Shown piece after piece: positions 1 through 64,000 of a stretch of 64,000 bases of DNA (position 1 is the first letter of the stretch; every line of letters begins with the position of its first letter). The position numbers and the translations under genes were made by a program. This DNA is from Psammoneis japonica. Lineage: Eukaryota. The stretch spans positions 930,001 to 994,000 of the forward strand of contig QPGO01000002.1 of the NCBI GenBank assembly GCA_008632985.1, in the 5' to 3' direction. A model generated the notes under the pieces. That model did not search any database. It saw nothing but the letters and a program-made list of their open reading frames with translations, and was not told where the DNA came from.

Positions 1-558
1 TTCCATCAGCCAATGAAATCTCTTGTTTATGCTAGGACTTCCGTCGTAGACCTTCATACGCTCAGCCCATTCAGGGTCTCGACCAACTTGAATCTCGGAG
101 ACCCAGTGCATACCGGGGGCATGAAAATAGCCAGGGAGCTTCATATTGTAGAGAAAGCTGGCACGTTTTAACGGTAAGATAGGGCCAAGGATTCCCATTA
201 TTCTCTCTACTCCAAAATCATTGACAATATTCGCTGATGTCAATGTTTGTTCGCCTTTCCATTGATCGAGAAGTGTGCGGAGAAGCAGAAAACTCAACTT
301 CCGATCCATGTTCAAGTCCACAGCGCCTTCGGCTCCTCGGTCGAGATTTTTTGCCCATTCTTCTGCCCACATGTCAACATGTTTACGGGATTGGCGTTGA
401 TTAGCACGGATACGGTTGAGGCAATCGTTAACGATGCCGGAGTCGCACATATCGATGCACTCTTGGATATCTTTGCAGTTCCTGACAGCATCGAGAGCGA
501 TCCGGAATTCATCCTGCGGCCAATGGTGATATGCGGGTATCCTACTCTCTTCTGCCAT
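1..558 (-). CDS. Hypothetical protein, partial (runs off window start)
   Basis: Manual translation gives an open frame from ATG at 558 (MAEESRIPAYHHWPQDEF...) to base 1 with no stop. Not in the ORF track because it has no stop. No recognised motif. Confidence 0.5.
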   Translation of the reverse strand, partial: MAEESRIPAYHHWPQDEFRIALDAVRNCKDIQECIDMCDSGIVNDCLNRIRANQRQSRKHVDMWAEEWAKNLDRGAEGAVDLNMDRKLSFLLLRTLLDQWKGEQTLTSANIVNDFGVERIMGILGPILPLKRASFLYNMKLPGYFHAPGMHWVSEIQVGRDPEWAERMKVYDGSPSINKRFHWLME

Positions 559-853
559 CTTGAGAATGATCTTCTCTTGTCGGCTTTTCTCGGGACGAGC
601 CAGGAAAAGGAAAAGAGTCCGTCGCCGTTGAGTTGCTGAAATAAGGTATCTCGTTCATTGTGTTCATTGCAGAATTTGGGCGTGCACCCCTGTGGTACAG
701 TACAGTATGGGAGAATGGGAGAATATGGTGATGTCATGGTTACGTGGCAGTTTATATCTTATTCATTATATTTTTATATAAATGTCCTTACATTGATTTA
801 TGCATTTGTACACAAATGCTATTATAGTAGCAGGAAAAATCCTGAACCATGTT

Positions 854-2747
854 CTCCCCTAAAACTCTAGGGCCCTAACCACCAAAAACCGAGGGTTACG
901 GAAGCGCACTTTTGGCAGCTCTTTTCTCCGCACAAAAAACACGCGTTTTGACGACTCGACCATGATGATGCCTCGTGGTTCTTCCCCATCGCCTTCCCAG
1001 GACGCCGATCCTGCTGATGCCATTGCCAATGACACTGATGCAACAGGTGATGTCATCATTTCTCGTGGGTGTGACACATGCAAAAATGCACCACTTGAAA
1101 CCTTGCCAAGTCGCCTGCAAACAAGTGCCAATTCGCTGACCTCTCCAACTTGAAACTAAAAAATGTGAAAGCATGCCTGCCATCCAATTGTTGTCAGGTT
1201 TCTAATGCACAGAGAGAGAGCCACACAGTGTGTCTGCACATTCTAAAAATTAGACTGCACTCGAGCGCCAACCAAGCGTCGCCATTCATGTCCATCGATG
1301 TGTCATCCATCAGCAGGCCGTGGTTGCCTGGGTTTCCTGGTCTGCCGTCATCCATTGTGCTCCTTCCAAAGCAAAAACAATGACAGTGTCAACAGCACCT
1401 GTGGCAGTGAGGGCAGGAGTGACAGCATCGGGCATGCCAGGGGACCGAGATGCGGGCACGGCTTTGGAGTTCGTGATGGCATCTGTGGGAGGCAGTGGGG
1501 CGAGAATGAAAGAAGTGTGAGTTGTCAGCATTTCATTGTGGATGTCATTGGCAAAAGACAATGACAGTGTCAACAGCACCTGCGGCAGCAAGGGCAGGAG
1601 CAACAGTGTCGGGCATGCTGGGGGCCCGAAACGCAGGTGCGGCTTTGGAGTTCGTGACAGCATCTGTGGGAGGCGGCAGAGCGTGCAAACAACAGTGTGC
1701 AATTCCACAAGAGGCCACTCTTGCCATTTGAATTCTACACATGATGTGCAACATGCTGTTTTTGCAAGTTGCTAAAACAGAGGCAGGTGGCAACGTGCTT
1801 TTGGCAAATGCTCGCTGTGTTTGTCACTGTCAGACCTTCAAAACCGGTGCCATGTCAACAGCTGTGCTGCCACTTTGCATGCTGGCACCTTCTCTGCCCA
1901 CATTCCATTGGCTACGTCCTCCTTCACATGTTGCTGTGGTTGTGTTTGTGCAAGTTTCCTGGTCCGCCATCATCCATTGTGCTCCTTCCAAAGCAAAAAC
2001 AATGACAGCATCAACAGCGCCTTCAGCAGCAAGGGTGGGATCAACAGCATCGGGCATGCCAGGGGGCCGAAACGCAGGTGCGGCGTTGGAATTTGTGACA
2101 GCATCTGTGGGAGGCAGTGGGGTGAGAATGAAAGAAGTGTGAGTCATTGGCACTTCATTGTGGACGTTGTTGGCAAAAGACAATGGCAGTGTCAACAGTG
2201 CCTGTGGCAGTGAGGGTGGGAGCAACAGTGTCAGGCATGCCAGGGGGCCGAAGCGCAGGTGTGGCATTGGAGTTCGTGATGGCATCTGTGGGAGGCGGTG
2301 GGGTGAGAATGAAAGAAGTGTGAGTTGTTGGCAGTTCATTGTGGATGTTGTTGGCAAAAGACAATGACAGCATCAACAGTGCCTGTGGCAGCAAGGGCAG
2401 GAGTGACAGTGCCGGGCATGCCAGGGGCCCAAAACGCAGGTGCGGCATTGGAATTTGTGACAGCATCTGTGGGAGGCGGTGGAGCATGCAAACAACAGTG
2501 TGAGTTTGCAGCATCTTATTTTGTGTGTGTCACACCCACTAGAACCGGAACAATGACATTGCCTGTTGCTTCAGTGTTGTCAGCAACGACATCAGCAGGA
2601 TCGGCATCCTGGGAAGGTGATGGGGAAGAACCACAAGGCAACGTCATGGTCGAGTCGTCAAAATGCCTGATGTTTTGGTGTGTGCACTGTCTTCCGAAAA
2701 GCACGCTTCCGCACCCTCGGTTTTTGGTGGTTGGAGTTTCAGGGGAG
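854..2747. mobile_element. Non-autonomous foldback/long-TIR DNA transposon relic
   Basis: 854-~1090 (CTCCCCTAAAACTC..AACCACCAAAAACCGAGGG..GACGACTCGACCATGA..GTGGTTCTTCCCCATC..GGGTGTGACAC) is the diverged reverse complement of ~2515-2747. Interior holds ~180-bp repeats and no transposase. TSD not resolved. Confidence 0.75.
1375..2500 (+). repeat. ~180-bp tandem repeat, 5 copies in two blocks (2+3)
   Basis: Units starting CAATGACAG(T/C)(G/A)TCAACAG at ~1378, 1559, 2000, 2181 and 2361. Each contains GGCATG..GGGG.CC..CATCTGTGGGAGGC. Confidence 0.9.
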
Positions 2748-2849
2748 CTGTGGAATGGGAATTTTTGCTTGTGGAACATGCACACACATGTGGATGTTAA
2801 CATTGAAACTCAATGCACGGCGAAGCTGTGTGCACGCAACCACAAACAC

Positions 2850-4650
2850 ACACACAGCTCCCCTGCCACAGGGGCGTTGGGCGTGAGACTGTGAAATGAG
2901 GAATGAGTGAAGAGTGCATGGGGCTTTGGACACAGCGGGGCATGGGGGGGCCCACGATTTTCCTGTGATCGTGCCATGCAGACTCTGCGCAGCACGCAGC
3001 ATGTGCACCCATGGCCCAAGCAGTGCATCCATGGCCCAAGCAGTGCATCGTTCACGCGCAGTGTCGCGCAGTGCGGGGCCCCGCTGTGGGGGTGCCATCT
3101 TTTTTCCTAAAATCGCCCTGCTGCATCCAAAGGCCTGGCAAAGAGTGGCGAAGACACAGTGGCGAGGTGCGCGCGCATGGACACACGTGAAGAGAGAGCA
3201 GTCGCCCGCCGCAGATCGGTGGATGAGAATTTGGAGTGACGATGCTCTCCACTCTAGAGCCGTGAGCTCTTGTCTCGATGAGCCATTGTTGTTGCAGCCT
3301 CTTGTTGTTGCAACACCAATGGCTTCACCAGAGCTGCAGGCAGTCTAATTCTTGTCACCCTGCCACTCAACCCTGACCATGCTTGTGTGCATTTCCACAT
3401 GATCATGGGAGGAGGGGCACCCCCCCCTGCAGTGAGTCGTTGATGCCACCCCTTGACATGGATGCAGCTGAGCATTTGCCTTGTTCTTCAACAATGACCT
3501 CTCTGCCAAGTCTTGTTGTGCCAAGATTTTGATCTCAAACCACACCATCTCGCCATGTTGACCTCTCAACAGGCTCCCTGCCTGTGCCCAAACCCTGCTG
3601 TGGGGGGAAGGAAAGACACTGTTTGGGCCTTGAGCAGCAGCCATGGTGCACTGACACACTGCCAGTCACACTGCCAAACTCATGCCTCCATCATGTTGAC
3701 ACAACTTGCTGGTGTGGGACCACCAGATTGGGGTGACTTTCAAGCTGTCTCATGCCCCCCCAGTGGCAGCAGCCAATCATGAAATCAACAGCAACTCAGA
3801 TTGGCTGCACCAATCTGATTGTCAAACAAGAAAGAGTTGCCATTTGCAAAACACCCCAAGTTGTTGGACCTTGTCTCTTGCCATCATTTGCAACTGTGCA
3901 GCAATTTGTTGCAATTGAAAATGGACAGATGGACAGACTGAGTTGCTCTTTGCTCCTCGCCTTGCCATTTTTGTTTTTCACAACATGTGCCATGCATGGT
4001 GCCCAGGCCCATGAGCCCATGAGATGCGTGTGTGGAGGGTGGGCATTCTTGTGCAGAGAGTGCCCCTGCACAGTGGATCTGCACACACAGGCACAGGCAC
4101 AACCAATTGTTGCACATCACTTTGTTGCTTTGCACAATTTTTACAATTGACCCTCATGACCAATTGTTTGAACATGTTTTGCAGCTGATGAACACTGCAT
4201 GGAAGGGAGATGTCCCCCCCCGGCATGCTGGCAACTGAGGCCTCCTGCACCACTCACTGCTCTGTCATCATCCCACATTTTTTTTGGACAGGCTCTCACC
4301 CTTTTCAAGAAAATGGCCAAGGAATGTGGTGGAGGCACCACCGGCACCAAATTTTCCTCTGGCAACAAGCCAGCCAGCAGATTTGTCATGATGTGTGCAA
4401 GTTTTGTCGACCTGCCAAGCTCGTCTTTGTTGCTGCTTGGGCAAACAACTTCTGAGGTGGGTTGCTGTGTGGACTCCCTGTGGGCTTGCAGTGTCTTTGC
4501 CTGCTTCCCCAAAAAGATGTTGGCCTCCAACCTCCAAGGCATCATGTCACACCAGCACACAACCCTGGCTCTCCCATTTCCCTCTTTTCTTCGCAACACT
4601 TTGAAAAAAGAGCTCTTTTTAAACTTTTGATTTTGGTCCCATGATGGCAC
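2850..4650. other. TpA-depleted degenerate sequence (probable TE or gene relic)
   Basis: Almost no TA. Cys/His-rich ORFs in many frames. No recognisable domain. Confidence 0.5.
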
Positions 4651-5024
4651 ATCAAATTATCGCCATTTTTTCTTGTGGAAAACTTTTGTTTTGGGAAACT
4701 GAACTTTTGTGTTTACTTACATTCCTCTTCTTTGTCTGTGGTGTCTCTCGCTCTGCATCTATCAGCGCAGCCTCGCTCTCCGTTAGCACAGCATGTAAGT
4801 CAGTCCGCACGCCGTCGTCTGTCCGTAAGTACGTGAGTCACGGATAGTGCGAGAAAACCCGGATGTGCAACGGATGCAGCTTTCCAAAAAGCGTCGCCAA
4901 GCCAACACAATGCGCTGCATGCCGCTCGCAGTGTTATTGTGAGCATAGGGCCTACTAGTTTGTTTGTTTCTGATTATTGATCAGAGAGTAGCACCTCTTT
5001 TTGACATTATTCCACAATAATAAT

Positions 5025-7953
5025 ATGATGTCTGACACACACGTCAATGGCGTCACTCCGAAAAAGAAAAAGAAGAAACCCACCTTTTCTCCTTTGGAAA
5101 TAGATGCCGACGAAGAGTTGAGTTCGTTGGTTCAAGAAACCGGAGACTTTTCTCATGTTGTTTCCAAATTGACACTACGAAAACCCAAGTCGTCCGTCTT
5201 TGATGCTACCCATAATAATAATCATTCGTCGTATGCAGCCGCTCGTGTCTTGGGGTTGCTGCGCAATGCGGGAATTAGCAGTTTTGCCGTACGCAATGCG
5301 TTGTTTCTGTGTTTGTTGGGTGGCATGGTTTTCTTGTTTTTACACACCATGGATGATACGGTCAATATTATTGAAGACAATGTCCAACACTCGTCCAAAT
5401 ACAAGCAAAATCATCCACACTCTTCTTCGTTTGGTGGAACACAAAACATTGCTCACGTCGGTGGTGCCACCCTGCACGATAAGCATTCCACCGACAAGTT
5501 GCACGATTTGACCCTTCCCAAATCCAACGTCAAGGGTGCCGTGGTATCGTTGCAAAAAGCAAACGTCATTAATCATGTCGGTCATTATTGGCACGATCCG
5601 TACAATTCGCCGTTTGCGTCGTTTTTGCTCGAGAAAAATAGGAATGCATCGATTGAAGAAGCGGAAAAGAAGGAGTATGAAACGAAAATGCATCATGTGG
5701 CTCAACAGTGGGGTGCTTGGAATTTTACCGATACGGCATCCGAACGTCCCAAAGTCCAATGGGACAAGTATCCCTATCGTGATGCACCCCTATCGGAGTT
5801 TCCAAACACGTCGTGGCAAACCAGTCCTGCCTATATCCAGCAATTCTTAGCCGAAGCACAGTATCTCATTACGCGTGTCCTCGAAGGTATTTATATGGAA
5901 TACGGTCACGGTACGACAGATGACATGACACCGGTGGAAATCAAAAAGCGTGATGCACTCTTTGGTGTACGCATCGAACGAATCTCCGATATCAATGGTG
6001 CCACGGTTTCCAATAACCAACAAGATTCTGGTGTGGCCTATATGCATTCGCAAGCATCGTGGAATGGACTCGTGACCAAATTGTTGCACGGTATCGTGAC
6101 GCATGACTGGTTTCATGTCGTGTGGACGGGCAATGACAAGGCCACGGCCGGTCATGGGAATAATTTTGTCCAATCTCAAGCCATGCAATTTCATCATTTA
6201 ATGGAACCCGTCTTTGATTTGTTGGGTATGCAACTCATGACACGCAACATGGCTATGGATGCCAGCACTCTGACAAGTGCCTTGGCGGGTGCGAGTATTT
6301 ATGGTGAAGCCGATGTGATGCTGTACAATGAGGGAACAGCAGTGGATCACGATGATAATGGTCCCAGTGACTTGTTTAACCGTCAAGCCATTTTGGCGGG
6401 GGAGCGTGTTCCCGTTCTCTTTACAGACCGAGCCGAAGCCATTATGCGAGAAAGCAAGGGCAAGGCGTGGGTTGGTAGTTTGGAAAGTGATGCCAATGTT
6501 TGTGGTGAAATGAAGGATGCCCAAGGAACCGATGTGCCATGGGCATGTCGCGGCATGAAGTGTCCATCCAAGAATAAATCGTGGTGTGCACCACAATACG
6601 ATTCGGTTTGTTGGTTGGATCGAACCGATTACACTCCAACCAAGACACAAAAGGATCATGTCGACAATAATGGTGGAGCGTTTCCCGATCCCATTCATCA
6701 CCAATGGGAGGCACGAAAGCTGTCCTTGGTGATTTTGCACGCCATGCGGGCGGCTCTCGACAAGTTTCAAGAGGGAATCGACAAGGATGGCGTTCCACTA
6801 AATGAAGAGTATTGGCATGTCGGTGACAAGTACAAGGGATTAAAAAATACCGTCAAGGCCGAACCGCCCGCGGACGCCAACAAGGGTCCGTGTGAAACTT
6901 TTTTCAAGGAATTTCCAGCCGTGTGTCGTACGCCTATGCGTGGTGTTACCGAATGGACACCCCGCCGTGTGCCCACCAATTCCAGTTTGCGTAGCCTTGT
7001 CCGTCCAGACGTTTCCATTTGGACACGAGACACGTCGGTTCCCTATGACGATATGGACTTGTTGTCACCGTCGTGGAAGATTCCGTCGAATGAAGTGGAT
7101 GTTCATGCCATTGCCATTTCCACCACGGCGCCCAAACCCGAAACGAACGACTTTGGAGAATATACGGATGACAATACCGACTTTCTTGATGGTGATGACG
7201 AGTACTATTTTGATGACTTTCTACATGTAGGGGATGACTTTTATTTGAGACAACTCGAGGAAGAAGATAATGATGTGTCGAGCTCGAGACAAGACAACGG
7301 GGAACGGTCTAAACCATTCTTGAGACGGACAGCGGTCGAGGAGGCCAAGACGCGGATAGCATTGTTCCTGGTTACGGTTGGATCTTGTTTAATACCGCCC
7401 GAGGCTTTTGCGATGGCTCGCCGCAGTCAATATGTCGTCGAACGCCCGACAGCGATTGTCTCATGGCGGGACACAATGATGGAAAGGGTGGTCTTTTGGG
7501 GGATGCACAGAGCGGATGGCTCATTTTGACCATTCCAAGGGTACACAGGGGACTGATACTGGCACGATTCGAGACCAAGGTACCCATGAAGGACATTCCG
7601 AAATTGCAAGACGGTTGGTCTGCCACGACTATCAAGGTGATTCTGGTGCTCATGACGACAAAGAGGACGACAAGGGTGAAGGTCATGTGCATGGCGGTCA
7701 CGAGAGACAATTATACATTCCTTCTGATTTTACGTTTGATTACGCCATTAATGGCAAGATTACATCGCTGACGGGGCGCGAATTTGCAAACATGGGAGTG
7801 AGTCTCGTCGACGGCCTCACCGTGTGGCCGCTCTTGAACGACAGCGACGGTCATGCTTCGATTATTGGAAAGAAGATTGAACTCGCCATTCGAATTCGAA
7901 GCAAATCAAAGCAGGGAGCCAACTTGTTGCTGTCGCACCTTTACTTTGCGTAA
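5025..7953 (+). CDS. Large type II membrane protein of unknown function (diatom-type family), with apparent frameshifts near 7350 and 7600
   Basis: ORF 5001-7529 continues via 7385-7771 and 7516-7953. One N-terminal TM segment (ALFLCLLGGMVFLFL). AGHGNNFVQS motif. Confidence 0.75.
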
Positions 7954-8084
7954 CAAAATATCTGAAACTAGTCTACAAAGCAATACCTCATGATACCTGT
8001 AATGAAAACAACCCAACCCTATGGAGAATTACCTATTCTCTCTATGTAGCTATGATCCAAAACACCATGTAAGTCAAAGCGTCT

Positions 8085-11000
8085 CTACTGCAAGGGATAG
8101 TCATTGTCGTTCGATTGCCCATACAGGTATCCCGTGTCATTTTGGTCGAAATAATTCGGTTCCTCCTCGTCCATGTTCCTGGATCCCACCGAGTTGGAAC
8201 CAAAGTCGGACGCAATGTCATTCAGAGCCGGGGGCTCCGCGTCGTCATCGGAATACATCAAGGTTTGCCGCGTCGTGCTCATCTCGTCATCATAGTCGGT
8301 CGCCGTTTCATGATCTGCACAATGGCTGGAGTATCATCCATCGTCTCGGTAATGGGCGGTATCGTTGTCACGTCAACTCCATGATCCACTTCCACATCAC
8401 GTCTCCGGTAGTACAACACGTAGGCGGCACTCGACTTGACTTCGTCCGGATCCACATCCGTCGTGACACGGCTGTCGTCAAAGTTGCACCACTTGCCGTC
8501 ATCACTCAAGGCATATGCCGTGTAGTGACCACCCCCTAATCCCCCAAAGTGATTGCTCACAGCGTACAAGTCATAGATTGGCTTTTCTTCTTCGGTCCAC
8601 TGCATGACTTCCTTTGTCAGATCCAACCCCTCCAACGGAAAGTCAATGTACGTATCAATCTTGTCGCGGCGGTGCGTTGTGGCCGAGTAATGGAATCGTT
8701 TCAAGTGAATAATCAAAATCGGGGTGCTCGATACAAGTGAAACTGCTTCCACGCACGCACGTGCTCCTTGCATCGACTGCAGTACCACATTTCGCTATCC
8801 TCCAGCTGTTCCATGGCACAGTAACGTTCAATGCAATCAAACACGGTCGGGTCTTTTTAGCCGACCGTGTCTTTACACTCTCGTCCTCTTGTGACGCAGG
8901 AGGCTTCCACTCCTCCACGGTTTCGTACTCTTTCAAATCAAATCGCTCTTCCGACAATTCCTTGGGCCAATGCACACACACAGAACCACCCTGCGAAACC
9001 ACGTCGCACACTTTTTGTTGTTCATCCGGATGATTCGGGTCGGCTTGCCTAAACTGCTTGACAAAGTCGTCATGAGACACAGACAGCATTCCCAGCGTCC
9101 GATCGGATGCCTTGTACGAACTGTATTCGTTCGACTTGTTATCGTACGTGAGCGGGATCAAGTTCATAATTGGCACGTCCGACAGATCGGATACCGCCTC
9201 GGTATTCTTTTCCCCAAGATTGACATCGGCAAGATCTTGGTCTTCTGGAACGGCACTCGCTGTGGTTGCCGTGGACATTTCCTCCTCCGTCGTGGCGTCT
9301 TGTTCGGGCGGCACATGATCCTCCATCATGATGGGTGCATCCACCACTTGGGAATTCCGAATACAACGACCGAGTCTCTTGGAAATTTCTTGTCGCAATT
9401 CATACACCGTCATGGTGGGAGGGATACGCATGGCCAGTGGCAACGTAAAGGTCTTGTCACTGCTCGACATGGAGCTGTAACTGCTGTGCGGTGTCCATTT
9501 GTTGGCCGGTGGTTTTCGTTGAAAGCCAATTTGAATAATGATTCCATCCTTGTTTTCATTGAGCTTTTCCCTGAGACTCTCGGTAATGAAACTCTTGATC
9601 TTGACGGCACAACATTCCAACACACCCAAATCTTGGATGGTTCGGACATTACGAAATGCTCCAGACGACGCACAACGCTCCTCCATGGAAATTTTAATCG
9701 TCGTCTCTCGTCGTGCTGCTCTTGTTCCATGTCGTCGTCATCCTCGGTCTGGCATCATGACATGAATGTAGCATTTCAATAAAGCCCTCGAGCTTGAACA
9801 AAAATCAATAATTTCGGGTAGTCGTTCGTGCAATCGACGGGGATTAAACATGTTGAAAAACATGGTCGGTTTTCGAACCATTGGTTCCAACAGTTCAATC
9901 CAATCCTGATCGTCGTCCGACTCAAACTTGTCCAAGATATCTTGCGGCAATTTGGGTCCATGAGAAAAATGATACGTACCACCACTTGTATACCAACTCA
10001 TATCGACATCGTCCTCATCGGTAGACTCTTGTTGAATCGACGAGACGGATCGTAACTGAAAGGCATAGGTCTGATCCGTGTCTCGAATCTTGTCAATCTC
10101 ATCTTTTGGTTTGTGAAAATGATAAACTTCATTGCTCCACACATCGGCCAAGCAAATATCGTGTGCTTCCAAATCCGAATACTCCATCGACGACAAGACG
10201 TTGCACACGGCCTTTTGCAGGGTCAGCATACTGGCTGTCTTGCTCAACGTTACGTGAAGCTTTTGATGTCGTTGATTGGGATTCAACGGAACAAAGATAA
10301 TATCCAAAGTCCGATCCGTCGCACCGGGAATGGGCACCGACAGATACATGAATGGATCAAAGGTCGTCGAGACACGTCCACACGATTCACGGGACATTGG
10401 ACCCGACTCTTGACGAGACCGACAAATTGTTCCAAGACACGCGAATCTTCTCGTTGCAAGTGGGCACTCCACGCCTTGGCTGCCGCCACGTCGTCCGATT
10501 CGTGTTCGAGTTGTTCGGGTTTTTCGACATAGGGTTTTTTCGTGACGCGATTCGTGTCTTCGTGAAGAGCATCCAACAGGTACGTGGCGAGTTCGTGAGA
10601 ATCGTGTTGATCGTAACCCAAAAATTGTTCCGCGTGACGACCCAGTGTTGTTTTGAAACTTCGGGGATAGACGGTATTGTAGGTTTGAAAGCGATAGGCA
10701 CTTCGGGTATTGTAGAATTGCCGGTGGAATGGTTGTCACTCCACATTTCTTGTAGCAACTTGCTAAATTCCGTAGCCAATTCGCCTGAGCACCAGGGGAT
10801 TGTCTCGATTCAAATCTTGCATGTAGGCATCACTCAAAAAGTATCGTCGGAGGGGATGCGTGTGTGCCAAACACTGTAGAGTGGAATTCATAAAGCACGT
10901 GTTTCCCAAATTACCCAACCCTTGGCGTGATAAATTTGGTGTCTTCTTGATGATGCAGAGTAGCAGCTGTTGTGGTTGTAGAGGGAGGAAGCATCAAGAC

Positions 11001-11805
11001 GGGTTCGGATGATACAATGTTGTTTTCCGAAACAGGTTGGAACTACACAAGGTGGATAAGGAGGGGAGAGCGCATGCAGTAGAGACGCAAAAGTGTGAGA
11101 ACATCCATACAACAACTATCTAGCGCACACAAACCACAACAACCCACTCACCAATTCATCATCATTCTCTTCTTCTTCTTCTTCCGAAACAATATCCGAC
11201 GACGATCGGTTTCGTGTGGGTGTCATGCTGTATCCAATCGACATGCCACATTCAAATTTCCCATGGGGTGGAATGTCAATGTCCAGATTGGGTGCCAATG
11301 CACCACGTATTCTCCCGCCGCCGTTGCTTGTACGGGACGTTTCAATTCGACATCAAAACCAAATTTACTACTCAACAACATCCACGTATGACTTCCAATC
11401 AAATAATAATCGACACCATACACCATGGCAAATGCAATTGTCCGTTTTCCAAAAGCAATTCGGAATTGTCAATGGCAACCATGGGACGTTCCGACGAGCG
11501 TCCCTGCAAATACTCACAGACCGATTCCATCCAACGACATGAAATCATATAAAACGACATGGACAACAAGGACGCTTCTCCTGAAAGTAATTCGTTCGTC
11601 TTGGTCACGTCGGCGTCCTGTTATTGTAGAGAGGGTGTGTGTGTGTGTTAGTACATGAGAGAGATTTATTTGCGTACACAAAAAAGTTCAGACGACTACT
11701 CACGTGTGCGGCTTCAAAGGCGGATGGTATGGAATCATAAGAATTGATTTGTTGCATCACATTGTCATTATTCGATATATCGTCATGAGTAGTTAGCATC
11801 ACCAT
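8085..11805 (-). CDS. Ubiquitin carboxyl-terminal hydrolase, USP4/11/15-like; several apparent frameshifts and a probable intron
   Basis: Cys box [19 protein letters not shown] (~10865-10920), [28 protein letters not shown], His box [36 protein letters not shown]. Confidence 0.92.
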
Positions 11806-12168
11806 GTTTGTTGTTGTTGTTGTTGTTGTTGTTTTAGACCAAACAAAGGCGTTGTTGGTGTGTGTTTGAGGTGTTGTGTGTGAACACCGCCAGTCGAGGA
11901 GTCGAGGGTCGATCGATCGAGTGAGAGAGATTCCGCACGCGTCAAAGGCATCTACGTAGAACACAGTATGGAATTTACGTGACACGTCATCACCGTCTTG
12001 CTGTCAGCCAGTCTGCTTTTTGAAGCTCAGTGAGTTGGAGTGGAAAAATCACTCGCGAGCTCTCACAACACAACAACAACATCAACAGCGCAAGTCATTG
12101 CTACTACTATAACCTTACCGTTATTTGTCAAGACTTACACAACACGTTCTCCATCCCACAATAACATC

Positions 12169-13638
12169 ATGTTGTGCTACTACTTGTTGTTGTTACTACT
12201 ATCCTTATTCAAAAACAACAATGTTTGTTTGGCAAGCAAACACAATTTCGTAGCAAAACACGACAGTCGACTCGTGATTGCACCCATCGGAACGCCTTTT
12301 GGCTTTACCATGGGTGGTGAATACAATTTGACCGTCAATGACTTTGAATACAAGGGTCCAGGCAAGGCTGGATTTTTATTGAAAAGATTTGAATCGGAAA
12401 ATGATTTTTTTGCAACCCTCCAACAATACCAAGGATCCGGTAATGATGATGAAGCTTGTGTCTGGGAAGCCTTTCGAGAGCAGACGGACGACTTGTTTGG
12501 TGAAGATGACGAAAAAAGCAATACAAACGACACTACGACGATTGAAAATGGAATTTTCTTATCCATGGACAAGGTGAAAAAGTCAGATCGTCCCAATGTG
12601 TTTTACAAGTTTCAATCCAAACAACAAGAAGGACTTTATGTGTTGATGTATCAAATTTGTGGTGTCTCGCCCAAAGAACACGGCGTGTCTTCGAGTTTTG
12701 AATTGGATTTGATCTTTCGCAATTATGATTCCTTGGGTTATGCATCCTACCTGACGGCGGGTGAAATGAAATTGCCTTGTTGTTTTTGTATTTTTTCATT
12801 TGTTATTCCATGTTGTTGGGGATTTGGTTTTGTAATATACGCAAAATACAAGCTTCGACAGAAACAACAACAAACCCAAGGTGTTTGCGATTCATCATTT
12901 AATGACGGTTTTACTCATGATCAAGACGTATCGATTCTCTTGACGAGTATACGGTATCATTATCTCAAGATTTCCGGACACGCCGATTTGTGGTCCGTGG
13001 CGTATTATGTCATGCTTTTCATCAAGGGCACTTTTTTGTTTGTCGTGATTTTATTGATTGGTTCCGGTTGGTCCTTTGTCAAACCCTTTTTATCACAAAA
13101 GGAAAAACGCATCATTATGTTGGTGTTGGTGTTGCAAGTCTTGGACAATGTCGCTCTTGTCGTTTTGAATTCCGAAACCGAAGGCGAATCGTGGTATAAC
13201 GATTGGAGTGCCGTGTTGCATTTGGTGGATATCGTCTGTTGTTGTGCCGTACTCATTCCCATTGTGTGGCATGTCAAGGCTCTAGAAGAAGTCACGTCGG
13301 GAGAAACAACACGCAGTGTCGAACAACAAGAATCCGTCATGACGTTGGAAAAGTTAAAATTGTTTCGATCCTTTTATCTCGTGGTGGTGGGGTATATTTA
13401 CTTTACACGAATTGTCGTTTATCTCTTTTCGACGACGTTGGGATACAAACACACGTGGTTGCGGTACCTCGTGACGGAATTTGGGACCTTGCTGTTTTAT
13501 ATTGTTACGGGAATACTCTTTCAACCCATGACCGATAATCCGTACTTGGCATTGAGTAGTACGGAAAACAATCAGGAAGAAAACAATAGTGGTTTGGCAT
13601 TGGAAATGGGAAAATTGGAAATCAACATCAAGGATTGA
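12169..13638 (+). CDS. GPR107/GPR108-like (lung seven-transmembrane receptor family) protein
   Basis: Signal peptide, YLTAGEMKLP, ILLIGSGWSFVKPFLSQKEK, VDIVCCCAVLIPIVW, KLKLFRSFY..VVGYIYFTRIVVYL. A short out-of-frame stretch at ~12780-12930 suggests compensating indels. Confidence 0.9.
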   Translation: MLCYYLLLLLLSLFKNNNVCLASKHNFVAKHDSRLVIAPIGTPFGFTMGGEYNLTVNDFEYKGPGKAGFLLKRFESENDFFATLQQYQGSGNDDEACVWEAFREQTDDLFGEDDEKSNTNDTTTIENGIFLSMDKVKKSDRPNVFYKFQSKQQEGLYVLMYQICGVSPKEHGVSSSFELDLIFRNYDSLGYASYLTAGEMKLPCCFCIFSFVIPCCWGFGFVIYAKYKLRQKQQQTQGVCDSSFNDGFTHDQDVSILLTSIRYHYLKISGHADLWSVAYYVMLFIKGTFLFVVILLIGSGWSFVKPFLSQKEKRIIMLVLVLQVLDNVALVVLNSETEGESWYNDWSAVLHLVDIVCCCAVLIPIVWHVKALEEVTSGETTRSVEQQESVMTLEKLKLFRSFYLVVVGYIYFTRIVVYLFSTTLGYKHTWLRYLVTEFGTLLFYIVTGILFQPMTDNPYLALSSTENNQEENNSGLALEMGKLEINIKD

Positions 13639-13751
13639 ATAGGCATAATTAACTTCAAACCTTTTTTAAAATGGTTCTACTGCTCAGAAACACACTCGCA
13701 TCTCGTATGTGTCTGCTGTTGATTTCTATTCAGACAATGGCGCATGATTGA

Positions 13752-14426
13752 TTACGGTCTCCGGCTTGGAATCGTTTGTTGCCATTGTTGTTTCAGAGGT
13801 GTGTACGGCTGGTATACTGCTTTCCTGTACTTCCTCTGCCAAACTGTTTTCATCCATTTCGTCTTGATCCAGCATGGCATCAATCGGATCGTCCTCACCA
13901 AGTATCCGACAAATTGGTACTTGTCGTGAGTGTCATAGAGTTCGATCCATTTGTTTAATTCCTTCAATTCCTTTTCCGAAAGACCCTCGGTGGATGAGGA
14001 TATACACTCGGGTGTATCCTGTAAACATCCGGTAGCAAAGGCCCTCGTCGCATCCGTCCCGACAAACAAGTGATACTTTCCATCCGGTCCATAAAATTTC
14101 CGTCCCTGACTGACATCGTAAATTCGTCCGCGAATCGACAAATACAACGGCACATCATCGTCTTCATGTCCCTTGAAGGATTCCAAATCATCACGTGTCA
14201 AATAGAGTGCATCCTTTTCTTCCAATTCCAATTCCACGTGTGGTGTTTCTCGATCCAACAGCATGGGAATGAGAGCGTGTTGATTATTCCCATAGAGCCG
14301 CTTGCGTGCCTTGCTACGTGCAACGTCACGAAAGAATCGCATGGCCACCTTGTTGATATTGAGAGTCTTTTTGGCAACCAATGCTGCTGTTGCCGCAACG
14401 CTTACAATCCAAACAAGCGGGGCCAT
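13752..14426 (-). CDS. Cytochrome b5-like heme/steroid-binding protein (MAPR/neudesin-like)
   Basis: LYLSIRGRIYDVSQGRKFYGPDGKYHLFVGTDATRAFATGC...KYQFVGYL. C-terminus probably frameshifted. Confidence 0.88.
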   Translation of the reverse strand: MAPLVWIVSVAATAALVAKKTLNINKVAMRFFRDVARSKARKRLYGNNQHALIPMLLDRETPHVELELEEKDALYLTRDDLESFKGHEDDDVPLYLSIRGRIYDVSQGRKFYGPDGKYHLFVGTDATRAFATGCLQDTPECISSSTEGLSEKELKELNKWIELYDTHDKYQFVGYLVRTIRLMPCWIKTKWMKTVWQRKYRKAVYQPYTPLKQQWQQTIPSRRP

Positions 14427-15275
14427 GGTTGATTCGGAGAAGAGTGCGAGAGTTGAAGGCCGACGATGGCCGATCCGATCCTTTCCACGGATCTTGCTTC
14501 AATTAAAACGCTTCGTATCCATATATAATTCAATGTTACACATTTTTTCAAAAACCAAGCATACTTTTTAGAGAAATTCACATTTTCTGCTTTTTCGCAC
14601 AGAATCCCAGATCTTCCTGGATCTTACAAAAACGAGTGATGCTTTTGCTTTTTTTATTTTGGCTACCGAAAAAAGGCAAACGCAGGTTGGAGAACATGCT
14701 TTTTCTTTGCCTCTGTTTTTGAGGTTGCATTGCTAAATACTTCTAGTTTGGTGGAGCCCGTAACACGAGGGGTGTCTACAATATGCCTCACAAAACAACA
14801 CGGGCTTGGTGTACTGTAGGGCTGCGGTATCGCTCGCGCACAAGCTTGGCAAAGTCGGGTATTAGACTATTACCCTACCAGGGTAGTTCGTCTCTTTTAC
14901 AGAGATTGGTGGGAAAGTCACTCGAGATAGCCAAAAGTAGTGTAGGGGAAATCGACTTGTACAAAGCAATTAAACCAAAATATAATGACTGGAACTGAAA
15001 CAAACAACTAGTAGAGAAGATAGACGTAACTACTAATACAACACGATATCCATCGCGTACATGGGACCGCAACACAACCCAGGACTCCAAATGGCATTCA
15101 TATAGAATTGGTATCCAGAGCGCACGCTAACTTGGCAAAGTCCTTGTAGTGACGAGAAACAAGTGTCTCTCTTGTTCCTTCACATAACCGCCTGCCATGA
15201 GCAACAACACAGCGCCGTCTCGATACTGGTTCCGCGGCAACGAGTACGTACAGAAAAAAAGCATGTGGGGCATTC

Positions 15276-16166
15276 CTACTTGGGAATCTTGTCTTCCGGG
15301 TCTATGCAAAAGAGATAGCAAACAAAAGCAGCTCGTTAGTGTCGGACCATATACATCAGCAGCAATAACGACCCTGTTCCAAACTAATACTCACAATCAA
15401 ACGCCGACGTAATTCCCAAAATACGATGCACTTCCTTGCTATTCATACCCCGCTTCTTGACGAGATACGACTTGCACGCAAACAAATTGTCCGTCCAGCG
15501 ATTGGCCGCTTCCGTGACAAGCTTGAGTTCCTGTTGCAAATCCGCCAAGGCTTGAGGATCATTTTCCTTGAGCGATTCCAATTCCGCCAGCGCCGCCTCG
15601 CGTTCTTGTTTCAATTCCGCGAGACGCGCCAATTTCTTGGGACGCTCGCCATCGTCATCTTCGCGACCACGTTTGGCATTGACGAGTTTGGACGATGCGT
15701 CCACGAGCTTTTCCTTGAGCGTCTGTATGTTCTCCAAGACTTGATCGTGACGCAACTGGTTCTGGCGGTCCTTTTTGGCCGGAAAACTCCAAAAGTAATT
15801 CGAACCGCCAATCTTTTCCTTGTCCACCAAACCGTCATCGACAAGACTCTGATTGATGTCAGCGACACTGAGAAATAAAAGAGAGCGAATGAGAGTACGT
15901 GAGTTGAGCATGTATCAATCCCACGAAACGTTCTTTTCCCGCGGCGCGCAAAAAACTGCAAATTCGATCGAGTGTCACGCAATTACACTCAACAACACTA
16001 AAATAAATAAGCCACATTTACGATATACTTACGTATTAGCATTGACACCCTCCTTGGACGCCAAGGCTAGAATCTCCTTTTCCGTGTAGACTTGCTTGGA
16101 GGAGTGATAGATGCGGAGAATCGTATCGCGCTTCTCTTGCGCCGACATGCGTTTCGAACCACCCAT
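15276..16166 (-). CDS. MND1: Meiotic nuclear division protein 1 (3 exons)
   Basis: Exon 1 MGGSKRMSAQEKRDTILRIYHSSKQVYTEKEI. Exon 2 QSLVDDGLVDKEKIGGSNYFWSFP...AANRWTDNLF. Short last exon ending PEDKIPK*. GT-AG introns at ~16030-15870 and ~15395-15300. Confidence 0.92.
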
Positions 16167-16839
16167 ATTGATAACGACGTTTCCCTTCTTGATGAGATTA
16201 TAGTGTTTCAGAGGAGAGTTCTGTGAGTTTTGGTGTTACGGTAGCGTCGGTGTTGTTGTTGATAGAAGTATCAACACAACACAGCGATACGATCGATTGT
16301 TGTTGTTGTGTTGCGGTGTGCTTGCTGTTCTCGGCGCGCGCCGGCAGAAATTCAAAATGATGCGTACAAGTCTACGAGAGTTTTCGTATGTAGAACTCAG
16401 TATAAAAATCTCGTAAAGCGAATTCTCCTCGTGGCGGTCTGTCTTGGCCCGTCGTTTTGACATCTCGTCCTAATCCTACCTACCGGTACCGGTGCTGTAG
16501 CCCTCTCTCTCTACTCTACTAACTTAGGGCCCTAGAGCTACTAGATTAGTAGCTAGCTCTACTCTCTTGAGCTACTAGTATCTAGCTCTAGCTAGAGAGT
16601 AGAGACTACATCCTGAATCCTACCTATCCTATGCATACCCGTACTCTCTACTCTCTAGAACCTGAAAGTAGAGTAGAGACAAGATGATTAGCACTACAGT
16701 ACAAAAGGCAAAGTAACAAAATAGGGTTGTTTAGCTATTGACAATGTTTCACGCGATACATCTAAACAGATACAGGAAAAAGAGTCTGCCTTGAATTTCA
16801 GCGGAGCAACAATCTAGTTGCAAGCTCTACCCTCTCTAG

Positions 16840-17700
16840 CTAGAACTCCACTTCACTGCCGTATTCCAATCGTTTTTGCGGACTCCTTCTTCCTGTCAAC
16901 AAGTATGTAATGCCTCCATACAACACGGCTCCTCGTACCATTGCAACAGGTCCGGCTTAACGGCGACACACACAGTTCCGTCAGAAAATCAATTCAAGAA
17001 AACTGCAACTCGACACTCACTCACATAAACTACAACTCACCATTTTTCGAAAAGTACGCTCCCGCCGCTGCCGAGGACAAGATGGAATTCCATTCATCGT
17101 CTACTCCACCACGAAGTATTCTGGATCCGGTATTGAATCCACCAAAGATGGCACTGATCGCCGCCCACTGTTTTCCCCACCGCACACTTTTGGCATTCAT
17201 GCGTGCCAACCGAGACGTGACTTGAGACGACAGTCGCGCTTGGCGCCTGTGTTTTTAAACAACAAGGCTGGTACTCCCGTGACAGTGCCCAAGACATAGC
17301 CCGAAATGAAACCCTGCACATATTCCATGCCAAAGACAATTGCCAATTCGAGAGAACGAGCAACAAATTTTCCAGCCAAGGGTAATTCATCAAACGTGAC
17401 GGGAGCAGCGTCATTGTTATTTTGTTGCGTTCTTACTGTAGAGCTTGTCGTCGACGAGGTATTCTTCTGACGACGAGAATGTCCGAGAATGGCAGCCGCC
17501 GGTGGATATCGTCGTGCTGACGACGAGTGGAATGATGAATGAGTTCGTCGTCGTGAACCTTGCCTGTACAAAAACACTTGCTGGTGGTGGTGACTCGTGG
17601 ATATTATACGAGCTTGTATTGTACATCTTGCAAGTATAATACAACACCAAGTCAGCACTACTCGACAAGAACAACAACACTGCCGTCTCATGGTGGCCAT
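16840..17700 (-). CDS. Tim17/Tim22/Tim23 (PRAT)-like organellar membrane protein; one intron and one apparent frameshift
   Basis: GFISGYVLGTVTG, then after a shift WGKQWAAISAIFGGFNTGSRILRGGVEDEWNSILSSAAAGAYF. Last exon GPVAMVRGAVLYGGITYLL...EVEF*. Confidence 0.6.
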
Positions 17701-17879
17701 TGCTTATAAGCTCCGACCGCCGATCTTGCTTTGGCTGGACTTTTGACCTGATCGGGCGGGATGACAGACGGCACTGAAAATGCGCGATTCATGCGCGCGT
17801 AAGATTTCCAATGGCTCTGTCTGTCGGCATGAGCACGGAGTGGTCATTTTGCCATGGTGAATGTTGTTTTGGAGTTTGT

Positions 17880-18560
17880 TATTTATTCATCACTGCACTG
17901 TACCGTGCCTGCTAAACCTGCCCGCCCAAAACTGCAGCAGTAGCCAGCTGTTGTGTGCCTGCCTCATCAGCAAAGTTTTCAAACAAAAAGTTTGCTCTCC
18001 AGCAGCCAGCGGCTGGGAGGGTAAAAATCCACAGTTTGGCTCACATGAGATGCCTTCAAACCACGGAAAGTGCCACAGGAGGGGCCATGTGCCTGGTGGC
18101 AGGTGCCCTCTCTTGAGATGATTCATTTGGGCCTGCTTTGGGGCATGCAAAAATGAGCTTTTGTCGCGCTGCCCCAGCTCCTGCGACACTGTGCCGCACA
18201 GCTGAGAGCAGAGAGCACTGCGTTGGTCGACAAAAGTTTTGCAAATGGTTTGTTTCAATCGAATCAAATTGTTGTTGGAGCTCTGACACCTTGCACAGAC
18301 ACTGCTGTCATGTTGATCTTGAACACAGGTGACTGGGGTGGGGAGAGACCTCCTGGCAGCAGCTTGCGACGGACTCTTGGGATCTGCAGTCATTGAAAGT
18401 GAGGGAGCTGACACTCGCTGAACTCCAAGACTTGTTTGGAGGAATTTTGCCTTGCCAACAGTGATTACACCACAAAGTTGTTTGATTCCCTGCAAGTCTT
18501 GACAATTTCTTGACATGTTGCATTTGTTCTCCGTTCTCGTTTCATCTCAAAAATCTTTTC
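17880..18560. other. TpA-depleted degenerate block
   Basis: Near absence of TA. No recognisable domain. Confidence 0.45.
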
Positions 18561-18749
18561 GGGAATCATTTGGTCACTTCGATCTTAGATGGCGACCGCA
18601 TGTGTTGTGCTTGTGAGTCTCAACAATGACCTCAGTTGTTGCACAGTCTCCGTTGCAGTTCTTTTTTTGCTTGCACATTGTTGCTGCATGTTTGCTGCTG
18701 ATCTTAGACGGAAATGGTGGCTGGTCATCAGACAATGGTGGAGGAGTTT

Positions 18750-19652
18750 GCAGGTTCACAATCCCATGATTTCACTGTGGTTTCATCATTGCCTTCAACT
18801 CCAACAGGCCACTGGCAACTCCTTTGTCTCAGCCAAGTGCCGTGCCCTCCTCAACACCTTCAGCTGCTTCATCTGCTGCACTGTCAGAGGTTCCGAGTGC
18901 AGCTCCCAGCGATGTGCCTTCCTTGATGCCTTCAGCGGTTCCATTGTCAACACCATCAGAGGCTCCTGGCGTGGCTCCCAGCAAGACACTGAATGTCCAG
19001 CTGCCACCACTGCTGCCATCACATGCATCAGGCGAGGTTCCATCAGCGGCACCAAGCAAGGTTCCATCAGGGGCACCAAGCGAGTCCATCAGGGACACCA
19101 TCGGATGTCCCGACCGATTTGCCTGCTGAAGTGCCAACCAACTCACTGACCGAGGTGTCACCCGCTCTGACATGTCCCTCGGGGGAAAGGGAACTGAAAG
19201 TCTCTATAGTTGCCGATGATTTTCCACAGGAGATTAGGTGGGATGTACATCAGCGAATCGACAATCATTGGCAATGGCAACACAGGAGGAATTTCGGACA
19301 TTGCTGTCTCCCAGATGATGCAAATTGCAACTGTGAAGCTGGGGCCGGATGCACTTGGCCAAACTTCGAGGAGATTGTTTGCATCGAAGACACCACTGAT
19401 GAGTTCAGGTTTCGAATGACTGATGCTGATCGTGATGGCCTCTGCTGTCTTGGTGAAGATGGCGAGGGCAGCTGGGAGATGTTCCCAGATGGCCAATTTC
19501 TCGCTAGTGGTGGTGGTAATTTTGGTCGTCGGGATGTATTCAGGTGGTTTGGTACCAGCTCGGCTCGAAATTTTTTTGCGAGGGACCGCGCTAGGAATGA
19601 AAGTGAAGAAAGGAGGATGAGTCATGTAGTGAATAGTGATGTAAAGCACTAG
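18750..19652 (+). pseudogene. Degenerate secreted-protein gene with PSxxPS repeats and a DG.CC..G.G module
   Basis: PSAVPSSTPS..PSAAPSDVPS repeats, a frameshift, then ELKVSIVADDFPQEIRW...FRMTDADRDGLCCLGEDGEGSW. The 5' part lacks TA. Confidence 0.6.
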
Positions 19653-19869
19653 GTTACTACATTGCCAGCGTCTTCCATCAATTCCTCCACAGTTGTTCCA
19701 TGTAGCCGCTTTGCTTTACGTTTTTCTCTCCGTTGCCACTACGAGTGTGAAAGCCAGTTGCGCTGAAACATGTCGCGTCGCTACAACATCTCTAGAAGGA
19801 TTATAATTCAGACAAAGTTCAACTTGCCCCACATTCACAAAGAAACTTCACGGGAGATTAACACTTAGA

Positions 19870-20802
19870 CTAAAATTGCTGAGTTGGAACACCCAAAAAG
19901 TCAAGTTCTTCATGGCACCGCATAAAGTAGTCAGGGTCAGGATATCCAAACGCACCGGATCCACCAGACAGGTTTGTCTTGTGATGAATGGATGTCCACG
20001 TGACCGTGTTGGACCGACCAGTCGTCAAGGATGTACCCACGGTAAAGACGAGTCCTCGTTGAAACGCGTATTTGAGCCGCTCGAGAAGTGCACGGCCCTC
20101 GGTGCAGTCGGGTAAAAATGCCATTCGGCTCGTTCCGCTAAATCTCGTTCCCGGGTGTTCGTGGTATGTGCGTTGAATGCCACCTGGAATATGATAGAGA
20201 ATTCTCAGAGTTCCCTGCGGATATCCTTGGCAAGTTAGTAAAGGCTGTCTGGTGACTTCCATGATGCCAGATGGCGATCGTCCCTGAGGCTCAAACACGG
20301 GTTTGTTGCAAAGTGGGCACTGCTTTTTGTGTTCCAGTGCCATTTTGATACACTCGTAATGATATACATGACCGCACACTCTTAGACTGACAGACTTGGC
20401 ATGACTGCTGTTTAGAGATTCATGGCAGATGACGCATTCCCTGTCGGATTCAGAGCAAGCGTCTTCAACTACGCTGTCGAGATTTGAAACGTGCATGGTT
20501 TCAGGCGCAACATAGGTGAACCTGTCAGCGTTGGACGATGAATTCTGAGATAGTTGCCTGCCCATCGACAAACTGGAAGCAGCTATCATCCTTGAATGAT
20601 CCATGAATGATGACATATTGAGATCTTCCGCAAAATTACTAGCTACCATTTCCATTCCCGACCCCGACAGCACCGAGTTCGTGTCAGATGTTTCTGGTAC
20701 CCACACTCGCGTTCTCGGTGACTGCGACTCGTTTGCAACAGCCGTCTCACTGTTGTCGCTTCTCTCCTCCTTGCCACCTACTTTGATATCATTCTTATCC
20801 AT
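19870..20802 (-). CDS. Deltex-like E3 ubiquitin ligase (RING + Deltex C-terminal domain)
   Basis: RING: CVICHE...CGHVYHYECI...CPLC. DTC: PSGIM, YHIPGGIQ..HEHPG, AFQRGLVFTVGTSLTTG, IHHKT, FGYPDPDY. Confidence 0.92.
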   Translation of the reverse strand: MDKNDIKVGGKEERSDNSETAVANESQSPRTRVWVPETSDTNSVLSGSGMEMVASNFAEDLNMSSFMDHSRMIAASSLSMGRQLSQNSSSNADRFTYVAPETMHVSNLDSVVEDACSESDRECVICHESLNSSHAKSVSLRVCGHVYHYECIKMALEHKKQCPLCNKPVFEPQGRSPSGIMEVTRQPLLTCQGYPQGTLRILYHIPGGIQRTYHEHPGTRFSGTSRMAFLPDCTEGRALLERLKYAFQRGLVFTVGTSLTTGRSNTVTWTSIHHKTNLSGGSGAFGYPDPDYFMRCHEELDFLGVPTQQF

Positions 20803-21292
20803 ACTTCTGCAGAGATTGCTTCGTCTTTTGTTGACAGCAATTGTCGGTTCGTACTGGTTCTGATGAGTTGTGTTTTTGAGGGTTTTGGGTTTCGTTGCTC
20901 TGCTTTGGCTTGCTTTGGGCGATGATTATTCTTCATTTTCGGCGATTGATTCGTGGGTCTGCCGCCCGTTGACTGCCTCGCGGACTCGCGGACTTGCTAA
21001 AACCTTACTTCTACATACATACCAGTACGATACCGTACAATAAAAAGCCCGCGCGATCTGAACTATCCATTCTACCCTCTCCCTACGAGGTACTGTCATA
21101 GGACATTTCTTGATACACGTCATTCTCCCTCCGACAAAGCAGCAAGCGCCACCACCCACCACATCACAAAACACGTGAGTGAAAAAATCTGAAAACCATT
21201 CCAAGCGCAGTGATGATGGTTGGTGGTTGGCTCCTTTAATTTCGTGCCTCGTTCAAAGCTCGAAGTGAATCTACAAACGGACAACTGAACAA

Positions 21293-23292
21293 ATGAGGGT
21301 TCTCCGAGTGGCTCTCGTAGCGCTTGTGGCTACCGATTTGGGCTTTGAGTTTGTAAAAAGTTTGTCTCCTCCTCTGGCACTGGTTCGACATGGAAAGTCG
21401 CGTCTTTCGCCTCTCTTTGTTTCCACCACTGAAGCGACAAGCTCCACAGAAGATGTGAAGACGGGAACAACGGTTGGCGACACGCGTGGGGCAGCTCTTC
21501 GTTTAGAAAATGTAGAAATATCTCGAGGTGCTTCTCCGCTGCTCAACAACATAAATTGGTCTGTGCAGCCCAAGGAACGATGGGGAATTGTCGGACCCAA
21601 TGGAGCAGGAAAGTCGACGCTGCTCGGCGCTATTACCGGAACGGTTCGAATGGACAACGGCAAGGCACTGGTTGGTCCAAAAGTGCGGGTTGGTTATTTG
21701 AGACAAAGTGCCGTGAGTGGATCCACTAAAACAGTGGCGGAAGAAGCGCAAAGTGAAATGACCTTGATTGAAAACGCAAGAGAACGGTTGCGGCGTGTTT
21801 CTGAAAAGGTGGAAGCAGGTGATTTCAGTGACGAGACATTGGAGGAAATGGGTGATGCGCAAGAGGAGTTTGAAGCCGTCGGGGGTTATGAACAAGAACA
21901 AATGGTGGATAGTGTATTGAAAGGCCTTGGCTTCGAACCAGAAGATTCGGACCGTTTATGCTCTGATTTCTCTGGAGGATGGCAGATGAGAATAGCTCTT
22001 GCAAGGCTTTTGCTTTCAAAGCCATCGCTGTTACTTCTTGATGAGCCGAGCAATCACCTTGATTCCGCCGCACGTAACTGGCTGGGAAAATACATTGCCA
22101 AATACGACGGTAGCGTGGTCCTTGTCTCTCACGACATTGGATTGTTGGAAGCGTCTGTCAACAGCATTGCTGAGATTAGCGGCAACACCCTGTTGGAGTA
22201 CCGCTCGTGCTCCTATGGCAAGTATTTAGATGAAAAGGAATTCCGCGCTACCTCGGCAATGGCCGAGTACGAAAGGAACATCGCTGAAGCTCAAAGGTTA
22301 CAAGCCTTTGTGGACAAGTTTGGTGCAAGTGCAACCAAAGCCGCAAGTGCTCAATCACGAGTTAAAATGTTGGAAAAGATGAAGAAGGAAGGCAAGCTCG
22401 ACCCACCTCCGGTAGCGGTAATATCGACGGGACCAAAGCCAAATTTGGTCCTACCACCACCACCAAAGCCACTGGGACAAGACTTACTCAAGTTGAAAAA
22501 CGCGTATATTGGACATGATCCCAACGAAGAACCCTTGTTGAAAAATATCAATTTGACTATACCCAGAGGAATGAAGCTCCTTCTTCGTGGGCCCAATGGA
22601 GCTGGAAAGAGTACACTGCTCAAAGCATTGAGAGGCAATATGAAGCACATGATTATTGAAGGAACGCGAACCGAGAATGACAGACTCCGGTGAGTTATCA
22701 AATGATATGACGTATCAAGCTGTCTGATGCAAAAATGGAGGTCGCTACCGAACTATGTGTTTCATCTAAACATGCTTTGCTTTTCATACTGCAGCCTTGG
22801 TGTATTCACTCAGATCTAGCTCAGGAGCTTGACACAAGTGCACGAGCCGTAGATATAGTGACTACATATGCTAGAGAGGGAAAAGACGGTGACATTAATA
22901 TAACGGATGAGACCGCACGTGGAGTCATGGGCCGACTGGGTCTAGGAGGGGAAAAGCCAGTACGGCTGGTTGGAGAACTGAGCGGAGGAGAGAAAGCGAG
23001 AGTTGCATTGTCAATGTTTGCGTTAAAAGCATCCAATCTACTCATGCTTGACGAACCTTCGAATCATCTTGATGTTGGCTGTATAGACGCAATTGCTGAG
23101 GCGTTGAGTCAATGGGGTGGAAAAGACGGCGCAGTAGTGGTAATTTCTCACGACCGTGCATTTTGTGAAGATGTTGGGTTTACTCATGTCGGTACAGTTT
23201 CGAACGGAGGACTGGTCCTAGAACAGCGATCCCTCAGGGATAGTGATTGGGACCAGTATGAAATCAATTCCTCCAGTTCTAAATTACAATAG
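21293..23292 (+). CDS. ABC-F family ATPase, probably organelle-targeted; intron ~22691-22794
   Basis: Two NBDs (GPNGAGKST twice, FSGGWQMRIALAR, LLLDEPSNHLD, LSGGEKARVAL), no TM domain, hydrophobic N-terminal presequence. Confidence 0.95.
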
Positions 23293-23485
23293 CTTTTGTA
23301 AATGGCAGAGCTACAGGGTACGGTATGTACAGTATGAAACAAGCGTTGCTATCGCGCATTTCGAAAACACTCTAAAGATTATGTTCGAACACAAAAGACT
23401 GTGCTTTGGGATAGTCACGCAGCCTGTCATCGATCAGAGCGATGGAGCACTGGAGCACGTAGATGCCCCTGATGAATATTCAAGA

Positions 23486-26400
23486 TTAAGCATCCGGGAG
23501 CTTCTCTATCTTGCTATCTGTAGGATAGTAACCCATCCCTCCTGTCTTGAGACCAGTGACCAAGCCGTCTCCAAACTCCCTAGCATCTTCAACGCGCACA
23601 TAACCAGTAGCAGTGTTGTCATGCTCCTGCAATTTCTTCTTACGATAAGCCTCCATCGCGTTGGCAATTCTCTGATCATTAAAAACTCGATTCTTCATCA
23701 TCCACGGCATCAGTGCAACCACGAAGAGCTGTCTCCAACAAGCACCAGCATTCGTGGAGAATTTGCTTCCATGCTTGAGTTTCATCATGTACATGCACCC
23801 CAAACGTTCGATATAGGGGTGCCGATGTCCGTCATGAGCTAGAAGGTCTTTCTCGAAATTGAACGGCAAATAATCGAAACCGTACCCAACCAAATTGACA
23901 TCCTCGTCCAGGAAGCGAACGTCAATGCGTCCCAGCCAAAACAAGGCGGCGAGAAGGAACTGCAGAAGACGGCCAAGGATGATTCCCCCGCCCAATCCGA
24001 TATACCACCCCTCCAAGGCAAGCAGAGACAAGTTCGCCGAGAATGGTTTCGTTCGATAGTAGGCAGCATAGTATTTTTTCCTCCAAATCATGGTGAGAAT
24101 CATTTTCAATACAATTGTAATTGACAGCCCGATACCCCTTGGTGTAGTACGTTCATAGAAATGGGCTTTGTTGAGTGCTTTTCGTTTCACCTCTAATCAA
24201 GCAGTTACGAAAAAGGCTTACCATGCAATTAGCGAAATCATAAAGTCCCTTGTAGCGTCCCATACCAATAGGAATACAACCAACGATACCAGAAGAAAAA
24301 AGAGGACCGCGCTTCCTGTCATGGCATAAATGGCACCTTCACAGCATGAAAAAGATAAAGGAAAGTATGAAGGTGAGTCGGTGGGCAATGGATCAATAAG
24401 ACCTTAAGAGCAACTTACTTGATATGTTAAGGTAAACAGTATCTGGGTTTTGTCTGTATGTATTGAATAGTTTCGATGTTAACGATGGCTTCAGTCCACA
24501 TCGATATTGCAAGGTAGTCTCTGTGGCACTGATAACAGGCAGCGGCAAGGATGAGGGCGCAGAACATTTCAAGCTCCGATAGCATATGCACAGCATTGAT
24601 TACCTTGGAAGATAAATCAAAATGATCGCCACAATAATAATAATCATCACCCCCGTCGCGGGATAAAAGGCAGCATAAACCTGTTCACTTGTTGGAACAA
24701 AGTCGTAAACCCATTGGGGCAACGAATCGTACTCGTCCAAGTCGGCTCTCGCCTTGTCCGCTGCATCAGCCACAATCGGGGTAACTTCCAGCGCGAGCAA
24801 AACCAATATCACACCCAGTGTAACCTGCGCCGCCTGAATGACATAGATACGAGAGTTGATCCACACTCCCTCTGTGTGAAACAGCTCTTTATTGAGTATT
24901 CGTTTCCAGGTCCACAAAAGCCCCCCACATTTCTCATATCTTTCGCCGTGCAACACAAAATTCGACATGGTCTCCTCTGTCGACGTGCTACGACGAAGTG
25001 CGGAAAAGTAACTTTTTCGTGCACTGCTCTTGGAAACCCCGGGATGAAGCGAATGCGCGTTTTGCAACATTGCATTGATCTTTCTTGTTGCAGCCTTCTT
25101 GGTCCGCCATGAGCCTCGAACGTTAGAAGATGCAAGGACTTTTCCGAAAAAGTCTGACCCTCCGCTATTGGAGCATCTCATTGTGGTTTTGAAAATCAGC
25201 TGAATCAGAAACGCACACACGAGCACGTTGCCGAGAGCAAACGTGAAATTTTGAATCATTTTATACCACTCATAGTTCACCGTTTGTTCCACAGCAGAGT
25301 AAGGTTCCACTGACTGATCTCTGAACCACGCAATGATCGCGAATGGCAAATAAGTAAAGACGCAGGCGGCGAAACTGCAAAAGAGCGTCACTCTTGGGTG
25401 GGAATACACGGGTGTGTTCCCAAGGCTGAGCGGGACAACAACCACAATTCCTGTTAGAGAAAGCGTCACGGCAAGAATAAACCATGTGACGACAGTGTTT
25501 CCCAACCGGCATCCAAAGCTATCGACGCAGCTCAGCTGAAAGGCTTCGAGATCCTGAAAGAGAACACCGTATACAATGGCGGTTCCGACGAAGAAAACCC
25601 AAATAATGGTCACCATCAATACAGAACCATGGCAATCAACAGTGAAGTCTATGTTGGTCGCCGATAGAGGACGCTCCGGCACGTAATTATCCTTACTCCT
25701 GCCGGCTTTCTTCACAAGGCCTTTTTCCGCATCTGATTCTTTTGTCTCAGCTGCATTCTTTGCATAGTGCGTTCCGTCCATCGGTTTCTTCTCATCACGA
25801 CTGTCGTATTTCCAAACATCATAGTGTACAGTAGACAACCGGTCTTCCGATCCCACTTCCCACGGTGTCAAGTCCGAGGTGAGCGCTCTTGCGAATGCAT
25901 ACTCATCCAGAGGAGTTCCCGGACCACCCGCAGCTTGAACCATTTCATGAATCAATTTATTGTCCATGACACGTTCGCGTTCCCCACATGCGTCCAAAAT
26001 GGACTTGATCAAATCAAAACTAACAATTGGAACCCGTGTTTTTTCTTTCAATGCTTCAATGGCGTCACGTTTGCTGTGGCGCTCGGATAAACCCGCAGAC
26101 TCCTCCTCGCTGTAAAGCACTGCCAGTAGCATTTGCAAAACATCTTCAATCATCCCTTCTGGCTTGGGTCGTAATGACTCATACTCCTCATGTTTCCGTT
26201 GTTCCCGTTTTGCGGCTCGTCGTTGTTTGTATATTTGAATTGGATTCCATGGACAGCACGATTTCTTGTCCTCTTTAGTTTGTCCGTCTTGGCTTTCGTC
26301 CTGGTCGAGCGCATCCTGAAACTCGTCTTGAAGCTCTTTTCCAGCACGGGCAATTGTAGGAATAAGAATAATAGATAGCAACTGAACCAAATCTAGATAG

Positions 26401-26834
26401 GCTTCTGGTTGTTCCTCTTCAACATGACTCGGCTCCTCTTCTGTCGAAGAGTTCTCTCCATGATTCTTGGAGTTGGATCCTCTTAGTCTCTTTACAACCT
26501 CCCCGGCACGACTCCGGATACCCAAGAGAGTTTTTGTCTTTTTTCCTTGTCGTTCTTGTTCTTCCTCCTCCTCTAGTTCTTCGTGCAATTGTTCCAAAAT
26601 TCGTTGAATCACGTCTTTTCCAATCACACCACCACCCAAACCACTGACAATCGTTGTTCGAGCGTCCGTGTGAGACACTTGTAAACCAAAACGACTCCGA
26701 AGAAAGCGTACTATATCCGTACTACTGACTGTAGCGTTTTCTCGACAAACCGGAAGACAGGTCTGATGCAAGGCGGCAATGTATTCCAGCTCCTTGACAT
26801 CCACCGGAGCACCCACGGGACGTCGAAATGGCAT
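23486..26834 (-). CDS. Large multi-pass membrane protein, multi-exon; C-terminus reminiscent of STRA6-like family
   Basis: ORFs 24600-26834 and 23486-24190 joined by short exons. Many TM segments. GRID..L...D......HRHPYIE motif. Family assignment is tentative. Confidence 0.7.
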
Positions 26835-27528
26835 GATTTTTTTTAATACTGAAACGTAACAACAACGGCTGCTCCTCTTTTTCTCTCTGATTCAATCTTG
26901 GATCATAAACGATACAAACACAGAGTATCTTATGAGCACAACGACGGATGTAGCAGATCTAAGAATGATGAGAACCCCTGCGTCATGGTTTCTTCTGAAG
27001 TTTTCTCATTCCTTTTTTTCATCGCCAATGAATACCTATATATTCGTTGCTGATTATATGCTATAGAACAGCACGGGTGACTAAATTTTTCAAAAAGTTT
27101 GTATCGTACAGGTGGCCAGACACAGGCCTCTTTATTCGTTCATGTGGTTCTTATGTTCATGCACGAATGAATTTTTATTTGTTGGGAAGAAATACTCCAT
27201 ATTCAGGTTCGATTACGTTCATTTAACGGGCCCATCTGTTGACACTGGTACGAATCGTGCGTATAAGCCACGTGACCACAGATAGAAAGCCACCGACCTT
27301 TTTCGTCACTCACCGCCTCGTCGTTGTGTGAAGAGAACGACGCAGAAGTGGCACCTTCTGTCTGCTGTGCTCTGTATATAACCAGCAGCCATTAGACCAA
27401 GTCGTTGCTGTTGAAAGCGGACTGATTATACTCGTACAATTCAGGGAGACACACATATAGCGTGCCACTGAGAGCAATTTGAATTGAAGCTTACGGGTGT
27501 TTTTACAAAAAGTACCGCATATTACAAC

Positions 27529-29895
27529 ATGCCGGTGTACTTGTGTAAGCCCGGTTGGGAAGCTGACGAACCGTGGAGACACGGTGTCCAAGTTTATGCC
27601 TTTCCTTTTGATATTTCTTCTGACTCCAATCCTGGAAGAACTCAGGAAGATGATTCTCACGATGAAGCCGGTGGTGGTGTTCGTGACAATGCAGCCGGCG
27701 CTGCTGCGTCTACTGCGGACGAACGCGAGCCGCCACCACCACCACCCGAAGACCAACACGACGACGACGAGGATGACGACGACGGAGGTCGTACACAACA
27801 TCACGATGAACCGGGTGTTTCGATTCGTCGTATCCGACACGCAGAAGTAGTGTTGGTGGATGATGTTTGTATTGCATATGATCGGTATTGGTTGCGTCTG
27901 CAGTGGCCCGGCCCAAAAGGTGGCTTTGCCGGATACATTGCTCTGGGCTCTGCCGTGTCGGCTCCACCACCACCACCCCGTCAGCCACATCACCGTGCCA
28001 ATAGCAATTCTCGAGTGTTGAGATCCAGGTCGTCCGGTAAGTGCTGTTATTATATGACGGACTTATGGTGCTAGTACTAGTGCTTATCCTCACCTTTTAT
28101 GTTTCTTTATTTTAATAAGTTTCTGCTACTGCGTCAGACGATAATATGCTGTTGATTCCTCAGGAAGACGATACTCCCGAAGAGGAGGGTGCAGGCTATT
28201 TGGCACACACGGCTCCCATGGTCTTGGATGACGATTCAAACCAGGTACACCACAATGGCGATGCCGTATGCCTTCGCACAGGCCTGTACTTTCCATCCTC
28301 GTCTGCCATGAAAATTATGAACCATTACGATGATGGGTTAAAGTCAGAAGAATCGGGTCGCGAACCGGTGTTTTGTCGTATTTGTCGAGAAGGACTGCAC
28401 GATGTGGAAAATGATGAAACACCTGCTGGAGCGGCCGATGATGGTGGTGCGAACGATAGAGCTGCGTCTTCTCCATCACGGCAACAAGACGACGAGGACG
28501 AAGAAGAGGAGGCTGTGTTGGACGAGGCGGACGATGCAATTCTTCTTGCAGACCCCGTTGGTCCGGAATTGCCTCCTCCAAAGTATCACGCCAACAAGGC
28601 CGCCGTTGAGAATCCTCTTTTGGCGCCCTGCGAGTGTTCGGGTAGCATGGCCTTTGTGCACTACTTGTGCGTGGAACAATGGCGCTGTCGCTCTCGCCAT
28701 CCCGAAGCACGAAACGGTCTCAACTGCGAAACGTGCGGCTCTCCCTACGCGTTGCCTCCTCCAAGTTCCCGCCCTCCCCGTCTGGCTCCCATGGAGGATG
28801 ATTGGCTCGATGCCATGCCACCTCACGTGGTGAATGCTCTTCGCAATCCCCATTTCTTTTGGCAGGTATCGTGCTTTATTGTGCGCCGCAAAATTCTTCG
28901 CGGGTTGGCTCCCATTTTGTTATCACCCTTGGTGGCTCTGTATTGCCGTGCCCGGCGTTTGCTCAAGAAACGTGGTGTCTCGAGAAGGCGATGGGCGTGC
29001 AGTTTGTGTCGACGCAGGGCAAGGTGGAAGTGTGTCCGGTGTCTGCGGAGCTATTATTGCTCGAGGCAATGCCAAAACGTGTCGTGGCATATTGTGCACA
29101 AGCATGTGTGCTACAAACCAACACGCTTTTGGAGCAGTGTCGTTGCCTATGGTGGTTTGACGGTTGCCGTGTTTCCGGGAATTGTAAAGGTACGCAACGA
29201 CAGCGGCGAGAAAGAGAAAAAGCAAATGAAGCTATGCGAAAATATGTCTGACTAAGGTTATTTCTATCTGTTTCTAGGACCCCCTGATTTACGACTTGGC
29301 TCTGACGCTGATTCCGGCATCCTTTCTCGTCATGGGTATTCTTGGCGGAGGCGTGGCAACGGCGTTCAAAAAGGGTCTTGGAATTGACATACGTGGCCGT
29401 ACGTTGGAGTTGTGTGTTTTGATTATGACGATGTGGCTAGTGACGGTGTCTTGGGGATTGGTATGGGCCTTTTTTGGCTTTACAGAGTCCTGCCATGGTG
29501 TCACTGGAACTTATGTGCAAACGCCCGAGTCCCATTCGTTATCCATGATGTTTCTGCACCGTATCGTCTTTCAGGTTGCGCAGAGCTGGTTTCTGGCGTG
29601 GGACCGTGTCGCGTTGACATCTGCCTCGTCCTTATTCAAGGGCCTTTGCTCGAATCCGGAGCCAGATCGTTGTTTTGCACACATTTCAAAAGCCGACCCC
29701 GATTTCTTCTTTGCTCCCGGTGGGGGCAAGTGCGCTGCCGATTTGGTATTGGTGTCGAATCTGTGGGTGCTGGCAGCTGCCACGCTCTTTGTTAGCTCGA
29801 TTCTCAAAAAGCGCGATCGACTCCGTCGGGCAGCAGCAAGAGTCCGACGCCACAACAACCGACAACCATTAGAACCGAGGCCTCATCAGGATTGA
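27529..29895 (+). CDS. RING-CH (RINGv) + MYND zinc-finger membrane protein, multi-exon; start uncertain
   Basis: CRICREG...LLAPCECSGSMAFVHYLCVEQW...CETC. MYND: CSLC....CVRC.RSYYCSRQCQNVSWHIVHKHVC. TM helices in last exon. Introns ~28038-28119 and ~29190-29277. Confidence 0.88.
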
Positions 29896-30233
29896 GAGAA
29901 ACAAGTTGCACTTTGCTTTCATCTTATTTCATGCTGTCTCAACCGGACAGCTACGACACTATGAATTCAGGAGTGTGTAGCCTGCTTCTTGTACGCGATT
30001 CAGTTGTGTGATTAATATCCGCAATGCACAAGGAAGCTGTTTTTGATGCCGCCATTTCTTTAACGAATAGAAAGTTAACTCTTATTGTCTCTTTTGTAAG
30101 TACTTCTAGAGAGTAGCTTGTACCCTAGATACAAGAGCACCAGATTATAAGGTCAAACCAGACATGTCAAACTAGAGCAAGTAGTGGGATAGCTTGTCGT
30201 TTAGTCGCTTGACGTGCGATTTTAAGACTTATC

Positions 30234-30620
30234 TTGTTGCAACGCTCTCTCAGATCGAAAGGCTTAGTTTTAGACCCAATGACAGCGCTGTGCATTTGCG
30301 ATATTGTGATTGGAGAATGTCGAAAGTTGTGCTACTACAAGGACGTGGTTGACGTTCGGATGATCTGCATCGACGCCATTTACAATTGGCGTTCCGCTGT
30401 CGGTGCGTCAACTGCAAGGGTATTCACATGTGACGATGTCCAGATCCTCAAGGCCTTGGCGAGTCATATTTCCATCAGTCTACTGCATCTACACCAGAGC
30501 GAAGAAGAAGAGGAAATTTCAAGATTACAGGATGCGATCCGTATCATGGAGTCGGGTGGCACCAAGGGCAGCGGTGACCAAAAACGCATCGCCAAACGGC
30601 AGCTCCTTCCCGACGGATAA
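30234..30620 (+). pseudogene. Orphan C-terminal fragment resembling the end of a GAF domain
   Basis: VFTCDDVQILKALASHISISL resembles the GAF terminal helix. No upstream coding partner visible. Confidence 0.35.
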
Positions 30621-30949
30621 TAAATTGTAAGCATGGGGATTTCCATCTCTGGTCAAATACGAGCCACTTTGCGCTGTGAATAGAGTTGCACCTTGTTCGA
30701 AGCACCAAACGCTGTGTGCCTGAACGCGGGACCTCGAACCTTGGAACACTTTGTCTTGGGGCAAGCTCCGAGTACCGAGAATGCCGAAGCTTGTCTTCGA
30801 ATGAATGTCTCACGGTGACGTCGGAAAACGTTGGTAAACCAGATTTCTTCGTAAGCTGGCGTAGTCAGTGTTGTGTGCGGCCTCAAACACACGGTCAAAC
30901 AAGGATCCATGCAGCTGTCGTTCCTCACTCCACACGTCCAGCGCTCTCA

Positions 30950-31913
30950 GCAAAAAATGCGTTTTTTACCTGAATTAACCGCGATCACTGCCTTTACAAA
31001 AGACTCCAAATCATCTTTTGCTTTGTAACGATGCAACGTTTCATTTTGAGCCGCTTTCACAACTTCTTCGCTCCCAAACCGAAAGGTTCCCTGGAACGGT
31101 GGTGGCAAGTCCAAATTGCCAAGATCTTGCTCAAGAATGGCAAATCCCCAGTCGATGAGATGCAGTTTGCCCACTGCGTCCTCCAAAATGTCATCAGGCC
31201 GAACATCACCGAAATCCTCACAACGAAGCTCTCACTGCCAATGTCGAACTTTCAACTTGTCAGCACTTCCTTGATTGATCCTGGAAACACATTTTCAACA
31301 GCAGCATCTCCTTCTTGTCACCCAAGAGTCGACACAGAGAATGCATGCTGGATGTGCATTAGCATTAACACACAGCAGCGCTCCCACCCATGCAGTGTCA
31401 TCCCGGTGACATTCAATTTGTGAATGGAGCCAAGTCTCCATGATGCTGTTGTGCTGTTCTCAGCGAGCGATCTAGAGAGCAGAGCAATGCCGATGCAATG
31501 CACTGCATTGCGCCAACACGAGATTTGTCTTCAAGCAGTCCACTGCCGAGCAGGTCTTGGTCAGGGCCAAGATTTCGGCAACATTGTCGCAGGAAAAGGT
31601 TCCGTCGAAGGGCCCAAACAATTGGTCAAAGAACAAGGACACCTGGGGCAACTTGCATGCAATTGTACAAACCAATGACCCCGGATGCATTTAGACAATT
31701 CAACACTTTCTTCGCCTGTTGGGCCACATGCTCACACCCATGTTCCATTGCTTTGGTGACACCATTGGTTTCTCCAAGCTTTGCAGCGCACACTTTGGAC
31801 ATGGCCCCTTCCCCAACAAGAGATCGCATTTGCAGAGATTGGCCGTTGACGGGTTGTTTGAATCTTGGAAAGTCATGGCCTGGATCACTTGAAGACTTTG
31901 ACAACATGGTGAG
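30950..31913 (-). pseudogene. Kinase half of a REase+kinase (Crinkler-like) gene, degenerate
   Basis: LVGEGAMSKVCAAK (Gly-rich loop), DIRPDDILED..GKLHLIDWGFA, FQGTFRFGS, KDDLESFVK. Broken by stops and frameshifts. Confidence 0.75.
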
Positions 31914-32189
31914 TGACAGGATTTGAACAGGATTTAGGTGCGCGCGAAGCATCGCGCGCTGTTTAGTTTACCGTGCACAGTTTTGTGTGCTTTAGTTCCG
32001 CGCGTTCACGCGCGATGTAGTTTGCTTTCGAGCCACAAGGCTCACAAGAATAATAACAGTAGCCCGATTATACCGACTTACACGTCCTTCGGCTCCTGTA
32101 ACGGTCTCTGAGCGGAGACTCATCTGCTATTTAGACAGCAGTAAGGAGTTATTGTTTGAATTCTTGCCATTTGCCTTCAATTTCTATCA
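31914..32189 (+). repeat. 5' LTR (276 bp)
   Basis: TGACAGGATTTG...TTTCTATCA, direct repeat of 38748-39014. Confidence 0.97.
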
Positions 32190-33130
32190 GATTAACAGTC
32201 TTGCTCATTGTCAACCCATTGAGCAACCGCCATCGTCGTCGTTGATTTACCAACGACGCTATTTCAATTCTACGTGGACCTCCGTATATATTCTACATAC
32301 ATCGGCAAGTCTACGCGCATTCAATACCAGGGCATCGGCAGGAAGTTAACGTCACCGTCAAGTCTCCTTACCGCTGGATATCTGGATTGATTATACTACC
32401 TTTGATCGCTGAAGACTTATATTCAACGGTCATATCCAAGTCTATCCTTGATCAACATCCCTTGATATACCTATTCCTCGGTTAACGGTCAAGAACCCTA
32501 CATATTCAAGGATCTTAGTCGCTGAAGACATGTGTGTGTATATACATATCTTCACGGCCAAGAACCTTTATCCACTCTTCGGACTGCGGTTTTGCCACCA
32601 CTCTACAAGCACACCGAGTCCATTGCACCTGATCTACCCTGGACCACTGGTGCTCTACAGTTCCACTAGGTCCACGAGGATGACTGTGAGAGCAGGTGGC
32701 CGTGATTGCAGCCTACGTTGGGGCGAGGATGCTTTCCCGCGTTTGTTCGTTCGTCCACAGCGCCTGACGCCTGCGTCAACTGGCCAGCCTGATCGGGAAA
32801 TCCAACCGACATAAAATAAGAACGGTTCGGGGGTCTTGTCCACCTCCAGTCAGCTTACCTGCAGGGGTTTACAACCCGCTGCTCCACTCGTAAGCAACCC
32901 AAAGCGCCACCAGCTGCGGGTTCGGACGTGCCGGCACAACTCTGCGGACCGGATGGGAAGTTTAGCACTTGACAACGAACGGGATGACAAAGCCCGGCGA
33001 CTTCTGATTTTAAGATGGTTCAAGATTTCAAGTCAAGTCTGTTTCAAGTCAAGTCCATTCTCACCCAAGTTTCGAGTCTACCTTCGCTTCCCAACCAGAA
33101 TTGATTGTCCTGACACCACCTTTGTCTGCC

Positions 33131-36100
33131 ATGGTTCTCACTCGTCAGCAACAAACCGATGGTTTCGAGCACGTGGTTGGAACCGTGCTTGCCCAAGGTG
33201 CTGGGAGTCCTCTTCGTTTGGCTTTGGCCCAAGACGGCACGGACTCGCATCAGGAACTGTTCACGTTCATGCCGTCCCAAATCGACTCGCTTGAGTGCGA
33301 CAACGGCACCAATGCAATCCCTTTGCCCCGTGGTTGTAAGAACATGTTAGCAGCACTGGTCAGTCTGTACATTGTCAAAGCACACAAAGGTCTTGACGTT
33401 GCCAACGACTCCTCTTTGTTCACGCATGACGAGTTCCTTGCCTGCCGCCTCAGCCCCGACTGCATGTCTTCTGTGTCCATCGGCAGCTCACCCCTTGCAC
33501 CTCCACATGTCACCAACCCGACCAAGGCACGCGACCCGGTGCGGGACTTCAAGCGAGGCATCAAGCGTGATCCCACCGCTTTCACGGCTCTCAAATCCGA
33601 CAAGCAGTGGCACACTTGGCACACCTCACTTGTGGCACAAGCCCGTGCCCAAGACGTCGAGTGCATTCTAGACTCGTCGTACAAACCGACCAGCCCCGAA
33701 GACAAACTGCTCTTTGCTGAACAGCAAAAGCACATGTTCGCCGTCTTCGAACGCATCCTTCTCACCGACAAGGGCAAGGCTCTCATTCGCGAAAATGTGG
33801 GGTCTTCTGACGCACAGACCGTCTGCCGCTCCTTGTCTGAGTGCGCGCTTGCCTCCACCCGCGCATCTATCGAGTCCTCCACCCTGCTCACGCACCTCAC
33901 CACCGCGCGTCTTGGTGATGGCACTTGGAAAGGTCCGACCCACGGGTTCATCCTTCATTGGCAAGATCAGTTGCGCAAGTGCGAGGCACTCATCCCGGCC
34001 AGTGACCACTTCTCTGAAGGACAGAAGCGCGTCATGCTCGAGAATGCCGTGCACCCTGTCGAGGAACTCCGTGCTGTCAAGAACCAAGCTGATCAGCATC
34101 GTACGCAGAGTGGCAAGAGCCTCACATGCGATCAACACTGTGGCTTGCTCCTCTCCGCCGCAGCTCAGTGCGACAGCACGTTTCAACCCAAGACGACACC
34201 TCGAGCTCCCCGACGCGCCACATGCGCACACGACGTCTACTCCGAGGAACCGTCCGACGATGTGTTCTACGACATTGACAGCGACGTTGACGTCCTTCAA
34301 GCCAATGCTGCCTGCACCCGCGGTCCCAGCCTCACCGGTGTCCAATGGAGACGTCTCCCTCCCGACCACCAACGGCTCTGGGATTCGTTGCCCGATCAAT
34401 CCAAGGCGATCATCCTTGGGCATTCTCGTCCACCTCCCCGCAACTCGCGAGCCAGCAACTGCCATGAGTCTGTTACGGCCAACCTTCACGACCAACGCCT
34501 TGGGAGTGACGGTGATGTCAACTTGTCCAACACGACTCCTGCTGACTCTGGTGACTCCGCTCCACATGTGGACGCCACTTCGGACAATCCCATCCTGGCG
34601 CACCTCACCAAGCGCAAGCCACTGCCACCCGGTGATCTGCAACGTCTGTTGTCTCCTAACCAAGCACCCAATGCCAGTCGACCGGGGCCATCCGCCGCTT
34701 CCTCTACCCCGCCAGCTTCTGCAGATGACACAGAACTTAACGGTCGCACTTGCCGCCGCGTTGACAACCACAATGTCATTTACTCTGCTTCTGCTCATTG
34801 CTCCACACGCACTGGCGCTCTAGTCGATCGTGGGGCCAACGGCGGCATTGCTGGCGACGACATTCGCGTCATTGCACGCACCTCTCGCCAAGTCGACGTT
34901 CAGGGCATTGACGATCATCAATTGGTGGACATCCCCATTGTCACCGCTGGTGCCGTCATTGAGACCCAGCGTGGTCCCGTCATCGCCATGCTCCATCAGC
35001 ACGCATGCACGGGCAAGGGCAAGACCATCCATTCCTGCGGCCAGCTCGAATGGTGCAAACAGGATGTCAACGATCGCTCTGTCAAGGTGCCCAACGGCTT
35101 GCAACGCATTGCCACTCCTGATGGCTGTGTCATCCCCATTGACATCAAGGCTGGCCTGCCTTGTGTTGCCATGCGACCTTGCACTGACGCCGAATGGGAC
35201 ACCCTGCCCCATGTCATCCTCACCGGTGATGACACATGGGACCCTTCCGTCCTCGATCACTCTGTCACTGACGACGACCAGTGGTGCGACGCGATCTCTG
35301 ACCTGCAGGACGATCCCACTGCCAACCTGTTTGACGAATGCGGCAACTACCGTCATCGTGTCGTTGTCAACGAGACCATCATGTCCGCTTCCTTGTCTGC
35401 CGATCACGCGTCCGCCCTCGATGATCACCTCATTCCGAACGACGACGTGTTCTGCGAGTGTCATCTGCATGCGATTGGCCCCCAGGGCGATGATGTTCCA
35501 CCTCCGGAGCGCACTGTACAGCCCAAGGACCCCCCCTTCGAGTCTCTTCAGCCTTGCTTTGGCTTCCCACCTGCCGATGCGGTCCGTCGTACTTTTGACT
35601 GCACCACGCAGCACGCCCGCATGCCCGCCGGTACACACCTTCGCAAGGCCTGCAAATCACCCAACCCCGCCCTTAATGTGCACCGCCGCAACGAGCCTGT
35701 CGCCACTGACACCGTTCATGCCGACACCCCGGCCGTCGACTCTGGTTGCACCAGCGCCCAACTGTTTGTTGGCACCGAGTCTACCGTCACTGACGTCTAC
35801 GGCACTAAGACAGACAAAGAGTTTGTCAACACACTCGAGGATCAGATCCGTGAACGTGGTGCCCCATCCAAACTCATTGGCGACCGTGCTCAAGTTGAGA
35901 TCAGCAACAAAGTGCTCGGGATCCTACGCGCCCTCTTCATCTCTAGCTGGCAAAGTGAGCCTCACCAGCAACACCAAAACTTTGCCGAGCGTCGACACCA
36001 GACCGTGAAGCGCATGGCGAACACTGTCATGGATCGTTTTGGTTCGCCCGCCCATGCATGGCTGCTGGCGCTCATGTGCGTGTGCTTCACACTCAACCAT

Positions 36101-38791
36101 GCAGCGTCCCCACGTCTCCACTGGCGCACGCCCCTTGAGACTCTCACTGGCTCCACCCCGGACATCAGCCCATTGCTTCGCTTTCACTGGTGGGAACCCG
36201 TGTGCTTCCACCTCGATGACTCCGATTGGCCGTCCGAATCCCGTGAGTTGCGTGGATGCTTCGTTGGCATTGCTGAGCACGTCGGCCACCAGATGACCTT
36301 CAAGATTCTATCTGACGAGAATCAGAAGATCCTCTGCCGGTCCAACGTCCGCTCCGCTGCCCCCGATCCTGCCGCCCGAAACCTGCGTCTTGATCCTCCT
36401 GATGGGGAGCCACCTGAACCCATCATCAAATCTCGCCATGACGACAACCCCGTCGACTCTCCTGATGGGGAGATCAGGACACCCAAGATGCCAGTTTTCG
36501 ATCCGCAAGACATCATTGGACGTGCCTTCCTCATGCAGCCACAAGAGGACGGACAACGCCACAGAGCTCGCATCGTCAAGGCCGTCGAAGACCACGAATG
36601 GAAAGTGAACGGCAATCCCGAGCTCACTAAGTTCGTCTGCTCTGTCAACAATGACGAATACGAGGAAGTCCTTGCCTGCAATGACATCATGAATCACATT
36701 GAGCAAGAAGACGAAGACACCACTGTTTGGAAATTTCGACGCATCGTGTCACACGAAGGACCTCTGAAGCCTCATGACCCAACCTGGAAAGGCTCCAGCT
36801 ACAACATCATGCTTGAACGGGAAAGTGGGGAGATCACGTCCGAGCCTCTTGCCATCATCGCCAAGGATGACCCCGTCACCTGTGCCATCTATGCACGAGA
36901 GAACGGACTCCTCGACACGGATGGCTGGAAGCGGTTCCGCACCATCGCGAGGCACCAAAAGAAGCTATTTCGCATGGCCAACCAAGCCAAGCTTCGCTCC
37001 TTCCGCACTGCACCTCGCTACAAGTGTGGATGCGAAGTTCCCCGGAACTACAAACACGCCATGTCACTAGACGAACGCAACGGCAACCGCAAGTGGGGAG
37101 ACGCAACTAATCTCGAGATGGACCAACTCGACGAATACGAAGTCTTCCATGACTGCGGGCCCTTCAAGTCTTCCACTCCTCCTGCGGGACACAAGAAGAT
37201 CCGAGTGCACCTGGTGTACGACGTGAAACACGACGGTCGCCACAAGGCACGACTCGTAGCCGACGGGCACCTCACGGACGTACCTGTCGACAGTGTCTAC
37301 TCCGGAGTAGTCTCCCTCCGTGGCCTTCGGCTGATGATTTTCCTGGCCGAACTCAACGAGTTGGAGACATGGGCCACCGACATTGGCAATGCCTACCTTG
37401 AAGCCACCACCAAGGAGAAGCTTTACATTGTAGCTGGACCCGAGTTCGGCAAACTCGAAGGACACATCCTTGTCATCCACAAGGCACTGTATGGACTGCG
37501 CAGCTCCGGTCTCCGCTGGCACGAGCGCTTCGCCGACTGCCTGCGAGCTGAAGGCTTCTTCCCCTGCCGCGCCGAACCCGACATTTGGATGCGCAGGAAC
37601 GGCGACCACTATGAATACATTGCCGTTTATGTGGATGACCTTGCCATTGCCATGAAGGACCCTCAATCTTTCGTCGACACCCTCACGGAAAAGCACAAGT
37701 TCAAGCTCAAGGGTGCGGGACCCATTGAGTTCCATCTGGGTTGCGACTTTTCCCGGGAACCCGACGGAACCTTGTGCCTGTCTCCGCGCAAGTACATCGA
37801 GCGCATGGTCGACAGCTGTGCCCGACTGTTTGGGGAGAAACCTGCCACCAACGCCCTGTCACCTCTAGAGAAGGGTGACCACCCCGAACTGGACACTTCC
37901 GAACTGCTGGGACCCGATGGCATCCACAAGTTCCAGTCTCTTGTTGGTTCACTCCAATGGGCAGTGTCCCTTGGTCGAATTGACATTGCCACGGCCGTCA
38001 TGTCACTCTCTAGCTTCCGAGCTGCGCCCCGTCAAGGCCACTTGGATCGTGCCAAGCGCGTCTGTGGGTGCCTCTCCAAGATGCGACACGGTGCTCTCCA
38101 CGTTCGCATGGAAGAGCCCGACCATTCGGATCTCCCTGCTCCGGCCTGTGAATGGATGCATTCCGTGTATGGTGAAGCAGAAGAGATGATCCCGAAGGAC
38201 GCTCCACCGCCCCTTGGCAAGTTCGTCACTGCCACCCACTACGTCGATGCAAACTTGCACCATTGCATGCTCACCGGACGCTCTGTCATGGGAATGCTCC
38301 ACTTCCTCAACAAATTCCCGGCTGATTGGTTCTCTAAGAAACAAGCCACCGTGGAGACTGCGACCTGCGGGTCTGAATTTGTTGCCGCAAGGACTTGTGT
38401 TGAGCAGATTATCGACCTGCGCATCACCCTGCGCTACCTTGGCGTCCCGATCCGTAACGTTAGTTACATGTTCGGTGACAACAAGTCGGTTGTAGACAGT
38501 GCCACCATCCCGCACTCCAAGTTACACAAGCGACACACCGCACTGTCGTTCCACCGTGTGCGTGAGGCAATTGCCTCTGGTTACCTTGAGTTCCACTTCA
38601 TCGAAGGCTCCCGCAACCCTGCTGACATTCTCAGCAAGCATTGGGGTCACTCCCAAATCTGGGACCTTCTCCGCCCCCTCATGTTCTGGAACTTCATTCC
38701 ATCCGAAGTCGAATCTGTTTCTGTGGCTCCTCAAGCAAACTGGGGAGTGACAGGATTTGAACAGGATTTGGGTGCATCACGCGCTGTTTAG
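33131..38791 (+). CDS. Copia gag-pol polyprotein (protease, integrase, RT, RNase H), open but heavily missense-mutated
   Basis: Protease ALVDRGANGG, integrase VATDT...DRAQ...AERR, RT HKARLVADG...DIGNAYL...LYGL...YVDDL, RNase H DNKSVV...NPADILSK. Copia domain order. Confidence 0.95.
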   Translation: MVLTRQQQTDGFEHVVGTVLAQGAGSPLRLALAQDGTDSHQELFTFMPSQIDSLECDNGTNAIPLPRGCKNMLAALVSLYIVKAHKGLDVANDSSLFTHDEFLACRLSPDCMSSVSIGSSPLAPPHVTNPTKARDPVRDFKRGIKRDPTAFTALKSDKQWHTWHTSLVAQARAQDVECILDSSYKPTSPEDKLLFAEQQKHMFAVFERILLTDKGKALIRENVGSSDAQTVCRSLSECALASTRASIESSTLLTHLTTARLGDGTWKGPTHGFILHWQDQLRKCEALIPASDHFSEGQKRVMLENAVHPVEELRAVKNQADQHRTQSGKSLTCDQHCGLLLSAAAQCDSTFQPKTTPRAPRRATCAHDVYSEEPSDDVFYDIDSDVDVLQANAACTRGPSLTGVQWRRLPPDHQRLWDSLPDQSKAIILGHSRPPPRNSRASNCHESVTANLHDQRLGSDGDVNLSNTTPADSGDSAPHVDATSDNPILAHLTKRKPLPPGDLQRLLSPNQAPNASRPGPSAASSTPPASADDTELNGRTCRRVDNHNVIYSASAHCSTRTGALVDRGANGGIAGDDIRVIARTSRQVDVQGIDDHQLVDIPIVTAGAVIETQRGPVIAMLHQHACTGKGKTIHSCGQLEWCKQDVNDRSVKVPNGLQRIATPDGCVIPIDIKAGLPCVAMRPCTDAEWDTLPHVILTGDDTWDPSVLDHSVTDDDQWCDAISDLQDDPTANLFDECGNYRHRVVVNETIMSASLSADHASALDDHLIPNDDVFCECHLHAIGPQGDDVPPPERTVQPKDPPFESLQPCFGFPPADAVRRTFDCTTQHARMPAGTHLRKACKSPNPALNVHRRNEPVATDTVHADTPAVDSGCTSAQLFVGTESTVTDVYGTKTDKEFVNTLEDQIRERGAPSKLIGDRAQVEISNKVLGILRALFISSWQSEPHQQHQNFAERRHQTVKRMANTVMDRFGSPAHAWLLALMCVCFTLNHAASPRLHWRTPLETLTGSTPDISPLLRFHWWEPVCFHLDDSDWPSESRELRGCFVGIAEHVGHQMTFKILSDENQKILCRSNVRSAAPDPAARNLRLDPPDGEPPEPIIKSRHDDNPVDSPDGEIRTPKMPVFDPQDIIGRAFLMQPQEDGQRHRARIVKAVEDHEWKVNGNPELTKFVCSVNNDEYEEVLACNDIMNHIEQEDEDTTVWKFRRIVSHEGPLKPHDPTWKGSSYNIMLERESGEITSEPLAIIAKDDPVTCAIYARENGLLDTDGWKRFRTIARHQKKLFRMANQAKLRSFRTAPRYKCGCEVPRNYKHAMSLDERNGNRKWGDATNLEMDQLDEYEVFHDCGPFKSSTPPAGHKKIRVHLVYDVKHDGRHKARLVADGHLTDVPVDSVYSGVVSLRGLRLMIFLAELNELETWATDIGNAYLEATTKEKLYIVAGPEFGKLEGHILVIHKALYGLRSSGLRWHERFADCLRAEGFFPCRAEPDIWMRRNGDHYEYIAVYVDDLAIAMKDPQSFVDTLTEKHKFKLKGAGPIEFHLGCDFSREPDGTLCLSPRKYIERMVDSCARLFGEKPATNALSPLEKGDHPELDTSELLGPDGIHKFQSLVGSLQWAVSLGRIDIATAVMSLSSFRAAPRQGHLDRAKRVCGCLSKMRHGALHVRMEEPDHSDLPAPACEWMHSVYGEAEEMIPKDAPPPLGKFVTATHYVDANLHHCMLTGRSVMGMLHFLNKFPADWFSKKQATVETATCGSEFVAARTCVEQIIDLRITLRYLGVPIRNVSYMFGDNKSVVDSATIPHSKLHKRHTALSFHRVREAIASGYLEFHFIEGSRNPADILSKHWGHSQIWDLLRPLMFWNFIPSEVESVSVAPQANWGVTGFEQDLGASRAV

Positions 38792-39014
38792 TTTACCGTG
38801 CACAGTTTTGTGTGCTTTAGTTCCGCGCGTTCACGCGCGATGTAGTTTGCTTTCGAGCCACAAGGCTCACAAGAATAACAACAGCAGCCCGATTGTGCCG
38901 ACTTACACGTCCTTCGGCTCCTGCAACGGTCTCTGAGCGGAGACTCATCTGCTGTTTAGACAGCAGCAAGGAGTCATTGTTTGAATTCTTGCCATTTGCC
39001 TTCAATTTCTATCA
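38748..39014 (+). repeat. 3' LTR (267 bp)
   Basis: Copy of the 5' LTR with a 9-bp deletion and 10 substitutions. Confidence 0.97.
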
Positions 39015-40210
39015 GTGAGCAGTTGGCGTTGTCCATCACAACCAGGTTGCAGCGAGGCCGGCCTCGAAATTTTAGAAATGAGTTCACCCGCAACCTCCCT
39101 TGTCTCTACCCAGCACATCAATTTCTCACCTGAAGCACAACAGAAAAGTGCTGCGCAAGCTCGTGGCCGACCCCTTTGAATGGAGAGCAAATGCTCGTCA
39201 CAGTCGACAATCTCCATTGGATCAGCATCATGAAACTGTTTCTTCTGCTCAAATGCGATTGCGATGTCATGCTTCGAATTGGGTGTTTTGACTCTGTCAG
39301 ATGAAGCTGCCAGCACTCCATCTGGCATGCATTCAGTCGTGTGGAAATCAGGTTCAACGCTGGCTGACATTCCATTGTCTGGCTTGAGCCAATGACCTGA
39401 TTTCGACCAGAACAATTGCTGGTGGATTGAGTGTCCACCGGCCACTGCAGAGTCGACAAGCTTTTTCATCTCACGAAGAAAGCAAGGATGATGCACTCCC
39501 ATTTCATCTTGTGAAGGGCTTGGTGCGTTGCTCTAGAATGCATCTGTTGAAACAGGATCCACGAGATTGAAAAAGAAATCCTCTCCAAAAGAGACGCGAT
39601 TCTGGACAACCAAGCTGGAAAATGCATGACTCTTGGACACATGGGAAAGAGTGCGTTTTGGATGCCCCTTGTCTTCAACAATCCTGTGCTTGACAATCAA
39701 CGATTCCAGAACCTCTTCCACATGCCTTTCAGCAGAAGCTGCATCCCCAACTTCTCCCACGTGCAGTTTGAATGCATGGGGTCCGTCATGAGCATTTACC
39801 GTCTTGTCATTCAAAAGGCCAATGTCTTGGCGGTCGAAGAGTCCTCTGACTGCTGCCATGCCAAGCCTCTCCAGAGCCTGCAATTTCATGTCGCCCACTC
39901 AAACCTTGCCTGACACTGTTCCCCTGCCATCCCTCACTTTGACAATGCTTCTTGACATGCTTCCCTTCCTCTCTGGCTCATTTCACCACCATGTGGATGC
40001 CTCCAGAGTGGGACGATGTCATCACACAATGTGCAAGCATTCAGTGGATGGCAATCTCCACCGCAAACTCCTTTTCAGGATGAAGAAGAAAAGTTGTGAT
40101 CGTTTGTTGTGAAGAAACAACAGCAGCAACTCCACCGGATGTCTTGCTTGCACCAATCTGCTTGTGATGATCTGCTGGAATGCTTCTTCAATTGATTTCA
40201 TCCAACGATT
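39015..40210 (-). pseudogene. N-terminal/REase half of the gene interrupted by the copia insertion
   Basis: EPDF...IAIAFEQKK is PD-(D/E)xK-like. Removing the element and one TSD rejoins GQRQLLT to MLSKSSS in frame. Confidence 0.65.
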
Positions 40211-43200
40211 GCTGCATGAAAGTGGGGGGGCGAAGCGACCCCGTTGCTGCTGCAACAACAAGAGAGAAGCAAGGAAGGAAGAGAGACAACGAAGGCAGCA
40301 AGCAAAGAATTGAAAGTGGCAAGTGACAAGTTGAAGTGATGGGTGGTGCGTTGTTGCATTTGCGCACTGCCACAACGCACAACACATGTGTGTTCGGTTG
40401 TTGAACATGAAGCACATGAGCCAATGTCACATAAAAAATGGCTTGGGTTGATTTCATTTGGGCACCACTGCCACCCCCCATTTCTCGTCTTCCATCTTGG
40501 TCCCAACCAAAGACGAAAGAAAGGCTAGAACCACAATGCTGACAATGAATTTACATTTGCAGGCTGCTTTGATGAACAATGTTCATCATGTGGCGCTCAC
40601 CCTCCAGCAGCAACCCACACCAGCAAAAGTTTGTTTTGGAAAGATGGAAAATCCCACCCGCGCACCACGGTGGCAACAGAATTTTTGAGCAAGAGCCCAC
40701 TGAAAATTTGGTGGCACCTGCAGTGGCAGCCAAAATGTTGACAAACTCACCCAAAATTGATCAGCAGGAATTGGAGTGCAACAAGGCCCAAGGTGCAGAA
40801 TGTCGTGCCAGCGGGGATGAGTGGCAACCTTTTCTTGGGAATCTGCAGACTTGGATTTTTTTGTGCTTGGCCCATCAGGCAGCATTGGCAGTGGCTCATG
40901 GTTCCTCTTGTGTGGGTTCACCACAGTTGACATGGGATTGGACTGAGTTGAATGTGGGTTTCTTGTCCCATGCTTGTTGTTGCACATGCATCGGTCTGTG
41001 TCGCTTGCTGCTGCTGCACCGGTTGCAGCCCTTCTCATTTCTGGCTGCACTCTTGTGCTTTTCAATTGTTCTGGGTGCACTGTCAAATGTCACTTGCCAT
41101 TGTCTTCTTTCAGTTCTTCAACATTCTTGGGCACAGGATGAGAGACTCCTGCTTGCTCTGCCAGCGTGTTGACATGCTGTTGGAGCTTGCTGCTGCAGTT
41201 GAGCAGGAAAGCAGGAATGCCTTGAAAGGCATGCAGAATCTTGGCACACTTGTCTGCCATCATTTTGTCAATTCAGAGATGCTCTTTAATTGACATGTTT
41301 TGCACTCACACGTTCCCGCAAGGCACAGCACATCCACTGGCAAGCTTTTTGAACTGGTGCTTCCAAAATGCTTGACGATGTGGTGGCACTTTTCAAGCTT
41401 CGATTCCATGCAGGTGGTTGTCACAAAAGTGTTGAGCTTACACTTGGACCATTTTGAAGGCTTCACAACTCTGTGCAAGTCTTCATGTGGCAGCCACTCA
41501 CCGCCGGCTTTGCATCTTCTTTGGCACAAAGTGGCTTGCCAGAATCTGGGTCGCACCACCTGCCCACCCACCTCTCCGCCGCTCCGGGAGATGCAGAGCC
41601 CTTGTGCAGATCAAACCAAGATTAAAGATTGCTGTTCCATGTTTCCTCAGGCTGAGTCCACCTTTGAATGTGCTTTTTGCAATTGCACTTCTTCCTTTGT
41701 GTTTTTCTTCCCACCAAGTTTTCCAAAGATGAGAGCATCAATCACCCTCGCCTTGTCGGGTTCGTTGTTGTGCTGCACGCAATCCTTCAACTCACAAACT
41801 GCATGACAACAGTCAATGTGAGTGCCTTGCAATGTCCAAATGATCCAGTTGGTCCAGTGGTGCCAAAGACCAAGCCTGCATGCAATGTCCAGACCATAAA
41901 TTTGTTTCCAAATTTCTTCCTCATTTGGCCAGGTGTCCGAGCAATGAACTTGAGGTTGACATTCGGATGCCTCACAACCTGCTCCAGTGCATGGGCACAG
42001 TCTTTTGTCTCCAATGTTGGCACAACTGCATCTGTGCCAATCTCTCCTGTCTCTGTGGCCATGGTGAAAAGTCCCTCTTTCCATTGTCATCTTCACAATT
42101 CTTCAACTGGTCAAAAGTGTGGTCAGACACAACACTGATGCAACAACCCACCAATTGAATTTTTCTTTTGTGTGCCAGATGTTGTTGCTTGTGCCAGTCT
42201 CAATGAGGTTTGATTGCCAGGCAAAGTCATGCATGTCTCTTGTGTTTTTTCCTGTGGGTCCATGGCAACTAATCCAATCCTCAAATGCCAACAATGCAAT
42301 CACATCTGAGTGCATCTTTCAACAAAGAACAGCACATCTCCTCTTTGTCAACAAAAGTTTTGCCTCTTTGTTGATGAAGAAAAGAAGAAATGCCATTGCC
42401 CTTGCTGTGCATTTTCATTGCATGGTCAACATGTTGCAACATTGGAAGCATTGGATGAAAATGACAGATTTGCAGCTGCATGTTGTGGGTCCAAGGGACA
42501 GCTTGTTTGGAGAGGCCTTGGCAGCTGCTTGGCCAGCCTTGCACCATTGCCCTTGCATCTGCAACCACACTTGTTGAGCTTGTGCATCATTGCTGTTGCC
42601 CAATCAGCAGCACCTCTTAAGTCAAAAATTGGAGTTGGCAGATTCTCATTCTTGATGTCAAACTGCTGGTGCATCAACTCACCATTGCATCCATCATCAA
42701 TGCACTCCAAACATGCATTGAGGTGGTTCAATTCCCAGTGGATGGCATGAACTGCAACACCTTCAATCTCACTGAAGAGGTCATCAGGAGTTTTGGTTGT
42801 GTCATCATGTGGCACTGCGCAAATGACATGGCATCAGGAGGGAAGTTCTTCTGACACCATTGGAGCTTCTTGGCATTGACATCACCACCCATGATCTTTG
42901 TTCAAGTTGGCATGAAACTGAGATGGGCACAAGTTTAGAAAATGCAGTGTCAAAGCCTGTGCCAGTGCAGGACAAGAAATTTTCTTCTTTTTGCATGTGT
43001 CAACTCACCTCTCAAGAAAGAGGGTCTTCTTCAATGTCAGTGAAAGAACCTGTGGCACTGTTTGACGTGGCGGTGCTGACAGCAGCGGTGGTGACAGGTG
43101 ACAGCATTGGACGAGTTGGTCATTGCAGATGGCTTGTTGTTTTTTGAAGCCCTGGCACCATTGTGGAACTGTGCCTCCTCCACACCTTCCTCAGCTGAGG

Positions 43201-44400
43201 GCTTGCTTGGTGCTCATGTTTTGCCATGGCAGATGGATTTGGGGCAGCTTGCATCATGACCCCTTTTGCAAAAGGGCCCTTGTTTGCACCTTTTGCACAA
43301 CAACCTTTTCTTGAGTGGTGTGGCTGTTTGGCAGAGTCAGAATTTGCAACTCTGCCATCACCGCTGGCGACATTGTAAACCAAGGCACATTTTTCTTGTC
43401 AACTCAGCAACTCCAGAAAAAGCTTGCTCCTTTGCTTTTTTCATGGCTGGCTTTTAAGCCTGAGACTGAATGCCTGTGGTGTTGAGAAGCTTGAGCAGAG
43501 GGTGCTTCTCCATTCTGCTGCAATTCCTTCTCTCAGAACTCTCTTGCACAGGTTGGTGCTGATGATGAGTGAGATGAAAAAGGGCCGGAGGAGTTTGAAT
43601 TTTTTGTGGGGTGTCTTTGTCTGAGCACTGCCACTCAGATTGCAGCACATCCATCTGAGATGGCTCAACCAAGATGGTCATGTCTGTGTTGCAGGAATTG
43701 TCAAATGATGTGATGACATGCATTCTTTCAAAAAGCTTTGAGCATTGCAGCATGTGTTCTTGAAACAAAGATGCTGCAATGCTGTCTGTGGCAACGCACA
43801 ACCAGGAAATGACTCCTTGAAAACCTTGCATCCAACTGCTGGGCATTGCAGAATGGCCAGTTTTGCAAAAAGAGAAGCACTGAGAATGGCAGTGAAGACC
43901 CATTGCAAGGTCATGAGTGCATTCATGACAGACAGATTGGGTCTCACAATGTGGGCCAAATGGTGGCTTCAAGTGAATTGTTCAATCAATCAATCATGCT
44001 TCAGAGATGGAGCACATGGCAGATTCAGACATGGCTCCATTCAACCTTCCTCAAAGAAGGGCAGTGAGAGAGAGAGGTGAAGAAGCTCAAGTTGAAAGAT
44101 GGGGGGTGCTTGATTCATTGAGTTGTCAAGACCCTGGACATTTGCCCAAACCGCAGTGGCAACAGCCACCACCATTTGGCAAGACAACAGCACAGCCACC
44201 ACCACCACCACTGCAGAGTGGAGTGATGGATGTGCACATTGTTTGGGACAATTGCATCATGAACAATGACGACAATGTCCCGCCAATTTGTCACATGCAT
44301 GGATGCCCTTTCCATTGATGCAACGCAACAGCAGAAGCTGGATTTGTTCTTGCCCATGTTGTCATCCACCCATTCACCTGAATCTCCCACACAACAACGA
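40210..44400. other. Strongly TpA- and CpG-depleted block of fossil coding/TE sequence
   Basis: Very few TA over ~4 kb. Protein-like fragments on the minus strand at 41260-43100 cannot be assigned. Confidence 0.55.
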
Positions 44401-44479
44401 TGATGTCCACAGCCCCATGGCATGTCCAATTGCGCGCCAACTTCAAATTGTGGTGAGACAGATCAATTTGCCAAAAGGG

Positions 44480-45320
44480 GTCACATGATGGAAGGATGTG
44501 ACAGCATCATCTGTGATCGCAACAACAAGGAGAATGGGCTCCAATGATGCAAGTGCCTGTCCAGCCACACAAAATGAATGACAAGGGGTTCACAGTCTCT
44601 GCCTGCATTGTTGTCACATGGACACACCCAAAAATGGGTCGATGGCAGGCATGATTCACAAAAACAAACACAACCCACACAACTCAACCAGCTTGACTTT
44701 TTGTTTCACACCACACTGCAGCAAGTGACTCCTGGTCACACAAACGGCCAAAAGGGCAGCATCCAGTGACTCCCATGGTGGCACCAATTTCCATCGCACC
44801 CACATGCAAATGGCCGAAAGGGAGGCATCCACCCACACCTCAATGTGCAGTCCATTGCACAGTGAGCACTTGTCAAAAAATTTTTCATCCAAGTGGTGCC
44901 ACACTTTTGCATGAGGGTGTGCTTGGTTTGACAAAAGGTGCACATGTCATTCAGGAATGGTTGTGTGTTGATTGAACAACAGATGCTCAAGACAGGCATG
45001 GTGGGTGGGGGTGACGCAATGCCAATGTCAAAATGTCACGGACATTGTGAGGTGTGTCATCAGGTTCAGGCTCGGTCAACAAGGAGGCATCATAAAACAA
45101 TCCATCAGGAAAGGTGTGTGCATTGGTGGCATCTGGATTGGACCATTCCATGTGCAACAACAAGTCATTGCCAATGTGTGGCAAGGGGCAAAAACAACAA
45201 AGCATTGTCACTGCTGCTGCTGTTGCCACAAGACAACAAAGCTTTAAAAGCTGGTTCACACTTCTGCTCACATTGTCTTTGCAACTGAATCTCTCCTGGG
45301 AGTGCTTGGTCACAGTCCTC
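44480..45320 (-). pseudogene. Fossil type II membrane gene, possibly sulfotransferase-like
   Basis: Hydrophobic N-terminal segment, then LMQKCGTTWMKNFL resembling the 5'-PSB loop (KxGTTW). Frameshifted and TA-depleted. Confidence 0.4.
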
Positions 45321-45358
45321 GTTCCATTGTCGCTCGCTCAAGAGGATCACTGGTCATC

Positions 45359-46107
45359 ATGTCTGCAACTTCGTTTGTGGCTCAATTTGAAGGCAATGAA
45401 TTGTGGGAAGCATCCTGGAAGGAGTCAGAAGGGAGCAAATGCACAAAGAAAAAGAAGAGTGACGGATTCAACTTTTATGCATCTTGGTTCTGTCCTTTTG
45501 CACAGCGGTCTTGGATTGCACTGGAAGAGGCCGGGGTTGACCACAACTGTGTCGAGGTGAATTTGCACAAGGAGGACCATCTGAAAAAGGATGTTACACA
45601 AAGAAAGCTCTGAGTCTCGAGAAAAAACGAGAGCTGTGCCCAGAATTCATCAGGGCGCCAAAAGATCCGTATGAACGTGCAATGGTCCAGATCTGGAGCG
45701 CCCATTGCACTGATCGAATCAACAATGCACACTGTCTAGCACTGGTGGCTCAGGATGCGAAGAAGCAACAACAACACGTTTGGCAGTTTCTGTTGGAATG
45801 CCGTGCATTGTCCCAAGCCATGAGCAAGAACGGTCCTTACTTTCTTGGAGATCGCTTCTCCATGGTCGACATAGCCTTGGCGCCATTCTTTCAGCGCATT
45901 CTGTGGGTAGGAAAACATTATATTGGGTTGGAATTGCCATTGGACGACGAGGATTTTGTTCGGTTAAGAAATTGGTGGGAAACGGTCCGCAAACGACCAT
46001 CAGTGGCTGCCACCATGGTTTCTAGGGATCGGCTTATTTCTTCATATTCGCACTACTCAAGGAACATCGCAACGTCAGACTTTGCAAAAACTGCCTTGAG
46101 TAATTAG
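45359..46107 (+). pseudogene. Glutathione S-transferase (omega-like) pseudogene
   Basis: FYASWFCPFAQRSWIALEE, PKDPYERA, GPYFLGDRFSMVDIALAPF. Frameshift at ~45590 and apparent loss of the G.VP...ES segment. Confidence 0.8.
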
Positions 46108-46236
46108 GGAACGTTACAGCTACCGGCAGCTATAGCTCCAGATTCTGTGGAAGAAAACTCTATTACCTAGAGTTCAAAAGTTGAATGCATTTCTCGTTCT
46201 GCAACAAAAGACCAGCTATGATCCGGTCTTCCCTGC

Positions 46237-46812
46237 CTATGGCTCAATCTCTACAACGCACTCCACTTCTGTCGTAATGTTGAGTGGCAGTGCGTTGGTT
46301 CCGACAGCAGAACGGGCATGAACTCCACGTTCGCCAAAGACTTGAGCAAACAAATCAGACGCCCCATTAATCACTTTAGGTTGCTCTTGAAAGTCATTGG
46401 TACAATTGACAAAGCCCACAACCTTGACAATTCGTTTGATTCGACCCCAATCGCCGCCCAACTCTCGGTTGAGGGTGCCCAGAATATTCATGGCACACGC
46501 ACGAGCACTATCATATCCGTCTTGTGTCGACAAGGTATCTCCAACTGTGCCTTGGATCAGCTTATTGTTTGGCCCCGCCGTTGGTATATGGCCACATAGA
46601 TACAGCATGTTTCCCGTCTGGACGCAACTGACATAGTTTCCTTTTGGCGCGGGTGATTCAGGTACAACAATGTTTAGGTCTTCCAACTTTGCCTCGATTT
46701 CTCTCGTCCTTTTCTTCCGTGACAGTTTGCGAGCAAAAATCACAAATGAACAACCAGCTGCGACGCAACTCGCAACAAGAGCGCTTGGTGATATAGACGA
46801 AGAGGGCGGCAT
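46237..46812 (-). CDS. RidA/YjgF/UK114 family protein
   Basis: PKGNYV..VQTGNMLYLCGH, IVKVVGFVN, QPKVINGASDL...GERGVHARSAVG..LPLNITTEVE. Confidence 0.93.
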   Translation of the reverse strand: MPPSSSISPSALVASCVAAGCSFVIFARKLSRKKRTREIEAKLEDLNIVVPESPAPKGNYVSCVQTGNMLYLCGHIPTAGPNNKLIQGTVGDTLSTQDGYDSARACAMNILGTLNRELGGDWGRIKRIVKVVGFVNCTNDFQEQPKVINGASDLFAQVFGERGVHARSAVGTNALPLNITTEVECVVEIEP

Positions 46813-46899
46813 CAGGAGCGTTGATTTTTGACATCAGAAGAAAAATGAAAGAGAATGCTGAAATACGGTGCATGGAATCTGAAATCCGCGCCACAGCAG

Positions 46900-49800
46900 G
46901 CTCCCGCGAATTCGAAGGACGGACCGACCCTGTGCAAAGAGCTTTCAACAAAACAAACCGAAAATCATGGAAACACGACAATCGATTTCTTCATCCCATC
47001 CGTGCCAGAGCTTGTGCATTGCAGTTGAAATGGAAAGTGTTGGAGGGTTGTTTTGTCAATGCTGTTCTTGTCCAAGGCTGGACGAGATCAAAGTCATTGC
47101 ACTTTCTGGCTGGCACTGTCACGTCTCTTGGCTGTGACAACTGCTCCATTTGTGTGAGACTTGGCCAAACAGCTCATGCTTGCTGTCATTGCAGATGTCA
47201 TGTGCTGTGATGTCACGCCTCGGCCCCGCTCTGCTTTTGCTTCTGTGCCCTGAAGTGTGGAGTGTGAGATCACAGGCATGTTTGTTGAGTTGACAGCATC
47301 ATCTTTGGCGCTCCTCCAGCATCAACGGAGCTTTGTCTTTCAACACCCTCGTGGGTGTTGGCACCAATCATTTGGGCTGGATGATCATGATGAGCAGAAA
47401 GACAGGAAACAACAGCACAGCAGCTTGATCCTCTCACCACACCATGCCACAGTGCTGAAAAGTTGACCACTTGCTTTGGGCGACATTGCAGCACCAATGA
47501 TTTGAGAGCAGCTTGAGATCCATGGGTCGGTGACAAGGAAGAATGCAGCATTTGCAATTCTGAAAACACAGAGCTTTGGTGCACAGAGGCAGTGCAGCAT
47601 TGTGCCACCAAAGTCACCCGCGCTGACCTCATCTCCACAAGTTGTGCAGCACAAGCCACATGAAATGTGCACAACAACAAGCTGCCGGTCATGTGCACAA
47701 ACTTTGCCTTGTTTGTGCTGCACAAGCACTCACAGTGCTGTGCAGTGTCAACTGTGCCACACCTGTGTGATTTGCATGGTTTTTGTGTCATCAACAGCTG
47801 CACCTGTTGAGGAGTGAGGGCTGTCTTCTTGCTTTTCCTGCCAGAGTTGTCTGCAGCCTCCTCTGATGATCTCTCATGACACACTGCCATGTGTCCAGGA
47901 GCTGTGCAGAAAATTGCACATGCCAAGTTGTGTGGGCTTTTGTGGTGCCATTTTTGGGCATGTTTTCTTGGTGCATTTCCTCATGCCCATGACAACATCA
48001 AAGGAAAAATGATGCAATCACACAACCGCGAGCAATCCAGTGCTGCTTCATTCTCCCACTGCGCTGGTGGAGAATCCCTCCACTCTGAGTTTTTGGCAAA
48101 TGGGCTCACCTTTGGGGAAATTTGAAACATTTGGTCAGCTCAAATTGTGCACACCAAGAAGACACACATGGCAAAAAGAAAGAAGGTGTTTTGAAGCACC
48201 ACCTCATGGCACCCATCAGCTGCCAGCTTTTGTCGTGTTGCCTTTTTTTGGTGGGGGGGGGCAAGCCCAAGTTGCGCACTTTGTCAATTTTTTTTAAAAC
48301 CAAGAAGTCAATGAGACAACTTGGCTGCCAATTGCAGGGGGGGTGTTTGAGCAACAAAGAGTGAACACACATTGTGAAACAAAATGGCAAGGATGCCCTG
48401 CACTGACCTGTGCATTGCAAGCAACTCAGTTTGCCAGGTTTGTGTCATTTTTGTGTCTGCAAATTGAGCAGAGATTTTGCAAATGTGAGGGAGATGACAC
48501 AGCATTGTGCTTGATGGGTGCTGTGTCCACACACCCCACACACAACATTGTGGAAGATCATTGTTTGAGGGGCCCAACCACCAAAATAACAGCGCCATTT
48601 GCTTGGCTAAAAGAGGAGCCTGCATGCCTTGCATGCTGTTGGCTGCATGGCACTGGCACTCTGCTAATGTGGTGACCTTCTCAGCTGGCACTTGGGGGTG
48701 GGAATGTGACTGACCCTGCAGTTGAGTGGCAAAGTTGACCATGACCTTGTTGCAGTCACCTTGGCACCACATGTTCTTTGACTTTGTGGTGGAAATCATC
48801 AAAAGCACAAGCGGCTGGAGGCAGGGTGAAGGGTGCCACACTGTGTGGAGCCAGTGGTTGTGGGGGCAGCAGCTGGGCCACTGCCAGAAGAGCTGGCCCA
48901 CTGAGAGCACTGCAGCCCTTTGTCTGGCTAGAGGGGATGCCAGGTGTGTGGGCACCCCTGGGGCAGTGGCAGGCTCCCTGGTGTCACTTGGTGTGTGATG
49001 ATGTGTGGCAATCAACTGCCCACAGATGTCTCTTGCACATCTTTTTTTGCTTTGTGGGAAAAAATGGCCAAAGGAGGAAACAGGGGCAAAGAGGATGTCC
49101 TGTGGTGGTTGGCAACCAACAGATGTGCTCAATGTGCACATGTCATCCAACAATGTGTGCAGTGGGTTCTCCCAATGCTTGTGCTTCTCAAGGCCAGTGA
49201 TTGCTTGTTGATGAGCAACATGGCAAGACAAACCAGTGCTGGCCACTTTTTCAGTGATGAGAACTGTTTTTCTTATGACCATTTTTCCTCTTCTACTCTG
49301 ACCATCTCACATGAGAGCTGTGGTTGCAGATTCTGCATGTCATGCTGTGAGGGCACCGACTGTGCAAGTTTCACCCCTGGGAATTTTGTTCAATGGGAGA
49401 TGACACACTGAAGAAAAAACACAGCTGACACCCTGCTTTTTTTGTGGGATGATGCATGGAAGAAAAAACCAGGGCTGACACCCCAGCACAAAAAAGGTGG
49501 GAGTTGGGGTTGTGCAAAAGACAAAACCAGGGCTGGCACACACACAAAAAGGCAGGGTCAGCGCATGATGATTGAAGTGTGATGGCATGAACAACTTTGT
49601 GTGCTTCAAACATGACAATGGCAAGTGATTCAATCAAAGAACAACCAGCCAACAATGAGTCAGTGCTGAACATTGATCGCCATTGCTGCCATCAACTCTT
49701 GCCACCAGCCACCATTTTGCTCCCTGAGCTCTTTCATGTGAGCTTTGTTTTGCCACTTTGTGAGTTGTGATGGCTCTCTCTGCTCTGCCTGCCACTGGTT

Positions 49801-50950
49801 GGCAAAGAGCTTGGAGTCTTCTGCCACCCCTGGCAAGACCAAATGAATGCTCATCATGGCACACAGCAGCTTGCAGGGTTGCACCTGCAACACAGGGAGT
49901 TTGCTGGTCAAATGTGTGGTTGACATTGTCTCTCTGACCTGCAGCATGCCTGAGCACACATGCATCATGAATGCCTCAGGTTCAATCACTGCTGCTTTCA
50001 CACCCACAATGAAAAAAGCTTCCTTTTGATCGACAACTTGCTGGGGCCACTGAAGGCATTGTTTTTTGCTGCTGAGCCTGGCACCCACTGCCCCCACCCC
50101 CCCTCATTTCTTGTTGCCAGCACTCAAGCAACAAATGTCTTTGTGTTTGACCTGACAACTGGTGCTCTGCCTTGCCGGCAACAAAAATGTCATGACATCC
50201 AAATGACCTCATTTCTCTGACTTTTGCTGGTGTCAAGAACATTTCTGGGCCAACTCTCAGTGCAAATTGCAGGCCATTGCTCTGTCATCTGGTGTGTGGT
50301 TGCTCCAAGATGCTGTGCTGTTCTAAACAAGCACATGTCACACAACACAGCTGTTGCTGGTTGCAGTGCTGCAGCGGCCCTTGTTCAAACTTTCCTGGAG
50401 ATTCGCACAAAGCAAGTGTGTGCCAAAAAGTTGTCTGGAATGAGCTGTGTGGACAAATCACACAGCTTCTTGACTTGGGGTGGAGCAAGCCATGCAAACA
50501 GCCCCACTCATCCAGAGTGATCAACCTGGTTGTCAGAGGAGATCAACAACACAACGTCATCTTGACAAGGTTTTTTCATGGTCAATGAGGCACATTTCTT
50601 TTTTGGCTGTTGCAGGCCCACCAGCATCTCTCACCATTTCATGCCCAGATCAAGATGAAACCAATGCAAACATGCACTTGCAATGAGCAAAACAATCTCA
50701 TGGCTGACTCACATTCTGAGCCTTGCGAAAAAGGCGGTGATTTCATGCGTTGTGAGATGCGTGTGACAGAACACATGATGGTGGTGCACATCCTTCCTGT
50801 CAAATGCCAGCTCCATGCACTCACAACAAACAAAGACAATGTCGTGGCTGACTCACATGCTGAGCTTTGTGGCAAAGGTGAGAGTTCATGCATCATCTTG
50901 GCATCATGAGACACAACATGGCATGACGACTTGCACCTCCGCAAATTTTC
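46900..50950. other. TpA/CpG-depleted degenerate repeat block
   Basis: Almost no TA. Shares a ~65-bp segment with 53282-53348. Internal ~45-bp repeat at ~50692 and ~50836. Confidence 0.55.
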
Positions 50951-51274
50951 TAAACATGTTTTCGATCATTAATTCCACATTTTCGAGAATGAATACAGCA
51001 CTCGAATTTAATTTTATTCGGAAACGGAAAACACAGCATTTCGAAATTTTGCGTCGCGCCAACCAAAAACTCGAAAAACTGAAACACCACTTCGCCGCTT
51101 ATTGACCCACATCATTGCGGCAACCAAGGCAAGTACCGGTAAGGGAGAGAGATGGACATTCTAAAGCGTCGAGAGAGCGATGCAGTGGAGGGCGTTGCTG
51201 AACACACAGTGCCGCATCAATGCAAAAAAGAATCAGAGAGAGAGAAAACGCCGCTTAAAAAAATGCACGCCACA

Positions 51275-52422
51275 ATGTCATGCCATAAAATGCGCCGGTG
51301 CTTTTGTGCTGTTTTCTGTGTCTTCTTGTCATGGATTTGTGTAAATTGTTTTCGCAAGCACCGGTTCCTACCATCATTGGAATTATCGGATGTTTCTGGC
51401 ACTGCTGCTGAGGACCAACCTCTTGTTGGAGGAGAAAAGGCACACTTTGTCGTCTTTGTTCGTATCCCCAAAACGGCAAGGTATAGTTATGGCTCTCGAG
51501 GTGGGCTGCATTCGAACACGTGTGTGCATGGTTTGCGCGTATTTATGATTGTGTGCCACTTACTCTACTCTCCTTTTTAAAATGCTCATCCAGCACTTCT
51601 GCCATTTCGTTTTTCGACCAAAACATGATGAGCATGGATCAGTTGTTGACGACCCAACAACGTGATGCTTTACCAAAAATATCCACACGAGTGTTGCCCT
51701 GCATGTTTGGGCCCTTGAAGAGCAAGAAAAGGCCGGACCGTATTCGCCGCGAGTGCAATCATTATGGATACCAAGAGGGCTTGTACAGCACCTGGCAAGG
51801 TGCAATTGAAATGTTGAGTGAAAACAATGAAACATTGCGAGGAATTAGGAACGAAACATTGTTGCCGACCATGCAAGCCGTCACTTTTGTGCGTGATCCC
51901 TTTGATCGTTTGAGATCGCTCTTTGATTATGTCTATAAACATCGCAAGGGGGAATTGTGGAAACGGCAGCACACAACAAAACAATGGGAAAAGCTGCTTG
52001 CCCATGACTTTCCTGGATGGTTGAATCTCATTTATGAAGAGAAGGCGCATCCCATGGGAGCACAATACGAGTATTTAGATGACGACAGTGTGGATACGGC
52101 CATTGCCATGATTACCGGCAAGACACCAACCGTGACGGTTCTCGTTACCGAGTGCTTTGAAGCCAGTTTGCGCCTGTTGAAAAAGCGAGTAATGCTACTC
52201 AATCATGATTCGGTTGGCGACTTTGTGGGATCGACAAGGCTTCGATCGAGACAAAATGATACGACACATGATGATGATAACTTATTCGAGGACCTGCGAG
52301 AGCAAAGTAAGCGATACTTTCCAGAAGAATACAAGTTTTACAATGCCGCCGTTGACCAGTTTAAACGACAGGCGGCAGCATTCAACATGCCTCTTGGTGA
52401 TGTGAACAAGTGCAGAATCTAG
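51275..52422 (+). CDS. Sulfotransferase-family type II membrane protein; intron ~51481-51580; start uncertain
   Basis: TM segment, VVFVRIPKTA/SSTS (5'-PSB), VTFVRDPFDRLRSLFDY (3'-PB). Confidence 0.75.
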
Positions 52423-52757
52423 AAGGTAGTTGTTTTACACAAAACTAAAGCAGTTAGCCAATGGCATGCGATGAACGTTGTACTTTCGCCGCCACAGCAT
52501 GATGAGACTCTAATGATACAACAAAAGATGACGATAATTTCTTCGAGGACCTGCGAGAGCAAAGTAAGCGATACTTTCCAGAAGAATACAAGTTTTACAA
52601 TGCCGCCGTTGAGCAGTTTAAACGACAGGCGGCAGCACTCAACATAACTCTTGGCGATGTGAACAAGTGCAGAATTTAGAAGGTATAGTTTTACGCAAAA
52701 CTAAAGCAGTTAGTCAATGACATGCAATGAACGTTGTACTTCCGCCGCCACAGCATG
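52246..52757 (+). repeat. Tandem duplication (~257-bp period) of the sulfotransferase 3' end and downstream sequence
   Basis: TTCGAGGACCTGCGAGAGCAAAGTAAGCG...CGCCGCCACAGCATG occurs at ~52285-52501 and ~52542-52757. Confidence 0.92.
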
Positions 52758-52869
52758 CAAGTTGATGACATTCTTTAGCATTCCGAGAACTCTCACAGCA
52801 GAAGAAACTGCATGCGCACACCAGCCAGAAAATTGAGCTTCTCTCTATCATGGACAGTTCTAGAGAGCC

Positions 52870-55250
52870 GTGTTACCTGAGTGTTCGATCAGCCACCCAA
52901 TGGTTTTCACTTGTTTTTGGTGCATGATCAGGTTGTGACTGCTCTGGGTCAAGTTGAGACTGTCCCAGATCCATCTGACAATTCATTCCCAGTTGAACTG
53001 TCTGGGCATTGTGATGGCAGATGGTCCTTCACTCCTCATTGAGTTGAACCAGCAACAAGTGCACCACCTCCCCTTCCAGATTTGTTCTCAGACCATCTTC
53101 ACTCTTTCTTGTTGCACAGGGAGTCAACTCTGTTCTCCTGAGTGGAATTTCATGTGTCACTGTCAGAGGCAGTCTGCTGTCTGGAAATGCATTTTGCAAC
53201 AATGGTGGCTGTGGCTGTGGCTCTGTCAACATGCATGGTTTGCAGGTGCTTTTGGGTGGCTCTCACATCTCCAATGACACGGAAGATCCTTGTTTGAGGG
53301 GCTCAACCACCAAAATGACAGCACCATTTGCTCAGTTAAAAGAGGAAATTTTTGAGCAAAAGGCAATGCATCAAACTCAAGTTTTTCACTTTTCAAAGAA
53401 AATGATGATGAGCTGGACAAAGGAACTTTGTGACATGAAACACAAACAGCACACAATTTGCAGCTGTTTTTTCCACAACAATGTGTTGGCAGCTCATGAC
53501 AAACAACAAGCCAATGTCATGCACAAAACAGAGCAAATCTGCCAGAGTTTGTAAAGTTTTTTGCTTTGGCAGGAGAACACAGCACAAGAAAAAACAGAGA
53601 TGTGTGCTGTGTTTGTTGATTCGGAGTTGGTCCAATGCAAAACAAGAAGCCAAAACACAAAAATTGGTGTTTTTGTTCAACAGCTCTTTTGCAAGCTTGG
53701 CTCAAAGTCAATGCGCCCACCATGAGCACCAGAGGGAACAGGAAATGGGAAGAGGAAATGGGAAATGCAGCTTTTTTTCTGCAGAGCATGCCGTTCCAAA
53801 ATCTGGGGACACTCCAGAGTCAGCAAATGCCAGCATTTGAGGATCTGCTGCAACTGGCTGCAAGCCTTGGCCCAGTTTGCAGCCACAGCCCCACCAAAAA
53901 ACTGTGCAAAAGCCCACCTCTTCTTTGGTGTGCACTGTGTTGCTGCTGGCAGCAGGTGGATGGATGCAAAAAGAGTGTGCACAGGGTGAAATGTGCTTGC
54001 ACTGCCGCCAACGTGGGGGGGCATTTGGGTCCACTGGTGTCTGTCCAGAGGTTCATCACAAAACCTTGCTGGCCACACATGCATGGTGGCACCATCAGGT
54101 GCATGTGCCCCAGCTGCAGTGAAGCCCCAGCCAGATGTGTCTTCACACTGCTGGACTGCTGGAAAATTGATGTTTTTGTCACATGCACCACGTGTCATGC
54201 GTGCACGACATTTCTGCAGCATGACTTTGGTGGCACTTTGTGCCATTTTACACAGTGCAGTTCTTTGATGTTTGTGGAGTGCACCAGTGGTGAAGGCAGA
54301 TTTTCAAAAATTTTTGGCATGAGGAAGCTGAGCTTCATTGCAAACTCAGCCATTTTTAAATGTCCAAGACAAGTGTGTTCATTGCCCCCAACATGCAAAC
54401 TGCAGATGAGCTCATGTGCAGAATTCTGTCGGTCCACATCACATGGAGCTCTGACCAGGGCTAAAGAGCACATCCCAGCTCTTCTGGAAGATGGGAGGCA
54501 ACAGTGCACTGACCCAGTGCACTGTTCCCACCTGGACAGTGCGCAAAAAAAAATCACACACACACATCCCACAGCTGGGAAGATCCTGCTGCAGTCTCAC
54601 CAGGACACTGCAAAATGTGACACTTGTTGTGGCAACTTGCAGGACAATGGGGAAGGGACACACAAATGACAAGACACTCATGATGGCACCCAAAATGGCT
54701 CTGCCAATTTATGACCCTGTTGTGCTTGTTGAAGTGCATTTTGGCCAAAATGAGGGAAGATGTGGAGGGCATGCAAGCACGAATGAAGCAAATGCAACAC
54801 AATTGGTTATTCCAGCAACACCAAACAAGCAGAGGTTGCTCAGGTTGGTTTAACAGTTTCCAATGCAGAGTCTAAAGACAACAATGAAGTGCCTGTTGAA
54901 ATTGATGGTGACTTCAAGGAGATTGGCAACAAGTGAGGTCAAAAAAGATTCATGATTTTGGGGCTGGTGTGGTGTTGGTCATTGCTGCCATCTCATTGGA
55001 GCTGTTGTTGTTGGAGTGATGTCAGGAGGTGGTGTAGGAGGCAGTGCCACTCAAGCATCTGGTGCAGCAGCTCCCACCATCCCAGCTTCTACAGTTGCTC
55101 CTGCCACTCCAGCTCCTTCTCCAATCATTGTGCTTCTAAATGGTCTGTGGAATCTCATTGGCAAGCCATGCCTGCTGCATTTGCAGGTCAATCATTGCAT
55201 CACAACAGTGTTGATGTTGTTGTTGGTCGTGCGCAAAAGGAACTCTAAAA
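52870..55250. other. TpA/CpG-depleted degenerate block containing a fossil ORF (~53722-54669, +)
   Basis: The 344-aa ORF has no Tyr and many Cys/His. No recognisable domain. Confidence 0.55.
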
Positions 55251-55561
55251 AGCCACTCAGCTACTAGTGTAATCGTTCTTTCATAATCATGATAAAGAGA
55301 TTGATTGTTATGAACACTATTCTACGTAATATTCGTCTTGAACACGGTGGAACCGGTAGAATTTATTCGGTTGGTCGGGTTCTTTTGTTGCCGGTTGGTC
55401 TTTCTCTTTGAATGCTACGAGCAGGAGTCTGGCCACGAGAGACCACGACACATTTAGAATACGATGACATCTGACTCTTTTCTGCTGTAGTCCTAAGAAA
55501 ATATGCACCTAATATGAAGCTACTTATCTCATACTCTATCCTGCTTTCCCTGCAATCAAAA

Positions 55562-58019
55562 TCACGTCAATTCAGAAGCGGCATCCGATTCAGTCCCACT
55601 CGGCTGTGGCGTCGATTGGTTGGAATCCAAGAATGCAAAGCGTTCACGACGAATTCGCCGCCATTGCTTCTTTGAAGCCTTGACATCTTTTTTAAGCTTT
55701 TCCTCTTCTTCCCTTTCCTTCTTGTTGGGGTCCATAATCATATCGAGTGCATCGAAATTAACGAGAGAATCCCACATGCTCAATTCCGCCTCCTGCTTTT
55801 CATCCCGTTGCTTTTTCTCTGTTTCAAAGTGTATCAGACCAACAAGTGAGTAAAGCAAAGAATACAAAAACGTACAGACGGCGCACATGCCCAGAATCCT
55901 CGCATCTCTCGAATAACTTACCGATGAAGTCAATCCTTTCTTTCACCTCAGCGGCCTCGTCATTCTTGCCCTGCGCCCTTAGACATTTCTCCAAGTACTT
56001 GTTGAGAATTAGAGTCTCCGTGTGGTCCGGTCCAATATCGGGCGAATCAGTACGCAATTTCACCAAATACTTGAGCGTAACTTCGGCCCAAGCATCGAGT
56101 CCGTGCTTCATAAAGAGTCCAACTTCTGCAAAGTAATCCAAAATAAACTTCTCATCATACCACTCGAGCTGACTCAGAGGCCTTTCCGCAACCGCTTCTT
56201 CCGCCATGACAATGAGTTCCGCCATAGTTTTGCGATCCAGTCCCTCAAGCGCCTCATACGGATCACCAAAGGAATCCGTTGAATATTCGAGGCAATGCCG
56301 ATAGTGCCTAAATCCGTCGACACCGCACACAACCCACATGGGCCACAAGTGCACTTGAATCTCGCAAATATGACCCTTGAGCTCAATGTTGATCTTGCAA
56401 TCGCGGTATCCTCCGGCAATGGCTTGCTGATCCGATTTGAGCGTGCTAAGCTTGACACGACGAATGAGGGGACCAAACGAATCACGAGCCAATTCCAGCA
56501 ACGCCAAAAGAGACGGAAAGTCCTTCACCACCACTAGCGCACGGCAATAGTCTGTCACCTTGAGCAAATCACCCTCGTATTTTTTCTCCGCCTTACGCAA
56601 GGCAGACTGGACCTCCTTGATGGGTCCAACGCCAACCTCCTCCATACCCAAACTACCCGCCAATGCCTTGCAAATTTCCACAAGAGACGGGAGTGCCTCT
56701 TCGGCTTGAGCGATTAACGTCTTGGCCAATTCCGTCTTGGACATGGCATCGAATTCATCAAGCTCCCTTTGCATCACGGGCTTGTCCGCGTTTTCATAAC
56801 CCCGATCGCCGGGGTCATTGAGACCCGTCATGGAGTTGAGGTATGGAAAGACGGGATCGTGTTGCATTCTGCGAAAGACCTCGTCGTATTTGCGTCGATC
56901 ACGGAGCAATGAACAAATCATGCGATAAAAGTCCCACGAATCCTTAATGACGGCACGTCGCTTGGCAATGCTTTCCAAGGCCTCCTCTTCTCCTTGGACA
57001 GTGTCCGCACGTGTCTCGACGGCGTAATAAATTCCGCTCGAACCTCCGCCGCCCTTTTTTCTCCCAGGAATGGCTCCCGAACGAATCAACTTATTGGAGT
57101 AGTCCGCCAAGGTCAGATACTGTTCCTCGATTTCATCACGCTGTTTCTGATTCAGATTCTCATCACCCCACACGCGTGATTCTTGTTTGGTTTTGAGCTG
57201 AGAAAAGAAAGAGAATTGAATTATGAATAAGCAGTGAAGTATTTTACAAGCAAAAACACAACTACCACTCACCTTTTTGCCTCCTCTAGCCTTATTGGCG
57301 GCATCAACACGCTCCTTATTGCTCAACATCATATCAATCGCTTCCAACCACGAAATGGCTGTCCGTTGTTCACACGCCACAAGCGTGTATTGACCTCCAT
57401 TCGTACCCACCAGTTCCATACCACGCCTCGACTTGTCGTGACTGGGCGAAGCCTTGGCCACCACCATGCGCTTGAGGAGCGTCTTTTTATCCGTCTTGGC
57501 CGATGGACTCGACAAGAGCGTAATCTCGTGCGTGGCCGTGTCGAGACGATAAATCAACATGCCGTCGGGAACGCGTGAATACCGACCCGCCTTGTCCTTG
57601 GCGTCCTTTTTTTCCTGCCGGGCAATCATGTCTGCGTGATTCGATTCGTCTTCTTCACTTGGATTTGCCGTAACCACGTGCTTGTTGGCACGCTTGCAAC
57701 GGAAAAAACTGAAGCGTGATTTTTTGGGTTTCGTTTTCGACGACGACGACACTTGGACGACAGTCGGTGACGTTTTCTGGCTGTGTTCCGTTGGCTCTTC
57801 TCCCAACATCTTTTCGGATGCCTTTAATTCAATAGCATTCTTGCCCTGACCGTCTGCAGGAGGCCATTCATAGGCTGGATCCACAAAGGCAGCCTCCAAA
57901 ACCGTTCCAACCGTGATTGTGTTGGCGTCGGCGCCCCGAAGCTCATCCATGGCTGGATCGTACGAACCCAACGAGGCTTCGCCGTCCATGTCCACCTCAA
58001 CATTACTTGCGGCCATCAT
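55562..58019 (-). CDS. PH-like + RelA/SpoT-like nucleotidyltransferase domain protein; introns ~57270-57200 and ~55920-55820
   Basis: GPIK...ALRKAEKKYEGDLLKVTDYCRA...GGYRDCKINI...HICEIQVH matches RelA_SpoT synthetase-fold motifs. Upstream LVACEQRTAISWLEAI resembles a PH C-terminal helix. Confidence 0.8.
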
Positions 58020-58913
58020 GATGTGTAAATGAGTTTGATAGAAGGCGTTTATTGCAAATAAAGCCTTCTGATGCGACCTTTGAGATTGCCCGTTGTTGCA
58101 ATGGAGAACGACGATAATGAGAGTGCGTGATAAGTGGCGAGATTTCACTCCGACAAAAATGCGGGAAATGCTTTCCTAATGAACGTAAAAAGGATATTAA
58201 ATATATATACAACTATATATAATGTATGAGATATATATGGAACTTTGTGTATCAATATATCGCCAAAGTTTTGCAAGACCATGTTCAATGATGTGAAAAC
58301 AGCACAAGTACGGGGAGGAGACGACATGGCGCAGTCTTTTATCATCGAATAATCTCTGCATAAAGTACTTTTGTACATTACAAGATGAAGAGCTGCATGT
58401 ACCGGTAGGCTGGCACTTGATTCTTTGTCATGCTCATATGGCGGTCAAAATGTGACCAGAATTTTTTATTCCCGTCATCAGAATTATTCACCTTCAACGA
58501 TAAATAGGTTTATAGACAAGCATTGTTCTATAATTTCCATAGCTATTCTTTAATCGATAGTGAAGTATCCGTTGAACGGATTATTTCTGCTTTCGTGTCC
58601 TAGGAAATCATTTCAACGGGTTGATCACACGTGATCATGCCATCGTTTCCCGCGTGTTTTGGTTTCGGGTGTCCGGTTGACAGTTGTGGCCGAACCGGTT
58701 GCCGTGTTTTGCAAGTCACTCATGACAGCGGCTTCGTCCTGAAAACACGGGATCGACAAAGCTTATTTGCCCTCTTGAGATTCTTCTTGAGCTTGTGTGG
58801 TGGAGAGAGATTGAAAACCTGCTGGAGAAAAGTATACGAAAATTGGAAACGAACAAAAGAAAATAAGAGGAGCGCTCGCAAAATTATTTGTTCTGTAAAA
58901 ACGAAAAATCAAA

Positions 58914-60191
58914 ATGAACGGGCAGTCCCATGTACCACCTCCGGCATATGATTTACACCGTTCCAACGGTCCACCCAAAGGATCGTCTTCGGTACATTCG
59001 TCTCAAACCGGTGACTCCCTCTCGTTGGATTACTCGGAATTGGAACCCCTCGATGGGGATGCCTCGTATATAGCCGCATCGTCCGTAACGGCGGGGATTC
59101 ACACGTACATTGACGCGACACACACGGTTCACGAAATGCATTTGGCGCTCTTGTATTTACTGAGCAATCCCGAAGAATTTCAAAAAGCCCTCACAGCGCA
59201 TCCACCCCGTGGTGCCACGACACTGGCCGAGTGGAATGCCGAGTACGAAGACGATGCGGCAACCGAAGTGTCGGGCAATGTCACCATGTCGGCCACGACA
59301 CCACTGCCGTTTGTGGTGTTTGCCGATGATGCCGAAGTCGTTTTGCCTCAGGCTCATACGGCCAGTCAATTGTTTGGGATTGAACGAGTGGAGGGGATTG
59401 AATTGGAAGCTGCTGCCGGGGTACCGGCATTGTCACAACTCTTTTTGAGGTGGTTGGGTAAGAATGAGTTGTTTATAATTGAAAGTGGAGTGAGAACGAG
59501 GGACTCATAGTCAGATTCACACTTGTCGCTTTTTTCTTTCTCTTAAATATTCTTCTTCAAAGCACTGATGCCGGGTGGGGACCATTTGAACATTATTGAT
59601 CCGCCTGGTTTGACGGTGATGAGAATTGCCGGAGGTCGTTATCGCGTCACGGCGGCACACCGGGTGGTTTGGACATGGATGAATGAATTTGTCGCCATTT
59701 CGGATTCGGATCAACCGGAACAAAAGCTAGAGATTGGGGATCTGGTTACCATGACTGTAGTTGATGTGTTTGAAACCGACAATAATGGCAAGCTATTGAG
59801 TTATTGTCCAACCTTTGATAATCGCGCCGTAACCAAAACAACCGTGGCAGCGGAAAAGCTCCGAAAGGGATCGGCCCAAATCATGTCGTCGCTCTCTGTC
59901 ATTTCCAATTCGGGAGCGGCTGCCAAGGTGAACAAGGCGGCTGCGCAATTTACACGAATGAGCATCAACGCAGCGAAAAGCATGGCGTCGTCCGTAAGAG
60001 GCAAAATGGATCAGCATGCGATTGCTCCGGGAAATAAGAACAATGTCGATGTCACAGAGTTTGAACATGCCTTGAATCAAGCGGAGGCGGCTGCGACGTC
60101 GCAAATGAGTAGTGCTGGTCAAGTCGCTGGCGGTGGGTCGCTGTCTGAAAATGAGAACTCGCGAACAGACCAATCATCGACAGAGATATGA
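58914..60191 (+). CDS. Hypothetical protein, 2 exons (intron ~59458-59561)
   Basis: ORFs 58914-59510 and 59568-60191 joined across a GTAAGA...AAG intron (FLRWL/ALMPGGDH). Confidence 0.75.
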
Positions 60192-61656
60192 ATTCTGTGA
60201 CGTTATATGTACAGTAGAGTGCTCTCGTATGTTTTTTGAGCCACTCGATGAAATCAAAGATGTTTCGGTGTATTCGTAATCCAGAATTAAAGATTGTCCT
60301 GGTCTTAATGCTTTCGCATCTTTGCTTTTGGCCTCATTCTGGAGATTCTCTCTCGCGTAATGTAAGTTTCCATGTTGATTCAAATATAGAATAGAGTCAA
60401 TGAGTTGTCATGCATCCCAGGAGGAACTCAAATTAAAAAATGGTTTTCCTCGCGTCATTTCCTGTTTTCCAATCGCGTCTTTGTCGTTCCAACACCGTGT
60501 AAGCTCACCTATTTTAGTCCCCTTTTGTGGCTGCAAGTACCCATCTAGACTAAACTTCAAGTCCAAACTAACTAGAGCTGCCCATCTTCTCTCGCTGTTA
60601 CTTCCACAAATGCTCCCTACAATCCTTTAGCCTCGAGGCGACAGGCATGGCCTCAGTGTTGGGTGTTGCAAGATCTCGTAGTTTTATCGCCGGCTAAGCC
60701 AAGTGTCGTTCCACTCAGATGGCCTCAAGAACCGCATATCTCTACCGGTAGGCCCTACAGTAGGGCCTAATGCTATGCACCATTGATGCTACTACAAGTA
60801 CTCTCTACCCCCCGAGGCCCTTGTTGCTTCACACTAGTTCGTACGACAGTACGTACAGTAGGCTCTACTCTGCTAGCTAGAGTAGCTAGCTACAGTAGAT
60901 TAGCTAACTAAAGTATTCCTACTCTAGTAGCTAGAGTGCTACGTACTAGCTACTCTAGAGCTAGCTATCTAAAGGCCTCTACTACTAGTAGTAGCTCTAG
61001 AGTAGCTCTCTAGTAGTAGTAGCTAGGTAGTAGGAACTACTCCTACTGTATTGCATGCTTGGTACAGTAGACTAGGGCCCTAGAGTCTCTAGCTAGAGAG
61101 AGAGACTCCAGAGAGTAGAGAGCACTGTAGCAAGCCAGCCAACAACGATGAACTTCCACGTCATCACTGCGTCATTGACACTACGTCATCAGCTCGAAGG
61201 TTCGGCCGGCGGCTGAGCCGGCCCGGATGAAGAACATCGCAAATGAATAGAATGACCAGGATGGACTTATTTCTTATTTACTTCCATTGACATCTCTTTG
61301 AAGAGTTCTGTGTCTGGAATCGAAAACTCTTACGGAGACATCAATCGTACTGTGTTCCTTTCTTTTTATTTTGAGAATGTCATTTTGCGGACTTAAAAAA
61401 AAGGTTCATGTCTGATGTCTCTGCCATAATTACAAACCCCATGTACTTACATACTGTACTTTCAACAATGAAGCGCATACGCATTCCCTTCTCGACCACA
61501 AAGTGCCGGCGGCCTCAAACCCCAGACAGAACGACAATAGCCATATCTTTGTTTCAGCGGAACACGACTGCAGCCATCATTCTAGTACCGCGTTCTTCTT
61601 CCTGTCATTCCTATCCTCGCAGACTTGGCCGTTTGCGTTCTACTCACTCCCCTAGC

Positions 61657-63795
61657 ATGAACAACAACAGCCGGATCTACGAGAGTGCGACCAACAACTT
61701 GGCGAAAGAAGACGAGTTCCAAACGAAAGGCCTTTCAAGCTCGCAGAAGATTGTCACGGCATGCACCGACAGCATAGGGGATCTTCACGAACATAAAAGT
61801 TCTGATCCCACCATTCATATGCTCGAAGAAGAATTAGGAATGCCCGTGGATGCATCGACATTGCACGCCACCAAGGTACCGAAAGAGAAGGAAGGGCATT
61901 CTCAACCGAACCTCGACAAGCCAGCTGTAGAGAAGAGGCTCTCACGTTTTGGAATGTATTCTGTGATTTCGTTTTTCATGGTGTTTTGCCTCGTGTACAG
62001 CGTTATTACAGCTTTTGCTCCCATGCCCACGGGACTGTTATCATCTGAGTGCAGCTGTCGAGGCATCGATCAATGTATCTGCATCACAGAGGAAGTAGAA
62101 GCTTATACTGCTTTTGAGCTGTTCTGTTTGGCAAACGCACGAGCGTCGGCTTATTGCCTTTATCCGCTCTACATCATCATGTTTCTATCAATGTCTCGGA
62201 ACCTTCGAACGAAGCTTCAACGTACAATCGTTGCAGAGTTCATTCCACTAACAAGCCTACATGCTCTCCACGCATGGGCAGGGACGTTGATTGGCGTTGT
62301 TATATTCTGGCATGCTTTATGGCACTTCATCCGATGGGGAGTACAAGGCAAGCTATTGTCCATGACGTTCGCGACTCAAGTTGGTATCACGGGGTTCATC
62401 GCTCTCGTCATTACACCAGTTCTTGTCTGGCCGATGCGCCTGGCAAAGCTTCGGTCAAGGATCAATTTTGAAACCCGAAAGAGAATGCACTATTTGAGCT
62501 GGGTATGGGCAGCTCTGCTGTGCTTCCACTCTCCTGCATCGCGTATATTCTGGATCATTGGATCAGCCTTTTTGGTGTACCTGGTTGATTGGATATACGG
62601 CCTCTTTATGACGACTCACCTAGTTCCATCGGCACGTTTTGTGCTGCTTGAATCAGCGATTATGATTCGTGTTCAGAAGCCCGATGGATTTCATTTTGCG
62701 GGATCAGGCGGCTATTGCTACCTTTGCGTACCCTGGATATCAAAGTATGAATGGCACACATTCTCCGCTTACAAGGATCCCTTTGATAGCGAGTACGTTT
62801 GCTTTTGCATCTCAGTTGTTGGTGACTGGACCAAGAAACTCCAAGACGAGATTCGCGAACCCATTTATCGAAGGCTTTGGATCTGTGGTCCGTTTGCGTC
62901 TCCCTTTGAGAAAGCTTGCCTTCAAGACAATACCATTTCAATTGCCAGTGGGATTGGCATTACTCCCGCTGTCAGTGCAATCAACTCTCTTTCTACTACC
63001 CGCAAGATGCATTTGATATGGATTTGTAGAGAGGCAGGACTCGTAGAATTCATGGTTGATTATGGTGCGATGTTTGATGACGAAGCATACACATTTGTCT
63101 TTTACACCGGCAAACGTGAGCTCGTCTTTAGACGCAAGCTTCCGCCTAATTTGTTTCTGCTCAAGGGGCGACCGGATCTCAGCAATCTGATTGCTGTGTT
63201 AGTCCGTAATGGTGGAGACGATTGTGATGAACTGGATCTCTCGTCTTATGAAAAGGTCAACAACGACTTGATGCAGGGCGAGGACGTGGAAGGTGTGCCA
63301 TCTGCCGAGCAGAGGTTCTATACAGAGATGCTTCGGCTTCTCTTCTCATACACGGCCGAGGAGCTCTTTAATGATGCTGTTCGAAGGTCGCGTTTTACTA
63401 GCCGGTGTGTCTGTTATGACGGCCTCAAGGAGTTAGTGGATGATATTTTTGATCGAAAGTTATCCGACGAACAGCTGCGAATCGTTTTTGATCGGATAGA
63501 TCATGACAAGAACGGATCTATTGAATTTGAAGAGTTCAATGCATTCATTAAAGAGATGGAAGAGGACGCAGCGAAAGACTCCAAAAGACAGCGACTTGCA
63601 CTTGAAGACTTCCATGAGACTATGCAACGTCGAATCACCAGCAGATTTGAACCGGGAACGCGCTTCACCGAAGAGGTTGATACTCCCGGGTGGAGGCTAA
63701 TGTACTGCGGCGGAAGCGATGGGATTATCACACTCCTTCAAGCCATTTCCAAAAAGAACCATGTCCCCCTTTCGATCGAGAGTTTTCGATGGTAG
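61657..63795 (+). CDS. NADPH oxidase / ferric reductase-like flavocytochrome with an internal EF-hand
   Basis: Heme His pairs (LHAWAG...WHALWH and MHYLSW...CFH), FAD motif EWHTFS, GPF, IASGIGITP, terminal YCGG and ESFRW. EF-hand DHDKNGSIEFEEF. ORF is open from 61408; start uncertain. Confidence 0.9.
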   Translation: MNNNSRIYESATNNLAKEDEFQTKGLSSSQKIVTACTDSIGDLHEHKSSDPTIHMLEEELGMPVDASTLHATKVPKEKEGHSQPNLDKPAVEKRLSRFGMYSVISFFMVFCLVYSVITAFAPMPTGLLSSECSCRGIDQCICITEEVEAYTAFELFCLANARASAYCLYPLYIIMFLSMSRNLRTKLQRTIVAEFIPLTSLHALHAWAGTLIGVVIFWHALWHFIRWGVQGKLLSMTFATQVGITGFIALVITPVLVWPMRLAKLRSRINFETRKRMHYLSWVWAALLCFHSPASRIFWIIGSAFLVYLVDWIYGLFMTTHLVPSARFVLLESAIMIRVQKPDGFHFAGSGGYCYLCVPWISKYEWHTFSAYKDPFDSEYVCFCISVVGDWTKKLQDEIREPIYRRLWICGPFASPFEKACLQDNTISIASGIGITPAVSAINSLSTTRKMHLIWICREAGLVEFMVDYGAMFDDEAYTFVFYTGKRELVFRRKLPPNLFLLKGRPDLSNLIAVLVRNGGDDCDELDLSSYEKVNNDLMQGEDVEGVPSAEQRFYTEMLRLLFSYTAEELFNDAVRRSRFTSRCVCYDGLKELVDDIFDRKLSDEQLRIVFDRIDHDKNGSIEFEEFNAFIKEMEEDAAKDSKRQRLALEDFHETMQRRITSRFEPGTRFTEEVDTPGWRLMYCGGSDGIITLLQAISKKNHVPLSIESFRW

Positions 63796-64000
63796 TGTAT
63801 TGCGCGTGACAGTGTCTACGTGCGTATTCGATCACTCCAACATGTAACAATTAGAGACATTCATGTCACGAGAGCGTACTCACTTCGTGGCGTAGCTTGA
63901 AAGGAACCATTTGCTTTCTTCACAACCAACCCGTCATTTTGCAAATCTTCCACGAGACCAGGAAAATCTGATAGACCACAGTTGACTTGATTTGCAATTC

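Follow-up and report, generated by a model that had tools for sequence, protein, structure and literature searches.

A regionally targeted process that turns TpA into TpG or CpA probably operates in the genome of the diatom Psammoneis japonica, where it appears to have hit a Ty1/copia retrotransposon family, a set of anonymous patches and the 3' LTR of one insertion. The analysis covered one window of 64,000 nt. The proposed change of the palindromic step TpA to TpG or CpA would convert A:T to G:C on either strand of chromosomal DNA. Its first site of action would have been the lineage of the Ty1/copia family, with conserved Tyr codons becoming His or Cys. The second would have been ~18.5 kb of anonymous patches, driven to saturation, in which CpG also went to CpA/TpG, probably through ordinary 5-methylcytosine decay. 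The third would have been the 3' LTR of this copy after integration, with 9 of 17 TpA lost there and none in the 5' LTR. A change of T-A steps into C-A or T-G would mark a targeted mutator, for which the sources available to us hold a single earlier report, from an unrelated alga.

The element is a Ty1/copia LTR retrotransposon, with an RVT_2 domain in one long ORF, direct LTRs that begin with TG and end with CA, and a target duplication of 5 bp. The duplication, GTGAG, directly flanks both LTRs (31909–31913 on the left and an identical copy at 39015–39019 on the right). On the plus strand follow the 5' LTR (31914–32189, 276 bp, TpA obs/exp 0.89), a leader (32190–33130), the polyprotein frame (33131–38791) and the 3' LTR (38748–39014, 267 bp). 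The leader is TpA-rich up to ~32600 (at least 10 TpA per 200 bp) and TpA then falls. The polyprotein frame is open for 1886 aa plus stop. Its sole Pfam match was the RVT_2 reverse-transcriptase domain (residues 1350–1562, 37178–37816, plus strand); integrase, protease and gag models gave no match in the ORF, even at E ≤ 5. The Pfam content of the 120 relatives listed (of 1112 matches) was, in parallel, PF07727 only. The host is a diatom by its own genes: the best named matches of a Deltex ORF were diatoms at 43–52%, and those of an ABCF ORF were diatoms at 69–82%.

An alignment of the two LTRs confirmed the reading in the first-pass annotation, which was one 9-bp indel (the extra bases are in the 5' LTR) and ten substitutions, nine with TA in the 5' LTR. 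All ten are transitions. TA in the 5' LTR stood against TG in the 3' LTR at four sites (31936, 32070, 32072 and 32129) and against CA at five (32054, 32060, 32099, 32142 and 32150), and the T/C and A/G changes were interleaved along the LTR. The tenth substitution is CG at 31954 against CA at 38779. Written in purine/pyrimidine code, the LTRs were identical over 242 bp. TpA numbered 17 in the 5' LTR and 8 in the 3' LTR, CpA and TpG together 35 and 45, and CpG 20 and 16. The earlier estimate that about 9 of 17 TpA had changed agrees with these counts; one changed CpG was likewise found, but among 20 in the 5' LTR rather than 17.

The changes are specific to TpA. Only 34 of the 267 aligned columns lie within a TpA of the 5' LTR, yet nine of the ten substitutions fell there (binomial P = 7.8e-8), and the share of changed TpA (9/17) exceeded that of changed CpG (1/20; Fisher P = 0.002). 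The TA states were one-sided, 9:0 (sign test P = 0.004). Reverse transcription, as established for LTR elements, makes both LTRs from a single template, and the differences therefore arose after integration.

Taken alone, the LTR pair is without direction, and a RIP-like C→T change at CpA fits it equally well. Under that reading the 5' LTR was mutated by cytosine deamination, and C→T at CpA or G→A at TpG made the nine TpA, which amounts to a change at 9 of the 45 CpA/TpG of the 3' LTR. CpA is the classic RIP dinucleotide (PMC2621366, available text), and the TpA-rich part of the element is confined to the 5' LTR and the leader. We nevertheless consider this explanation very unlikely. The host genes match diatoms and not fungi, the window holds no stretch that looks like a RIP product (the highest TpA obs/exp per kb was 1.07, with no AT-rich block), and the ORF is open through 1886 codons and depleted of TpA rather than enriched. 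The direction of change in the ORF, which could be polarised, was also the opposite.

The ORF was polarised with a MAFFT alignment of the 120 relatives listed (48–62% identity). A column was called conserved Tyr when at least 80% of the 120 relatives had Tyr, which gave 38 columns. The element had Y at 18 of these, C at 9, H at 7, F at 3 and W at 1. His or Cys therefore stood at 16 of 38 conserved Tyr (TAY) columns, and all 16 codons were CAY or TGY. When each of the 120 relatives was left out in turn, the mean was 1.5% and the maximum 30%, and one of the 120 reached at least 10%. Control columns were retained in the element (H 25/25, C 4/4, F 28/29 and W 21/23), as were seven of the eight conserved Tyr of the RVT_2 domain. 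The composition of the whole ORF was shifted in the same manner: Tyr (1.4%), His (4.6%) and Cys (2.8%) each lay beyond the range of all 120 relatives (2.9–4.6%, 2.6–4.3% and 0.5–1.3%). Across 720 conserved columns there were 68 differences, of which 21 fit a single step from TpA to CpA/TpG and 8 fit a CpG step. The Tyr to His/Cys changes thus indicate the direction of change, as read from outgroups of which the nearest listed are at most 62% identical, and they carry no date. The elements that were hit keep open frames because TA→CA/TG never makes an in-frame TAA, TAG or TGA.

Within the ORF, TpA was lost (obs/exp 0.24) and CpG was kept (0.93), so that the loss of TpA and the loss of CpG are separable. 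In six regional patches of the window both were erased. Patch 1 (1000–4700, approximate edges) contains tandem repeats at 1332–2502. Patches 2 and 6 lie at 18000–19500 and 52875–54710. Patches 3 (31026–31913) and 4 (39015–45400) are the left and right sides of the erased DNA that hosts the copia insertion, and patch 4 contains the longest of the runs without TpA in the patches (1638 bp, 43455–45093, where 109 were expected). Patch 5 (46800–50950) has a TpA-free run of 1431 bp (46864–48295, 91 expected). Summed over the 18,463 bp of the patches, TpA was observed 62 times against 1181 expected (obs/exp 0.05) and CpG 333 times against 1127. CpA (2075 against 1126 expected, 1.84) and TpG (2111 against 1180, 1.79) were in excess. 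The combined deficit of TpA and CpG (1913) was balanced by the excess of CpA and TpG (1881), and the remaining 12 dinucleotides lay at obs/exp 0.90–1.22. Outside the patches, TpA was at 0.59 and CpG at 1.02. In 1-kb windows of, for example, 39001–45000, 47001–51000 and 1001–5000, TpA was at 0.00–0.27, and CpA and TpG were each at 1.45–2.19.

No transposon or virus could be recognised in the patches: of 109 patch ORFs, 0 were above a Pfam cut-off, phmmer returned 0 matches and there was no usable Atlas match. The copia element is itself mobile DNA. The process may protect the genome from mobile or foreign DNA, which is a conjecture for the patches because nothing transposon- or virus-like was recognised there.

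Outgroups give the direction for the ORF and mass balance gives it for the patches; for the LTR sites we infer it from these two. All ten LTR substitutions lead from TA or CG in the 5' LTR to CA or TG in the 3' LTR. The patches show this same pair of conversions, and the match points to a loss of TpA towards the 3' LTR. The 9-bp insert is present in other family copies among the read-derived contigs (X1), so the 3' LTR is derived for the indel too. The 3' LTR is presumably the mutated one. A RIP-like origin would additionally require that the 5' LTR had undergone CpA→CpG and gained 9 bp by insertion, although other copies have the 9 bp. Hence the earlier proposal that TA→TG and TA→CA are one change at TpA on both strands is upheld by the ORF outgroups, the patch balance and the common direction of the LTR substitutions, but not by the LTR pair alone, from which it had been drawn.

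The read-derived contigs also gave a view of the other family copies. The reads contain the family in great abundance, with 14,310 contig pieces placed in X1 and a summed depth within the element of ~62,000–132,000, against 54–63 for flank contigs. No DNA copy of the element other than these contigs was found in the collections searched. At codon 336, a conserved-Tyr column, this copy has CAC, and ~half of the family depth has TGC. At codon 740 this copy kept TAC, and TGC is found in 89% of the family depth. Different copies were thus hit independently at these two codons. Variation between TA and CA/TG was also found between copies at positions 33315, 33336, 34221, 35349 and 35454. Summed over the ORF, the contigs differed from this copy at only 137 of 7812 bases, so most of the Tyr to His/Cys changes seem to be common to many copies. 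Among the listed transition rows, 16 had at least 80% of the family depth unlike this copy; two of them had TA in the others and two had TA here, and on this balance no private burst is visible in the interior of this copy. Only one of the 14 listed variant rows of the leader (32420) had TA here and CA/TG in the others, which also speaks against a RIP-like change. The variant rows listed (40 of 462) include 32087 in the 5' LTR, with ~100% support for the other letter, and none of the ten LTR sites; that 32087 is there and none of the nine TpA sites is a weak argument against it as well.

With so many donor copies and a standing TA versus CA/TG polymorphism between them, the LTR differences could have been imported, either by ectopic gene conversion from another LTR copy or by short-read polishing of a long-read assembly across the repeat, with the polymorphism copied into one of the two LTRs. 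Eight of the ten differences are clustered inside 97 bp (LTR positions 140–236), and contig support anchored in unique flank covers one of the ten sites. This is 31936, which was reached by a contig matching 31700–31938 with 0 differences; the suggested check of the variants in read data thus agreed at that one site of ten. However, the intact target duplication excludes recombination of whole elements, and the full span of the differences (LTR positions 22 to 236) is too wide for one short tract. The polymorphism would still require the same TpA-specific process, and only the place of mutation would shift. We regard import as unlikely.

Both products of the change occurred in roughly equal share (4 TG and 5 CA in the LTR, 9 Cys and 7 His in the ORF, and similar CpA and TpG in the patches), that is, both strands were affected. 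This bears on editing during the retrotransposition cycle, in which A-to-I editing of the element RNA or deamination of its cDNA would be fixed with each insertion. Such editing would be in line with the preference of A-to-I enzymes for U before the edited A (bioRxiv 10.64898/2026.01.13.699255) and with Tyr to His/Cys changes that seem common to many copies. It is hardly credible, given strands that were about equally hit, LTR differences that postdate integration and erased patches beside the element at single-copy depth where contigs cover them. On the right, a contig matched 38985–39300 with 1 difference and the depth of 39066–39300 was 63.4; the left-flank contig had a depth of 53.7. We therefore prefer a process that would act in place on double-stranded DNA. 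As both LTRs abut erased patches, the 9:0 asymmetry between them is unexpected for a uniform in-place process, and so is the TpA-rich leader.

Selection instead of mutation bias would have removed TpA and CpG, for example as nuclease targets or through UpA-directed RNA decay. TpA is scarce in the host ORFs too, at each of the three codon phases (obs/exp ~0.4–0.6), as selection might produce. However, selection must then override 16 of 38 conserved Tyr, work on the non-coding LTR of one single insertion and clear ~1100 patch TpA on both strands alike, by transitions only. In Bigelowiella natans, moreover, new mutations that appeared while selection was minimal bear the signature (bioRxiv 10.64898/2026.01.13.699255). 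We find this explanation highly improbable, and a targeted mutational process remains our preferred reading.

We found no literature report of TpA→TpG/CpA hypermutation in diatoms. The statement in the first-pass annotation that no system of this kind was characterised is outdated, since the signature was demonstrated experimentally in B. natans (Mettrop et al., bioRxiv 10.64898/2026.01.13.699255, 2026-04-14, unreviewed). As far as the available text of this preprint goes, it describes AT→GC hypermutation that targets TpA in integrated viral DNA: of the 231 mutations that two viral regions gained in mutation-accumulation lines, 230 were A→G or T→C changes, every one at TpA. It is the sole precedent, and it concerns a chlorarachniophyte of another supergroup. 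Common to both cases are region-bounded changes confined to TpA that give both TpG and CpA, a footprint of 1-kb windows in a row that are poor in TpA and rich in CpA+TpG, and affected sequence that mostly lacks annotation. A further likeness is the enrichment of reverse-transcriptase and transposase domains in TpA-poor genes of B. natans. The cases differ in host (a diatom, i.e. a stramenopile, here and a rhizarian there) and in target (an LTR retrotransposon and anonymous patches versus a giant-virus or virophage insert). The depletion here is deeper (TpA obs/exp 0.05 across 18.5 kb, compared with 0.45 in their NCLDV region) and extends to CpG, which the available text of the preprint never mentions. 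The mutations there were experimental, whereas here the footprint is read from sequence alone.

The analogy to RIP drawn earlier holds as far as regional transition hypermutation at one dinucleotide, on both strands and on mobile elements, is concerned. Fungal RIP, however, changes C→T at CpA, makes TpA, AT-rich DNA and stops, and requires duplicated DNA. Here a diatom is the host, TpA is destroyed, GC goes up, no stop is possible and the adjoining patches are at single-copy depth where contigs cover them. Diatom transposons are generally described as CG-methylated. Deamination of 5-methylcytosine at CpG would account for the CpG→TpG/CpA half of the patches and for the tenth LTR substitution, but it is unable to remove TpA.

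As to chemistry, we offer a tentative guess, namely that a deaminase, ADAT/TadA-like or other, turns adenine into inosine. The candidate mutators named in the first-pass annotation were a TadA/ADAT-like deaminase, a modified base at TpA and an error-prone polymerase. ADAR/ADAT A-to-I editing and APOBEC3 editing of retroelement cDNA resemble the process as deaminase-type transitions against repeats and viruses, and ADAR favours an edited A that has U on its 5' side (bioRxiv 10.64898/2026.01.13.699255). The substrates of these enzymes are RNA or single-stranded cDNA, and their action is strand-biased, whereas here the strands are equal and the changes are post-integration and also lie outside the element. 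A wider and rather doubtful possibility is that diatoms defend their genomes domain by domain through TpA erasure, tied to silent cytosine-methylated chromatin, in which an enzyme of double-stranded DNA would turn every palindromic pyrimidine-purine step of a targeted domain, TpA and CpG alike, into CpA/TpG, and that stramenopiles and rhizarians share this defence. If this were true, the enzyme might deaminate both adenine and cytosine, or the basis could be a base modification at TpA. The defence would then be an ancient equivalent of RIP in eukaryotes, disabling elements by missense (Tyr to His/Cys) and never creating a stop.

A path from T:A to C:G at TpA also exists without a deaminase. 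In Escherichia coli, very-short-patch repair, a system for T:G mismatches, turns CTAG into CCAG/CTGG over time. The resulting CTAG depletion is tetranucleotide-specific, bacterial and genome-wide, whereas the depletion described here is regional.

Two direct repeats of the element aligned as LTRs. Their ends were set at TG...CA, giving a 5' LTR of 276 bp (31914–32189) and a 3' LTR of 267 bp (38748–39014), both with TG...CA ends. The five bases directly outside each LTR are GTGAG (31909–31913 and 39015–39019), which marks the element as a single insertion whose target-site duplication is intact. A polyprotein frame of 1886 codons with an ATG start (33131–38791) fills the interior. Its sole Pfam match, at E = 2e-29, was RVT_2, which is the reverse transcriptase of Ty1/copia elements; the integrase, protease and gag models gave no match to the polyprotein (33131–38788), even at E ≤ 5. 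Likewise, PF07727 was the only precomputed domain among the 120 relatives listed from the protein collection. No second copy of the element was present in the window, where self-BLAST returned the LTR pair only.

The LTRs differed by one 9 bp indel and 10 substitutions, every one a transition. At nine of the 10, the 5' LTR has TA, and the 3' LTR reads TG at four and CA at five. At the remaining site, the 5' LTR reads CG and the 3' LTR CA. Read from the 5' to the 3' LTR, all 10 convert TA or CG into CA or TG. The TpA count was 17 in the 5' LTR and 8 in the 3' LTR, and in purine/pyrimidine code the LTRs were identical across 242 bp. The first-pass annotation had described this pair (the indel, the 10 substitutions and the nine TpA sites with TA in the 5' LTR) correctly. 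The TpA of the 5' LTR cover 34 of 267 aligned columns, yet they took nine of the 10 substitutions (P = 7.8e-8). The changes were one-sided (9:0, P = 0.004), and 9 of 17 TpA were changed compared with 1 of 20 CpG (P = 0.002). The observed pattern is real and far beyond chance. No extended motif was evident by eye around changed versus unchanged LTR TpA.

Taken alone, the LTR pair can fit two histories equally: the 3' LTR may have undergone A→G at its TpA sites, or the 5' LTR C→T at its CpA sites, CpA being the dinucleotide of fungal repeat-induced point mutation (RIP). The second history makes the 5' LTR the mutated one. Under it, the 5' LTR would have gained TpA nine times, changed one CpA to CpG and acquired an insertion, and the TpA gains would have occurred in a genome where all else loses TpA. 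Moreover, the 9 bp absent from the 3' LTR is present in other copies (read-derived contigs), and the same two conversions, of TA and of CG, reached saturation in the patch of DNA surrounding the element. On these grounds, the 3' LTR is probably the mutated LTR. If so, the 3' LTR changed at 9 of its 34 TpA positions, compared with 1 of 233 non-TpA columns for both LTRs pooled; the two rates lie about two orders of magnitude apart. The 5' LTR and ~400 bp of leader have TpA near expectation (0.89–0.95), and the 3' LTR lost 9 of 17, though erased DNA adjoins both LTRs. This asymmetry may come from chromatin at the promoter, from transcription, or from an LTR that was converted or mis-polished.

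The protein collection contained 1112 full-length relatives of the polyprotein but no close copy, as the best match was 62% identical. All of the best 120, which are those listed (48–62% identity), were aligned with the element polyprotein, and a column was considered conserved Tyr when Tyr was present in ≥80% of relatives. At the 38 conserved-Tyr columns, the element has Tyr (18), Cys (9), His (7), Phe (3) and Trp (1). All 16 Cys and His codons are TGY or CAY. As Tyr is encoded by TAY, these codons are TA→TG and TA→CA changes, with the outgroups giving the ancestral state. Control columns were kept in the element: His in 25 of 25, Cys in 4 of 4, Phe in 28 of 29 and Trp in 21 of 23. In a leave-one-out comparison of the 120 listed relatives, His and Cys at conserved-Tyr columns averaged 1.5%, and only one relative, P0193, reached ≥10%. 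The contents of Tyr (1.4%), His (4.6%) and Cys (2.8%) in the element were each beyond the range of these relatives. Across 720 conserved columns, there were 68 differences: 21 one-step TpA→CpA/TpG, 8 with a CpG step, 14 multi-step and 25 other single-step changes. Observed and expected TpA by codon phase were 27/92, 15/58 and 20/93, meaning depletion in all three. Conserved Tyr was retained at 7 of 8 columns within the RVT_2 span versus 11 of 26 elsewhere (P = 0.04). This retention hints that the element lineage may still have been under selection while it was mutated.

P0193, a protein of 1888 aa at 51% identity, derives from a public metagenome assembly. Of its 37 conserved-Tyr columns, 11 carry His (4) or Cys (7), and its Tyr content of 2.9% is the lowest among the 120 listed relatives. 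Judging from this footprint, a TpA-erasing process may be acting in another organism too.

Dinucleotide profiles identified six patches almost without TpA and CpG, 18,463 bp in all. Their approximate positions are ~1000–4700 (patch 1), ~18000–19500 (patch 2), ~31026–31913 (patch 3), ~39015–45400 (patch 4), ~46800–50950 (patch 5) and ~52875–54710 (patch 6), and the element is located inside one erased patch. In the patches, TpA was observed 62 times with 1181 expected (observed/expected 0.05), and CpG 333 times with 1127 expected (0.30). CpA (2075 observed, 1126 expected, 1.84) and TpG (2111 observed, 1180 expected, 1.79) were in excess. The deficit of TA and CG (1913) matches the excess of CA and TG (1881), and the remaining 12 dinucleotides were at 0.90–1.22. 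C→T at CpA was rejected as the source of the patches, as it is unable to yield them; only conversion of TA and CG to CA/TG can. The patch sequence is complex and without simple-repeat character. Its longest TpA-free run was 1638 bp, where 109 TpA are expected, and the patch edges were fairly sharp (200 bp resolution). Where the patches adjoin the element, read-derived contigs of run X1, at single-copy depth, differed from the window at 0 bases on one edge and 1 on the other, which makes an artefact of long-read base calling unlikely at those edges.

The phenomenon is much larger than the LTR pair, and the proposal of the first-pass annotation, a TpA-specific A:T→G:C change, is supported by independent polarised evidence from the ORF outgroups and the patches. 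Non-patch DNA outside the element (38,436 bp) had TpA at 0.59 and CpG at 1.02. Outside the element, TpA was at expectation only in 16001–17000 (1.07) and 60001–61000 (1.05). Other non-patch parts of the window were at ~0.4–0.8, and the host ORFs were TpA-poor in all codon phases.

Long patch ORFs were considered as genes and rejected. None of 109 patch ORFs (≥90 aa) was above the curated Pfam cut-off, a phmmer search of a 349 aa patch ORF against 1.84 billion representatives returned 0 matches, and an Atlas search of a 332 aa patch ORF gave no usable match. Of 300 first-order Markov simulations, 7 had a longest ORF of ≥349 aa and 13 one of ≥332 aa, and the long patch ORFs are about as chance gives without TAA/TAG. 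A purine/pyrimidine-coded self-comparison (32-mers) found no patch–patch or patch–copia similarity beyond that of BLAST.

Contigs from four runs of one sample were aligned to the window at ≥80% likeness. Run X1 placed 14,310 contig pieces on the window, with a summed depth (not equal to copy number) of ~62,000–132,000 inside the element; the unique-flank contigs had a depth of 54–63. We read this as a very abundant element family. Neither the polyprotein nor a 22-base LTR word had any match among viral contigs, and the LTR word had none among metagenome contigs. The polyprotein found one metagenome locus at 49% identity, which is too distant as a DNA copy. In this copia relative (L001:1–2352), CpG was at 0.24 and TpA at 0.60 of expectation, which is CpG decay without TpA erasure.

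Variation among the copies was read from 40 of the 462 rows of aligned contigs with other letters; the ten LTR sites lie outside those 40. Adjacent double differences were found at 32911/12, 34136/37 and 34223/24, with CA here and TG in other copies or the reverse, and the alternative state had 39–50% of the family depth. One of the three is codon 336, a conserved-Tyr column, where this copy has CAC and about half of the depth has TGC. The simplest history of the double differences would be an ancestral TA (or CG) mutated on different strands in different copies. Codon 740 is kept as TAC here versus TGC in 89% of the depth, meaning that TpA loss is still sorting within the family. Of 16 listed transition rows with ≥80% of depth unlike the element, two had TA in the others and two had TA here. 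This balance counts against a private burst in the element copy. In the leader, a (TG)n/(TA)n microsatellite (32523–32554) has A in other copies versus G here at 32534, 32536 and 32538 (23–44% of depth).

The process is specific to TpA and has mutated the two strands about equally. Its direction is TpA loss, in the ORF as well as in the patches, and it is regionally bounded. TpA loss is separable from CpG loss, as the element ORF has TpA at 0.24 and CpG at 0.93. LTRs are made identical at integration and single-copy flanks were affected, which points to a process acting in place on chromosomal double-stranded DNA. CpG loss would proceed through cytosine methylation; transposons of diatoms are methylated. 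We infer that the process serves in defence, and adenine deamination is our guess at its chemistry. By the genetic code, TA→CA/TG is unable to make an in-frame stop. The open frame of 1886 codons thus does not indicate that the element is intact.

This kind of process is described once before, in a 2026 preprint, and the window is a diatom case. That preprint followed mutation-accumulation lines of Bigelowiella natans, in which the mutation rate of two integrated viral regions is ~1000× that of the remaining genome; 230 of the 231 mutations in these regions are A→G or T→C, every one at TpA, and an ADAT2-like protein is put forward as a candidate (bioRxiv 10.64898/2026.01.13.699255). Its text does not mention CpG, LTRs or retrotransposons. 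B. natans belongs to another supergroup; the process here affects a diatom genome and a retrotransposon, reaches saturation and is accompanied by CpG loss. The literature searches, which included the diatom transposon papers PMC2806351 and 10.1101/2025.10.24.684338, turned up no description of TpA hypermutation for diatoms.

If our reading is true, TpA-specific A:T→G:C hypermutation is no quirk of one chlorarachniophyte but extends to diatoms, a major group that is amenable to experiments, and about one third of the non-element DNA of the window has been rewritten. A second, distant lineage would then be at hand to ask whether the system is ancient or convergent. As the process would act on an LTR retrotransposon, LTR pairs could be used as natural before-and-after records. 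In such genomes, LTR-divergence dating would be unreliable, and so would open-reading-frame 'intactness' and dinucleotide-based calls of genes or foreign DNA. A natural enzyme that changes A:T to G:C at a defined step of double-stranded DNA would be of interest to base editing.

The best named matches of two host ORFs were all diatoms, at 43–52% identity for a Deltex-type ORF (including Cylindrotheca, Attheya, Amphora and Pseudo-nitzschia) and at 69–82% for an ABCF ORF (including Grammatophora, Pseudo-nitzschia, Chaetoceros and Skeletonema). The collection had no near-identical protein match for either, and the host is therefore not B. natans, nor a diatom represented by proteins there.

Several repeats lie in or near the patches. 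Patch 1 has tandem-like repeats of ~180–620 bp at 82–87% identity (1332–2502), near an inverted pair at 877–1085 and 2519–2732 (80%). A tandem duplication of ~250 bp at 92% identity (52255–52757) lies between patches 5 and 6, in DNA that is not erased. A 66 bp direct repeat (48552–48617 and 53281–53346) is shared by patches 5 and 6, 4.7 kb apart, with 89% identity and 58 bp exact in purine/pyrimidine code; it could be a remnant of the ends of an old element.

Follow-up and report, generated by a model that had tools for sequence, protein, structure and literature searches.

Loss of TpA dinucleotides and of conserved tyrosines in an open-frame Ty1/copia retrotransposon from a diatom genome

Introduction

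The locus described here raises the question of how a retrotransposon polyprotein can stay open along its whole length when cysteine or histidine stands at many positions at which its relatives carry tyrosine. It lies in a 64,000-nucleotide stretch of the diatom Psammoneis japonica (GenBank assembly GCA_008632985.1, contig QPGO01000002.1, positions 930,001 to 994,000 of the forward strand), hereafter the window, in which all coordinates below are numbered. A sequence-only reading of this DNA had proposed that the tyrosines were lost through mutation of TpA dinucleotides, a process unable to turn a sense codon into a stop codon, and that inactivation would be by missense. Here, the protein-coding region, the two LTRs, the surrounding DNA and the sequencing reads are considered in turn.

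Structure of the element

The window carries one complete Ty1/copia LTR retrotransposon at 31914-39014. The element has a direct pair of LTRs with TG...CA ends and is flanked by a 5-bp target site duplication (TSD), GTGAG, whose left (31909..31913) and right (39015..39019) copies were read directly; its integrase lies upstream of an RVT_2-type reverse transcriptase (RT), as is typical of Ty1/copia. All parts of the element read on the forward strand. The 5' LTR (31914..32189; 276 bp, 17 TpA) is followed by a leader (32190..33130) and by the gag-PR-IN-RT-RNaseH polyprotein open reading frame (ORF; 33131..38791), while the 3' LTR (267 bp, 8 TpA) occupies 38748..39014 and is immediately preceded by a polypurine-rich sequence, ctggggag (38740..38747, read directly), a putative polypurine tract. 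As had been claimed, the polyprotein frame stays open, from 33101 (TTG) or 33131 (ATG) to 38791, with 1896 codons and no interrupting stop; its stop codon falls 44 nucleotides inside the 3' LTR. The GC content of the element is 57%, compared with approximately 48% for the whole window.

The protease aspartate, D576 in the motif VDRGANGG (34826..34828), is invariant in the homologue alignment A3 described below and is intact, as are D870, D928 and E963 of the integrase core (35708..35992), next to which Tyr873 and Tyr966 have become His and Ser927 has become Gly. The RT (37178..37816; Pfam RVT_2, residues 1360-1572, E value of 2e-29) retains its YVDD motif at 37628-37639. A Pfam search of the polyprotein returned no match to rve or gag. 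Among the homologues listed, the closest likewise have no rve match and carry PF07727 only, and a gag match is missing from the homologues too, so this absence characterizes the clade and does not signal decay. The closest relatives of the element among the homologues listed are abundant in aquatic metagenomes.

Replacement of conserved tyrosines

A broader alignment of 41 sequences (A2; the query and 40 of 150 homologues) was fragmented and gave 21 tyrosine columns, with 12 kept, three Cys, two His, three Phe and one Ile in the query. It was replaced by a closer set, A3, comprising the query and 31 of the 120 homologues listed (P0001 among them), in which 761 columns reached a consensus of at least 80%. 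The query deviates from the consensus at 78 of these columns. Of the 42 strongly conserved tyrosine columns in A3, 19 are kept in the query and 20 now hold cysteine (n = 13) or histidine (n = 7), with Phe at the other three, whereas every non-tyrosine residue class is kept at 75 to 100%.

Tyrosine loss of this kind is far above that in the homologues and is enriched at inferred TpA sites, in agreement with what the sequence-only reading expected of such an alignment. In a leave-one-out comparison each of the 31 homologues showed zero to two Tyr-to-Cys/His changes, and a pooled, profile-based count found Cys or His in 12 of their 1,298 tyrosine cells (Fisher p = 8e-25 versus the query). Many of the 20 lost tyrosines fall in columns that hold Tyr in 29 to 31 of the 31 homologues. 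The change is also one-way, as the 12 of 150 homologues tested pairwise gave 7 to 25 instances per pair of a homologue tyrosine facing a query cysteine or histidine and only zero to two of the reverse.

The peptide strings quoted in the sequence-only reading are all present at the expected places (16/16), and the ancestral motifs that it gave coincide with the consensus of A3. Its 15 motifs contain 22 Cys or His residues, 16 of which stand where the homologues most often have tyrosine; three of the remaining six are conserved histidines, and three occupy positions at which Phe or Met is commonest and Tyr second. The description of the replacement as running throughout the protein was accurate in that all five parts of the polyprotein are changed, but the changes are unevenly spread: Cys or His replaces Tyr at seven of nine conserved columns in the gag-like part, four of six in PR plus IN, two of five in the linker, four of nine in RNase H and only three of 13 in the RT. 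The composition of the ORF, with 27 Tyr (1.42%), 52 Cys (2.74%), 87 His (4.59%) and zero ATA codons, differs from that of the homologues, in which Tyr makes up about 3.5 to 4.5% and Cys about 1%. At 0.24, its observed/expected ratio (o/e) for TA is the lowest of 80, these being the query and the longest ORFs of 79 metagenomic relatives (0.27 to 0.95).

Dinucleotide context of the changes

The substitution spectrum of the ORF is centered on TpA. A T stands 5' of 17 of the 20 A>G changes inferred at conserved columns (p = 4e-10), and an A stands 3' of seven of the eight T>C changes inferred there (p = 6e-5). Changes of A>G at the first codon position are informative because the genetic code leaves their context free, and four of six follow a T, compared with 22.8% of codons that end in T (p = 0.027). 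Changes at codon junctions had been said to fit as well; S927G in LIGDRAQ and three threonine-to-alanine replacements do so, each following a T. An enumeration of all codons and contexts found that TA>TG/CA turns zero sense codons into stop codons, so the frame would remain open whether or not the protein works. The derivation of the TGY and CAY codons from TAY by TpA mutation is thus upheld by the context within the ORF and by the codon enumeration, as well as by the LTR pair.

A second, weaker process, CpG>TpG/CpA, which the sequence-only reading did not mention, is also present and accounts for eight of the 52 unambiguous single-step differences at conserved columns. The CpG o/e of the element is still 0.93, while its TpA o/e is 0.24.

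Comparison of the LTRs

The two LTRs differ by 10 substitutions. In nine of these, TA in the 5' LTR faces TG (n = 4) or CA (n = 5) in the 3' LTR; the tenth is CG>CA, which leaves no other type. The 3' LTR also has a 9-bp deletion relative to the 5' LTR. As the TSD is perfect, both LTRs stem from a single insertion, at which point their sequences were the same, and the differences therefore reflect TpA>TpG/CpA change at the DNA level after integration. The direction of the nine differences was assigned from the polarity seen in the ORF and from the saturated blocks around the element. Both outcomes are seen, in the LTR as in the ORF (13 Tyr>Cys and seven Tyr>His); therefore, both strands were targeted.

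This spectrum is not that of LTR pairs in general. In the five control pairs of metagenomic relatives that showed differences, 7 of 57 were of the TA type, and in all ten control repeat pairs pooled the figure was 49 of 447 (Fisher p = 2e-6). Even against the 95% upper bound for the non-YpR sites of the LTR, its TpA loss per site is higher by a factor of about 24 or more.

The changes are also confined to part of the element. The 5' LTR has a TA o/e of 0.89, and the leader starts at 1.02 over its first 460 bp (to approximately 32650) before declining to 0.44 over 32651-33130; the values for the ORF and the 3' LTR are 0.24 and 0.47, respectively. The first approximately 750 bp of the element, comprising the 5' LTR and the proximal leader, were thus spared by the TpA process, and the 9:0 asymmetry between the LTRs has a binomial p of 0.004.

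Surrounding DNA and a host gene

The element is inserted inside older blocks that have been stripped of nearly all TpA and most CpG. To the left of the insertion lies a TpA-poor block with single-copy read depth (30901..31908; the segmentation block 30901-32000, which includes the start of the 5' LTR, has TA o/e 0.18 and CG 0.69), and to the right lies a TpA-free, CpG-poor block without recognizable genes (39020..45900; segmentation block 38901-45900, with TA o/e 0.06, CG 0.31, TG 1.75 and CA 1.80). Six blocks of this type, totaling approximately 20 kb or about one-third of the window, have TA o/e values of 0.06 to 0.18, CG of 0.11 to 0.69, and TG and CA of 1.5 to 1.9. Within internal repeats at 1332-2506, the 43 to 52 mismatches include 11 to 15 adjacent TG-versus-CA doublets and 10 to 11 CG-versus-TG/CA sites, whereas in a repeat from normal DNA (52255-52757), used as a control, none of the 18 mismatches forms such a doublet. 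This pattern is the trace left when the copies resolve a single ancestral YpR site in different ways.

The identity of these blocks was sought by several routes. Among 110 stop-to-stop ORFs of at least 90 amino acids in the TpA-free blocks, none scored above the Pfam cutoff except glutathione S-transferase (GST) fragments at the edge, 45248-45900; tblastn with 15 copia proteins gave no match in the window outside the element; no homologue was found for a 349-amino-acid block ORF and no ESM Atlas match for one of 332 amino acids; and no tandem array was detected in 38900-55300 except one 31-bp repeat. It is for the copia element that the targeting of foreign DNA has been demonstrated, the other blocks being without recognizable transposable element (TE) or viral genes.

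The targeting is regional. An ABC-F gene of the host at 21269-22690, compared with 30 of the 120 homologues listed, shows zero Tyr>Cys changes in 312 tyrosine cells and has been spared by the TpA process, and the genic background TA o/e in the window is about 0.5 to 0.6. Homology of this gene also assigns the host to the diatoms, whereas an ESM Atlas search with its protein was uninformative as to taxonomy.

Family copies in the sequencing reads

Reads were aligned to the window at 80% likeness, and the results below come from 40 of 288 variable places (family share of at least 0.89). Four of these places have TG or CA in the window and TA in the family, 10 have TG or CA in the window and CG in the family, and three have TA in the window and TG or CA in the family. 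Of the changes inferred from homologues, three of the CpG type and one of the TpA type (34862, 36954, 38109 and 36524) are independently private to this copy in the reads; at all four positions 95 to 100% of family reads carry the ancestral letter. Most of the family read depth has Cys at the conserved Tyr750 (89%) and Tyr1504 (99%), both of which this copy keeps as Tyr, suggesting that family members with Cys at these two sites are abundant. The summed read depth, which is a sum and not a copy number, is about 60,000 to 200,000 over the element and about 55 to 140 over its flanks, suggesting that the element family is itself very abundant.

Proposed process and alternative explanations

We consider it likely that this copia copy was hypermutated from TpA to TpG/CpA after integration, by a context-specific process acting on chromosomal DNA. 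Once the element had integrated, the TpA sites of the chromosomal copy, being self-complementary, would have undergone A:T>G:C transitions on either strand, and about half of those between approximately 32700 and the 3' LTR end would have been converted; within the ORF, TAY (Tyr) codons would become TGY (Cys) or CAY (His), ATA would become ATG, and NNT-ANN junctions would become NNT-GNN. In the older surrounding DNA, this process would have reached saturation, accompanied by slower CpG>TpG/CpA decay. It may represent a host genome defense activity against mobile or foreign DNA. The chemistry could be enzymatic deamination of adenine at TpA to hypoxanthine, read as G, by a candidate enzyme activity; as TpA is palindromic, a thymine-directed modification at TpA resolved to C would fit the sequence data equally well.

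Among the alternatives, the one that survives best holds that most of the TpA and tyrosine loss in the ORF was inherited from a lineage under recurrent TpA mutation or TpA-avoiding selection that was still competent for transposition, such that this copy is functional and only the changes in the 3' LTR are postinsertional. The RT keeps 10 of 13 conserved tyrosines and the rest of the protein only 9 of 26 (p = 0.019), with a similar density of non-tyrosine TA across regions, which hints that part of the tyrosine loss may predate the insertion and have been filtered by selection. The catalytic motifs are all intact, the 78 deviations in 761 columns lie within the range of the homologues (22 to 96), and the profile score of 2851 bits compares with 2931 to 3032 for three homologues that belong to the training set. 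Among the 40 of 288 variable places, few TpA changes of the ORF are seen in this copy alone, and the family reads with Cys at Tyr750 and Tyr1504 may mean that mutated master copies have proliferated. Inheritance of most of the loss is nevertheless unlikely. When the element inserted, its LTR carried 17 TpA over 276 bp (o/e 0.89), and its leader had an o/e of 1.02. The U3 of a daughter element is copied from the 3' LTR of its parent, and since the ORF and 3' LTR are mutated together here, the parent was probably unmutated. Furthermore, 20 conserved tyrosines are gone, many of them from the 29-to-31-of-31 columns, and no homologue has more than two such changes. Loss of function of this copy by missense is plausible, even though its catalytic motifs are intact and its profile score is near those of the homologues.

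Far less probable is A-to-I editing at the RNA level, in which an ADAR-like activity with 5' U preference would act on sense and antisense transcripts and the changes would be fixed by reverse transcription. A>G after T does match the neighbor preference of ADAR-type enzymes, and double-stranded RNA could account for both strands, but ADARs are known as a metazoan family, and large non-retroelement blocks and their internal repeats bear the same footprint. The LTR asymmetry contradicts this explanation directly, as both LTRs share one template and yet differ at nine TpA sites between intact TSDs. Equally improbable is a reading with the opposite polarity at the 5' end, in which RIP-like C>T change at CpA/TpG made TpA in the 5' LTR and leader while the 3' LTR kept the original sequence. 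Two LTRs alone cannot polarize nine differences, and the TA o/e of the 5' region (0.89 to 1.02) exceeds the genic background; however, 31 homologues fix the direction in the ORF as TA>TG/CA, the long-term end state in the window is TpA loss and not gain, and the ORFs of relatives reach TA o/e values of 0.8 to 0.95 without such a process. Least credible of all is that no process was targeted and that the pattern reflects either GC-biased gene conversion, as a general AT>GC bias, or codon usage that avoids TpA. This would suit the higher GC content of the element and the underrepresentation of TpA in most genomes but not the dinucleotide specificity (17/20 A>G after T), the removal of invariant tyrosines or the changes in noncoding LTR DNA with zero non-YpR substitutions.

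Comparison with known systems

The closest likeness to post-integration TpA hypermutation is found in Bigelowiella natans. In mutation accumulation lines of this alga, two integrated viral regions yielded 231 mutations, of which 230 were A>G or T>C, all of these falling on TpA according to the authors, at a rate approximately 1,000 times the background and in some lines only; an ADAT2-like deaminase was proposed as a candidate, and the 5' U preference of ADAR-type enzymes was discussed for the A>G changes (Mettrop et al., bioRxiv 10.64898/2026.01.13.699255). According to the preprint, the genome also has TpA-poor clusters rich in CpA and TpG, and reverse transcriptase and DDE domains are overrepresented in its TpA-poor coding sequences. 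There, in integrated NCLDV and virophage DNA, as here, A:T>G:C change at TpA gives TpG or CpA according to strand and is regional and far above background; just as host genes in B. natans stay at background, in the window the copia ORF and 3' LTR are changed and the ABC-F gene is spared. The two cases differ in that B. natans is a chlorarachniophyte (Rhizaria) with viral targets, whereas here the host is a diatom (Stramenopiles), the target is an LTR retrotransposon and the timing is based on LTRs. In addition, CpG decay accompanies TpA loss in the old blocks of the window, while the main text of the preprint is silent on CpG, LTRs, retrotransposons and diatoms. The B. natans study measured de novo rates; the footprint described here is historical only.

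Fungal repeat-induced point mutation (RIP) is similar in that it is a DNA-level, dinucleotide-specific and regional process that changes mobile DNA in place after insertion. RIP, however, converts C to T mostly at CpA, thereby creating TpA, lowering GC and making stop codons, whereas here TpA is destroyed (o/e 0.24), CpA and TpG are enriched, GC is raised and no stop is possible. The deaminase-type, context-dependent hypermutation of retroelements by APOBEC3 and ADAR in animals is a further likeness. These enzymes act on cDNA or RNA before integration, leaving both LTRs alike, and APOBEC acts as strand-asymmetric C>U; in the present element, the LTRs differ at nine TpA sites and both strands are changed.

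Cytosine methylation is described as controlling TEs in diatoms (PMC9998398). Decay of methylated CpG resembles the CpG>TpG/CpA changes seen here at eight conserved columns, at one LTR site and at 10 among the 40 of 288 read places, and CpG loss is near saturation in the old blocks. It cannot explain the loss of TpA, as CpG o/e is 0.93 and TpA o/e 0.24 in the young copy. In domain order (gag-PR-IN-RT-RH) and host, the element is like the CoDi elements, the diatom Ty1/copia group of Maumus et al. (2009; PMC2806351), a paper in which a term search found no mention of TpA, hypermutation or deamination. A search of literature outside subscription journals likewise found no report of TpA hypermutation in diatoms or LTR retrotransposons; within that literature, the B. 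natans preprint of 2026 is the only published parallel found.

Implications

If post-integration TpA hypermutation has occurred as proposed, it would not be peculiar to one chlorarachniophyte but would extend to diatoms, which are major phytoplankton, and to LTR retrotransposons. In such genomes, an open reading frame would be no proof of an active element, and TE annotations and counts of intact copies would be inflated; the loss of TpA would also yield long spurious ORFs in other frames. Because all 10 LTR substitutions here are at TpA or CpG sites, dating by LTR divergence would overestimate age unless TpA and CpG sites are masked. Tyr>Cys/His replacement, TG-versus-CA doublets between copies and LTR asymmetry would provide a footprint for tracing the enzyme and its targeting rule, for which the protected 5' LTR and leader are a further lead.

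A wider reading, which we advance tentatively and to which we give somewhat less than even weight, is that diatoms possess a RIP-like genome defense that creates no stop codons and edits TpA in chromosomal mobile or foreign DNA, by adenine deamination or a thymine-directed route, in a region-specific manner and at a pace well above that of CpG decay. The two combined would turn every pyrimidine-purine step to TG or CA, giving "YpR-collapsed" DNA, which would make up approximately one-third of the window. On this reading, the abrupt sparing of the 5' LTR and proximal leader would tie targeting to the state of the chromatin or to transcription and not to repeat homology alone. The occurrence of such a system in a rhizarian as well as in a stramenopile would suggest that it is ancient and possibly shared across SAR.

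Structure of the copia element

The long frame first noticed from sequence alone exists (33101, TTG, with the first ATG at 33131, to 38791, forward strand; 1,896 codons, all open) and is part of a complete Ty1/copia LTR retrotransposon at 31914-39014. The 5' LTR (31914-32189) and the 3' LTR (38748-39014), both on the forward strand, have TG...CA ends, a purine-rich tract lies immediately upstream of the 3' LTR, and the element is flanked on both sides by a perfect 5-bp target duplication, GTGAG (31909-31913 and 39015-39019). The integrase residues D870, D928, and E963 are upstream of the reverse transcriptase (RT), matching the gene order of Ty1/copia. The sole Pfam match in the polyprotein is RVT_2 (residues 1360-1572, E 2e-29). 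As PF07727 is the only Pfam domain in the 120 closest database relatives listed, the missing integrase and gag matches are a trait of the clade and not decay. The ORF extends 44 nt into the 3' LTR, with the C-terminal end ...GVTGFEQDLGASRAV* (38641-38791); several homologues share a similar ...RGVT...QE/QD tail, and reading into the LTR is thus a family trait.

Loss of conserved tyrosines

The sequence-only reading held that conserved Tyr residues are replaced by Cys or His throughout this polyprotein, and the analysis bore this out. All 16 of its quoted peptide strings were found, and the consensus motifs it gave (QYAY, RPYTD, ERRYQ, GYKKI, YGYL, and TATYGSE) match the consensus of an alignment of the polyprotein with 31 of the 120 closest homologues listed (51 to 62% identity to this copy; columns with at least 80% consensus were taken as conserved). 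Its 15 motifs contain 22 Cys or His residues, of which 16 are on Tyr-majority columns; three others are conserved His, and three are on columns dominated by Phe or Met, with Tyr ranking second.

The polyprotein contains 1.42% Tyr, 2.74% Cys, and 4.59% His and has no ATA codons, compared with about 3.5 to 4.5% Tyr and about 1% Cys in homologues. This copy deviates at 78 of 761 conserved columns. At the 42 conserved Tyr columns, 19 residues are kept and the others are Cys (n = 13), His (n = 7), or Phe (n = 3), whereas retention of every other residue class is 75 to 100%. In a leave-one-out analysis over the 31 homologues, each carried zero to two Tyr-to-Cys/His changes, and using a homologue-only profile, Cys or His occupied 12 of 1,298 Tyr cells in homologues versus 20 of 42 in this copy (Fisher p = 8e-25). 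The change is one-directional: pairwise comparisons with 12 of 150 representatives gave 7 to 25 positions per pair with Tyr in the homologue and Cys or His in this copy, and zero to two of the reverse. By majority rule, Tyr is the commonest homologue residue at 25 of the 52 Cys and 13 of the 87 His positions.

The RT segment (37001-37900) has 12 TAY codons (13.3/kb), compared with 1.7 to 5.6/kb in the rest of the ORF, while the density of non-Tyr TA is alike across segments. Retention of conserved Tyr was 10 of 13 in RT and 9 of 26 in the remaining ORF (p = 0.019). This excess may be a weak hint that part of the loss was filtered by selection before insertion, or it may reflect local heterogeneity of the process.

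Sequence context of the changes

Of the 78 deviations at conserved columns, 58 can be explained by a single nucleotide change. Unambiguous A>G changes (n = 20) had a 5' T in 17 cases and T>C changes (n = 8) a 3' A in seven; all six G>A changes had a 5' C, both C>T changes had a 3' G, and 16 changes were of other kinds. The 5' T is fixed by the genetic code in most A>G cases (Tyr to Cys), and A>G changes at first codon positions form the context-free subset. Four of these six (S927G and three Thr-to-Ala changes) follow a codon ending in T, compared with 22.8% of codons ending in T (p = 0.027); S927G is the LIGDRAQ codon-junction case to which attention had already been drawn. The TA observed/expected ratio (o/e) of the ORF is 0.24, below that of the longest ORF in every one of 79 metagenomic relatives (0.27 to 0.95), and the depletion spans all three codon phases.

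Enumeration confirmed that conversion of TA to TG or CA does not turn a sense codon into a stop in any context; the stop codons TAA and TAG can themselves yield only TGA, CAA, TGG, and CAG. For CpG decay, the sole stop-creating change is CGA>TGA. RIP converts CpA to TpA and creates stops, and is a functional analogue of the TpA process acting in the opposite direction.

Timing of the changes and a protected 5' region

The LTRs are noncoding and, because the target duplication is intact, were identical at integration. They now differ by 10 substitutions and one 9-bp deletion. Nine of the substitutions are TA in the 5' LTR versus TG (n = 4) or CA (n = 5) in the 3' LTR, the tenth is CG>CA, and there are none of other kinds. 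Among five differing LTR pairs of metagenomic relatives (L002, L013, L014, L019, and L039), 7 of 57 differences were TA-type; the corresponding count was 49 of 447 when all ten repeat pairs were pooled, a set that takes in two 1.1-kb internal repeats that we do not regard as LTRs (L055 and L077) and three identical pairs. The excess over controls was significant (Fisher p = 2e-6), and the per-site loss of TpA in the LTR exceeded the 95% upper bound for sites outside pyrimidine-purine steps by a factor of at least about 24. As the LTR differences cannot predate integration, the target of the process must be chromosomal DNA, and as both TG and CA arise, both strands are hit. The proposal that TpA mutation had produced the Cys and His residues is therefore supported, since the ORF contexts, the LTR differences, and the TA o/e of the relatives agree and the substitutions are enriched at ancestral TpA.

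All nine TA differences between the LTRs run in one direction (9:0, p = 0.004). TA o/e starts at 0.89 in the 5' LTR, stands at 1.02 in the leader to 32650, drops to 0.44 between there and the ORF, and is 0.24 within the ORF and 0.47 within the 3' LTR; the spared stretch is thus the first ~750 bp of the element (31914-32650, the 5' LTR and first ~460 bp of leader), with the remainder having lost about half or more of its TA. This escape could be due to promoter-proximal protection, to chromatin- or transcription-coupled targeting, or to patching by gene conversion with an unmutated copy. Because the daughter U3 derives from the parent 3' LTR and the LTR had a TA o/e of 0.89 at integration, the parent copy was probably unmutated, in which case the damage to the ORF would for the most part be younger than the insertion.

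TpA-depleted blocks and host genes

The element is nested in an older block (30901-31908 and 39020-45900) with a TpA o/e of 0.06 to 0.18, a CpG o/e of 0.31 to 0.69, and TG/CA at 1.5 to 1.8. Further TpA-depleted blocks were identified by composition at 901-4700, 17901-19500, 46701-51100, and 52801-55200. Together the depleted blocks cover ~20 kb of the 64-kb window (TpA o/e, 0.06 to 0.18; CpG o/e, 0.11 to 0.69; TG/CA, 1.5 to 1.9), with some 1-kb stretches having zero TA. They are complex, nontandem sequence interleaved with normal host genes, and Pfam, copia, and database comparisons of the blocks gave no matches. Glutathione S-transferase domain fragments are present at a TpA-free block edge (45248-45900 and onward), and the neighboring stretch, 46001-47000, is of normal composition (TA o/e 0.51); block boundaries therefore closely abut host genes.

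Internal repeats at 1332-2506 (84 to 87% identical) showed 11 to 15 adjacent TG-versus-CA doublets and 10 or 11 CG-versus-TG/CA sites among 43 to 52 mismatches, a pattern that an ancestral TA or CG site resolved independently in each copy would produce. A control repeat of normal composition (52255-52757; tandem duplication of ~247 bp, 92% identical) had no TG-versus-CA doublets in 18 mismatches. Two ORFs in TpA-free blocks, of 349 amino acids (53620-54666, forward strand) and 332 amino acids (48311-49306, reverse strand), exceed chance length, being equaled in 1 and 4 of 300 first-order Markov simulations, respectively. They contain 0% Tyr, 5 to 9.5% Cys, and 5 to 7% His, and searches for homologues of either were empty; judged by composition, they could be the remains of coding sequences in which conversion reached every Tyr codon.

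Long uninterrupted ORFs in the window represent host genes for an ABC-F ATPase, a Deltex-like RING protein, a GOST-family membrane protein, and a NOX-like EF-hand protein. The best named relatives of the ABC-F protein (gene at 21269-22690) are all from diatoms (Grammatophora at 82%, then Corethron, Eucampia, Pseudo-nitzschia, Attheya, Chaetoceros, and Skeletonema), which places the window in a diatom genome, as the sequence-only reading had taken for granted. Against 30 of 120 homologues listed, it showed no Tyr-to-Cys change in 312 Tyr cells, and 19 Tyr-to-His cells pooled over columns.

The family in reads and in other genomes

Contigs of the one public run found to contain this DNA were compared with the window at 80% likeness or above, placing 14,318 pieces. 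Summed depth, which does not equal copy number, was about 60,000 to 200,000 over the element and about 55 to 140 over the flanks, a ~1,000-fold difference, and the copia family appears to be highly abundant and highly polymorphic here. Transitions made up 254 of the 288 variable places (A>G, 69; T>C, 87; G>A, 57; C>T, 41). A dinucleotide breakdown covered 40 of the 288, all with a family share of at least 0.89: the window has TG/CA where the family has CG (n = 10) or TA (n = 4), TA where the family has TG/CA (n = 3), and CG where the family has TG/CA (n = 4), with 19 others. Among homologue-inferred changes, the reads confirm that V588I, R1285H, and T1670M (CpG-type) and T1142A (TpA-type) are private to this copy. 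At the conserved Tyr750 (35348-35350) and Tyr1504 (37610-37612), TAY is retained in this copy, whereas TGY (Cys) accounts for 89% and 99% of the family depth, respectively. Family members bearing Tyr-to-Cys changes may thus have proliferated, which speaks against lethality of any one of these changes.

Two of the 79 metagenomic relatives have the same signature: L069 (1-2759), in which 13 of 25 conserved Tyr are now Cys or His (TA o/e 0.34), and L021 (2-1972), with 6 of 18 (TA o/e 0.27). As these are only ~65% identical to this copy, the process extends beyond its family.

Nature of the process and fate of the copy

A TpA process acting after integration is likely. The process is a DNA-level, TpA-specific A:T>G:C change on both strands that is regionally bounded; in the young copia copy it far outpaces both the background and CpG decay, and it spares one host gene and is saturated in neighboring old DNA. 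Editing of the ADAR or APOBEC type was excluded, as it acts before integration, whereas the LTRs are asymmetric and the diatom process is postintegrative.

The copia process is of the same kind as a system very recently described in the rhizarian Bigelowiella natans, the only report of this type of mutation found in our literature search. In mutation-accumulation lines, 230 of 231 mutations in integrated NCLDV and virophage sequences were A>G/T>C, all on TpA according to the authors, at a rate ~1,000 times background; RT and DDE domains were overrepresented among TpA-poor coding sequences, and the authors put forward an ADAT2-like protein as a candidate enzyme (Mettrop et al., 2026, bioRxiv 10.64898/2026.01.13.699255). 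The main text of that preprint makes no mention of CpG, LTR, retrotransposon, or diatom, and no report of TpA hypermutation in diatoms was found in full-text literature searching, in Maumus et al. (2009), or in a 2025 diatom TE preprint. The diatom system differs in major lineage and in target class, an LTR retrotransposon, and adds a clean internal timing argument and a protected 5' region.

We infer a host activity aimed at mobile or foreign DNA. The simplest chemistry would be an adenine deaminase at TpA, with hypoxanthine pairing with C, as is also proposed in the B. natans preprint. A thymine-directed modification at TpA, resolved to C, would fit the sequence data equally, because TpA is self-complementary. 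A dedicated defense system shared with Rhizaria is possible, although we lean slightly against it.

This copy may have been killed by missense, as had been proposed. Twenty Tyr residues nearly invariant in the clade are lost, including one beside the first integrase Asp and that of ETATYGSE, presumably the RNase H ...EAEY motif. Against this, the catalytic positions survive, with no change to the protease Asp, to the integrase DDE residues, or to the YVDD motif of RT, the 78 deviations at 761 conserved columns are inside the homologues' range (22 to 96), and the profile score (2,851 bits) is near that of three homologues (2,931 to 3,032 bits), all three of which were in the training set. The accompanying point on annotation holds whether the copy is dead or alive, as it would escape flagging by ORF-based and HMM-based methods alike.

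Further long ORFs, of 272 to 392 amino acids, lie across the copia ORF, either in another frame or on the opposite strand (33668-34798, reverse; 33714-34823, forward; 34830-36008, forward; 34820-35638, reverse). Because TAA and TAG are nearly absent, leaving TGA as the sole remaining stop, TpA loss lengthens ORFs in every frame, and such ORFs in TpA-depleted DNA are a trap for gene callers.
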